This document shows positions 1 to 64,000 of a stretch of DNA of 64,000 bases, one piece after another (position 1 is the stretch's first letter; every line of letters starts with the position of its first letter). The notes under the pieces are model-generated. The model was not told the DNA's origin. It ran no database searches and saw only the letters and a program-made list of their open reading frames with translations. The stretch is from NCBI GenBank assembly GCA_030704615.1, contig CM060731.1:78058001-78122000 (forward strand), read 5' to 3'. A program made the position numbers and the translations under genes. Source of the DNA: Takakia lepidozioides. Its lineage: Eukaryota > Plantae > Bryophyta.

Positions 1-1112
1 AAGAATCCATGGGATGTCCATGTGTGTTGCTTCATGTCGTACATCACAACTAATTCATCGCCATGTGGATATACTCTCCTCCACACTAATATGAGATTGT
101 CGTGGCTCACCACTGTAAAATGGGCGTAGATATTGTCCAAACTAGTTCCGGCAATCTCTGTTGTTGCAATCTCCAGCCACTTTAGACTCTTTGTAGAAAC
201 TTTCAACTCCCACACACGGAAGATAATTCTACGTATTGCCGAGGGGTCATCTCTAAGACTACTAAACCATCTACATATTGCCAAGGGTTTCTGTCGACGA
301 GTAATAACCGCAGCTAGCTATAGGCGCTCGTTTCTCTCTAAAGCCTTCGAAGGACAAGCTAGAATACCACGTCCACCAAAATCAGGCGTTTGTACAGCAA
401 CTTCAGTCCACACACTTGTACCAATGTCACAAGCCATCAAGTGGTGGCCTTTCTCTCGTATATAAAATATAGCAAAGAGAGTAGGCCCACATATCACACT
501 TCCTGAACAGTACGCATCATCTTCTGTGGGCATCTTTCCAGTCTCGGTCCAACACTCGCAAACTGAGTCGTAGATGTCTGTTCTCCAACGTCTCCTGCTG
601 TCGTAGCAATACTTGTGTGACATCACAAGGACCTTGTAGGTGCTGCTGCATCGATCCACAATCATATGCACCATGTTTACATCAAGGAAATATGTTGAAT
701 TGTTGTGAGGCAGGGCGGGCAATTGTCTGGAACTGTTCAACAGAGGATTGCACACAATCCATGAACCTTTGTCCTTGGCCATTATGCAAAATAAGCCTCC
801 ATTTGCAGCACAAATTCTGTAAGATGATCGGAATTCCTTGGGGAATTTGGGGCCCATCTCGTGCCACCGTCCAGTTGTGGGGGCATACAACATGCACATA
901 TCTTGGGTTTTATAACTGTCAAAGAACAAGAGATAGGAGGAGACTTGGCGAAGAGGGAGGTGCTGACAGAGTTGTTGGAAGAAAGCAGTAGATGGGAGGG
1001 AGTTCCACAACTTGCAAACCGACTTAAATTGGGCAAGACTGCGATACGGCAACCAGGCCAACACTACCATCACTAACTCGAAAGGGAGCCTGCTCCAGAT
1101 CTCCTCCTCCAT
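1..1112 (-). pseudogene. F-box/kelch-like protein with an in-frame premature stop; 3' end runs off the window
   Basis: F-box motif IWSRLPFELVMVVLAWLP..SVCKLWN, then CAANGGLFC, VCNPL, TDIYDS..W. TAG at 318-320, but the frame continues open to base 1 (..FRVWEL..KWLEI..VMYDMKQHTW). The paralog at 13 kb has TTG at the matching codon. Confidence 0.85.
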
Positions 1113-1559
1113 ATTGCCCACCAGGTCGTTCGGCGACAAAACCTCTCCAATTGTGCTCTTGTGATTCTAACCTTAACGGACAAGAACAGAAGGGAAAGAA
1201 AAACAGAGTCTTCAGCCTCTGAGATTTCATACCCATGAGCCCCGACTATTGTTGGTATCATGTCTAAAGCCTCGCTCTTGCTTTTACTATTCTGGTACTG
1301 CAACCTTCTTTGCTAGCCATCCACTTGCTTTTTATGTTGTGGTATGTACATAGAAACCTGGCAGCGCCGTGGAAGCTGGATAAACAGGCGAGTCCCGGAC
1401 ACTCTTGCTCTTCACGGAGGTCACAAACAGCAGGTGTGTTTGAACAATATTGGTGTGGAAGGTTAGTAGTTAGAGGGAAGCTGCACTGAGCCAATGGAGC
1501 CTGGGCGCTGACTGTTGGGAGCATGATGCAGTCGGCTGGTGCAGGCGATGCAAGCAGGT

Positions 1560-2700
1560 GATCCCTGGTATCAGAGTTGGCCTTCTGTGCAACAAGCTGT
1601 TCCGCATGTAATATCCCAGGTCACTGCACGGCCTAATTCCATGCTTTTGACGGTGCCAAGAGAATACAGCAAGCATGGAGGCCGGTAATGCAAAAACAGT
1701 CGGTCCCCGACAATGCTATCGGTAGCCTCAACCTCAAATCTGCTCAGGTGATACTCAGATCAATCGGGAAAGAGCCCGGGCGCGTGGAAGGAGGCCGCGA
1801 ATGGCAACTGCGCTCCCTAGTGTTGCTACACAACGTAACCCTTCTCATTTGCAGTATTTAACTGCACATTGTGGGTGCACTTGCAGTGCTGTACACACAC
1901 AGAGAAACAGGAACATGCCAACCAAAAATGGTATGAAATATCAGATCCATACCAGTCAAAATACCACTTGTTCAATGTCAAGCTGCCCATAAACATCCGT
2001 AGCACTTATCGCCCTAAGGCAGCAACTGGTCGCTCGGGGCTATCCACAACATGCATGAGTAGCTGGCTTAGTCAGGTTAGGTTCTCACACAGGCCTGCAG
2101 ACTCATATGTCCACTTGCTCAAGAAGTCCTGATTCTCGACTTCCACCAACAAGCACGCTTCTGGAGAGTAAGCTGCACTCAATCAAGCACTAGATATCAC
2201 GTTGCATGGAACTGCAGAAACCAAACTACATCTAGCTCATGGGAATAGAGGCTTCATAGAAAGGCTTTAGAACTGTTTATTTCAATTTCGTTGGCGATGA
2301 TTTGTTGACCCGCGCTGGGTGAAGGTTTCTCACGGTAAAATGTTAATATATCCTGACTTCGATGTAGGAGGATTCTTTAATCGATAGTTTGGAAACTGAG
2401 GACATGTACAAGGCTGCCATGTTGGGATTTGAGGTAGCAGATCAAGAAGATGAAAGTTAAGCCAACGCTCTTAGTTGTACTTCTACAAATTTTGCAGTTC
2501 TAAAGGTATGCCAGATTTCTACCCCTTAACCTTCCCTTCCAGCCTTGTCTGAAGTCATATCTTTATCGCTGACACTAGTTACATCTCTAATTCCTCACCG
2601 GTTGACCCACTGATCTATGGCTAGTGAAGGCTCTCCCAGGATTATTAAAGGAGATAACTTACAATCATAGAATACATGTAGCTGTGCCCAGTGTTTGCAG
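1560..2700. pseudogene. Rearranged duplicate fragment of the RPL37a/FMP32 locus at 62.2-63.65 kb
   Basis: ~1560-1995 (minus) matches ~63190-63650; ~2040-2240 (minus) matches ~62700-62900; ~2248-2700 (plus) matches ~62218-62680, including the RPL37a exon text gtagcagatcaagaagatgaaagttaagccaac. Confidence 0.85.
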
Positions 2701-3128
2701 ATCGCCTTCCGGAGGGTACTTATAAGAGAATCTTGAGTAGAAAAAAGGAGATCTCTTCATGACCGGACCATATGGTAGTCTGTGCAGGGAGTGCAGAGTG
2801 AAGACGAGCACTTATATTCCTCATTTTACGTGGTCATATACTTTCATCCATATCAATCCCCGCAGCCACAGAATGACATCATACATATCCAGGAATTGTA
2901 ATGGAAATCTGGTTCGTGGGGCTCAGGTATTCGCACGTGTATAGGATGTGGCTTGAGGCGCACTAAGACTGGGTGACTGATTGGCAAGTTCGGCTGGGGA
3001 TTCGTATTGGCGCGGCAGATGATGTGGAGGTGATAGGGAGTCCCGAGAGTTTGGAAGGGGAGATACAGAAATTTGAGAGCGGGGGAAGGAAAAAGATTTG
3101 GAGGTAAAGGGGGAGTCGGGGGAGGAAG

Positions 3129-6100
3129 ATGGCAGCTCAGATTTCAGCTTGCCTGGCACTGTCTTGTTTGCCCTCGCACTCTGGCAAGGCCGACCGCGAT
3201 GGCTGGCATTCGTCAGTGATTCCCACGACCATCAGGCCCACAATGGGTGGCCCTCCCGTGTTTCGAAGAATTTATTTCCCCGTCGTAGCTGCTGCAACAA
3301 ACGAAGGAGATGAAAAAAAGGCTGTGAGAGGGAAGGGCTTATTTAGCTTTGTGACTGATAATGAGTCCAGCAAGAATTCGATTCAGCTGCCCAATACTCC
3401 AGCCCAGGATGGCAATCTGGGCCAGATGATCACGGTATGTATGCTTTCTCATTTTGTGACTTGGTTGTCTTTGCTTGAATGTTGGCAATTCCCTGTCTGG
3501 CTATTGAATTTTGTTTGTTCTACAGGCTTCCAGTGAGGGCTCCGCTAATCGCATTGGATACATTCTCAGTGCTTTAGAGGCCACTGTTAGTTGAGCTCAA
3601 TCTGGCCCTCTTAAGGGTTCAATTTATTGCTCTTTTAGTTACTTGAAGTTCAATTCTCGCGTTTGCTTTCATGACAGATTAGAGTCACAGCAACATGTCA
3701 ATGCAAGTTTTTTCCCTTTTCACAACGATATCTTTGTTGACAAATGGACCATGATTCCCCCTTAAAGATGTGGGTTTAAATTTCCTGCTATGCTGGTAAA
3801 AACCATGCCAAAAATCGCAATTTCAAGTAGTGGAATTCCTCGGGTTGTTGGCGGGGACAGGACATTGAGAACAAGGGCCGGGAGTATGGTTCCTACGTGC
3901 GCGCGGGGGAGTTTCGATGGTGGGTTAGAGAAACAGGTATCTGATTAAAACATCATGCTGATATAACTGCGGGGTGGAAGACTTTCAGGCCCTATTGACT
4001 CATTTTCTAAGATTGTGGTTCACTGAAAGAAAGCAAGAAAGAAATTTTATAACATCCAGGGACAGCTCAAAGATCTTTGGGACAAACAAAAGAGAGGACA
4101 GATTAGCACAGTAGGCAACCATAAAACTACAACTCCTCTGAGAAAGATTCTCCAATTTGAAGAGAGGGTGAATGGGTGATAGACAGGAAGATAGGAACTT
4201 CTTAGAGAGAGGAATTTCATTGTGTGTGTGAGAGAGAGAAATGAAATGAAATGAAATGGTGGTTTATAATGTCCATGGAAAGCTCATAGAGCTTATGGGA
4301 CAAAATGGAAGAAAACATGAGAGAGGAACAAATCCAGAAACCAAGGATAACAAGAGAGAGAGAGAGAGAGAGAGATAGGGTGGTGTTCACTGAGAAGATT
4401 CATTCAAAAGATTTTGAGCTTCTAGATACCTTCCATCTTTCAGTGAGGTGTGTACAAAAGATGCCGAGTCCCAGTTGAGTGCCTGGAGTACGACATTGGT
4501 GGTAAAATGGGGTGTTCAGGTTTTCTGAACTAAATCATGGCCACGTTTGCAGGGTCAGCATCCTCAAAGAAAGGGACAATCATTTTTCTCCACGGAGCAC
4601 CCTTGCAATCTTACAGCTATCGTGTTGTCCTTGCCCAGGTCTCTCTCTCCCACTCTCCCCTCCCTTCACGCAATGCTTTGAGCACTTGAGTTGTTCTTTG
4701 GTTCTGTTCCACACCCCACCGGAAATGCATTCTTTCAAAATACGGAAGGTTTAGGCATGACGGCAACAAACTCATCATGAGGTGGGAGCTGATGGAGCTT
4801 TATGTTCAGTGGACCTGGAAACCAGTCAAGAAAGCTGCAGTTCTATCAGGAGACATTCTTGGCCCTCAGTGATGATAGAATCTCACAGCCCACTTACTTG
4901 TCTGAAACTCTCATCTCCCTCAGTGGGAAGGTTAAGGGTGATCCCCACAGTCTGTAGATAGAGACTGGTAGGTTGGACAACCTGCAGCGTACTGACGGCT
5001 TGTACCCCACTTGTGCTGGAGATGACAGGAGGGAAATTGAAACTGAAGAACACTTCTTCTTTCACTGTCCTTATATGAGAGCAGGGGAGATACTATTGTC
5101 TATTCCAAAAATAGCCAATCCCTTACAGAGGTGTTGTACTACAAGGATCAGAAATGCTTGCCAGCATATATCTGCATGAGGGGTTACATCCCGGACAATC
5201 TTTCTATCAATAGTTCTTGTTTTCTTGTTGGGGTCACCCTCTTTCTTGTTTCATGCTTTCTCTTGTCCCAAAAGCTCTTTGAGCTGTCTGCAGACGTTGA
5301 ACAGTGTCATTTCATTTCTCTCCCTTTCCTGATGGGGACTACGTCATGCAAACACGTCATTATCCATGTGGACAGTGTTGGTGCAATTCATTGTGTAATT
5401 TTTGTTTTTCGGTGAAAACAGATGGGCAACGCTGGGTATCACTGCTATGCCCCTGATTGGCTTGGTTTTGGGTTCAGTGAAAAACCTCAACCTGGTTATG
5501 ACTTTGCTTACACAGGTTTCTCCCACTCCTGTCCCATTCTTTTCCCTGCATATATCTAGAGCTTGCACGTGAGAGAGAGAGAGTAATAAGGACAGAAGTG
5601 AAACTCTCTCCTATCTGAGTTGGCCTTCATGTGGTTTTTTTAAGTACTCTGTGCCCATTTCTTGCTTTCGTTGTGGGTGACCTTCACTCGAAGGTATTCT
5701 CACAAACTCTTCCGGTTGGGGCTGCACTCCGAGTGATACCCCGGTTGCTTGATTTGGTCGCCATTTCTTGGCTTGCCAAGTTTGTGGTCAAGTTTTGGTT
5801 TATATGGAGGTTGTTCCGGGTGTTCCCCATTCCTTGTAGGAACAAAGAGGAGGACGAATACAGATAGAGAGAGAAATGAAATGAAATGGTGCTTTATAAC
5901 GTCCGCGGAAAGCTCATAGAGCTTATGGGACAAAATGGAAAGAAAAACATGAGAGAAAACAGGAAACCGAGTCAGAGATAAGAACTATTGTTCGAGTGAG
6001 AAAGAAAGAAAGAAAGTTTATAAAGAGCGAGGGTCCTGGCAGGTGAAAACCTAGCACAAAGTCTGGAGGAGGGTTTGTATCGTGGAGGCTCCTGACCCCA

Positions 6101-9100
6101 GAAAGAAGGTTAGGAGTCTTACCCTCATGGCTTAAATTTTTTGGCTATGCTGAGGTTTTAGTACACGAAGTGGCGTTTTAACAAATTTGACCCTGGGGTC
6201 TTGGCCCCTCCCACTTTTCAGTGGAAGGAGAGGAGGGATCGCCGTCTTTTTTCTCCAGGTTTATAGAAAATAAGTAGCAAAGGAAAAATCTTGCTACTGT
6301 TATTTCATGCATTGCTCAGATCTGGATGTCTTCAGCAGCTGGTACTGAGTTTGACGTTAATAGAGCTACCTGGTGTTCAAACAGTGTGATTGATCTGGGT
6401 TTCTGCTGGTGGAATCTGATCATTCCTAGGGCTCCTGGGCAACCCCTGCAGAGGACGTTTATCATGAGGAGCTCGACAAGCTGCTGGCCAGCTTAAAAAT
6501 CGAAACCCCCTTCTTTCTTGTTACTCAGGTTAGAGACCTGAAGCTGCTCTGATTCTTTCTCTGTCATTCTTCCAGTGGAACAATCACATTATCATTATTG
6601 AATCAGACTTTACTGCAAGCAGTATCACTCACTACCATGTGATGTCACACTTGTGCTCGACACAGAGAGACATGATGGGATATGGTTGGCTCTGGGAGAG
6701 TGGAAGAAGGAATCACAATAGTGGGAAGGATATCAAATCTCCGTGAGAGGCCTTCAGGCCGTCTATGTCCCTACCAAGACAGTTTGTAGGTAGTTGATCA
6801 GGGTATTGTTGTGAGGGAGCAAGGACGGGGGTAGAGCTACTATCCAAGGTAATATGTGTTCGTATTTTGGGAAGTGAAAAGAGCCACTCTATTAATCTAC
6901 TCCAAGGAGTTCAAACAAGGAGTCATTCGAAAAACTTCTCCTACTCAAACTAGCACTAGCCTAATAAAATTTGATGAGTGAGGAGTTTGTGTGCAGGGCT
7001 TTATACTTGGGTCGTATGGCCTGACTTGGGCTCTGAAGAACCCGGGGAGGGTTGCCAAGTTGGCTGTTATGAATACGCCCTTGACACCCTCTGCTCCATT
7101 GCCCAGCATCTTTCAGCAATTACGGTTGAACTTTTGTACTTATAAAAATCCATTCACAAATTGTAGGCACATGTGCCTGCACTGCAATGTCAAATCTGTT
7201 TGTTTGTGTTTGCATCTATGCATGTATGTGTGTTCTAATTTTAAATGGGTGCATGGATTCCATTAGAAGCTTGTGTGTCCTGTTCATGTAGAGATAACTA
7301 TGCATGTCTACACACGTCCTTTGTATTTGATTTCGATGTCTCATTGGATGTCTATGAGAATGCTTATGTGTAAACCAAAGTGTATGGACGTGTGATTTCT
7401 GTGTGTCTGTTTTAGGAGTCTCTGCTTATGAAGGTGAACCAGTTTCTCTATTGCTCGTGAAAATCACAGTTACCCATTATGGAACTGGACATTCCTCTCT
7501 ATTTCTGTCTCTCTCCCTCCTTCACCCTCCCTACACTCTAATTTAGTGGTACTTGCGGGCTACAGGTTTCCTTTTGTTGGGGAGTTCACATGCCAAAATG
7601 CTATATTGGCAGAGCGATTTGTAGAAGCTGGAAGCCCGTAAGCTCCCTAAGATTGTGTACTTCCTCACATATTCACAATTGGCCCAAGGATCTTTGCATT
7701 TACATGTTTTGTAATGTTCTTGATGATGTGATAGGGGAGGCTGGAGGAACATCATGCAATCTAGCCCCATGATACATGTGGTGATGCTTTGACGGCTTTG
7801 GAATGTAGGTATGTGCTAGAGTCGGATGATGCTGATGTCTACCGGCTCCCCTATTTAGACAGCAGTGACCCAGGCTTCTGTATGTTCCTCCTTCCTTTTC
7901 CTTCCTATCCTCTGTTGAACCCCTTTTCTTCCCACATGCTCCACTCATAGAGTCTAAGTCAGTCAGGGTTGGGAATCCCACAAAATCTAGGGCCAAAAGA
8001 TTATGGCCAACATGAATTATTGAATGGAATTTATCTCTCACTTTCTCTTTCTCCGGCTGGCATAATATACAGACAACAGGATTTGAACAACGCAATGTGT
8101 TTGGGACTGGCGCAATACCCCCTGGCTGTGGTTTATGTTCTTGGCATACACGAATACCCGTGTCACAGGGTGCTTAAGTAAAGGTCCATCTTGCAGTGGG
8201 ACTGTTAGAGAGGTCTGACGTTCCCTTCTGAGATGGTCACCTTGGGGTCCGTGACTGCAAGGCTATGGCATGTGGGTAATCGCCAATAATACACTTTTTG
8301 CACTTCTAATACTTTTATACCCTCCTATTTATTTTCATGGCTTCTGGAGGTAACTTTGGATAACTGATGGTTGATGGTGGGACCCAGCACTGTTGGCAGC
8401 CACAAGGAAAGCGCCAATCAAGGATTTGACATCTCGAATTGCTCAGGGATTCTCCTTCAACAGGTACAGATTAACTGGTGTGGTTCTGCAGGGGACTCTG
8501 CTTTGAAAGAAATGTTTTGTGTCAAGTTACGTATGCAATAAGCCTAGAGGCAAGGCTATTCTGGCATCACAGACCCAATAATTCAGGGACCCTCTTCGAA
8601 ATGGTAAAAAAAAAAACCGGCCCTGCATTTGAGCTCTTACAGTGGAATTTGACTGGTGCCTTGCCCGAGTAACAAGTCCTAAAATGGAAGTCACATGCTG
8701 ACTGTTGGGTCATTTTCAGTTGTGCCAGAGGCCCCATAGAAAGGTGTTGCATTGCTTGTCCTGGTTTCTGTACTTCTTGATTGATTGCAATGGAATTATC
8801 AGTTAGGGCCCCAAGAATCTCTTGTTTCTGTCCCTCTAAATCCATCTAACAGACACACTGGGTATTATGTTTGTCGCAGTGAGGTTGTGTTTTTCTATTC
8901 ACAATGCACCCCCGCCCCACCCCTCCCCTGTTCAGTCCCACGATCGCCCGCTGAATGGGTGGTGCTTCTTGTGAAGGATCTTTTGTTTGCTTTTGTTGTG
9001 GGATTATGTAGAGGCCAAGATTTTCCAGAGTAGAGCCCTTCATGCTTCTATGTTGCAGTGCTTGTTTCAAACGTGTTTGAGGTTGTTGTCCTTTGCTTCC

Positions 9101-9618
9101 ATGAGAAAGGTCGGACAAGTTTTCAAGATTGACTTACGTGTATAAGCTCATGCAGTTGGAAAGTACCGACGATTGTTGCATGGGGGGAGGCGGACAAATA
9201 TCTTCCAAAGTCAGAAGCTGAAAACTTTGTGAAGAGTAATCCGGACTCTATGAAGTTAGTGATGCTTGACGGAGCTGGACATATGCCGCAAGAAGATTGG
9301 TAATCAGCTCCTCCCTCTGCCAGTAAGGACCTGAAAAAGAAATGTAATGAAATGAAGGACAAACCTAGGAAGAAGGGAAAAATAACTGCCAGTAAAATTT
9401 TCAAGGGAGTGTTTTCCTTCTTGCTGGTAGATATTTGCCTAGCGACATGAGAAGTATTGTACTGCCATTACAGGTTTCTGCCAGTTTCTGAGGATGAGAT
9501 GAGCACTTTGCTCTTTTTCAATGAGTTACTTCCATGAAAGGCGGCAGTTCTTCTCACACAATGCTTGTGTTTCTGCAGGCCTGAGAAAGTAGTAGAGGCA
9601 CTAAGAAAAAATTTCTGA
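3129..9618 (+). CDS. Plastid-targeted alpha/beta-hydrolase (haloalkane dehalogenase-like fold, Arabidopsis At1g52510-like), about 11 exons
   Basis: Exons near 3129-3434, 3861-3936, 4553-4638 (IIFLHGAPLQSYSYR), 5422-5515 (APDWLGFGFSEKP), 6452-6528, 6997-7124, 7566-7637, 7809-7879, 8388-8463, 9156-9299 (GAGHMPQEDW), 9579-9618 (PEKVVEALRKNF*), with GT-AG boundaries. Confidence 0.92.
4220..4375 (-). repeat. Short LINE/SINE 3'-tail copy plus (GA)n microsatellite
   Basis: gagagaaatgaaatgaaatggt...ggaaagctcatagagcttatgggacaaaatggaa recurs at 5865-5960 and, inverted, at ~5215-5332. Confidence 0.7.
4800..5332 (+). mobile_element. 5'-truncated non-LTR retrotransposon (LINE) remnant in an intron
   Basis: Degenerate ORF2 C-terminus HSL*IETGRL..LQRTDGLYPTC..EIETEEHFFFHCPY (typical LINE C-terminal Cys/His finger), then a 3' tail ending tcatttcatttctctc. 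Confidence 0.7.
5865..5990 (-). repeat. Second minus-strand copy of the same LINE/SINE tail
   Basis: Near-identical to 4230-4330. Confidence 0.7.
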
Positions 9619-10412
9619 GCTTGGACATGTCCAGAGGTTCCCAGTGTCCTCATTTTGGAAAGGTCACCCCCGTCAATATTCTATTTGTAACCCACAGTGT
9701 AGTCTAATAACAGTCACCCATTTCCCATGTCTTTGTAAACAATCCATGTTGGTCTACAAATAGGGGGTTCATTTCAACCTTTCTACTACCCCTGAAGGAG
9801 TGAACACGGAACAGCAGCAGCCCATTAAATATGAAGATACTGCCTAGACTGAGGAAGTTCTCACGAGAGAGGATGCATTGGTTACTGTAATGCTTTTCCA
9901 TATATCAAAATTGTTGTACTATTTGTTGTTGGCCTAAAGGCAAGGAAGGGTAGAACGAAAGTCCCATAGCTCATTGGCAGCCCACCAATTCCCAGCAGCA
10001 ACATTGAGCATTGCCAGAGGTGGTATTGACGGGAGATGACAAGTTCTTGGTTTTCGAGTGGAGAAAAGGAAGAAAAGGAAAGGAACAAACTCCCTTTCCT
10101 CAAAAGCAAGAGTGGGCAGATGAAAGCTCGTGGATCCATCATTAGGCTAACAATCTTTTTCAAATCCATTCTGGGTGTACAATAGTGTACAATAAATCCT
10201 AGAGCTTTGCACCTGTCTGCCAGGAAAAAATGAGAAAGATATGTGTGTGAAGTTGTGTACATGGCACTGACTCGCTGGAAACGTGAACAGCATGCCCACA
10301 AGCAAGTGGTAGGTATTTGATTTCGCTTTCCAGCAAGCGACAAGTACTAACCTAGTTGTACAAGACCTCGGTGTACGTGTTCTCTGTTCCTTGTGAGGTC
10401 GCTGCTCGATAC

Positions 10413-11334
10413 CAGTGTGCGGATAAATCATTTACCCAGATTTATCCGGCGGGTACATCAGGTAGTGAGTAGTAAGGGTAAATGATTTACACGGGTTGGC
10501 CCATTTCATTACCCTTACACTTACCCTTCAGCCAGGTAAATAATCTGAGATACCCTTACCCCTATGAAGGGTGAATAATTTCCATATACCCTTTACCTGC
10601 TGATAAATATAATTTTTTGGAAGGTAAATAGCAAAAGGGTAACAAAAAACTCTTCTTCATCCTTAAGTAGAGGGTCTTCACTCAAGGGTCCCTTGTGCAA
10701 GCATCCTCCCTCTATCACCATCTCCAAGGGTGTACCATTATCGTGCACCACATAAGGGGGGCATACCATTGTCCTGCATACCATTTAAGGGCTTCATCTC
10801 TATGAAAAGCTTTGGGTTTGTGTCAAGAGTCACTTTGCTTAGAGTGCAGGGGAGGGGAGTTTCCAATGCTATCAACTCAACCTGGATGATCTTGGAGGCA
10901 CTAGTTTTGCGGATGAGACACTCTTACATACATGGTCTTATAGTTTGGCTTTGCTTGATTATTATTTTGGTGTGAAGAAACATGCTCATGATCATCCCTC
11001 ATATTATTCACAACATATGATACAATCAGCCCCATACTAAACCAAAAAATAGAGCAAAACTTGATTACCTTAATTAATTAGTTATGTTTTTTGAGGTGAG
11101 CATAACAAACAAAATAAACTATATATCCTTCAATGTATCCTTTATTTACCCCACGAATATAGAAAGGGTAAATCATTTATCCTTACCCAATATTTAAGCC
11201 TTTACCCTTTATCCGTAGGATAAATAAAGGGACATATAAATAATTTATCTTTACCCGGAGGATAAATAATCATTTGATTTCTATTTATCCTTACACGGAG
11301 GATGAGCAAAAATCTACTTACCCACACAACACTG
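10413..11334. mobile_element. Degenerate hAT-type MITE
   Basis: Starts cagtgtg, ends caacactg; both ends are rich in tttaccc/tttatcc/gggtaaa subterminal motifs; no coding capacity. Confidence 0.55.
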
Positions 11335-11975
11335 GTCAATCGGCCCGGGTATGTGCAAGGGTATAGGTAAGGGTATGCTAGAACCAACCCGGCTGGTATG
11401 TCATGCAGCTTATACCCCGGATCTTTGTAGAACTTAGGGTTTAAGGTTCCAAACATACCCAAAACTGATACCATACCAGTCACAGTAGGTGGCGAAGCAA
11501 TACTACAATTAAGAACAATACTTAATGGGGGAAAGTTTCTATATGGGAGGGGTAGCAGGTATGGCATACAATGGTCAACGTACAAGGTACAATGTGCAGG
11601 ATTTCTTCAGTTTTTGTCATGGCAGCCAGCCCTTCGCCCATTTGTTACAATCTAACCTTACAATACAAAGACCTTCACTAATTCATGAGCAGTACAAATT
11701 AAAAGAGTATGATAAATTAAATAGAGTATGATGATTGTTGGGGTATAACATACCATTGTACACGCTGCCCCAATATGTCATTTGAAGTTTTGCCATACCC
11801 ATGCCTAGGACCAGGGTGTCCCAAATTTGGAAATACCCATACCCATCCTATAACCTACCCTAGCCACTTCTAATCTACACTGGGCCTTACCAGTTGGACC
11901 GAACAGCCAAGTTGGAGATACCAGGACCAGTCTGGTATGCCAAAATGGACATACCAGTACAACACTGGTCAATAC

Positions 11976-12381
11976 CAGTGTTGGTCTGGTATATAGGTGA
12001 AGGACTGGTATAAAGTACTGGTATATGCACTGGTATTAGATACCAGACCAGTCTGGTATCATTTGGGAGAATACTTGGTCATATACTCGACCAGGCTGTA
12101 TGTGTATTATACTAATTTATGTATACATATGCCTACATACTTGTACTTATGTATATTTAATTGATACTTCCCATGTGATAAACTTCAATATGGCTTTGGA
12201 ATGATACCAGAATTATATCTCATACCAGCTGGTGTTGTGGTCATGATACTCATACTCATACCAGTATCTGGAAAAAAAATACATCCACCATTATATAGAC
12301 CAGACTGGTATAAATTTTTGTGATACGTCTGGTACCAGGACCAGTCTGGTATGTCCTGAACCTGATACCAGAACAACACTG
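11976..12381. mobile_element. hAT-type MITE, 406 bp
   Basis: TIRs cagtgttggtctggtat / ataccagaacaacactg (16 of 17 match); 8-bp flanks gtcaatac / gtcaatag; many ataccag/ctggtat subterminal repeats. Confidence 0.75.
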
Positions 12382-13004
12382 GTCAATAGTCAATACCCTA
12401 CCTAGGCTGGTATTGGCAAAGGCAGTATCCGGGCAATACCCATATGAGGGGTAAAATATTAGTATCAGCCAATGTTGGGCAGGTGGAGATCCAGCCCACC
12501 CCTTGCATTTTATTAATTTCACCCAACATGCCAGACCTTCAAGACCTTGTCTCTCCGTGATCAAGAGGTAGATCTGTTCAAACACAAATACGAGGGATGA
12601 GAAGAATCTCTGCAGTGCAGATTTGGCCATGTGGGACAATGAGACTTGGAAGTTCCTAACTGATTGCACTTGATTTCATAAAATATGCATATGTATGCAA
12701 TGGGCTTTTGCAACATTTCAATTATTTTCATGGAAAGCCAGGTATACTTAAAAATTGGCCTAATAATCTGGCTACCACTTAAATTAAATTATTTATACCC
12801 CGGGTTGGTATCCAGCTGGTATATTACAACTACGATTGGTTGATAACTATCGGCAATTCCAAAATCCTGCATCTATAGAAAACCCATGGGTATTAAAATT
12901 TTGTGAGTATTTTAATGCTATGGAACCGGCTGGTATGGAACAATGAAAAAGTAAATATTTCAATACCAGGACCCGGCTTGATAGGATTTGGATATTTATG
13001 CTCT

Positions 13005-13615
13005 GATCCACATGAATGCGAGATTGTCATGGCTCCTAGTAGATGGTGCCCAAACTAGTTCTTGCAATTCCGAGCCACTTGAAGGCCAATATTGCTACCA
13101 GTTGATCTGGATGAAGAACCTCAACTAGCAATAGACGCCCATCACTCTCTACAAGCCTTGGATGAACTATACTACTCTACCAAAATCAGGCATTTGTACA
13201 GCAACTTCAGTCCACACACCTGTACCAATGTCACAAGCCATCAAGTGGTGGCCTTTCTCTCGTATATAAAATAGAGCAAAGAGAGTAGGCCCACATATCA
13301 CACTTCCTGAACAATACGCATCACCTTCTGTGGGCATCTTTCCAGTCTCGGTCCAACACTCGCAAACTGAGTCCTAGATATCTGTTCTCCAACGTCTCCT
13401 CCCGTCGTGGCTGCCAGACATGACAAGGACCTTGTAGGTGTTGCTGCATCTATCCACAGTCATATTTACTGTCTGCACATCGACGAAATGTGTTGAATTG
13501 TCGTGAAGCAGGGCAGGCAATTGTCTGGAACTATTCGACAGAGGATTGGACACAATCCATAAGCCTTTGTCCTCGACCATTACGCAAAATAAGCCTCCAT
13601 TGGCAGCACAAACGC
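13005..13615 (-). pseudogene. F-box/kelch paralog fragment lacking the F-box domain
   Basis: SVCAANGGLFC..WRTDI*DSVCECWTETGKMP..; collinear with ~110-810; in-frame stops. Confidence 0.88.
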
Positions 13616-13659
13616 TGGTTAGTTTGTATGTTTTGATCATTCTCTATTCCTCAATACAT

Positions 13660-14005
13660 AGTGCTAATCACTAATCATTTCCATTAGTCTCAAGTATATA
13701 ATTCTAATGTCTGGCAAACAGTGAGATCATTGGACCTAGTATCCATGATGCTGCCTCATGATCAGTTATATATCAATCATGGTGATAGGATAGTTGAAAC
13801 TAATGCCCTGGACAGAGGAGGAAGCTTTTGAAGCTGACTCACATCTGTAAGAGCTGATCACTAACCATTAGTCTTAAGTATATAAATCAAATGTCAAGCA
13901 AAACTATGAGATCATTGGACCTATTGTCTATGCTACCTGATCACTTATCAATAATGGCCACAATGATAGTTGGCAATGCCCTGGATGGAGGAAGCATTCA
14001 AAGCC
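13660..14005 (+). repeat. Diverged tandem duplication, two units of about 170-190 bp
   Basis: atcactaa..ccattagtct..aagtatata..gagatcattggaccta..tgccctgga..gaggaagc occurs twice in succession. Confidence 0.7.
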
Positions 14006-14021
14006 GGTGTGGATTCTTGAA

Positions 14022-14370
14022 TGTCAAGTTAAATAAGCACAGTGTGAAACTAACTAGAATAAAGCTAGTTATTTGTATTTAACACTTGGATTTAGGTCAA
14101 GTGTTAAATCAGGTGTCAAGTTTAGTTTGACACCTGAACTGTCTTATCTTCACGAGAGCGTCAGTCGCGCGGCTCATCTCTCTCGAGTTGAGCCTGCGCG
14201 ACCGAGCTCCTTCATGCTTAGAATTTGAGTGTGCTTATGTAGGGGTATAGGTTGTTGTGGGGTGGAGTCCCCATAGCTTGGGGTGCCCCTGGCTCGACTA
14301 TTATCTTAAAGAGTGATGTTGAGGGATTTCATGTTTCTTGTGTGAACAGTGCATTTCAAGCTTTCTATCA
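14022..14370 (+). repeat. 5' LTR segment B (349 bp)
   Basis: TGTCAAG...CTATCA; 5 substitutions versus 25664-26012 by eye. Confidence 0.95.
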
Positions 14371-16147
14371 CTCGAGAAAGATGACTCTATCTAGTTTCCA
14401 GTGCTAAGCTAGATATGATTTTTTGTTTTTTAAAGCATTATTATAATATAGCTTGGTCACGGGGAGCAGAACAGGAAGGCGGAAACCATTCGAAGTGTTG
14501 CTGCAGCAGTTCAAAGCCAACAATAATCGGCCCCAGGGATGCCCGTTTGTTTGAGGCTGGTGGAAGCATTCGCAGGGGTCGCCTACACATTCTCATTTGG
14601 AGTGTGCGCTGCAGGTAATCCTGTTGCAGTGGGGTCCCTGGTGTCAAACCAGGCTGTTGCGGTGGTAGGAGGGTCAGCGTGGCCGCGGCGGATGGTTTTG
14701 CTGCAGAGCTCGCGATTCCCAAGCGCGGTGGAGCAATATGTTGAAATTCCAGTAGTGCAAGCGTCATGAATGTGTGTTGCAGGTCAATTGGGTGGTTGAT
14801 GGACTTGCGCCTCCGTGCAAGAATCTGAGAGAGACACAGATTACTTGCCATGGCAGCTACATAAGGGAGAAAGTGACCTCGAGGATGAATATAAGAAGGG
14901 ATATGCTCTGGAAGTCGCTTGCGCTCCTCAATAATTTCTAACGCAGAGAGTAAAAACAACGTGTCATTTTGGTACCCGGCATGAAGACGATAGAGGTCGT
15001 GGCTCTGGCCTGACTCCCTACAGTAAGTAGGAAATATATCCTACTTACAATCCCGGGAACAAATGGGTAAGAGCTTCGAAGGCTGGCTCAGATCGTTTGA
15101 ACTTTGGATGGTCTGCAGACATATTTCTTGTTTTCGAGCAATGTGGCAGACAGCTGCTCCTTGGTTTTGGTTACGACCTCCACCACGACCTCTGCCTCCT
15201 CTACCTCTCTGGACTACATTGCCTCGTCCTCGGCCACCATTGTTCCCTTGGAACTGGCCTGCTGAGAAGGTGGATGTGATGTCCATGTAAGCATTAGCTA
15301 TTCACAACCTACAACGTCTTCGTAGTCCATAGTCGACTATTTGCCGTTCTCTTTCTGCCGCGGTTGCCAAATTGACCCGGCGATTAGGAGGCTGAAGCTA
15401 TGGCAGGAGTTGAGACAGGCCATGACGCACCAGCCATGGTAGTGTCTGAAGGGAAGACTGTTGCAGTTATCATGGTCGGTGGTCCAACAAAAGGCGATCC
15501 AAAATCTCTTTGGTAGGTGGTGTGGAGCCATTCAGGCTATGAACGTGCGGCTCGAACTTTACCAGCCGATCCATGACCCGGCATGGGGGCTTATTGCACC
15601 ATTGGGTGTAGATGCTCGGATTCTTGCAAGGACAGATAATCGGGGGAGGCGAGAAGGTCGTATGCTTTCTCCACTTTCCCTTGCATCTGGACCCCGGAGG
15701 CCATCTCCATAACAAACGCCCTATCACCTTTTAGGAGTGCAACTCCATCTTGCGCAGGGTGTAGTAGTTCGATTTTGAGAACTCTTGACCAAAGCTAGCT
15801 GCCATGCTTCGTGACGCCGTGAGTGGGGCGTATAAGACCTTGCCTAGAGGGATATTCATTTCCTCAAGTCGCTTCCTGGCACGACACAAGGCTTGCTCTT
15901 TGGGCATATCGGTGTCACCATCGAACCTGGTGAGAATGTGACAGGGAGTAGCAGACAGGCCTGAGTTCCAGACAATTGGGGTCGAAGTTAGCACCTCACC
16001 GAGCGATTTATCGCACCCATGAGCAAGTTGTGTATGGCTCCTCTTTCGCTCCATCTAGGATGGGTTCCACGCCGAATGCCACTGGTTCAATGCCCTCTGC
16101 CCTATCGACCTGACAGGAGGCCAGAGCCTCGTACCTTCTAATTTCCT

Positions 16148-16318
16148 ATGAACTTCGTTCCTGCACCTGCGGAAAAGGGTGTCGCAGGGTTTATGATCAA
16201 CTCTCTTATGGGTGGAGTCTTTGCAGCTGTGTCTCAGACTGCTGTGGCTCCCATCGAGCGAGTGAAGCTTCTCACCCAGAACCAAGATGAAATGCTGAAA
16301 TCAGGTCGCCTTGCAGAG
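16148..16318 (+). pseudogene. AAC: Captured fragment of mitochondrial ADP/ATP carrier
   Basis: [52 protein letters not shown] matches the plant AAC first helix ([28 protein letters not shown]). Confidence 0.9.
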
Positions 16319-17986
16319 CAGTTCACCAGTGTTTGAAACACCTGTAGGTGAAATCCAGGGAATCTGTGAAAACTACATGGACGTGTTGGGAACTCGTAGG
16401 TGACTTGGGAACAGTTTTTGATGGCGAGAACGTTTTGGGTGTGAAAAATTAAAAGAAATTCGTTCTTTGATCTAATTTAAATTAGATAGAGCCTGTTTGG
16501 CCATAGCTTTGGCCTACCAAGGCCGTTTGACCCAAAACTTGCACAGGGACCTACAGAAAGGGGAAATCTACCTATTTAGACCTGGTTTTAGTTTTTTGGA
16601 CTATGCTAAAAATCTATGGAATTTTTTGAGTGTGAGTGCGCTATGAAAGATCCACAATTCTGTTTCTAGAACCTGTTGTGGTCTACATGAGAGACAAATC
16701 TGTGGATGTCCTCCTTGTATGGCTGGGGGAAATGATGACGTAATTGAAGGGCAGGTCTCTTCTCTTAGCCTGTGCACCCAAGGGGACAAGATTTATGTTT
16801 CCCAAGGAACTCAGACTGATTTGAGTGGAGAACAGTTGGACGAGTTGATTGCATACTGGGAGTCAGGCATTAGCAGTAGACAACAAACTGCTGTAGTTGG
16901 CGTTGAGGGCCTCAATATTGCTTTGGACAGTCAAAACTCTGTTGGAGCCAGCAGTTCTACAGCTGTAGGTGAAATACCAAAGTGGGTGAAAGCTAGGCTT
17001 GGAACACAGCCAAAGACAGCCCCGGGGACCAAGGTGTTCAGCCACAAGGCCGTGGTGTACTGGAGCAGAGGAGCAGGAGCTACACAAGTTTGTGCAATCA
17101 GACATGGTTGCAGCCGGACACGCTCTACACGAGGCAACCACGAGCGGGGGTTCATTAGCAATGAAAAGTTTGCTGCTTAAAGGAGATGCAGTCATTCGCA
17201 ATGAGGACACCCGCAACCGTCTCAAAGCTTTCGAGTTGAGAGACTGTCAGACCCTACCTTTATTTTCTTTAGTGTTCAGTGAGCGGGAGATAGGGGAGTA
17301 CTGTTTTGTCTCTACCTGGCAGAAATAGGAGGAGGGTTGGTTAGAGCGAGCTACTGTAGCTTGGGACAAGGTTAGTGGCAGGTTTCTGGACATAGATATA
17401 TCTCCTACACTTTACCATCATGCAGAGCGAGGCACTTTGAGAGAAGTCTGACAGTTGATAGCATAGATCAGGATTAGATCTTGCTTGGTCGGGCCTCTAT
17501 TCTTCCCCTCCCTCTTGTTACTATTTCCATTACTTTGTACTTGTAGTTGCCAAAACCTCTCTTGGTGGAGGCCAGTCAGTCCGGGGTTTTGGGTTGGGAT
17601 ATTCTGCAGGATCAGCATTGCAGATGGATTTTGGTGTGGGGGTGTTGATGTTTTGATTTCTTGTGTTTGGATCCCCCCCAACACCTGCATGCTTGACTGT
17701 GCGCCATGTTGGTTTTGTGTGGGCGCTTGCTTTCATAGGGATTAGGCCGGATTTGATCACCGGTCAATCCTAGAGTATGCTGTCGGTGGTGAGGCTGGAG
17801 TGATGACTAGCAAGACCATCAGTGTTTCTTCTATGGTGAGACTGGGTTGATGACCAGCCAACCATAGGAGTTCTTGCGGTGGATGCAGGTGCAGGTGCCC
17901 TGAGCCACTGGGATATGACCCTTAAACTGCAACAGGTGCCTACCCGTGTCACTATTAGAATTAGTACTAGAGCCTTATAGTGTCAC

Positions 17987-19430
17987 GTGGGGGAGGTGCA
18001 CATTGTGAGTGTCCTCACGGAGTTACCCAAGGGTTTTGAGGGGAGTACGGCTACAGGCAGTAACAGTGAGAGTGGGTTCACCAGACGAGGTGTTCGTTTC
18101 AGACCACCTTCACCTCCACCCTCAATTAGTGCAGAGTCAGACACAGACTCGGAGGCTTCATCAACAGGTGTGCAGTTTCATTCGCCATTGTTGTGGGACG
18201 ACATGGAGGAGATGTATGGAGCTACCAAGGGGCCTCGTAGGTACTCTGGAGCTGTGGGCACAATCGAGTTGGATGACTTTATCCAGGAGTTTGATAGCTG
18301 GTGTGATTTGCAGCAGATGCGCAATCCACAGCTATTCACCCCATTCATGGCGTGGAAGGGACTGTTCCAGCATTTGGAAGGCCCGCCTATGGACGATTAC
18401 CACGAGTTCAGGCGAGAACATGAAGCATAGATTGAGGAGTGGAGGATGTATTGGTCACCTGACTACGTCTCCATTACTCGAGGCACGACGCGACCAGTAG
18501 CTGCATCAGTACCAATATCTCCCACTGCCAGCACTAGTAGTGGAACAAGTAGTGCCGGTACTTCTGCAGGTGGTACCAGTTCAAAAGGTGCTACTACTCC
18601 TCCTGCCACGACTACAACACATGTGCCTAGATTCAACCCGGTGGTGAAGTTCTTCCAGGAGTTGCGGAGGAACTACCAAGGTGTACGGACAGAGAAGCTG
18701 CGAAGTTTGCAAGACTTCCAGCGCAAACCCAGTGAGAGCCTGCGAGAGGCGTACACTCGTATGAGGCGCTTGATAAGTGTGACCCAAGGGGTTACTGAAG
18801 CTCAGGCAATCCAGTTTTGGTATGGAATTCTGGACAAGGAGCTCAAGAGAAGGGTGCGAGATGCAACCCTGTTACAAGCAACCCAACCCACATTAGCAAA
18901 TGTGTTTCTGCTGGCTGAGCGGATTGAGCTCAACATGGTGGAGGAGCGAGTTGTTACCATTGGATTTGGCAAGGACATGCCTGCACGAGGCGCAGCTGCC
19001 AGCCCACAAGCACAAGGGACTGCCCAATAGCGTGGTCAGGGGGGCAAGGTTTCTCAACCCAAGTTCCATGGAGCTTACAGGGGACCTCAAGTGCAGAGGC
19101 CCGTGGTATCTTTTGCAGGCCAACAGCAACCAGGGGTGATATGTTGGACATGTGGAGGACCCATGTCAAGAGAGATTGTCCAGAGAGTGGCAAAAGGCCG
19201 GCACAAGCACAGCCTGCACAGTTGCAGTGTGGGCATTGTGGCAAGTATGGGCATGGAGATGCCCAGTGTTATGACTTGCATCTTGAGTTGCGCCCAGGCC
19301 AGTTCCAAGGGAACAATGGTGGCCGGGGGTGAGGTGGACCAGCCCAGAGAGGACGAGGTGGCCGGGCACGAAATGCAGGCCAAGGGCAAGCCCAACATGG
19401 CCAAGGACGCGGAGGTCAGGGTGTTGACCA
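17987..19430 (+). pseudogene. gag: Retrotransposon gag with two CCHC zinc knuckles
   Basis: YSGA..ELDDFIQEFDSW, FQRKPSESLREAYTRMRRL, QFWYGILD; knuckles CWTCGG(P)HVKRDC (1-nt deletion) and CGHCGKYGHGDAQC; stops at 18428 and 19028. Confidence 0.85.
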
Positions 19431-19434
19431 AAGC

Positions 19435-20829
19435 ATGGCTAACCGGCTTCAGCAGCTAGAGCAGAGGCTCGCTGCCATGGCTACAGCTCAGGTGGTACCG
19501 ACTCCCAGGCGGGATGGTCCACCTCCTGCTCCTGAGGGAGGAGATATGGGAGGCATGGGATTCATGTGTGGAGCAGCACTACCACTAGTGCAGGTGGAGT
19601 CTGCTGCAGCCATGACTCGAGGAGCAGCACGAGTTCCTGAGCCACGAGGTGCAGAGGTGGAATTGGACCTACAGCGTGGGGAGGCAAGCCGTCAGGCGAG
19701 GCTTCCTCAGTCATTCACATTGGCGGAGACAGTATCGACGCCATCCATGGCACCTAGTTCTCGCCCGACTGTTACCGATGCGGAGGTTACTATGCCATTG
19801 GGGAGAGCTACACGTGCAGCACTGACACCTGCTACCAAAGCTAGTGCAGCCGGTGTGTTATTGGGGGCAGCCACCTCTATGTGTCAAGCCCCATTGTTCT
19901 CGGCAACCATGATTGCGACGCCGGGGGTAAGACCAGCTGCAGTGTTCAGACTAGCAGCAATACTCTGTGAGAGTGGGGAGGTCACTTCATCTTCTGCGGA
20001 GTTAGTGGAAGGTGTAGTGGCAGAGGGATCCTCGGATTTGAGGGTCAAGACTGCCACGGCTGCGCCATGGCAAGCTGCAGCTGCCAGGTTGACGGAGCTG
20101 CCAGCTAGGCCAGCCTTTGAGCGCGCCATGGTGACACCTGGAGTTGTCTTGTTAGACAACCAGGATGACATTTTCTCTTTGAGTGGACCGGCAGGCAAGA
20201 AGTACCGGCCACTGCGGGTCTTGTTGGACTCGGGAGCTCAGCCACTGATGTTGGGCAGAGCTGCTATTGCAGGTTTGGGCCTCATGGAGGTGGATATGGA
20301 GCCTTGTCCTTTCCAGATACAGACATCTCTGGGAGGATCAGAGCAGGCTCGGGGCATGACACGGCGTGAGTTGGCCATTAGACTGCAGCCGGATCATCCT
20401 ATAGATGGCTCAGTGATGCAAGCCAAGGCCATTGTGACAGACGCGGTCTCTTACGATGTCCTCGTTGGTGGAACAGTGTTATATCCCATGGGCTTCATCC
20501 TGGACTTTTGGGAGGAGCCAGCATCCTACAGGCCTGGATGGCAGTCAGGGGATGGTCGTCATGCACAACTCCCTGTGACATTCATTGGGGGTATTGCGGC
20601 TGCCCAGCGGGGCAAGATGCCAACACTAGCCACCTTTACAGTTGCAGTTAGTTGGCTTGGAGAGTTGCTGGAGGGCAATGCCCATGCAGAGGATGTGCCA
20701 CCTCCAGCAAAGCAGGATGACATGCATGGTACGGCGGAGTTGTCTGCCATGGTTGCTCACACTCCATTGTGGGTACGAGCAAGGATTTGCAACAGGCTGC
20801 TGATAGACGGGTACAACAAGCCTGGGTAG
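19435..20829 (+). CDS. Polyprotein segment containing the aspartic protease
   Basis: VLLDSGAQPLMLG active-site motif and downstream YDVLVG motif; frameshift near 20770. Confidence 0.85.
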   Translation: MANRLQQLEQRLAAMATAQVVPTPRRDGPPPAPEGGDMGGMGFMCGAALPLVQVESAAAMTRGAARVPEPRGAEVELDLQRGEASRQARLPQSFTLAETVSTPSMAPSSRPTVTDAEVTMPLGRATRAALTPATKASAAGVLLGAATSMCQAPLFSATMIATPGVRPAAVFRLAAILCESGEVTSSSAELVEGVVAEGSSDLRVKTATAAPWQAAAARLTELPARPAFERAMVTPGVVLLDNQDDIFSLSGPAGKKYRPLRVLLDSGAQPLMLGRAAIAGLGLMEVDMEPCPFQIQTSLGGSEQARGMTRRELAIRLQPDHPIDGSVMQAKAIVTDAVSYDVLVGGTVLYPMGFILDFWEEPASYRPGWQSGDGRHAQLPVTFIGGIAAAQRGKMPTLATFTVAVSWLGELLEGNAHAEDVPPPAKQDDMHGTAELSAMVAHTPLWVRARICNRLLIDGYNKPG

Positions 20830-20936
20830 AGGCCTTCGTACCGTCAGGAGAAGAGGAGAGTGCGGTGATTGCACCAGGACCACCTCAGTTGTCGCCATTG
20901 GACACCACACCTCTTATGTGGCAGTGCCCGGATAAA

Positions 20937-21890
20937 GGCATATGCCTTCTGGACTTGTTTGGCGGGATCAGCACTGGATTAGCTGCAGTACTGCAGGCAG
21001 GTGTACGAGTTTGACATTACCTGTATGTGGAGAGGGATGAGACTGCACGACGCGTCTCACTGCGCCATGTTGCTCAGTCGGTACAGCAGTACCCTGAGTT
21101 GTTGTCAATGTCTGCAGTGTGTGGATACCAACAAGCCTTGCCAGCAGACATTTCGTTGCTGGGGGCGCAGGATTTGGAGCAGGTTGGCTCCATTGATCTG
21201 GTAGCGGCAGGTTGGCCCTGCCAGGGGCATTCATCAGCCGGACATGGCAATGGATTGCAAGACTCGAGGACGGGTCTATTTTGGGAGATGGTGCGGGTTT
21301 TGCGCCACTTGCAGCTTCATCAAGTTGTATCTCCAGCATACATCTTAGAGAATGTGCCACTGATGGGTGATTATCGGGCCAGGGTGATGGCTAGTCTGCA
21401 TCAAGTCCGGTCGTGGCTTGGGTCAGCAGTGCTGCTGGATGCAGCTGCAGTGGGGTCACGGGCTCATCGTCCACGGCTATGGTGGACTAACTTGATGTCA
21501 CCCGCACTGCTCAAGCGTGCATTTGATGGGGTGCAGCGGCCAGCACACCTCACAGTGGATAGCATTTTGGACACAGTCAACGTGTGAGACACGATGACCG
21601 TTCGCCTTTGGCAGTGGTCAACAGGGTGGGTCAACCACGAGCATCATTACCTACACTGCTCAGCTTCCCAGGATCCCATGCTTTTTCGGGATGGTGGACC
21701 TGGCCTCTTGTGGGATAGCCAGTTGCAACAATTAGTGGAGCCCAATGCTAATGAGCGCGAGCGGGCGATGGGTTTTACCACTGGTACCACGGCGGTGCCA
21801 TCTCTTTCTGAGGCATCACGTCGTCAAGTGTTGGGGCAAACAATGGATCTCAATTGCTTGACCTGGATTATCAGCTTGGCTATAGCTGAG
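20937..21890 (+). pseudogene. Retrotransposon-encoded C5 cytosine DNA methyltransferase, DNMT3-like
   Basis: Motif I LDLFGGISTG, II YVERD, IV DLVAAGWPCQ, VI ILENV, VIII AHRPRLWWTNL, IX ERERAMGF..GTT, X RRQVLGQ, in canonical order; TGA at 21012 and two frameshifts (~21575, ~21685). Confidence 0.93.
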
Positions 21891-22308
21891 CAACGCAGAG
21901 TGCGAAGTACACTTCCCTTCATGGTCTCCCTACCTACCGAGACGGTATAGGCAGCGAGTGGGGGCGAGCAGATAAGGACCACGAGGTGCAGGTCGCATCC
22001 ATGGCACACGTGGGAGGTGCTCGAGGTTCCGAAGGAGTTGGTAGCCAAGGCGGCGGTGATGGATCAGGTTAGGGATTTTTTTTCGGGTTGAGGAGGTCCT
22101 CAAGGATGGGATGATGGGGCAGGGTGAGACATTGTCACTGACAGAGGAGGCAGTGGTCACTGCTCAAGAGGTTGCAGCATAGCAACCACGGGACGCGTCT
22201 TCTACCTCTAAGCCTGCTGGACTCAAGGTTGCAGTCACGGAGGATAACTGGGAGCCTGATGTTGGACCTATAGTCAGCGGAGGAGAGAGATGACGTATAC
22301 GGCGGTTC

Positions 22309-23751
22309 TTGAGGGCTTACAGGAACTGCTTTGCCTTCAGTTTGAAGGACTTAGGAGCACTGAAGGGTCAAGAGATTCGCATTGAATTGGCTACTGACAC
22401 GCCAATCTTTCGGAGACCCTATAGATACAGTGACATGGAGAGGTCATTGATTCAGATGAGAACTCAGGATCTTTGGGAGGCAGGTTTGGTGGAGCTCTCT
22501 GGTGGAGAGTATGCTTCAGCCACAATGATGCCAGCCAAGAAGGATGTCTATGGCAATTGGACGGAGAGACGTATGTGCGGTGATTACCGGCCTGTAAATC
22601 GTCAGACCAAGTCCGATAGGTATGCCATGCCGACACCAGAGGAGATCTTTGATGCCATTGGGCATGCCAAGGTCTTTAGCACGTTGGATTTACGATCCGG
22701 ATATCACCAGTTGCCGATCAAGGAGGTGGATAAGCAAAAGACGGCATTCTGGGGGATCAATGAGCACGGGAATGATTGCCTATACCAGTGGCGGTTCTTA
22801 CCATTTGGGCTTAAAAACGCTCCTGCTGAGTTTCAAAGAGTCATGGACAGGATTTTAGTAGGGGTGGAGTTTGCTCGGTGCTACATAGATGACATCATCA
22901 TCTTTAGTGTTACGGTGGAGGAGCATGAGAGACACCTTCAGGGGGTATTTGAGTGCTTGAGGGCGCACGGATTGAAGTTACATCCGGGAAAGTGCAAGTT
23001 TTTCCACAACCAGATTGAGTATCTAGGTCACATGATATATCCTGGAGGATTGGGGGTACAGCAGACTAAGGTAGAGTCCATTGCACAAGTTCCACGCCCC
23101 ACGGATGTGAGCCGAGTTCGAGCTTTCATGGGGTTAGCAAACTATTATAGACGGTTTGTTAAGGGATTTAGTGCCATTGCAAAGGCTCTAACCAAGCTGA
23201 CCAAGGTGGACCAGGAGTGGCAGTGGGAAGATGAGCAAGAACAAGCTTTTCAAGAGCTCAAGGCGAGGTTGACCTCGGCGCCCATCTTAAGACGGCCTAT
23301 TAGGGGGCGTCCTTTTCAGCTGCATACAGATTGGAGCATGCTGGGGCTTGGAGCGGTGCTCACATAGGTGGATGATGAGGGAAGAGAGTTCGTAGTGGCT
23401 TATGCTAGCCGCTCGAACAACATTGCAGAGTCTAAATATAGCTCATATGAGGAAGAATGCTTAGCTGCAGTGTGGGCCGTGGCACACTTCAGGTGCTATC
23501 TATACAACAATATCTTCACCCTTGTCACGGATCACCAACCACTCAAGTGGTTGATGGAGTCAGACAAGCTTACGGGGAAGCTTGCACGGTGGGCACTCAT
23601 CCTTCAAGAATATGACTTTCAGGTTGTGCATCGACCGGGTTTGGTCAATCGCAATGCAGATGGGTTGAGTCGCAATCCATGCACGAGCCAGCAGGATGAC
23701 ACTAGAGCTCGGTGGCATGGTGAGACGGACGAGGAGATGGTGCCCGGATAG
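22309..23751 (+). pseudogene. pol: Reverse transcriptase and RNase H
   Basis: RMCGDYR, LDLRSGYHQ, LPFGLKNAPAEFQR, YIDD; RH motifs TDWS..GLGAVL, ECLAAVWA, TDHQPL, NADGLSR; TAG at 23365 and 23749. Confidence 0.97.
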
Positions 23752-23775
23752 CATGCATCTGCATTTCTGTGTATC

Positions 23776-25100
23776 TTGGCAGCGGAAGGCCAGGTTGGAC
23801 CTGCAATAGGGATGACTGTAGATCAAGTGTCTGAGGACCCTGAGGCCAGCAATGAGCAAGGTGGCGCCAAAGATATACATGAGGATTCAGTTGTGTTGGA
23901 CTACCTCCGCACTGGAGACACTGCAGCCACTGTGACTGCCAAGGAGAGGGATCGGATCCTACAACGAGCCAAGAGGTTCAAGTGGGAGGGGACACACCTG
24001 CTCCGAGTGTGGGAGGATGGTCGAGTGAGGATTGTGCCTCACCCAACACAGCGGGCACGGTTAATACGGCATGCCCATGAGGAGTTGGGGCATTTTGGGG
24101 TGCGACGCACTCATAGCCTACTGCAGGGGCAGTATTGGTGGCGTGGTATGCACACAGAGGTGCAACAATTTGTGGCTAGTTGCATGGTGTGTGACAGGGT
24201 GCGTGCTTCATTCAACGCCTCTACTCCACAATTGCACCCTCTTCCGATCATGGGATTGGGCTACAGGTGGAGTCTTGACTTCGCAGGGCCGTTGCCACTG
24301 ACCATGCGCCACAACAAGTACGTGTTGGTGATGGTGGAGCACTTCTCCAAGTGGATTGAGTTGGTTCCATTGCCTGATAACGCTACTGAGGGAGCTGCGT
24401 ATACATTCTTGGATTGTGTGCTTAGCCGATTCGGTGCTCCAGCTGAGGTACTCACGGACCAAGGGAGAGAGTTCTTGGGGGAGTTTCAGGCTTTGTGTGA
24501 CAAGGCCTTGATAGACCACCGCACCACTTCTCGGGATCATCTTGAGGCCGATGGCTTGGCAGAGAGAGTTGTTCAGACAGTAAAGAGGGGTTTGCGCAAG
24601 TATGGCTTGCAGAAGGGACACCTAGGAGATTGAGACCTTCAGTTACCCTGGTTAGCCATGGGCTACAGGTTCAGCAATCAAACATCACTTACCTCCTTCT
24701 CACCATACTTTCTTCTCTTTGGCCGAGAGCCGGATTTGCCTACATCCATTCGCAGGGAAGCTGCTACAGTTCTTAACCTTGACGATCCGGACGTGTGGGC
24801 ACGTGCATATGAGCAGCGTGCAGAGTTGTTCAAGAAAGTCATGCCCATGGCTTTCGAGAACTTTGCCATTGCACAACACCGTTATACGTTGAGGTATGCT
24901 ACCATACGTGGTGGGGGCTATCGTCCTGGGGTTCGGAGATTCAACCCTGGTGACTATGTCTATCTGCAGCAGACTGCTCCTACGACCTTGGATGTGACTG
25001 CATGACATGTTATTTTGAGGGTTCGAGAGGTCTTCTCCTCAGGCGTCTTGGTCTTGGAGGGTCGGGATGGCATAACTTTAAGGACCATGTGCGTAATTGT
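23776..25100 (+). pseudogene. DDE integrase with HHCC zinc-binding domain
   Basis: HEELGHFG..CMVC; LDFAGP, TDQG, GLAER; SPYFLLFGR; TGA at 24631. Confidence 0.95.
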
Positions 25101-25164
25101 GCACCATGTCACCTTCCGAATGTCGATGGCAGGATTGACCCAAACCTGGCAGTGGTATCTGCAA

Positions 25165-25316
25165 GTTTGAGGGGCATGTTGTGTGGGTTTACTAAAGGGG
25201 CAGCCACCATGCTGGTGTGTGATCGATGCTCTAGAGGTTGGCATATGGGATGCTTGACTTCACCTCTTAAGATGGTTCCGGATGGGGATTGGTTATGTCC
25301 ACAATGCATTGGATAG
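25165..25316 (+). CDS. C-terminal PHD finger of the polyprotein
   Basis: (G)MLC..MLVCDRCSRGWHMGCLTSPLKMVPDGDWLCPQC fits the C4HC3 PHD consensus; the first Cys is mutated to Gly. Confidence 0.9.
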
Positions 25317-25576
25317 TGGGAGTTGATACAACCATAGGAGGCTAACAAGAAATGCAAGGCCAAGCTACTGGGAGACCTTGAACACACGAGATCCTGGCTC
25401 AAGTTCACAGATTGCAAGACGGCGACTAACGATGGGGCTACTCTTGTACCCGGCCTCTTGGTCTTTAGAGTTTGAGTACAATAGGGACAGTGATAGAGGA
25501 CTTAGTACGGTTGTGGCTATTACATCTTGTAGCTATCTGGAGTTAAAGGGACCTATCCACCAGCTAGGGGGGCGAT

Positions 25577-26012
25577 TGTGGCAGACTACTTTATTGTGCA
25601 TATATGTGTGGTGTGGTTTGGACAGCGATGTAGTTGTGTAGCGATACGTATGCGCACGACAGCTGTCAAGTTAAATGAGCACAGTGTGAAACTAACTAGA
25701 ATAAAGCTAGTTATTTGTATTTAACACTTGGATTTAGGTCAAGTGTTAAATCAGGTGTCAAGTTTAGTTTGACACCTGAACTGTCTTATCTTCACGAGAG
25801 CGTCAGTCGCGCGGCTCATCTCTCTCGAGTTGAGCCTGCGCGACCGAGCTCCTTCATGCTTAGAATCTGAGTGTGCTTATGTAGGGGTATAGATTGTTGT
25901 AGGGTGGAGTCCCCATAGCTTGGGGTGCCCCTGGCTCGACTATTATCTTAAAGAGTGATGTTGAGGGATTTCATGTTTCTTGTGTGAACAGTGCCTTTCA
26001 AGCTTTCTATCA
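25577..26012 (+). repeat. Complete 3' LTR (A 25577-25661 + GC + B 25664-26012)
   Basis: Begins TG immediately after the purine tract and AT (ggggggcgat), ends CA. Confidence 0.92.
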
Positions 26013-26013
26013 T

Positions 26014-26098
26014 TGTGACAAACTACTTTATTGTGCATATATGTGTGGTGTGGTTTGGACAGCGATGTAGTTGTGTAGCAATACGTATGTGCACGACA
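26014..26098 (+). repeat. Second copy of LTR segment A (85 bp), displaced to the 3' terminus
   Basis: 81 of 85 identical to 25577-25661; all four differences are G>A or C>T. Confidence 0.95.
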
Positions 26099-26338
26099 TG
26101 AATCATAGCTGCAAGCTAAGTTAGTAGCAATCTTTATCCCACATCATCAACTACATTTCAGATGGTAATTACCATGCATTACAAAGTACTCCACAAAGTG
26201 TTCCGAAAAAACCAACCATTTGGTCTCCTTGAGAGCTATGCTTGAAGAGCTGTGCATGAACAACACGGCTTCAAAATTCATGAGAAATGTGTGGGTTTGA
26301 TTGAACTACAGGGAAAAACTCTTGCAGCAAACAACACT

Positions 26339-29300
26339 TCAAATTGAAATTTTCTGCCCAAGCTTAGTCTGTTGTATCTCTTGAAGAACAAGGGCAACCA
26401 GTTTGTGCTGCACATCTAGCTCCTTTGCGAGACGATGGTCATCCACATTATGCACCTCAAGTGACACCTGCAAAATAGATTTCATTGGATCAGTGCTGTA
26501 TGTGCGCAGTTAGGGAAGGAAGTTATCTTTTTGGATAGCTGTTGGCATAGTAGCATTTTCTGGAATCGAATTGAAGGGAGTTTATCATAAACAAAAAACA
26601 CTTAGAGCCAATAAAACTGAGAGACTGCATGCACCAACCAGACTATTGTCTTGTGCTCACGTTTCAATCTGTGCACAACCCATAAGAGTGTCTTTTACTC
26701 AAAAGACCAAGAGAAAAACATGCCGTCCCCTCACTCTTCCTTTTCTCTCCCTGTGCAGGTACCCTCTGTTCAAATGGCAACCTTAGTGGAAGGGAGAAGT
26801 TTGGCCTGCTCAACATCATGTGACCAAGTGCCACAGTGCACACATATCTTGGCAGATGATGAAGACACTGCATCCAGCACCTCCTGCTTGTAGTTTTGCA
26901 GCCAGGTTTGATCTTTGCCTGGTCTGATGGATGATGTGCTCAGATCCACCTGTACAAACGAGTCAATCCCTCAGCTTGAAGACTCAAGATTCCTGTTTAC
27001 TCTTAATATCCCCCTGTATTTGCAGATCTCAAACTGTAGAGGAAAGGTCCGGCCCAAGATTCAGCCTTGGCTGAGCCTTACCATGTCCAATCAACCATCA
27101 GTGGACATGAGTCACCATGAGCAACCCATTCCATCAACATTGTGGTTGCTTCCGGATTGCATCCATGGTGCGTACATGCTCTAGTTGTTCCTGCATTGGT
27201 TCAAAATAGAGCTAGGACGAAATCCATGTCCCTCCCTCGTTTAAACCCCTTGAACTGCTCTCTTTCCTCTCTTTGACACACACCAAAACAGACGAGCATG
27301 AACTCATGTACAACAACTATTTGGGGTGGAGAATTCAAGTAAACCTGTGGGCAGAAGGCAATGACGGAAGTCGCAAGGGGAGAGAACAAGAGAGCTGCAC
27401 TTGCACCCATGGAGTCACCAAGCATTATCACATGTCTGTACGGTTTCAAAGCCATATGTAACTGGCTTCGGTAGTAGGACCCCAATGCCAAATGCCCAGT
27501 ATCTGCAGATTCCTGCCCCATTGAAGACACAGCTTTGCATTCACTAAACAACTGCGCGTCACTTGCAATACTTTCTTCCTGCCGCTCCTTGTGTGTGTAC
27601 CAGGAGCGTTGGCTGTCCACAACATAGAGTATGTCAAAGGCAGAGATCACCTCTTTTGCTTCCATCTCAGCCTTTGCTCTTCGCAGCACCCCTCCCCTGC
27701 TCACAAAGGTAATGTGATGTCACAGTAGGTCTAAGGAAAATAACCGTACACAGAAAGTCTACAGTGAACCCGGGTTGGCATTCATATGTTCTGTACTTTC
27801 AGCATCCAATATAATGAGGCGACAAGAACCATTGGACTCTCGCTGCTGGATCAAAAGTCTCAGCTTAATTGGAAATGCAGTGTGGATCTCTCTGGTTCCT
27901 GGGAGGCCCATGACACACACCACCTGGGGTCCAGAAGTGGAAACATGGCCGTAATGAGAGTACAAAGAAAGTTCATCAGCTGAAATTGAAGTCTCCGCTA
28001 GATCACAGGAGTTGCGAGCATAGGTAAGTTTAGACAGAACTCACCAATTGGGCACACAGGGGGCACTTCCAAAAGCAACAACAACTACATCTGCTCTCTC
28101 CCCCTCGTCCCACTGCTTAAGCTGCATAATAACACACACAAGGCCAAATTTTTTTACTGTTAGAATGTCTGATGTTAAAGTCCACTCAGGAGCAAATCTT
28201 ACAACTAGGAGATTGATTAGTCATTGCGATCCATGCTTTGGAAGCCCGGCAGGTTGAAGGATTGGCCATTTCCAGTGGAAATGATGGTAAAGACCCATGT
28301 CTGGGTTTCTTTTTTGTGCTTGATGATTTCTTACTCATGGGAGCTTACCACCCACCTTAAAATAGCCTCCTTGGCTCCTTGCATCACCCGTTCCAGATAT
28401 TTCCGAGACAGAGACCACCTTCTTCAATGTATCCAAAATCTCTCCTGGAAGTTTCTGCAATTTGAAGAGAACAATCTTACTGAAGCAGAGAGAGAATGAG
28501 AAGAGAAACAGACATAAGATAAGGGCTTACCTCCAACTAAAACTGTGCAATAGAATCCTTAAACCTTAATAACCCAATTCCAATAAATTCGACTAGGTTT
28601 AGCCACCTTAACCTAAAGTCAGAAAGAGTTGGCACAGAAGTTTGAGAAGAGTAAAACTTATGACATTTTGGTGCACATGCTACGATAAACAGGGGAGTAG
28701 GAGACATGATGTTCCTCCCGGAGTGGCCACTCTTGTTGGGTCTTGATGGTTATCAAAGCAATCCTATACTGGAGGGTGTCACACAGACACATTCAAACTT
28801 GAATTAGGTTAGATCACAAGGAGTACCACATCGGAGCTGATACCACAAGCTTTGAGCTGAGTAAATGATGGTAGCATCTCCCACAAACATTGGCCTTCCA
28901 AAGGGTTGCTCTGCTCAAGTTAACCACAAATCCATTTGAAAAATTGTCAGTGGGGCCTTCTTTGGAAAAACATCTATTGTTTCTCACCATGCACTCTGGA
29001 GACACCCTCTTGTAAGTCTCCCATAGTAGTGAGATCAGCTAATGTCTCCAGCACATTTCACAAGCACGCATGCTGCTCGAGCATGTCTCACCAGTTGCAG
29101 CATCAAGTCCGCATCCATCCATTTGAAGTAAAATAGACCAGAAATAATGAAGTTCAATTAAATCTTCCATCCACCTTCGCCACTGAGTGAAGTTAAGGAA
29201 CATAGGAATCAAGAACACCTTCCGAGAAAAAGTCGCAAGCAGCCCACCTCCAGCCATACATATGCAAGCTTCTTCAAATTTGCCAGGCTCCTTGGAACTC

Positions 29301-32300
29301 TAATTAACCTGTTTCCATACCTGAGCCATCCCAGCCTACCACAGGTCAATTACGTGCAATGACATAAATTTTTTGCAAAGACAACAATCACAACACCAAT
29401 GAGAGGACCCAAAGAGGAGGGGACTTACAACCAAAGTGTCTCAAGAGCTGGAAGCTCCCCAATGGAGTCAGGCAAAACTGTGAGAAGATTATCCGCTACC
29501 GACAGTTGCCGCAAGGAGCTCAATCCACCCAAATCAACAGGCAAAACCTCCAGACTATTGCCCTGCAATACCACTTGATATTGGTTTCTAGCTCAGACCT
29601 CAGTAAGTTTGGAAAATCATAGATTCTTCTTTTGAGAATATGATAAACAAGATGTAAGCATAGAGCATGAATACATCTATAAGGGAGCAAGTGCAGTGGG
29701 GCTATGCCTGCCTGAAGCCACAGGTCTTGTAGGGATGAAAGTCGACCCAAACTTTCAGGAACCCGTTTTAAGCAATTTCCATACACAGCCAGCACTTTCA
29801 GTGCCTTCAAACTTCCAACACCTGCATCAAAGGCAATGTTTTGCTAGTTAAGCACTAATGTTTAAGACACAAATGTAGATGTATGGCAAATGAGGGCAAT
29901 CAATTGAAGTAATGTACATAATTGATGATTTGGAGCACCCAGAATTCGAATGAAATGGAATCTACCCTAGTGGTTTTCCTGCCATGGAAGCTGGAACTGC
30001 AGTATATGTTCATCTTTGTGGCCAAAGCCACATCACTGCACTGATGTGTATGCAAAAGAGGATTTGACAACACTTCTAATCTAACGACACCTTGGGGCCT
30101 CCAATATTCCCATTCCATATTTTCAATATCCCACTGGTTGCTTGTGCTGCTGAAGTTTGTTTGCTCCAGTAATCACGGGTTCAAACGGGTCAAAAGGTTC
30201 GGTATCAAAACACATGAGGACAGCTTATGTTGAGTTAAATGGGTAATGTTGGGAGGGGTAGCAATGTTGAAAACTGCAGGAGATCTTGACTACTGAGGTT
30301 GAAGACAGATGCTTACCAGCTGGGATTTGATGCAGATGGTTTCCAGCAACTGAAAGAATCTGGGATGCACATGACCACGGGCTTTTGTAAGCCACAGTAC
30401 TCCACATTGAAGGACAGTATATGGCACTTCAAACTCTGAAGACCAACACAGCAACTCCCCTGTAGCCTCAAGGAACTATCTTCAAACACGAAGGAAAAGT
30501 ATTTAGCATCTGTCAGAAGCTAACTTGGAGACCACTCACCTTTTCTAACCAAAGGCCAACCTCAGAAACATGGCCAACCTTGATTGCAAATCCCTGGGCA
30601 TACCTGAAGGTTACTGAGTTCAGACATGGACTCTGGAAGGGTAGAGAGCTTGTTCCCTGCAAGTGCCAGCATGCGCAACTGCCGTAGCTCTCCTATCTGT
30701 ACTACCCATGCCAACACATCTTCTCAAAAAAGCGGACCTGAAAACCGGAGTCCTAGAGAGGAAGCAATTTGAAATATCTATTTCCACTTGCATGAGCAGG
30801 CTATGAGCTTTACATGTGATTTCGCCTTGCAATCCTTGTGGATCATCCAGATCCCAAAGAGATGGGGAAGCCATTTTGTCCTGTGAAACAAACCTCTGCT
30901 GGCAGAGCGTGAAGGATGTTGCCATGGACCCAAAGACCCTCCAGCTGCTGCAGCTTGCCTATACTCGCGGGCAGCTCCTGCAGTGCATTGCCTGCTAGCC
31001 CCAACCTGCGCAACTGCACCAAAACCCCAATATGTCATCACATGAAGCATTTGTTATCGTGCATGGAAATGAGAGAAACAGAGACTTGCGCGAGAAACAA
31101 TCCCCTGACAAGGGCCAGTACCTGCAAAACAGGTTATTCTTTCTTCTGATCGGTATCATCCCTCTCTCTCAGAAACAATTTGTAGGAGGATGACAACAAG
31201 GGGGGAAATCAAGAGAAAACATAGAACTAGGGGAGTGTGGACCCTCCAGCCATTTACTCATTGTATGAAAGAGACAAGGGACGTACCTTGTGCAGATTTT
31301 TTATGTCATCCGGCATGAAGCTGATCTTGTTTCCCGCAAGAGAGAGATCCACAAGGTCCGTAACTTGGAACACTTGAGATGGTACTTCCACAAGTCCTGA
31401 ACAATGCAAGAGGACAATTCACTTGAGGCTTAATACACTTGCAGTTTCCATCACCACTTCGTCCATCATGCTTCCAGGGGGTGGATATGCTTCCGTGATG
31501 TTCATTCCACTTGCTCTTGATGTTAAAAGTAGGTGTGCAAGCACTTGGATATCATGCATTGGATTGGCATATAAAGCACCATTTCCTTTCATTTCATTTC
31601 ACTCTCTATCTTGTGCAAAACAAACAGAAGGCATCATCCCTTGCTAGAAAACATTTTGTCATACACCCATTCAGGAAAGTAGCTATATCATGGGGTGCTT
31701 TACACTGCAGATTGCTTCCAACACTGTTCAAAATAAAAATCAATTCAAAGGTGGTTACCGCAATCACTGAGGTCCAATCGACCGGTGCTAGCTGCTAGAG
31801 AAATGCGCGCCTCCACATCCGCTGCCACACCTGTGTCACATCTCTCCTGTCATCTGGATCTTTTCAGCAGAAACTACATTCACCACTAGAATTACCTGTT
31901 TTGGTCACACCTCAGTCAGTTTGGATCTTAAGTGGGTTATTAAACCCTGATCCTAAAGACTCTAACAGCATAATTGATTTGATTTGATAATGGGTCAAAC
32001 TTGCATTAAAGACCATGATGCAGTGATTCACTCAACAGCTTCGATTGAGAAAATAGTTACCGCGAGTTGAACCAGGAATATAAAACTGCATTGGCCTTGC
32101 CCCTTTGACAACTCAAGTAGACATAAGTAAATAAAGCTCCACAGGGTTTCATCATCTTTGACAACTCAAGTAGACATTTGCAGTAAAGAATATGCAGCGC
32201 AACCACTATCCCTGTAACAGAAAAACCATCGTGCATAGACTCTACGAAGGAACACTAGGCTTAACACACACCATGGTTGATTTCCTGTTTGATTGTGACA

Positions 32301-32596
32301 ATACAGGCCTAGTTGCACATCTTACTGGGAAGGAACATACGAGGTAAAGAGGATGATGCAGCCAAACAAACAGGGGTAGTCCTGCTCACAGCATGTCTGC
32401 CATGCCAGTACTGACAGTCCAGACGTCGGTTGAGTCCGGTGCTGGAGGAAACTCCGTGCTTCCAGCTCCAGTTTGATCTAGCATTGGCGCAGCTCCACAG
32501 TGCCCCACCCACACCAGCTGGATGGGGAGCCACGCATGTGCGTGCAAAGAGGGAGGATGGAGAGGCCAAACGAGACAAGCAAGGAGATGCGTCCAT
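26339..32596 (-). CDS. Plastid-targeted LRR protein fused to a C-terminal alpha/beta-hydrolase-like domain
   Basis: Exon 1 is Ser/Arg/Ala-rich and transit-peptide-like; then TGRLDLSDCG/LVEVP and about 9 repeats of LxxLxLxGNxLxxLP (31.4-28.8 kb); then VVVAFGSAP, FDILYVVD..RSWY, MLGDSMGASAAL, AFCPQ, DDHRLA; stop at 26339-26341. Confidence 0.85.
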
Positions 32597-32985
32597 GGAA
32601 ATCAACCTCCCTCTCGCTTCCCATGCATTGAATAAAAGAAATCACCGCAAGGGACCGAAATTCTGTATTGCTTTAGTATGGTTTGAATCGCCTCCACAGC
32701 TAGAAAAGCGCAGACAACAGATTGCGATTTTTTGCCATAACAGTTCCTTCCACCCAACATTGAGCTACATTGGATGACAAAGCTCCGAAGGTGGGCCCCG
32801 CGTGGATTGGACTCTCATCTCGGGACCCAAATGGAAGGATCCGCTTGCATTGCAAGAAGATTCAAGACATGATCTCCAACTGGGGAGGCCAACTTTTCGT
32901 TTTTGGCAAACCCAGCTGCTCGGGTGGCACCGAGGGGTTAAGTGGACCTGGGCTCTGTCGTGACTGCACAACGCAAACGCTGGAT

Positions 32986-35557
32986 ATGGTGGCCACACTG
33001 CTACCTGCCTCATGGCGTCCCTGCCTTGGCCATCTCGCATGTCTGCCCAGAGTACGTGCAGCACAAGCGGAAGGGGAGAGCCAGGGAAGCAGGCTAGGAG
33101 GTATCATCCGCAACAAGCAGCGCATTCTTGATTCACAGCTGCGCACAATGTCGGAAGGCCAGCTGGAAGCACGCCTGTCCTCCTTGCAATCTGTGGCCTC
33201 TCCCCACGGCCTGCTGGACACAATTGCAAATCAGATTTTGCAGGGACGCACCACGATTATTGTGGAGGCAGCTCGCCTTTCTCCTTCAGAGTCGCCTGAG
33301 AGTCTTGCACAACGTTGCTCCGACTATGTGGCTTGGGGTATGGTTTGCATTGAGAAAACTTATTCCACAGATTTATCCTCTAGAATTTTGTTATCTCAGT
33401 CCCCCACGTCTTTTTTCTCACGTAAAACTGGTCTCTTTCTATGGCAGTGCAACCCTTTTCACTTAGCCTTTTCCAAGCCGATTTGCCATTAGTCTTTTGG
33501 AAATGCTGGTACCAGGGGAGGTTTAGGATGTCCTATTGCATAATTCTGACGGCTCTTGGCTCCCGTCAAGGTGCAACTGCGGTGGCGATATGCACGGATG
33601 AAGAAAAATCGCCCAATGGTGTGGCTGATCTGACATCAGTCTGCAAAGGTAGTATTTCTGTGTAGCCTTCAGTTCCGAACCTCTTCTGTTGAGTGTAACA
33701 GTTATAATACCTTCGTTCCTAAATTTCTTGTAGGTTGCTGGGTTCACTGTTTTCTAACTGTCAGAGAAGTCTAGTGCGTGCTGTACAAGTACTACTGTTT
33801 GAAGTTGCAAGGTTTTCTAAGTTGAGCATCGAACTAATTTCTATATGCTAACAAGGCAGTTGAAACTCTTGCTAGCAGCTTTGAGTGTGCCAGTTCTGCG
33901 CAAGGACTGGATCATTCATCCTTTGCAGGTAATATGATTATACATTGTGGAAGTTGTGTCAATCATACTGGTCTTACTAATGGGATTGATGCCATTGCTT
34001 GTAATAACTTTGAGGAAGTAGCAGGGAACAGATTTCAGCTGAATGGCTTAATTTCTAGTCTGTGAGCTAAAAGTTGGAGTGGGACTACACATCTGTCCTT
34101 GTTCTCTGAACCAAATCTTCCTGGAAAGAGAAAGTTGTTGCTCAATTTGTAGGTGGAGAAGTTCATTCACATGTGCGAAGACCTTTCTGATACTCCACAC
34201 TGCGCTGGTTCTGTGTGGTTTGAAGATTGCTGAGACGCGGGAGGCCGGGGCTGCTGCCCTTACAGCAGTGTACACAGTGCTGAGCAAAGGTGACAGTTAA
34301 GACTACCCAGTATCAACCCATTTGATGTCAACAAGGATCCGATGAAGTGGTAATTGCCGAAGTCTTAAGTCTTAAGTCTTTCAAAGGGATCTGACTGATT
34401 GGGTTTGTTTCCTCCAGTAGAGCAGAAATCCTTACTTATAGTTCAGTAAATTGGTGACACTGTGCAGGAACACCAGCCATTTTGAACTACGCAGTTACAC
34501 TGGGACTGGATGCCATTGTTGAGGTTTGTCTTATGTGTGAATTTCGTATTGTGGTGTCTGTCTCCAGTTTACCTCATATCTAGAGTCTCCATTTATCTCT
34601 TGATCCTTCGAATGTGGTGATATGCTGTTTAACCAACCTTCTCTCCTCTTCCTTCTTTAGAAGGCAGGTGTAGATAATTGAGACTTCAGTGTCCTTCTAT
34701 AATCCCTTGTCTTGAAAGAGCTAGGTTAGTGGCCACTTTACTATGGTTAGCATTGTGGGTACAGTCACATTTTTGAATGGGGCATCACAGGTCATCAACA
34801 TGAAGGAGCTAGAGGAAGTTGCAGCTTTTGGGATCCCCATCTATGGAATAAACCTTTCTGTTGGCCTCTCGGTATGTATTTCACTGATAAGATTTCCCTT
34901 TGTTAGTCAGTCACCATAATGGTCCAGTCTACAGTATTATACATCCAATGATCCAATGATTTGTGCCTGGCAAATTTCTGCACAATGAGTGTTGACATTT
35001 ATGGTGGATTTGTGGGAGGCCTTGTGTTGATCAGCTGTCACTGCCTGGAATAAGACGAGATATAGCCAAGTCACTGATTGGGGAGCTCCCTTTTGGAGCT
35101 TCATCGGTGGTGGTGAGTCTCTTTGCACAATCTGGAATCGCGCTAATTGTCCAATGTGCAGGGTTTAGGGTATAAGGGCGTTTAGTCATGAGTAGTGTTG
35201 CAGCATGTGGTGCCAATATGCTAGTTGAGGTCCTGATATTATGCTTTGCAGGCATTTTCTCTAGTAACCTGCTGATGCCAAACAGGCCAAAGTATTGATC
35301 TCAACTGTTCATCCCCAGTTGGTTCCTTGTAATGTACTCGTTGGTTGTGGTTTTTTCACTGTTGAAGAACCTATATCTTTGGTGTTTTGTATGTGACACA
35401 GGGTGTGTACTCCAGAGAAGATGCCATAGCTATGAAAGCAGCAGGAGCCGATGCAGTTTATGTCAAACATGAGGTCTTGCAGGGTCAAGGTGCTTCAGAG
35501 AAGATGCCCCAAAGTTTTTTAGAGAGCTTACGAGATGCCATGAGTGGAGATGACTAG
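32986..35557 (+). CDS. Indole-3-glycerol-phosphate synthase-like TIM-barrel protein, divergent, probably plastid
   Basis: IIVEAARLSPS, GATAVAICTD, VPVLRKDWIIHPLQ, IAETREAGAAA, LGLDAIVEV, YGINL, AAGADAVYV across spliced exons; stop at 35555-35557. Confidence 0.85.
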
Positions 35558-37175
35558 CCCACGTCTCTAATCATATTTCTGAGAAGATCAACATGTCGTA
35601 TTGTTCCGAATACATGACTTGATTGTTGACTTGATGGATTCAAAGCCACCCTGCACTTCTCTACTTTGTGAACTACACTCTAACCCCCTAATCTTTGCGA
35701 TGTGTGGGTAGTTGGTTTGATGGGACTACCTCTCTCTTCCACTGCTCCATCATTTTTCTGCAATCTCTGACACTACAGCAAGCTACATTTAGGCCTTTAA
35801 AGTTTATACTTTATGTATGATATATAATAGACCATTTATAATAGTGCGTATTGTCTGTATGGACACAGTAAAGAATTCCAGTAGCTAAATTTGTGTGTCA
35901 AATTGTCAGCCTTTGAAGACCTTAGCAATTTTACACCATTGCACAATCTGTAGGAATTTGGATTATAGAGTACAAAGGCTCAGAAGTCCCTTCTGGAAGT
36001 TTGTAATTCGTATCTTTTTGTAATCTGGTTACCAAATTATAGGCCGCGTCGAAAATGACCATGCATCTGTACCTTTCAATGTACCATATCCAATGATCAT
36101 TGCTTAGTGAATAGAGTCACAAATTGTCACGGTCAGTTTTCTGCTAGAAGCTATTGTGTCATGCAACTGTGGCTGTCTTCCAATTGCAAATATTTCTCTG
36201 CTACCAGATCATATCTGCAAGATGGTAGTAGCTCTTCTACCCATGCAACATGGTTGTGGAGAGAGTATTGTGAAGAGATCCCTGAGATTTGTGGGTTTGG
36301 ATGCCTCCCAAGAGAGTACGGTCAGGACTTGACATCGACTGAGATGCACACATCTGAAAGAATCACTGTTGCAGTGCCTGATGTAGAGGCCTCCCAGAAA
36401 GATCGTCACAAAAAGATATGGCTTTCATGTCAGTGGGGGGTTTGTCATTTTGGATCTGAACATTCATTTTGGGGTCACCCTACTGTACCTATACGTCTGC
36501 AGTGTTGTATCATAGTCTGAACCCAGTAAGCACACATCCACTCAGATACAAAACAGAAACAACTCACAGTTAAGAGTTTGCTCTTTCAATCCTTGTCGTT
36601 TGATTTGTTTACCTGGTGCACTGACATTTTTTCTATCAAAGACGGGTGAGCTCATTTTCCCTTTGGTAAGCCAAAGATGGCTGCAAAGATCAAATACAAT
36701 CCGGCAAAGTACAACCAGTCTACCCCTTTCTATAAGCACTTTCCGACAGATCTACACAGGAGGTATACCATGTCTCCTATGGGCCCCTCCCTGCATGTCT
36801 AGGCCCTGTGGAGTTCAAAAACCAAGGGAGGAAACAGACAACCAAGGTGAACTATTCACTACTTACTGGTGATCATAATTTACCATGCTTTACTTTCTGA
36901 TTCTGCCCACCTAAATGGTTTTGCTGCACTTGGAATACTGAACCTGGCTCCCCCATTGTGACTAGCAAACTTCTGGGCTCCCTCCGTCTAATGTCTTTTT
37001 AGGCTGTAATTATTGAACAGGGCTGCTCTATCTGTGAGCCTATCAAACATGGCAACAGTCCTGGAGTTTTCAAGGGGCTGCTGTCAAAACACCACACATA
37101 CCAGCTCTGGGGGTCCATTTTGCTTGCTTATGCCGTATGGAGCTCTCTACCTCTCCATTGGAAAATAAAAAACAC

Positions 37176-40100
37176 TTAGCCATTTGTGGATTTGTAATGA
37201 TCATCATCAATGGTAGAGTATATAAAGCCCTCATTCACCAGGAACTCAATGGCCTCCCTGCACAAACACCCTTTCATTTGTCAAGCACTCATCAAGCAAT
37301 ATCCAAAAGTTGTATCAGCTGCCACTGCTTGAAACTGGTCTACATGAAGCACATCATTAGCACAGAATCAGACTTACCTGACTTGATGTTTTGAATAACC
37401 AGCCATTCTCTTCGCAACTTGTTCAATATGAAGCCCCTGTTCAATTTGCCTGCAATGGAGAAAGTTTGGAATCCTTGTGAGCGGAGCAGAGACTTACCAC
37501 AACTTCCCAGAGTCTTCTTTAAGTTTCTCTTTGTGGGATACTATTCACCAACTTTCAAAATCTTGAGCTGAGCCTAAAGCCCTGGCCCTGTTGGGTGTAA
37601 CTTTTGGGCTGCTCACACACAGCAGATTGATGCTTATGTGAAGGGCTCTCAAGAAACTAACTGTCTGTATCAAGGTAAGTCACTACTGGGTGAGCCCCTC
37701 ACAAAGAAAGTGTCCCTTCCCTATGCTTCCGTCCAAACTGGGCGCGGTGTCTATGGCCACAAGGCTATGGCAAATGAAGTCTGAGAGTACAGTCTGTGGG
37801 ATACTCATGCCGGCTTTCCGGCGTAAAAGGTCATGTTGCCCAACCACTATCCCTGCAACAGAAAAATCATTAATGTAACTCAATTTGTCAAGGAATGTCA
37901 AAATCAAGTATTCCAGGTAAGTGACGGAGACCAAAAGACCCTCCCCACGAGAAGGAAAGGGAGTGTACAAGCTAGCAGGTTCCTCGAAGATGGCATGCAC
38001 GCGTTTTTGGCATTCATCGACACCTCCACTTGCTGCCTGTGCGGCAGGAGGCATGTACTGCATCCAACACCCACCCACCATCTCACGCCTTAGAAAGGTG
38101 AAAGCAGTCTCATCCAAATGGCTTAGTTCCAGAATGCAGAGAACTTAACCATCAGGGACTGGAGGGAAGGTCAGGGGTGGCGTGTGGGGTTGACATGTAG
38201 TAACGGATGCTGCACTGAAAATACCCCAGAAATCACCCCATAAAGGCCTGCCAATAATTTCCAGAAACACAAACATGCATGAAATTCAGCCCAACAAGTG
38301 TTGAAGCATGGTGCTAGCACCTGGTTGTAGATGCTGGGATTGGAAGCTGTCACGGCAGTCCCATTCACCAATCCATAGGTACTTGTGCTCACAGGTGTTG
38401 AAGCTGCTTCTTTGCCTCCCTGCTTCCTCACACCAGTCGTGAGACAGAACCAGAGAGACAGATAGATGCGACAAAGAGGCAAGTACACACCAAAAGGAGG
38501 GACTGGGGATGAAGAAAATTCAGCTACCTGCATTGAGTGTATATTATATCAACTCATGACCCAAGAGACATGAAATGATACATAAAAATGTCCGCGGAAA
38601 GCAGAGTGAAACACACATCATCAGCCAAGGTCTGAAACATGACAACATGAGATGATACCTGAGCTCTCAAATTCGAGAGATGCACATATATAACTTCCAG
38701 GAAATGGAAGGTGACCTCATTAAAATCTGTGATTGGCCTGCATCCAGAATAACCATCAGCAATCAACCATCTTACAGTCTCAAAGTTTTCCAGATGTGTA
38801 CGTTTGCTGATATGTGACATTACTCTCTAAGCCAAATTATGTGTAAGCACAGGTGATATGAAGAACAGCAGCTACTTTACATGAATTGTTACCAGCCCCT
38901 GGTAACCCTGCCATCTTTGGCTGAGGTCGTGTAAAGAGGGTTTCGACTCATAACATGATCTGCACTTATATCCTAAATGAAAGGGGATGAAGAATACACT
39001 TCACCTTCACGTGTGCAATTTATACCACCAAGTCAATGTGTAATACACGGGTGACGAATGAATGCAAACAAAGATGCTTATGTTGACAGAAGTTCTGTGA
39101 TGAAATAAGCCTGATGGCGTTTCACCCACCTTACAGAAAATGCAACAACATTGAGTTTTCCTTGAAAGGACCGCAGGTGACCATGCACTCGAACATATGC
39201 AAGATTCCTGCACACAGTCAAGGGAAAAGAAATTAATATTGGGCTGGCACAGTAGAAACACAACCCCTGCCTGTGACAGAACTTCCATTACCAGATTTTA
39301 AATATTACAAACTATGGAGAACAAGCTAGCAGGCTAAAAGCCTGACAATTCCTCCAGTTACTTTGGTGCATGTCTGACCTGTGCAAATTGGCGCGATGTT
39401 TGCTACATTTAAATGGCCAAAATGACAAACAAAATCACTGGGCTCTACTGCTTCAACAAGCAGTTGGAATGTGACAACTTTAAGGGTGGAACAAGTCATG
39501 GGAGAGACAATGCAGGAGGTTTGAGTTGAGGGCGAAAGAAAATGCTTACTGCACACTCTGCATTTCCATACTCTCAAATGAGTCCTGGCCATCAATCCTG
39601 CAACCGAAGCAAAGCATAGTTGTTGAACAACCAATACCCAGTAATAATCCTCCTTAAATTCAAACACATAAGTGGAGTACGAAGAAGCCAGAGAACTTAA
39701 ATAGAAATGGCCAAGGCTAAATAGAAACGGCTCCTAGGATTGCAGATGTCTTGAACAAACATGCTCCTTGCCAGCCCCAGAGAGAGCAGCATGATCAGAA
39801 GTTTGACATGCACTATGATCTGTCAGGTATGAAGCCATCCATGACACAGCAAAGCAAGGATAATACTAACCAGCGCTTTACTTCAATTCGACCAGTGGTG
39901 TCATCCAGAAGAAAGGAAACATCTGTAGCTCGCTCTTGCTTGTTGTGCACCATCCCTACCAAAGTCACCTACATCGTAATTCATTCCAACAATGAATCAG
40001 GGTTATACATGTTAGCGCCACCTTCAACGATCAAAACTAAATCTGGTTGCTGTGATGGCCCAGTAGCACTGTTGAAGTGAGGTATACACTACGTGAGATA

Positions 40101-41325
40101 CCTGTAACTTCCATAGTTCTTTGCTGGACGTGAGAATTATACTGACAACACCATAAGGATCTATGAATTGAGAACTGGCATCCTGCCTACCGGGATCTAA
40201 TTCTCACCTACTGAGCATGACAGAAGGGATGGAAGGGAAAGCAACAAAGCCAGGTGTTATCAAAGTTCAGTACTTGACAGACATTGACAGCATCAATGTA
40301 TGGTTGTAAAAGGAAATCAGAGAGTACAGTGAAGATGGACGAATACACCAACCCCACCATAAAGAAAAAGGTGCCGAGGAAGGGAGGAAAGGAGATGGGA
40401 GGGCACATACATTGTTGACATCTACGCCATCAACATAAAAGTTGTCGTCCGAGGGCTTCTGGGTCGTCTGACTGATCATCTTCACAGTCAAAGGTTGAAG
40501 CCCGCTGTTTTTGGTGACGCCTTTCTGTCATGTACCGCTCACTTTACTCAGATCCAGCACTCTTCCATACCTCACTCTAGTTTAGCTTGACCAAGACTCA
40601 GCTTGCACGTAGGCAATTCTGTACTCAATTGGGTACCATTCAGGCCATATCCGCCAAAGAAGATCTCTGAATTAAACCCTCCTCAGATCTCGCATAACCA
40701 TCCCGAAGTAAAATCCAGCTGAAGAGTGAAACTTTCAGCATTGCTTTCTTAAGGCACCAAGCAAATTATTTCTACGCACAGGAAATACGATACAATCAGT
40801 ACAAAGCTCCGTGTCACATATGGTCTCTCCGGAGCCCAAAATTCGACCACCTAAAAGCCTCTGCACGGCAAGAGTTTATCTTGTCGCTTCCCGCAGCACA
40901 TCCAGTTACAAATAATCCTGGATGCCATCAAAGAGCTTCCATTACCAGAAGGGGTAATTCTCAGCAGGACTCAGCAAGATGTGAGTTTCCATGCTTCGCA
41001 AGGCGGAGCTTCAACACATGAAGCTGATAGCAGAAACAGGAGTATCCTCCCCCTTAAGGGCAAATAATCTCCTCTAAGGCAAGCAAGTTCAGTTCCAATT
41101 ACAGAAGAGGAAAAGACAGACCTTCAACAGCACAGCCCTACAGAACTTCCATGAACAGAACTCATGAGAACTCCCTATAAACAAGCCAAGCTCCTGGTTT
41201 GAGAGACAAAACGATATCCAAAGTACCCGGCCATCAGCAGAACCAAAATCCGTGGTAGGTTGAGACTGCGAGGCCATAAACCCTCCTCCTCCGAACAGTG
41301 ATCCGGCTGCGCCATCTGAGTACAT
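37176..41325 (-). CDS. RPA2: Replication protein A 32-kDa subunit
   Basis: [77 protein letters not shown]. Confidence 0.95.
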
Positions 41326-41441
41326 CTCTCCACTCCTCCTTTCCTCAACACCCCAATCCCTCACACAAATTCTCAGAAACACGAAGAGCAGCAGACGAGC
41401 AGACGCAGCAGCACGAGCTGTAGACTCTAGACATAGATAAT

Positions 41442-41449
41442 GGCGGGAA
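41442..41449 (-). promoter_or_regulatory. E2F-like site upstream of RPA2
   Basis: TTCCCGCC about 120 bp upstream of the ATG; replication genes are typical E2F targets; imperfect consensus match. Confidence 0.4.
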
Positions 41450-42681
41450 CATTCCGACCTCCAGTTACACCTCATAACCACTGGACAAAACCAGATGCTC
41501 TCGAAAACCCACCGGATTAATTGATCTACCCAAGGAATAATCACAATATTTCTCCTTTCTATTTTCTTAAGGGGATATCGACGCCGCAGTGTTTCTGTTT
41601 TGAAATTTGGAAAATAACAGGTGAGTTTTGCCATATTCTCTGTTCATCCACTGAAATTTGGATAGAATCATCCTCCTCTGTACATTCATCCATATTTGAC
41701 GAACTCATCCAAGATTTATATTTTATTTGGAGAAGTTTGGCGATTTCATCCATGAGAAAACAGGGTATTGACTATTTATGTCAGAATATTCCATTTTATT
41801 CTTTGAGGTCGAAAAAGTGCGAAATTTTGCCAGAAATAAAAACACTTGAGATTCGATGGCTCATAATAGAAAAATAAGGTGTCCAGCCTTGTCCACTTCC
41901 TTTTCAGGAAAAAAAAAAAAAAAAAAAAAAACCCAGACCCGAAGGCCGATGAACCAGCATGGGATTGAACCCTCGACGCACGGATAGCAAACCTCTGGGC
42001 CGCCACCACACAATTTTCTTACGAAGACAAATACTATACTATAATGGAATTCGAGTTCATTGTGTTGTGTTGGGACGTTGTGGTTTGAGCACAGGACCAC
42101 CTCCTCGAATGTGGGCAGAGGGTCGTTAATTAACGACTGTTGGGATCTGGTGTGTGGGACGCTCACAGGAGACAGACGCTGCATAGCGACGCAAACACGA
42201 AGCTTTTGAGAGGGAGACGGGGAGAAACGATGACGCCATAGCTCCTTGCACTGGTGTTCACGGGAAGAGATTGTATACTGTTGATGGAATGATAACAGTG
42301 GCGAAGGTGATATGAGGAAAATCGGTTGCAGGAGTGACAGAAGGAGCGGTGAAGTGTCCACTTGAAGAAAGCGGAGGAAATTTTTGCACACTGGAATGTA
42401 ATTTTTTGTGCAAGAGAAGGAACTTAAGCATAATGAGGAGGGGAAGTTGAAGAAGATGGCCACGGGGGTCTTTGATGTTAACGGATCCCTGATGAGATTA
42501 TTAAGATAGCGATATAGAGGGGAGGCTGGGAAAAGAAATTTGAAAGGAGGATCAGTGTGGTCGGGATGGGGAGGGAAGGTGAAGGAAATCGTTGGGATCT
42601 GTAATACAAACGGAGGATTGAAGACTTTCGCGGTCAGATTTGAGTGAGACAGAGAGTTGAATTGTGTGGAAGCGAGGCACA

Positions 42682-44454
42682 ATGCCGGCATCACAATTGT
42701 TGTTGGAGGAGCCACTACGGCTGGCCTCTATATTGGAGCCATCGCCAGCTACTGCATTTTCAACTCTGACAAAGATCATTGGAACACTGGGTCCTCAGTC
42801 GCGCAGTGTGGAGACCCTGGAGGCACTGCTAGAAGCTGGCATGTCGGTGGCCCGCTTTGATTTCTCATGGGGAGATGATGCATACCACCAAGAGACACTT
42901 GAAAATTTGAAGACAGCTGTGAAGAACACGCGGCGTCTGTGTGCTGTGATGTTGGATACAGTGGGGCCAGAGCTGCAAGTGGTGAACAACAAGGAAGCGT
43001 CGATTGAGCTTGAGGAGGGGAAAGAGGTACTTTTGACGGCGGACAAGACCAAGCAGGCATCATCCAAAATCTTGCCAGTGAACTTTTCAGAGCTTTCTTA
43101 CGCAGTAAAACCAGGTGATACCATTTTTGTTGGGCAGTATCTTTTCACTGGAAGTGAGAGTACGTCTGTCTGGCTTGAAGTCAAAGACACGCAAGGGGTA
43201 GATGTGGTGTGCCAAGTAAAGAATAGTGCAACTCTTACAGGTAATCTCTTCACAGCACTTGCCTCTGCAGTTCGCATTGGGCTCCCAACATTGAACGATG
43301 TTGACAAAGCGGCACTGGCAAATTGGGGAGTGCGCAACCAGATTGATTTTGTGTCCCTGTCTTACACCCGACATGCTAATGATGTGAGATTGGCACGCAC
43401 TCATTTGTCAAAACTAGGGGAACTTCGTCAGACACAAATCTTTGCAAAAATTGAGAATGTAGAAGGCTTGGAGCACTTTGATGAGATTCTAAAGGAGGCT
43501 GATGGAATTATCCTCTCTCGCGGAAACCTTGGGATCGATCTGCCTCCAGAGAAAGTGTTTCTATTCCAGAAAGCAGCAATTCAGAAGTGCAACCTGGCAG
43601 GAAAGCCGGCTATTATCACTCGTGTTGTGGATTCCATGGTTGACAGTCCCCGGCCAACTCGTGCCGAAGCAACTGATGTTGCCAACGCAGTTCTTGATGG
43701 AACAGATGGAATTATGCTCGGGGCTGAGACTCTCAGGGGCATGTATCCTGTGGAAAGTGTCACAACTGTTCGCAAAATCTGTGGGGAGGCAGAGAAAGTA
43801 TACAATCAAGCTGCCTATTTCAAGCGAACAGTGAAACATGTTGGGGAACCCATGCAACATCTGGAGTCCATTGCATCCTCAGCTGTCAGAGCTGCCTCAA
43901 AAGTCAGGGCATCTGTAATTGTGGTGTTCACATCATCAGGACGTGCTGCCCGATTGATCGCCAAATACCGGCCAACAATGCCAGTGCTCACAGTAGTGAT
44001 TCCAAGGCTCACTACAGACCACCTACGCTGGAGTTTCACTGGGGCATTCCAGGCCAGGCAATGTCTTATAGTCAGGGGACTTTTCCCCATGCTTGCTGAT
44101 CCTCGACACCCTGCTGATTCTGCAACCACTACAAATGAGTCCATTTTGAAGGTATGACACTCCATTCGAGGATTAGATAACAATGTCTTTAAAGGCTCTT
44201 CGGCTGCACACACTGTGCCAGTGTCTATCTGGCTAGTACATTGATGGACAGCACGTAGTCCTGTCGCAGACGACGATTTACGTAGATTTTGGGGTGTGTC
44301 ACCTTGCACTCCACCTAATTTTTTTCCTGCATTGCACTTGCAGGTCGCCCTGGATCATGGGAAAGCAGCAGGCATCGTCAAGGAACACGACCGAATCGTG
44401 GTATGCCAAAAAATCGGGGACTCGTCCCTGGTCAAAATTCATGAGCTGGAATGA
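42682..44454 (+). CDS. PK: Cytosolic pyruvate kinase, two exons (42682-44151, 44344-44454)
   Basis: [63 protein letters not shown]; last exon [17 protein letters not shown]. Confidence 0.97.
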
Positions 44455-47400
44455 GTTGTCTTTCTTGAAGTTTTTGATCTGTAGCTATTTCCAATGCATT
44501 CATGGTGGCAGCTTGTCTAACTTTACGACAAGCACCAAACGATGCAACTGCTTTGCCTACGCTCTAAAGCCCATGCCGAGAGTGTAGCGTGTACTCTGAG
44601 TTGACCTGCTTTCCGGTTGCCCATGATAGAGCCATGTTCTGGTCCTCTTTGCCACCGGAGCTTGCTCTCATGGATGGTTTTTGCCAAAACAAAAGCTATG
44701 GGCAACACCTTATTACTTTCCTGAATAATGAAATGATCAGAAATGAATAAGACATATCTGGCAGACATTTGACTTCAGGCTACCTGTGCCTGTTGCAGCT
44801 TTTTGGGAGGCTTGATGGTGTTGGTAACAAACCTCACTGGAAGCTCACAGAAGAAATCATAGAAGAAACCTTGAAAGTAGTTGAAGGAACATGTATTTTG
44901 TTTGGTACTTGAGGTAACAGTCTTGCTTCCAGTCCTAGCGCCTCCTTGGCTAACTTCGAACCCATGTTAATGGCCCTTTTTCTTGGCCAAGTGTATCTCC
45001 CCATCTTTTTAAGTATATGCAGCAGAGTGCTCAGGACTCTGAGTAGCACCAGCATCTTCTTCTTCCTCTTGTTGAATGCTATCATCTCCTCACTTCCCAT
45101 GGATCTCGAGCAGCAAGACAGGCAACAGCTCAAGACTCGCTCAAGACTCATCAACTTCATTCCCCTCCTCCACTTGGTATACAGCTTTCATGCAGTGGGT
45201 CATGCAGAAGAAAACGAATGAAGTAGCGCCACGTATGTTTTCGCAATGCGTAATGTTTCTCATCACGTGTGTTGACGAATCCCCAACAGCCACGTGCCCC
45301 AAATCACGTGAGTTTGCCCTAGTTGGAGCCCGTTGTCTCCTTCCTCACACTGTCAGTCTGTCTCAGAGAGGGACAGTCAAAATTGTGTGTCGTTGCGAGC
45401 TTGCTGCGCTCCATCGCCACTGAAAGTCTACATCGGCGAAGGGTGCAAAGAAAGAGTGAGTGTTTGTATGTGCACGCCTGCACAGCGCGGTGAGTGGAAG
45501 GAAAATCTATGGCCATAACTAAGAACGGCTTGCAGCTCATGTTGTACCATCCCCTCCCTTGGGATCTTCACAATCACCCCGAAGGCATCGTTGTGCAGGT
45601 ACGCTGCATTGGACAGAACCGATTAAGCTGATAGGTAAAGGAAGAATTGCGTCCTTTGAAGGTCGGGCACCGCGGGATCCTTGCTAATTCCATGTCCTTT
45701 GCAACATAGCTGTTGTGGATGCATCTATGGACTGTATGCTGCGGGCTGTGCTGGCTCCGGCGAGAATGTCTCACTGATGGGATAAGTGTAAATCGTTTGC
45801 AGGTGTAACCTGAGGTACTCAAAGTACCGAACACGTACACGTACGTTCTTTTCCTAAACTTGCAGCATACTCGGACTAAGGAGACTGAATGTGGCGTAGC
45901 GAGTCATGTAACGTCGGGAAGATTGCTTTTAATCTTTGTCGCTCTTCCTATTTCGCTCCATCATTCTATAGCTAGTTAGTAAGTGAGTAAATGGAGGTTT
46001 TGATCAGTGAGGAAGGTTGGAAGAGTGTGGAGGCGTCGTGGATGTCTGAAGATGTACGTTATCTCTATGCGATCTCAGACTTTTCTCCATACAATAGCTG
46101 GGTTGGGCCTCATCAGCCTGATTTTGTGGCGTGGAACAGAGAGTTTTTCTCGAATGGAGAGATGTCAATTGTACAGAGGGAGCTCTTGCAATTTATCTCA
46201 CTGGACCCATGATGTTTGACATGTGCACAACGATTTCCTCCATCCAGGGCAGTGCCACATACAAATGAGACTGGCATACCATACAAGACTAAGAGCTGAT
46301 TCAAGTATTATAGCCGCCATGAACGAGAACTGATTAGGCAGACTGCTGCGGCTGTGGGCGGGGTGGTATGGTAACCCCTGGAGAATACTACACTGTAGTA
46401 TTCTCTGATGAGCTTGTAGTATTTACTGGAGAGCAGCCATTCTTTTAGTGGCGAATAATCGCCAGATTTCGACCTCACGCGGGTCTTGGCGACAGGGGTA
46501 AAGGGAAATGAGGCTGAAAAATCATCACTTTTCGCCAAAAGCTGATCTGATGGGCCCACCATTCGCTAGAGGGGCCGCCACAGGGAGGCACATGGCGCCA
46601 TACTGAGTGAAGACAGTTTACAGCAGAGGAGCCAGATCCCACCGACCACGTGCAGGACATCGCCACATTCTGAGTGCCCGGGAGGACGTGGGGCCAGCTA
46701 TGTTGCCCATTTTTGGGCATATATATATATATATGGGTAAGTATAGTATAGTCTATATAGATAGATTTGTTAGTAATAAATGTAAGATATGTGTATGGGT
46801 AGCTTAGTGGTAGAGATCTCCCTTCTAAATCAATCGACTTGGTGTCCAATTCCTAACACCTCAATGTTTTTTTGATAGCAACCTGGTTTGGATGATAAAG
46901 TTCCTAAATATGAAAAAGGTGGGCACGGAGGAGGGCAAAAGGGTGACTACAGAGGAGGATGATAATCAAAAGGGTGGCAGAGGGTTACAAAAACGGAATA
47001 AGAATGTCATTTATTCATTGTTTTTGGGATGAAAGGACACATGTCAGCAAGTTTAGGACCTAAAAAACAAAAAAACCTAAAACACACATCTTCTTTCTTC
47101 TTTCATTTTTTTGCCTCTCATTTTAAGATAATAGGGTCTTCAATGGGCACGTGCGATGTGGCCGGTGGGCCCCGCGCACGGACGCCCGCCCCGCCGCCGC
47201 TGCGCGCGGTCACCCAGCCGCGGGCGCGGCTGCAGCAACCGCGCCCGCGCCCCCGTCCGCCGCGCGGCCAGTCCCCCGCCCATGAGTCCGTTGCCCTCCA
47301 GTCTGCCAGTCTGCTGCCCAGCAGTCTGCCAGTCCGCCAGTCCGGTGCTGGCTAGTCCGCTGGCCAGTCCCCTGCCATCCAGTCCGCTGACGGCGTAGGA

Positions 47401-47596
47401 TCGCCACTGTCCATTCTCATAACCCATCCGAGCCCTCCATTTTTAGGGCTGCAATTCAAACCTGCATCCCTGGCGCCTGCCACTTGCCAATAGCCGCGAA
47501 CGTGTACACTGTTCTCCTGGCACATTGTCGATCGTGTCTTGTACTGCGGTGCGTTTCTTGCATGTTCAGAAGCGTGTCATTTGTACTGTATAGGGC

Positions 47597-50500
47597 ATGG
47601 ACGTGGAAGCAAAACCCGATGATATACTGATCACGGAAAGCCCGCTTATACGGCCTCTTCGACAATGTTTGCAAACAGCAAAACCAGGACCCTACAACAT
47701 GAAGCATCTCCATTGGAAGAGTGAGACGCAATATGGGTTTATGGGTGTGCGAGTAAATGTTGAAAAGGCCTGCATACCTTGGGATAGAGTTGGTGACTTC
47801 GTCCTGGGAGAGGAGAGTTCGGAGGACTACCCCACTCAGTTTTGGGTGAATGTCCATTCTAAAGTGGAACCCGGCTCGCGAAAAGCACCTAGAGCCAACA
47901 CATTTCTGTCCAGTATTATGTGTGCACCATCCTCAGTCCTTTTGACGTTTCATTGCATGTCTGTTGCCATTTTTTGTTTCACGAGTTCTCTGATTTTATG
48001 CTTCCTCAAGTCGTTGGATATCGATTTTAGAATTTTCTGTCCATGTATCAATGCTGCTATGGTCCTGATGACAAGCACACCAACAAGGCAATAGTGGAGG
48101 ATCCAAAACAGAAGCGTGGAGGACCTCTTGTGGGTGCTGGAACATCTTGCCCTCATAAAGGCCCAAGGAGAAAGAAGTCGGAGTATGGAGAGTCTTACAA
48201 ACATGGTTGCCAATGTTGTTTCAAGGTCCAGCAATGCTATCTCGCCCCTGACATCTGTGTCCTCACGTACTACAATAACATGGAGCATACAGATGCGCAA
48301 GGGAAACCCTCGCATGGGAAGTCCACAGAGTTCAGGAACACCCGCCACGCCTATGCACCACACATTAGCGAGGAATTGAAAGCCTGGGTCATCGAGTGTT
48401 TGTGCCGAGGCCTATCGGTCGCCCAAATCATGATGGAGCATAAAGAGCACGTGATGAACAACACCGACTTGGGCGATGTATGGACCCGCAATGATTTCTT
48501 GTTGGAGCAAGATGTTTGCAATCTTGCCGAGAAACGTGCATGGCAAACCTTCAAAAAGCACGCCGATGATGCAGAGAGTGTGCGCATGTAGAGAGACCAG
48601 AATCCTGCGTCCGTTTTTTTCTATCAAGAGGAGAAATTAGAGCCAACATTCGAGCATTTTAATGGAGATTTGACATTCACTATTGGCATACAGACTCCGT
48701 GGCAGAAACGACGAATGCTGGAACTAAGACATGACCGTATCGTTGCATGTGATGCAACCTTTGGGACAAATCATGACAAGGTACTATTTGAACGATTACA
48801 TGGACTTGTACGAGCATGATAGCATAGTACCATGCAACATTCACATAAAATTTGGTGTGCTGACCCTTTCTGTATATTTTCATGTGTACGTTGCGGAAGA
48901 CCGAGGGGCAGACCCATTGTGAACCGCTGCAGACCTCATCACTCTTATGAAGTCTTCTCATGCAGAACTTAGCGGAATTTGCATGCTCTGACCATCTTAC
49001 ATTGTGCATTCCAACAGTTCCCATTATACACGTTGATGGTCTTCGACGAATGGTTGAACGGTATACCAGTTGCCTATATCCTATCCGCAAGGAATCGGAC
49101 AAGAGACCTGGTTCCGTGGATGAGAGCCTTGCGCAATTCACTCCTCGCAGATTTGCCGAGCTGGCGATCCAATGCCTTCATTGTGGACGATGTCGAAGCA
49201 GAAATCAACGCTATTCGGTAAGTCTGTTGGTCCACAACACCGATCCATTGTCGAGGTCCATTGTAGCAGTCCATTACTACAGTCCACTAGCAGACTCCTG
49301 TGGCGAAACCCGATGGCAGTTCGCTGGGCAAATCCACTGGTAGTCCGCTGTCAAGTCCGCTCATCAGTCCCCTGGCAAGTCCGCTCGGCAGTCCGCTGCC
49401 AAGTCCACTCAGCAGTCCCTGGGGTCGGCCGTCCGCTGCCAAGTCCACTCGGCAGTCCCTGGCAAGTCCGCTCGGTAGTCCGCTATGGCAATCCAATGGG
49501 GCAGTCCGCTGATGCAGTCCGCTGCCCCAGTCCTAGCTAGGGGAAGCCCAATGGGGAAGTCCACTGGGTAGTCCAATGGGGTTATTCCAGCACATCAACG
49601 TCATGGCATTGTACTGTCCACTGGGCGAGTCCAGTGGCTCTGCCCGCTGATACAGGTCGCTGTTATAGTCCACTCCGGCAGTCCACCATTGCAGTCCGAT
49701 CCCAAGACTCTAATGTGTACCATGTGTGTTGTGCAGAATTGTTTTTGAATGAGTACTCATTTTCCTCTGCCTTTGGCATGTCCGCAAGGCATGGGTGAAG
49801 CAATCATGCAAGAAAACGAAGGATCCGGTGACCGTTGTAAACTTGTTGAAGGATATGAGAGACCTCATGTACTGTAGAGGGGGACCACGTAACGAGAAAA
49901 GAGCGCTTCGCTGGGTTGCAAGGAGAATCCGTCGTATGAGGTCAAAATACCCGAAAGGACATGAATTTCTTGACTATATCGAACAGTGCTGGAAGCCCAA
50001 AATAGCAATGTGGTGTACAGCAGCCCGCCATGTCCCTCATGCGAGCCAAGACATAAATGCAAGCATTGAGGCATACCATGGAAATCTGAAGGCAAGACTT
50101 GACATGGGGAAAGGCAAGATAAGTGGTCGTAGAGTGGACTGGCTTATATGGGAACTCACTGGCCGTGTGCTAATACACTACTGGTAGGCAATCCATTTGA
50201 AGACCCACGGGTTCATAAGAAATGACAAACACGAAAAGTACATATCCAGTTCTATACTTGCGGCACGAGACATTCCTGCTGAGAGTGTTACTCTTCCCTT
50301 GGGTCCTGGTGAACCAGCCTACGTTCTCAGCAGCAACCACCCCGGCACAACATACATTGTTTACAATCTTGATTGCGATTGGGGTTGTTGCACGTGCCCA
50401 TGGGCAATGAAGGGAAACTTATGCAAGCATCAGGTCCGTGTCCTGAAGATGCTTCACCCTGACCTACAGGATGGCCTCCTTGTGCGCGCTTGTGGCACGG

Positions 50501-50991
50501 CGCTGGGAACCATTCATGGAGGATTACCTAACTTGCTGTTGGGCAATGGTGCCGGCGGCAACGACGAATCCAATCAGTTCATGGAAAGACATCCTCCGGA
50601 CGACTTCCCCTACGACGAGGCACCTCTGGAGGTCTCAGCCTCAATGGAACAAGAATTCGCGGACATACTTCGCATTGTAGGTGATGACAAATACCTGGAG
50701 GCACATGCCCGATCTGCTCTTCATATGTGCAGAGGGCAGCTCATTGATATCATGGCGAAAAGTGCGGCTGGAATGTTCCATCCTGCGGCAGCGAAGGCTT
50801 TCCATCCTCTGAACGACAACAACAACATGTCTCTGAAAATGAGACGAGATTTCGTGGAGGCCTGGAAAACCCGGCCTAGGGTTTTGTGGAGAACCAGCAA
50901 GAGGGTGTCTGCACCTGCACCTGCAGCACATATATATTCGAAAATTTGCAAGGTTTCAAGTCGTGTAGATGTCACGAAGAAGACAATATAA
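47597..50991 (+). pseudogene. MuDRA-like DDE transposase with SWIM zinc finger, spliced, with premature stops
   Basis: ACDATFGTN (D), FIVDDVEAE (D), LCLWHVRKAW (CxxH), ASIEAYHGNLK (E), SWIM CTCPWAMKGNLCKH; stops at 48589, 49750 and 50185. Confidence 0.93.
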
Positions 50992-51268
50992 GTCTGCAAT
51001 GCCTCGAAAAGAGACAAGGTTTCACGTCGTGTAGGTATCACGAAGAAGACAATATAAGTCTGCAATTCCTCAAAAAGAGACAAGATTTCACGTCATGTAG
51101 GTGTCACGAAGAAGACAATATAAGTCTGCAATGCCTCGAAAAGAGACAAGGTTTCACGTCGTGTAGGTATCACGAAGAAGACAATATAAGTCTGCAATTC
51201 CTCAAAAAGAGACAAGATTTCACGTCATGTAGGTGTCACGAAGAAGACAATATAAGTCTGCAATTCCT
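50949..51268 (+). repeat. 66-bp minisatellite, about 4.9 units, alternating as a 132-bp higher-order repeat
   Basis: Unit caaggtttcacgtcgtgtaggtatcacgaagaagacaatataagtctgcaattcctcaaaaagaga with alternating variants. Confidence 0.95.
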
Positions 51269-51909
51269 CTGGTAGCATTGTTCCTTTCTAAAATACAAAT
51301 CCGCAATGGACTAATGCACAGTCTCCCAACGGACTCCTCCAGTCTCCCAACTGACTCCCACACAGTCTCCCAAGCATAGTCTCCCAACGGATTCACGCAC
51401 AGTCTCCCAACAGAGTCACAGTCAACAGATTGCGAGCGCCAGTAAGCCAGTCTGCTGGTCAGTCTGCTGCCCACTCCAAAAGTCTGCTCACCACACTTCC
51501 ACCTCATCCCTGCAACTCTTCCAGCAGACTGCTGGACAGACTAAGTCTCAAGCAGACTTATCCACAACAGCAGACTCAAAATGGACAGGCTCCAGTGGAC
51601 TACCTCCCTAACGACTCATGCCAATCCAGCGTCCCATCAGACTCATGGACATGGTGCCTACCAGAATAGGTACCAGACCCACCAGTCCTAGCCTCGGCAG
51701 CGTACTGCTCGCACATTCAAGCTCAGCAGACTCGGGTGCAAAGTGCATGGAAAATTGACACCATTGTGTCCATTGAGTTTAGTGACAACATTACAAAACA
51801 TGCCAGCACACACAGTACACAAAAGTGCTCATCACCACTGGAATAGTAAGCGAAAAGACTCGCATTTTTTATTTCGGTACATAGACTTCACAGGAGAAGT
51901 ACATCATAC

Positions 51910-54900
51910 TCATGAGAGCAGTTTCTCTACATTGTCCAACCCCCGCACGATATACTGGGCACACTGCATTCGCTGCCCAAGTGCAAACTTGAAAGTAAAC
52001 CAGTCCTTCGTGAAAAGTGTTCATCTCTCTGGCTTTGCAGTCTTGGAGACATTTGCTCTGACTTTTATCCACTCATAAAACACTTGAATGAATGACATGA
52101 CGTAAAAGCCACATTCTCAGCTGAATGGTTGATGGGGCACATGAGGCGCGTGGAACTGAAATGCTTGGACAATCTTATGCCACTCTGGTGAGTCCATCGA
52201 GTACCCTAAGCACTCAGCATGAATCTTCCGAATCCACCCTAGAACAAAGGGACATTTTATGCGAGTCCCTGATAGAGTTCAGGTGAGTGTAACAGCCTTG
52301 CGGAGGTCGATGATACAAACACTCCAGTGCCCCCTGCAATGGTATCAAACAACATGGCGTCATTGCACAATCATGATAGGCAGACTCAGTAGACTAACAC
52401 TCAGCAGACTCAGCACTCAGCAGACTCAATCTTCAAACCCAGTCCACTGCACAAATACAGAGGTCAACTTAATCGCTCAAGACGACACTGCGAAACCAGA
52501 CTATGACTCAGGAGACAGTCTCAGCAGACTCAGAAGAGTTCCTACTCGTCCCCAATTGGCACCAAAATGAAATCGCACTCTTTCAAGTCCTTGCCCAGTC
52601 GTTCAGTGCTGAGGCAACCTTTCAAGACTTGGTGAACGCAGCCTCAACCGACTTCTCATAGAATCGACACCACAGCTCCAGGAGTCTATCTGTGCACTCC
52701 GACTCAACCTTCTGGAGCGCCTTTATGTCATCCGGCGACAGTCCGCATTCAAACCGCGGGTCCCCTTAAAAAAACATCAGCATGGAATTACCCGCCTTCA
52801 CGTGCAGAGCATGTGCTTTGCCAAACCGAGCACCCATCCTGCACAGAGCAGACCATCCTTCGGGAAGCCTCATGTACTGAACAGACTGACGTCAACATGG
52901 TACCAAACACTCTACAGGCTGAATAATTCATCAGACTGACAAGACTAACCACAACAGACAATGATGAAACCAGCAGCAGACTGACCAGCGTGCAGACTGA
53001 CCACAACAGAGCGCAATGCACTTAACGACAAAGACAGACGAGGAGACTGAGCACAGTACTCACCTGTGCTGCTCCAGGATACGACCCACATCTTTGTCTA
53101 TGTCCAAGGCCAGCTTGCGGTTCTTGTTCATAAAGACGCCAGACTTTTTCTTCGCCGGTCTCTTGGTACTTAGACCCTCCTCGACCTCCTCAGCATGGTC
53201 CACGACAGTCCGCTTCTTGGCTTTGCCTCTCCCCTGGGAAGCAGGGACAACTGTAGGCGGGCTGGATAGAGTAGACAAACGCAGCGCTGCAGCCCTACTT
53301 CGCAACAGAGGCTGGTCAGCAGGTTTGTTTACACTTGCTGGACCTGTCTTTGCAGCTTCGTGGGTCGCATGCGTAGAATTGACCCGCGCATCGGGGGGCA
53401 TGCTCACCCCCACACCTTTCTTGGTTGTCGATCCCACGTTTGCAGCATGGGCGAAAGATGTCATGTCCTCAGAAGTAGACAGTCTGCCGACGGAGGGACG
53501 AACATCATGTGAGGATACCAAGCAAAATGACGAATTAGCCCAATTTTAGAATGTGCTAAAACATAAACAACAGTGCTGAAAGAGGAAATGGCACAACCTG
53601 CCCAAGGGGTGGGGGAGCAGACTCCATGTAATCTAGCGCTATACTAGACGGTGTCTGCGCCGCATGTGGTTCATTGTCAGTGTGTCTGCCAGCATGTTCA
53701 GTCTGTTGCTCAATGTGGGCAGTCTGCTTGGCCGCCGGTTCTTCGTCAGTCCTTTCGTCTGTGAACTGTGCAGTCTGCTGGCAACTCTACGGTTCAGTCT
53801 CTTCCTCAATGTGGGCAATGTGCTCGGTGGTAGGTTGGTCGTCAGTCCTTCCCTCTGTGAAGTGTGCAGTGTGCTGGTCAGGCCGTGCAGTCAGAGTTGA
53901 GCTGTGCAGTCTGCCGCTCCGAGCCATCTTGGTCAGTCCTTCCATCTGTGACATGTGCAGTCTGCTGGTTAGTCTGCGGTTCAGTCTGCTCATCAATGAA
54001 GACAGTATGCTGCCCCGCCACAAGTTGCTCGGCAGTCCTTCCATGTGTCCACTGTTCAGTGTGCTGGTCAGTCTGGTGGACAGCCGGCTGGGTGTTCGGA
54101 TCTCCAAGGACTTGGGAAACATCAAGAACATGTATGGAAGACCCACTGGCAATTGCTTTCTCAGACTCTTCTGTAAGATCTGTGATACGGTTTTGCTTTT
54201 CCAGATTGAGTTCGGTCATCACGTAAGGCTCATCTATGGCTTTCGCCACTGAGCGCATGAAAACGGGACTAAGCTGGAAGGTCATAGAAGGCAGGCCACG
54301 GGGAGCTGGATAAGAATGTTTTATCGGTGACCTGATGACGTTGTCAGTGAATGTGCCTGGGGGAAAAGTGGACTCGGTCAAAATACTCATACTGGCAGAT
54401 CCAAAACAGTGTTGTTGGGAACTCAGCATAAATTCGTCACAGGGTCCCGGTGAGGCCAGTGCATCCGAGTCTGTTGCACAATCCAGGGAACAGACTGGCT
54501 GTTAGTCTCCTGGATAGTCTGCTCGGCCATCTGCTGAGTGGGTTCACCAATGTGCTGCACAGTCTGCTGATGGGCAATCTGCTAGCTGGATTCGTCGGTC
54601 TGCTGCACGGTCTGCTTAGGGGTAATCTGTTGGCTGGATTCGTCGGTCTGCTGCACAGTCTGCTGAGGCACAATCTGCTGGCTGGATTCGTCAGTCTGCT
54701 GCACGGTCTACTGTACAGTCTGCTAAGGGGCAGTCTGGTGGCCATGTTCGTTGGTCGGCTGAGGGGCAGTCTGTTGGCCGGTCTGTTCTCCGGTCTGCTG
54801 CAAAGTCTGCAAAGTTCGCTGCCCGCTCAGTACTGTTTGCACATACTGAGTATGTGTGTGCGGGGCAGTCTGCTGCTGGGAGTGATCCGGCCTATTACCC

Positions 54901-57631
54901 GGGACGGTCTGGTGCACATGCTCGATCTCCAGCACTTGGGCAGTCTGCCCACATGTGTCGTGGGGAATATGTTGTTGGATATTCTTGTGGCCAGTCTGTT
55001 GGACAGTCTCCCGAACTCCTTGTAAAGCCAGGACAAGGTCCCTTGCACCTCTGGCAAAAGAGTCGAAAGCCAGCCTGCACTTGCTTGTCTCCTAGATCAA
55101 CTCGCCCGTGCAACACAATGTTTATGCAAATGTGAACTTCTAAAAAAGTTGGCAAAAGAAATTGAGCTGAAACACGAAAGTTGCCCATAACATTTTACCT
55201 TCCAAGATATTTCCGACGAGGACAATGTCCTTGATTTTCCGGCACAGGCATGCTCCATCGAGATGAGCAATGGCGCCGATGCGGTCTTCAATTGGGATCC
55301 CACACCACAGGACTTTGAAGACATTGGGATTCTGCAAAACAATGTCGAATACTGCTCGCTCCATCACCAATGCAAACCAGTGCAATGCGTCATCCACCAC
55401 AAACTTCTGTGAATGGTCTGTTCCATGGAGTAAGTCCATCCTCAAACTATGCAGATCCTTCATCAACTTGTTGTATGAGCGGGAATTGCCAAATTGCATC
55501 CATCTGTGTTGTAGGAAGGAAGCTGTCGTGCGCTCAAAGTCCTCCTCAGTCAATCCGAACAAGTGCTTTCTTCGCACCCCAAAGGTTGGAAGTGCCATAG
55601 GCATATGTCTGAGGTCTTCAGGCCGTGGGTCATCCATGAGAATCAGCTGCACAAGTAGAGGCGGCGCATTTTGGTCGCTTGTGGCTTCAATGGCAACAGC
55701 AGAGGTGGCTTCTAGAACATGGTTGGCTTCCTCAATAGAAAACTCCATGGAATAATGAAAGGGTACAAATGACCACCGGCGGTCCGCAACAATCCGGTGG
55801 AGCTCATTATGCCAATTCAAATGGGGATTAATTTCTCCTACCCTAAGCCGGGGAAGTGTGAGGTCTTCAGCTCCGGGTCGAATTACCGGTGATGGCGATC
55901 GCCAAACTGCAAAAAGCGTCGTGCTATGTGAGAGAAATGCAGTTTGCTGGTCCGTAGTCTGTTGGATGACAGGACTTCCCATTGGCATGGGCTGCATGAT
56001 AGGCTCCTGGAGAGGAGTCTGCAGGATGACAGGCTGCTCGTTGGGAGTTTGCTCCGTTGGAGTCTACTGGATGACAGGCTGCTGAACGGGAGTCTGCTGG
56101 ATGACGACATGTTGAATGGGAGTCTGCTGGATGGCAGACTCGGCTGTCCCAGACGCATTCCCCCCCGACGCGTCTTGAATATGTAATGCCGCTATAGCAG
56201 CAGATGACCCAGGATACTTCAATAATATGTACTCTCGCACGCGGTCCACTTCCGCACGCACTGCAGTCGCTTGTAAAGGAGCATCATTGTTAGGTATCCG
56301 CCAAGCCTGAATGGCCCTACGAATAGAAACACGTTCATCCTGGTACACAGCAGAGAACTTGGACGTTATGAACATGGACGTGGACTCTATATTCACCTCA
56401 TGCAGCGGACTGGACTTACAGACCAGCAGACTGTAACATGCGTACATAGGGTGGAGGCAACTAGTAGACTATACCAGTGGACTGGACCAGCGGACTGACA
56501 AACGGACTCAGTAAGTAATGCAGCGATATAAAACAGACTAACTGACGAGCGGACTGAGCCAGCGGACTGAGGAGAGAACGCACTGACTGACCAGATTGAA
56601 TAGGCAATATGACCCCGATGATGGACTCAAACAGCACAGAGAACAGACTGGGCGGTCAGACTGACCATTACCTCCTCTACTTCATCATCGTCATCTTCAT
56701 CTTCAAAGTTGTTCAACCAGTTCTGTTCCGCCTGTCGGATGAATGTGCGTAGCAGACCTGACTTGGGCAACTCTGTAGAAATAACGGAAGAAGTCTGGAT
56801 CCCCAATTGGTGGGCACTCTGGTGGGAAAAGCCCAAAGTCAACGAGGCGCAATGTGCCAGGGCAGACTGGCCCTTCAGTGCTCTGTTGAGTTTTTGGTTT
56901 TGACCCTAAACCGATGGCATGGGTCGCGATATTTGTGTGAGTCTGCTGCCGAGTCTGGTCAGGCAAGTCAATGTCCACTGGACTTGTCACCCCTTCCAGG
57001 CCCTGAGTAGATTCACTTTCAGTATCAGTACTGATGGTGTGGGTCTGCCGCCCAGGACGGGGTTCAGTCTGTTGCGTGGATTTTGCCCTTGCCTCGCGAG
57101 CAGACCTTGCAACCTTCTCCTTTTTTTGCCTTTTTTTTTTTTGGCCCCATCACTCAGTTTACGTTTTCTGGGAGCGTCCGGCGTTCCCTGCACTTGCAAA
57201 TCCTCCATTGATAGGCCACCAGAATGGACGCCATACCGTGCGCGCACTTCGTCTAATTCCAAAGTGCGGGGGTCAAGCACTGATCCGCGCAAGCACATTG
57301 TGGCCTCTTTGACAATCGACATTTCTTTCAGTATCGGCCAAGGCTTGAAATCCCGTGGAATCATTGCAACAGTCTCCTTGCAACCCGTGTCAACACAATG
57401 CCGATTTAGTTGGATTTTGTCCTTGATAACCTCTTCACAGAAGGGACAGAAGAGCTTGTCCTTCTGTCAATTCGAGTTTTTGGGCTTTTGGGCGCGGAGG
57501 TCTACAAATGCTTCCACTATTTTATGATCAAATTCGTCTGGTGAGTACCAGTACCTTCGCTCATTCTTCAGTCTGGTTTGGTGCACAAAATCCACCCAGT
57601 CCACTCCACCTTTTTCACAAGCATCATCCAT
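51910..57631 (-). pseudogene. MULE accessory gene(s): N-terminal Cys/His finger, basic NLS-like tract, unknown domain, Q/T-rich repeats, C-terminal Ulp1-like (C48) protease
   Basis: CPFC..LNRHC..C and PRKRKL..KKKKGKK near 57.1-57.5 kb; KDLKECDFILVPI / GHWSVCIIDL (~52.3-52.6 kb); VPHQPFS*ECGFYVMSFI (~52.1 kb); several stops and frameshifts. May be more than one gene. Confidence 0.8.
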
Positions 57632-60173
57632 CGCTGCAGAATGAAACGAAGGTGCAAGGATAATGAGCGACAGATAGAAGTCCTATGAAAAAACTCACCC
57701 TAAGCAAGAAGAGGACACAGAATGGAATGGAAACACCGCAACAAGTGAGAACCTCACCGAGCCGATGAACTTCGAGTTGTTACGAAGGCGAACGTGTTTG
57801 CGACGCTTCGCGGCTCACCGCGACTCTCCACACCTGGGGAAGAACGGTCGTCTTTCGTTACGGTGATGGAAACGCAAAGAGAAAACAAAATAGTGCAAAA
57901 CAGTGCGAAGAAACAGGCGCGAAGAGAATGGAGTCGATTGCACAGGGAACATGAAAAGAAAGTAGAAGTAGAAGGGGGAAAGCGGGCATGGCACTGCCAA
58001 CGTGGCGCGATTTCACAGGCGCCAACTATCCGCCGTCATCGCATTGAATACGTCCACCGAACGAACGCATCATACTAAATTCATCCACGGTCCTCGCAAG
58101 TGCAGCAGACTCATTTCCCATCGGGCCGAGAGTCCACCGGACCGCCAGTCCAGCGGACTATTCGCTTTGCTGAGGCGAAGCGGCTTCATATTGGAGGCAC
58201 TTCCCTGCCAGCGGAATGAAGACAAAAGAGAGTAAGGGGAGAACAGGAAAGTCGAACACACCCATTGCGAACAGACTCGCGGCACAACAGACTGATGCAT
58301 GCACAGTCCAACAGACTGATATCCATAGAGGAGAACTGTCCAGCAGACGGACGTTTCGTCAGACTGGCGGGAGAACAAGCCAAAAGACTGACCGGAGGGA
58401 AAATAAGAAGTCAAATAAACTTAGTGCAACAGACTTCCGATACAACAGACTGACAAATTCACAAGTGCGACAGACTGCTATCCCAACAGACGGACTTCCA
58501 GCAGACCGCCTCCAAACTGACTGTTATGCACGCGATAAGGGGAATATCCGGAGCACTGACGGGCCAGCGGACCTACTGTGAACAGACTCGCGACACAACG
58601 GACCTCAAACATTCATGCGCATTTGCAGATGTAATTGTCTCAGCCTGGTCCGTCTCCTGGCAAATGCGACAATGTATCGATTCTGTACCTACTCCCGTCG
58701 TGGCTCATACATCTGCATTCAGTAGGTACGTGTGGATGTTTGAGGACCTTACGACTGGATGGTGTTCCGTGACGACTTGAATTGCTTTTTTGTGCTGTCA
58801 TCCCTTATATAATACCATGTGGATCCATCACAAAGCTGGGTTTCTTCAGATTCTCCACCCTTTTCCACAACTTATGCACGACGGATGCAAGCTGCTATAC
58901 TTGGTCACATAAACAGTTCCATCGTCCGATACGAAATCTGCAATACACGCCCCCATGTGCATACGCTTCCACCATTTTCGCGCCCATGTTACCCATGGGT
59001 TCCTTTAACAAACTAAACTTGTGAAGGCTCTCATGAGGGATGCAGTACGAAGGGGCTAAACGTATCATGATGGATCACAAGCAGAGGACGTTATCGACGA
59101 CAGATGTCCGCATTTTCCATATTTATGACATAGAACCAAACCATAAAACGAAGGTTCCCGAAAGTACAACAAGAAGGCAAAAATAGTGGAAGCATATGCA
59201 CGATGGTGGCTGTAGTGCCGAGACAGTCCTCTCATGTTCAAGCACACGTTTCATCATCATCATGAACATCGCTCGCAAAAGAGGAACAGTCGCGTGCATG
59301 GAAACGCCTACCGCAACATCGGACAACAAACAGCCGTTAAAAGAGAGCGACCGAGATTTGGTGGGAAGATCATTGCCATTTTCGCAGCCCTAAAAATGGA
59401 GGGCTCGGATGGGTTATGGGAATGGCGATCCTGCGCCGTCGGCGGACTGGATGGCAGGGGACTGGCCAGCAGACTAGCGGGCAGACTGGCGGACTGGAGA
59501 CTGGAGGGCAGCGGACTCATGGGCGGGGGACTGGCCGCGCGGCGGACGGGGGCGCGGGCGCAGTTGCTGCAGCCGCGCCCGCGGCTGGGCAACCGCGCGC
59601 AGCGGCGGGCGGGGTGCTGGGGAGCCGGGCGTCCGTGCGCGGGGCCCACCGCCCACATCGCACGTGCCCATTGAAGACCCTATTATCTTAAAATGAGAGG
59701 CCATTTTTTTCCTCCCATAAAACACAAAACTAAACATAGTGACATATAATCTTCATTACTGTTTACAAGCTTTGTGAGCCAAGTTACTTGGTAATTTTAT
59801 TTGTATTTCCAAGAGCCTTGCAAACATTGATACTTCTTATCTATTGACATGTAGCATTAGGCAGGGTCTTTTTGGGCCAGGGTTCAAATATGCCACTTAG
59901 TGTAGATTGACTGAAATGCAATATAAGCCAATTTAAGGTTTTCTACTTATGAATGTTGGTTTAAATTTTTTTGGTGGTGTTTGGCATAATTCCTGCCTAG
60001 TCTCCAATGATGCCTAAACCCTCCAATTTGCTACGTCAATTCTGGGTTATTCGCCTCATGAAGTCTACTATGTTTTAGGTTCATTCGCCCAACACCCATT
60101 CAAAATCTCATATTATCGCCAGCCATTTCCACTACGCATTTTGTACAAGCGCCAGACATGCTCCTCTAAGGTT

Positions 60174-60464
60174 CTAATGGATGCCACTTGTGCTACAATG
60201 TAAATACCTTAAAATAAACGCTGCTGGAGAGTGGTCTCCCACACCGTAGATGGGAATTATGCTGTCGGAGCTTCCAATATAATTCCTGCAGACTGGGCAC
60301 ATGTTGTTGTGCTGGTCTGGTAAACCGGTACGACCATGGAGCCATTCGTGGATACAGGGCCAGCAAAAGATGTGGCCACACTTGGTAAGGATAGGGCCGT
60401 TTGGAGCTTCGAGGCAGATGTTGCAGTCGAAATAGGCACTGGCCCTGGCTGTATTGCTGCTCAT
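60174..60464 (-). CDS. Short C3HC4 RING ORF, RMA/RNF5-like; possibly truncated
   Basis: FDCNICLE..PILTKCGHIFCWPCIHEWL..CPVCR..IIPIYG. Confidence 0.75.
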   Translation of the reverse strand: MSSNTARASAYFDCNICLEAPNGPILTKCGHIFCWPCIHEWLHGRTGLPDQHNNMCPVCRNYIGSSDSIIPIYGVGDHSPAAFILRYLHCSTSGIH

Positions 60465-61537
60465 GGCTGAGGCTGCATGCAAGTGGTCATCAGGTTGTCA
60501 GAAATGAGGCTGTCAGCAATGGAATTCTAGTAGATGTCATTCGAAAATACCAACAGTGGTGGGTAAGCATAAGAGATGAGAGGAAAGACAACCTCGTGAG
60601 ACTGCAGTTTAAAGAAGCCCTTACTGAACAGGAAAATCCTTGAAATCGTATCTAGAGTAAAGAAACAAGGGAACCTTAAGAAGGAATGGATTAAAAAAAC
60701 AGAAAGAGGAAAAACTATGTAGCTTCGGGTACCTGAAGTCTTGGAGCAGCCTTTGTGCAGACTCTTAGCGTGACATACCCACATAATCCTCAGACTCTCA
60801 TTTGCATTCCATAACGAGAGGCTGCGTATAATAGAGTAGTGAGCATATGCTCTTTATAAGGAGTGTCATCAAACATCTCCGGAGGGGAGGATCGTTCTCA
60901 ACGAGGAAATGTATGTAAGTAAAGGAATGTCATCATCAAACATCTCGGGAGTCGGGAGGGGAGGATCGATCTTAGCGAGGCAAGTAAATAAGGAAAATTT
61001 TCTGACAATCAAATTTCTTACGAAAATAAAAAACAAAACAAATCTGATAATCCTAATGTCAAATTATAATCCTAGACAGATGACAAAATCAATAGGAAAT
61101 TTTCTTTTTCAGGGAAAAAAAAATAAAAAATAAAAATAAAAATTGACATTATTACCTATAACACAATTTCCAACAAAAAAATGTCAAATAACCATTGGTG
61201 TCTTGCTACTTGTACAAGGGAATTATGGGGGTAAAATCGTAAAATCCACAAATTTCGCCAAAAAGCCCCAGTATTGAATATCAGGAGCCTGATATTGCTA
61301 ACGTGGACCTGTTAAGACGTGGCACCTGGTATGTAGCCACTTTTCTAACCCTGCCACCTCGTTATTCTCGCCACATGGAGGATAGAATTGACACGTGGAC
61401 CCGCCTGCGATCAAGCCCCCTGAATCTGGCGAAAGTACATACCGGATGCGTGCATTTAGTTCTTGCATTATTCTTATTGTTTTCCCCTATTACTTATTAT
61501 TAATAATTTTGTCATATGCACACGTGCTTGAAACTTG

Positions 61538-61578
61538 AAACCCTAAACTATACTGGACTCACAAACTGGAAACCCTAA
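61538..61578 (+). promoter_or_regulatory. Two telo-boxes (AAACCCTAA) upstream of the RPL37a-derived first exon
   Basis: Exact matches at 61538-61546 and 61570-61578; characteristic of plant ribosomal-protein promoters. Confidence 0.75.
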
Positions 61579-61672
61579 GAAGTGTCGAGAGTGCAGGAGC
61601 GTGGAGCCTATCGCAAGCAAGGGCTGCATCTCCGCACCAATCTCTCCAAGCGAGCTTCCCAGACGTGTAGCC

Positions 61673-63377
61673 ATGGTAAGCGTTAGACCTGCCATGCTGT
61701 GCATGCTTTTTTACGTTTTCTTCGTGCTCCCTTTCCTTTTGAAAACGAATTGTTGTTGTGGTGCCCTTGGTATATCACTTTGCAAGGACCCTACCTCTCT
61801 TGAACCCCCGTTCCCATCACAGAGCGCATTCCATCGTTGTTTTACTCCTAAGTTGTCAAGGAGGACACCCCGATGCGGTCTCAATATAACTAGGGTTCAG
61901 GTCGAGCTAGCCTGACAATCGGGAGTGTTGTTGAGGTCTAGAAGCTTTCTTGTATGCAGGCGATGCTTTCCCCTTATAGTTTCGTATGTGCATTATGGTG
62001 TGGATTTGAGAACGAAACTCTCTTGGAATTCCTGGTTTCCGGATTTGTCAATTAGGGCGCCAGGTTTTACTTTTTGCCCTTTTGCGTTTGGCAGACGAAG
62101 CGAACGAAGAAGGCTGGAATGGTTGGAAAATACGGTACGGTCATGAATCTCTCTTCTTGCTTTTCTCTTGTACCCCACAGAAGGCGATCGATGGTTTGCT
62201 TAGTAAATCCAGGGAAAAGAGGCTTCATAGGAAGGCTTTCTGTTATTACAATTCCGTTGGCGATGATTTGTTGGCCCGGGTGGGTGAATGTTTCTCAGGG
62301 TAAAATGTTTTATATGCTGACTTCTCTGAGGGATGTAGAAGGATGCTTTATCGGAGTTTGTCACAGGAAACTGAGGACAAGGCTGCCATGTTGGGATGAT
62401 TTGTTTGGGGAGCAGGCACAAAATACGGTGCCGAAATAAGGTAGCAGATCAAGAAGATGAAAGTTAAGCCAACTCTCTAAGTACTTCTGCGAATTTTGCA
62501 GGAAGGTATGCTAGATTTCTACCACCTAACCTTCCTGCCAGTCTTGTCTCCATATCTTTATCTCTGGCACTACATCTGTAATTCCTGAGGGGTTGACCCA
62601 CTCTATGGGTAGTGAGGGTTCTTACAGGATTAAAGCAGGTAGTACAATCATAGAATGTAGCTCTGCCCAGTGTTTGAAGATTAAGAGTTTCAAGTTCTCT
62701 GAGAGGAGCTAGATATAGTTTGGTTTCTGCAGTCTAATGCAAGGTGATAGTGCTTGATTTGGCCCCACAATCGTGTACTGTGAGCGCAGCTTACTCTCAA
62801 GAAGCGTGCTTGATGGTGAAGTCGAGAATCCTTCTTGGACATATGCTGTGTGAGAACCTAACCTGACTAAGCCAGCTAATCATGCACGGTATGGATAGCT
62901 CCCAGCAACCTTTTGCTAATCCTGTGATTGAGGGCTCAGGGCACTGAGTTGAGCACAAGGGTTTCATTATCTAGTCAAAAATGGGCGTGGCCTGAAGGGT
63001 GTGTTCCATCTGTGCCTTGTCTGCAGTTAGCTGTAAATAGAAAGGGAGTTGTTACAAAGACTCTGACAAGTTGAAAGCAGGTGGGGCCAACCTCTGAAGT
63101 ACGTAGAAATGTTTCAGCTTACTTTGTGGTACTCCCTTTTTTCCCATGGGAGTTAATTTAGAGTTCAACCTTTTCGCTGTCCCAATGTGCTATGGATGTT
63201 TCTGGGCAGCTTTACACTGAACAATATTGAGATGAGATATGTGAATACAATTGAGTTATACAACTGGTATGGGTCTGATATTTCATATCATTTTTGGTTG
63301 GGATGTTCCTCTTTCTTTGTGTGTTCAGCACTGCAAGTGCACCCACAATGTGCAGTACAATACGGCAAATGAGAAGG
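61673..63377 (+). pseudogene. RPL37a: 60S ribosomal protein L37a (eL43) pseudogene with intact exon-intron skeleton
   Basis: ATG|GT at 61673; 62095-62134 TKRTKKAGMVGKY; 62416-62505 GTKYGAEIR*QIKKMKV(+1)SQLSKYFCEFCRK; 63027-63098 LAVNRKGV..KDSDKLKAGGA; 63329- TASAPTMCSTIRQMR. Confidence 0.9.
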
Positions 63378-63938
63378 GTTTTGCAGCAACAGGGAGCGCA
63401 GTTGCAGACATTGCATTCGCCTCCTTCCACACGCCTGGGCTCTTTCCCGGTTGACCTAATCACCTCAGATGTGAGGTTGAGGCAACCAATATCATTGTCG
63501 TCAGCACCCGAGGACTGGCTGTTTTTGCAAGACCGGCAGCCATGCTTGCTATATTCTTTTGGATTGGCACCATCAAAAGCATGGAATTACGCTGCAGTGA
63601 GGGGTTATTACATGCGGAACATCTCACAGCTCATTGCACCTGCAAATGGCAAAAGGGCCTTCCTTGTGGATACCCTAGCTCTGGTACTTTTTCGTCCTTA
63701 CTGTTCCTGCCTTATTGCACAAAACTGTGGTTTCTAGAGGGTGGAGAAGCTTAGCATGAGTTGAAGGTGGACATGCGGGGGACTGACCAGAACCTTCTAT
63801 TGACAGGTTCGACGGCTAGAAGCTCAGGGCTTGACACCGAAGCAGGCAGAAGCCATCACTGCAGTCATAACTGAGGTTCTTAATGATAGTCTGGAGAATG
63901 TGGCTCAGTCTTTTACTTCCAAGACAGAGATGCAGAGG
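63369..63938 (+). CDS. FMP32/CCDC90/MCUR1-family (DUF1640) mitochondrial protein, first two coding exons; continues beyond the window
   Basis: 63369-63683 presequence-like region ending GKRAFLVDTLAL, GT-AG intron, 63807-63938 VRRLEAQGLTPKQAEAITAVITEVLNDSLENVAQSFTSKTEMQR. Alternative start at 63348. Confidence 0.85.
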
Positions 63939-64000
63939 GTATGTTGCTTATCCTTGAGTACATAATTTTTGTTGAGAGTGTGTGTGGGTTATTTGAGATT

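Follow-up and report, generated by a model that had tools for sequence, protein, structure and literature searches.

A DNMT3-like methyltransferase domain in a dead moss gypsy retrotransposon: a proposal for cDNA methylation before integration

Introduction

What would a DNA methyltransferase do inside the retrotransposon of a land plant? The question is raised by a stretch of 64,000 nucleotides from Takakia lepidozioides (contig CM060731.1), here called the window, in which a first-pass annotation had seen a cytosine methyltransferase between the protease and the reverse transcriptase (RT) of a gypsy polyprotein. The answer that we develop, and to which we give a somewhat better than even chance, is that the window holds a dead copy of a green-plant gypsy element whose DNMT3-like enzyme would be made at Gag levels, packaged, and used to methylate the cDNA before integrase cuts the junction of the element ends.

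Results

Architecture of the element and state of this copy

We begin by considering the element itself, which spans 14022-26098 of the window. Its parts are as follows.

14018..14021, +: target-site duplication on the left, TGAA, repeated at 26099-26102
14022..14370, +: split repeat A1, left element end, starts TGTC; 98.6% identical to A2
14371..16560, no strand: low-copy insert with captured fragments; contig depth far below that of the element body
15177-15261: inverted gag piece inside the insert (inverted repeat I3)
16208-16324: mitochondrial-carrier piece inside the insert (PF00153, E=6e-5)
17746..17775, +: conserved 5'-leader hairpin, loop hexamer TGATCA; 29/30 identical to L085
18203..19330, +: gag, broken (PF03732, E=8e-4); 75-78% to Marchantia P0007 in two blocks
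20110..20541, +: aspartic protease (LLDSGA); 56% to P0007; PF13650 weak in L085
20937..21893, +: DNMT3-like methyltransferase domain (motifs, PF00145, PDB profile ranking, Foldseek)
22180..22188, +: TAG CAA CCA, in-frame stop in CARYYA context, RT frame; same motif at the L085 ORF1/ORF2 border
22402..23037, +: reverse transcriptase (PF00078, E=3e-32)
23311..23673, +: RNase H (PF17917, E=1e-27)
24043..24717, +: DDE integrase, H2C2 finger and core (PF17921, PF00665)
25173..25310, +: C-terminal PHD finger, predicted reader of the unmodified H3 tail (PF00628, E=1e-9)
25566..25572, +: G-rich run resembling a polypurine tract, directly before B1; L085 and L086 have similar runs upstream of their junctions
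25575..25661, +: split repeat B1, ends GACA; 95.4% to B2
25658..25667, +: palindromic B1/A2 junction GACA-GC-TGTC, copy of the joined element ends
25664..26012, +: split repeat A2
26012..26098, +: split repeat B2, right element end, ends GACA
26099..26102, +: right target-site duplication TGAA

The window copy is a dead pseudogene. Its reading path crosses 11 stops, and the methyltransferase domain itself is interrupted by a stop at 21012 and changes frame near 21577 and again near 21682; the first-pass annotation was right that the domain is present and silent on this damage. At several of the frame changes the sequence of other contigs is different, so we take the changes to be lesions of this copy. 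In summed contig depth the element exceeds its flanks by a factor of thousands, which points to a large repeat family and is not to be read as a copy number. A 5009-base contig with a second organism label spans the methyltransferase to the PHD finger with 217 differences.

Two further family elements, L085 and L086, come from a genome scan that returned 32 loci. L085 is an intact relative that carries the domain, of the kind that the annotation had proposed to look for. In GTDB both contigs are assigned to cyanobacterial genome bins; their retrotransposons are those of a plant or alga. L085 is a 9285-base contig assembled as a 9158-base circle through a 127-base terminal overlap, by repeat collapse or as a true circle. 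L086 has a single ORF of 3265 residues at 122-9916 with the methyltransferase between RNase H and integrase (type II, below) and a hydrophobic stretch between protease and RT; a second ORF of 713 residues at 10033-12171 has no Pfam match. The methyltransferase domains of L086 and L085 are 37% alike. A metagenome scan with the single window protein finds 4 loci, all phage or bacterial methyltransferases; a viral scan with the alignment finds 80 loci, all partial, with a best E of 4e-14; and viral scans with the RT give no match.

Two non-coding parts of the element deserve a remark. The host-gene fragments in the insert at 14371-16560 suggest gene-fragment capture by a non-autonomous copy; a further piece, 15436-15495, resembles the N-terminus of a mannose-1-phosphate guanylyltransferase and has no Pfam match. 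The leader motif (17746-17775; L085 8500-8529) keeps 29 of its 30 bases where the other non-coding DNA of the two elements cannot be aligned. It folds into a hairpin in both, with z of only -0.9 (window) and -1.8 (L085), and its self-complementary TGATCA loop makes an RNA dimerisation (kissing-loop) or packaging signal possible. A scan of window positions 13500-26600, L085 and L086 against Rfam gives no match.

Identity of the methyltransferase domain

The C5 cytosine methyltransferase domain at 20937-21893 lies on the + strand without an intron and has its motifs in the canonical order: I (DLFGG), IV (GWPCQ), VI (ENV), VIII (HRPR), IX (ERERAMG) and X. The annotation's description of a complete, intronless motif set in the direction of pol is borne out, and the Pfam search that it proposed matches PF00145 at E=5e-13. 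Its placement of the domain also stands, with the protease motif LLDSGA upstream (~20221) and the RT starting at ~22402; the single uninterrupted Pol that it implied does not, for the domain closes a Gag-protease frame before a TAG in CARYYA context.

Which methyltransferase is it? A 16-row family profile run against the PDB ranks DNMT3A first (7e-24), followed by DNMT3C/3B, DRM (3e-15) and M.HhaI (8e-8), with bacterial enzymes and DNMT2 below DRM. An AlphaFold model of the homologue P0002 has a mean pLDDT of 80, and among the Foldseek matches listed for it (n=35) all are DNMT3 entries. The affinity to DNMT3 is thus a ranking by similarity, from profile and Foldseek, rather than a placement in a tree. 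Judged by sequence and predicted fold, the domain is confirmed as DNMT3-like and non-permuted, as the annotation had proposed in preference to DRM; a DRM origin is rejected on the motif order, which is not permuted, and on the PDB ranking, in which DNMT3 stands above DRM. The Pro before the catalytic Cys is replaced by Glu (WEC, not WPC) in 25 of 64 family methyltransferases.

Spread of the family and selection on the domain

A homologue search (E <= 1e-10, proteins of 334-2000 residues) gives 51 homologues. For twenty of them the species is named: 16 are from Marchantia, 2 from Calypogeia and 2 from Sphagnum, with no vascular plant among these 20. A HMMER search at 1e-30 gives 528 clusters, of which the best 150 are used; in all, 206 rows have the domain. 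In 42 it lies before the RT or after the protease (type I, as in the window) and in 94 between RNase H and integrase (type II), so that 136 rows are placeable and 70 are not. Of 10 type-I queries looked up, 3 receive the name Closterium, and of 10 type-II queries 1 receives the name Scenedesmus; Coleochaete is named for a relative with RT and PHD.

In the second of two methyltransferase trees, both of which contain element and phage rows only, the window groups with Calypogeia and Marchantia rows (SH-aLRT 99). The first of these trees omits 8 redundant or gappy Marchantia models, two thirds of the type-II rows and rows of fewer than 290 aligned residues; in the second the type-II rows are thinned again. 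The RT tree, which keeps about one third of the type-II rows and drops P0005, places types I and II together in a clade with support 1.0, the outgroups from animals and angiosperms lying outside it. The Klebsormidium nitens RT (P0084) lies on the branch of the window's RT with a support of 0.976; it is this RT alone that shares the clade, no row among those of the family being named as a K. nitens DNMT.

The catalytic Cys of motif IV, the Glu of motif VI and the second Arg of motif VIII are kept in 64 of 64 aligned rows. Between the window and L085, the one DNA pair compared, dN is 0.48 and dS about 3.1 over 275 codons, and with dS near saturation the ratio is to be read as about 0.15 or less. 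Against Marchantia the methyltransferase is 67% identical (with the frame-shifted stretch counted), the protease 56% and the linker 44%. The methyltransferase thus appears to be under purifying selection across the family.

Might the domain nevertheless be a one-off capture or a neutral passenger? The annotation had named both outcomes as refutations of its reading: sister elements without the domain, or neutral evolution. That the window copy is broken and carries captured host fragments would fit such a history. A single event is hard to reconcile with homologues that share this context in Marchantia, Calypogeia, Sphagnum, Closterium and Scenedesmus, and neutrality with the invariant catalytic residues and the low dN/dS against L085, so that we regard this explanation as scarcely credible.

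The stop codon between methyltransferase and RT

In the intact L085, a Gag-protease-methyltransferase ORF is followed by TAG CAA TCA and then by RT, RNase H, integrase and PHD, all in one frame. In the window the corresponding TAG CAA CCA lies at 22180, in frame with the RT, and the distance from the end of the methyltransferase to the start of the RT is 169 codons in the window and 170 in L085, the two domains being only 45% alike. UAG-CARYYA is the readthrough signal of TMV (PMC4132726, accessible text). Only 1 of the 11 stops on the window's reading path has the CARYYA context. TAGCARYYA occurs once on the + strand of the window (1 of 669 and 1 of 681 TAGs on the two strands), and since one per strand is expected by chance in 64 kb, the argument is one of position. 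Close to the TAG, the frame of the window changes at a T run (22076-22083) and a further stop follows at 22291, so the frame relation between TAG and RT is taken from L085.

DNA across the stop comes from these two elements, and the remaining support from proteins. Nine of the 51 homologues end 71-77 residues past the domain. In the fused bryophyte gene models the junction is shortened in 6 of 6 (9-110 residues, against about 170). Among the listed members of the L085 RT cluster (n=15), 9 are 1043-1044 residues long, and those listed and displayed begin at the position four codons past the L085 stop. The region after the stop folds better than shuffled sequence in L085 (z -3.3), with z +1.3 in the window. 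Distant type-I relatives have no stop: P0378 is one ORF of 2811 residues, and nine rows run from methyltransferase to RT unbroken. Expression at Gag levels is therefore not required family-wide, and the stop looks derived, since these distant rows are unbroken and the same is stated for Klebsormidium.

Split repeats and the palindromic junction

How would such an element integrate? Matching terminal LTRs are not found at the element ends in the window. The repeats run in the order A1 … B1-A2-B2, with A1 (14022-14370) recurring as A2 (25664-26012); A1 and A2 differ at 5 of 349 positions and B1 and B2 at 4 of 87. So few differences, against the many lesions of the body, suggest that the copy was already defective when it last moved. 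The element starts with TGTC, ends with GACA and has TGAA on both sides, a 4-bp target duplication; a 5-base duplication can also be read, which breaks the symmetry of the ends.

The internal B1/A2 junction is a perfect palindrome, GACAGCTGTC, that is, the two element ends joined across two bases. It occurs once each in the window, L085 and L086, thus in 3 of the 3 family elements with DNA, and in each of them lies downstream of the PHD finger and of the G-rich tract. It is absent from the other 114 loci (about 1.85 Mb), and the chance expectation for this 10-mer is 0.12 per 64 kb. The target duplication and the full end structure are seen in one copy, L085 being a collapsed circle and L086 being without both ends. 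By eye, no tRNA primer-binding site is seen after 14370, where the insert sits in the window copy.

In the integrase the second Asp and the Glu are separated by 34 residues in 66 of 66 matched relatives, the usual spacing in gypsy integrases being 35. Pfam finds no tyrosine recombinase in the ORFs of the window or in the intact L085 and L086. With a DDE integrase present and a tyrosine recombinase absent, an element of the DIRS/Ngaro/PAT kind is rejected.

In vitro, foamy-virus integrase cleaves a palindrome at the joined ends, after the CA of each strand, according to the accessible text of PMC1180852, whose reference list contains titles stating that the circle junctions of MLV and foamy virus integrate poorly. 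By analogy, the integrase of the present family likely cuts the B1/A2 junction. A staggered cut after CA on each strand of the palindrome would leave two ends that are already 3'-processed, each recessed to CA with a 5' overhang of 2 bases, the form that retroviral integrases use in strand transfer.

The PHD finger

The closest PDB matches of the L085 PHD finger are CHD4, PHF12, UHRF1, KMT2C/D, KDM5A/B PHD1 and PHF21A, and none of 70 PHD matches has a Trp two residues before the His. A Trp at that position marks K4me3 readers, and we take the fingers of CHD4, UHRF1, KDM5 PHD1 and PHF21A to be readers of the unmodified H3 tail. From these matches and the missing Trp, the element PHD is predicted to read unmodified H3. 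The ADD domain of animal DNMT3 prefers unmodified H3 tails too.

Other features of the window

The 19 bases that end at the first base of the element (14004-14022) are identical to the L085 leader at 8367-8385, and the flank is single-copy by depth; the match may be what is left of an older relative, reflect a preferred target or be due to chance. A second pair of long direct repeats (372-819 and 13176-13617), 12.8 kb apart and 86-95% alike, lies just to the left of the element. Inverted-repeat arms about 12 kb apart bound 47113-59701, with 66-base and 48-base tandem repeats inside; the ORFs within resemble those of a decayed MULE/SWIM-type DNA transposon. An intronless reading frame for a cytosolic pyruvate kinase lies at 42682-44157 and is possibly a retrocopy. 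Its best named matches are Ceratodon (80%) and Sphagnum (79%), and in a tree of 37 rows, with no named hornwort, it falls on the side of the mosses, with seven unnamed rows, the split that sets off liverworts and vascular plants having a support of 100/99. Taken by itself the tree points to a moss host, or possibly a hornwort, in agreement with the annotation's land-plant assignment of the element.

Discussion

A proposed cycle and its alternatives

Combining these results, we propose a cycle for the intact elements. Ribosomes would very probably stop at the TAG-CARYYA in most cases, a minority reading through to make RT, RNase H, integrase and PHD. If read through, the stop would put protease and methyltransferase at Gag levels, with RT and integrase a small fraction; from the frequent stopping we infer that the methyltransferase would be abundant in the particle, in which the intact elements would package it. 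The internal B1/A2 junction would then template both ends in reverse transcription and yield a circle or end-joined cDNA, a step that we favour by a small margin over its absence. The enzyme may lay 5mC de novo on this cDNA, so that the copy would arrive marked like the transposon DNA of its host; we give this step no more and no less than an even chance. The PHD finger would finally tether integration to chromatin without H3K4 methylation. No footprint of self-methylation is seen, since CG depletion (o/e 0.51) is equal in element and host and CG/CHG depletion does not separate the two.

Two steps of this cycle have competitors in how the element is expressed and inserted. The TAG at 22180 might not be read through at all, the RT coming from a spliced or separate RNA or from a frameshift at the T run, and the frame change of the window lies at that run, 100 bases upstream of the TAG. 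The ORFs of L085, however, share one frame without a shift and have the same six-base context, and the region after its stop folds well where that of the window does not. A programmed frameshift as the main route is rejected, L085 having no T-run shift, and we hold the wider alternative to be quite improbable. As for insertion, the element might integrate in the ordinary way and without any cut at the junction: the cDNA would be linear, with ends restored from the internal junction and shortened by two bases. Or it might be an LTR element with a truncated 5' LTR. The G-rich tract stands directly before B1, as a polypurine tract stands before a 3' LTR, and a single full copy underlies the end structure. 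Truncation is disfavoured, because TGAA flanks exactly the start of A1 and the end of B2, A1 begins at the right half of the palindrome, and the Klebsormidium elements share the repeat layout (PMC5890265, accessible text); the linear route is untouched by these points, and the two together seem to us unlikely, though far from negligible.

What the enzyme acts on is the other point at which readings diverge. It could act in trans, released from Gag and entering the nucleus to methylate existing copies or other chromatin, so limiting its own family or silencing competitors. Gag-level expression would exceed the need of one cDNA, and self-limitation is listed as a possibility in the accessible text of PMC5890265; yet selection on a single element for a brake in trans would be weak, whereas the catalytic residues are invariant in 64 of 64 rows, and in 94 of 136 placeable rows the domain sits between RNase H and integrase, beside the domains that handle cDNA. 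Alternatively the target may be the end junction, or RNA or an RNA:DNA hybrid, instead of the bulk cDNA, methylation then controlling or protecting the palindrome. Methyltransferase, PHD and palindrome occur together in 3 of 3 elements with DNA and in both layouts, the palindrome holds CAG/CTG (CHG) sites, and the isolated Klebsormidium domain left yeast DNA unmethylated (PMC5890265), a result that its authors, in the text accessible, call inconclusive, the same text reporting CG methylation by SymbioDIRS-Dnmt3. Against these targets, fold and sequence are closest to the DNMT3 enzymes of DNA and far from DNMT2, no sequence-specific recognition domain is identified, and the co-occurrence may reflect shared ancestry only. 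We judge action in trans improbable and a junction or RNA target improbable to the same degree, and keep methylation of the cDNA as the working proposal.

A wider claim is more tentative, and we lean slightly against it: that these elements form an ancient order of retroelements in the green lineage, distinct from LTR and DIRS elements alike, whose range extends from chlorophytes to mosses and liverworts and which would combine gypsy enzymes, split repeats, palindrome cleavage, pre-methylation of cDNA by DNMT3, choice of chromatin by PHD and, in land plants, a leaky stop.

Precedent and significance

The annotation had named DNMT-bearing elements from Klebsormidium and dinoflagellates, correctly according to PMC5890265 (de Mendoza et al. 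2018, accessible text), which describes KnitGypsy-Dnmt3 from the K. nitens lineage as an element that combines gypsy domains with DIRS-type repeats. It knew of no characterised land-plant case, and the literature searched, as far as its text is accessible, likewise yields no report from land plants or chlorophytes. The word PHD is absent from the main text of PMC5890265, and the accessible parts make no mention of a palindromic junction, a target duplication, readthrough or chlorophyte members. Sarre et al. 2025 (PMC12344493) repeats the finding for 'streptophytes' and in its accessible text adds nothing on land plants. Element-borne DNMT3 in bryophytes goes unmentioned in the accessible parts of PMC6453930, PMC10952607, PMC11982613, PMC6317226, PMC9861306, PMC8566409 and a Marchantia sperm preprint; 'KnitGypsy' occurs in one paper only within the literature searched; and the main text of Neumann et al. 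2019 contains neither PHD, Marchantia nor Klebsormidium. The capture of a methyltransferase is already known; within the literature searched, four features appear to be undescribed, namely the spread over land plants and chlorophytes, the insertion of the domain at two positions, the leaky stop and the conserved palindrome at the junction.

Since Marchantia polymorpha, a genetic model with methylomes and mutants, has members of the family (16 of 51 homologues), the question of 2018, what a retrotransposon does with a DNMT of its own, becomes testable in a land plant. The leaky stop, if true, would put the enzyme at capsid levels, which would suggest that marking has to be dense or fast. The combination of split repeats, a DDE integrase and a conserved palindrome hints at a way of integrating that LTR-finders and current plant classifications could miss, and bryophyte annotations gain many DNMT3-like gene models from these elements.

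Comparison with known systems

The canonical Ty3/gypsy LTR elements share the DDE integrase, the TG...CA ends and the short target duplication, and differ in having two matching LTRs at the element ends. With Ngaro, PAT and VIPER the present element shares the order A1 ... B1 A2 B2 and an internal copy of the joined ends (PMC6681497, accessible text); it differs from them in its DDE integrase, TG...CA ends, 4-bp target duplication and gypsy-type RT. The likeness to foamy virus lies in the palindromic CA-NN-TG junction, at which a staggered cut would give a 2-base 5' overhang (PMC1180852, accessible text), but the junction forms there in 2-LTR DNA, whereas here it is hard-coded inside the element and its cutting is a prediction. 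To readthrough of the TMV type the link is the exact six-base context after UAG in two elements (PMC4132726, accessible text); here it follows Gag-protease-methyltransferase in a retrotransposon.

The DNMT3 enzymes of hosts (human DNMT3A/3B; moss PpDNMT3b, from the accessible text of PMC6453930; MpDNMT3b) share the motif order, the catalytic residues and the fold. Identity in structural alignments is only ~20-24%, and the element enzyme has GWPCQ or WEC at the catalytic Cys, has neither PWWP nor ADD, is intronless and is fused to Gag-protease.

The closest known system is KnitGypsy-Dnmt3. As far as the accessible text of PMC5890265 describes it, the two have in common the gypsy set of protease, RT, RNase H and integrase; an intronless, non-rearranged Dnmt3 with the key residues (at the level of the family, the window copy being broken); split repeats, A1 being followed by an A2 with a B on either side; and a DNMT under purifying selection. 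The DNMT there lies in the ORF of RT and RNase H, whereas here, in the window and L085, a TAG stands between them and they are joined only if it is read through. Because this same-ORF feature differs, we set the present element, whose host is a land plant, apart from the KnitGypsy-Dnmt3 family as a related variant.
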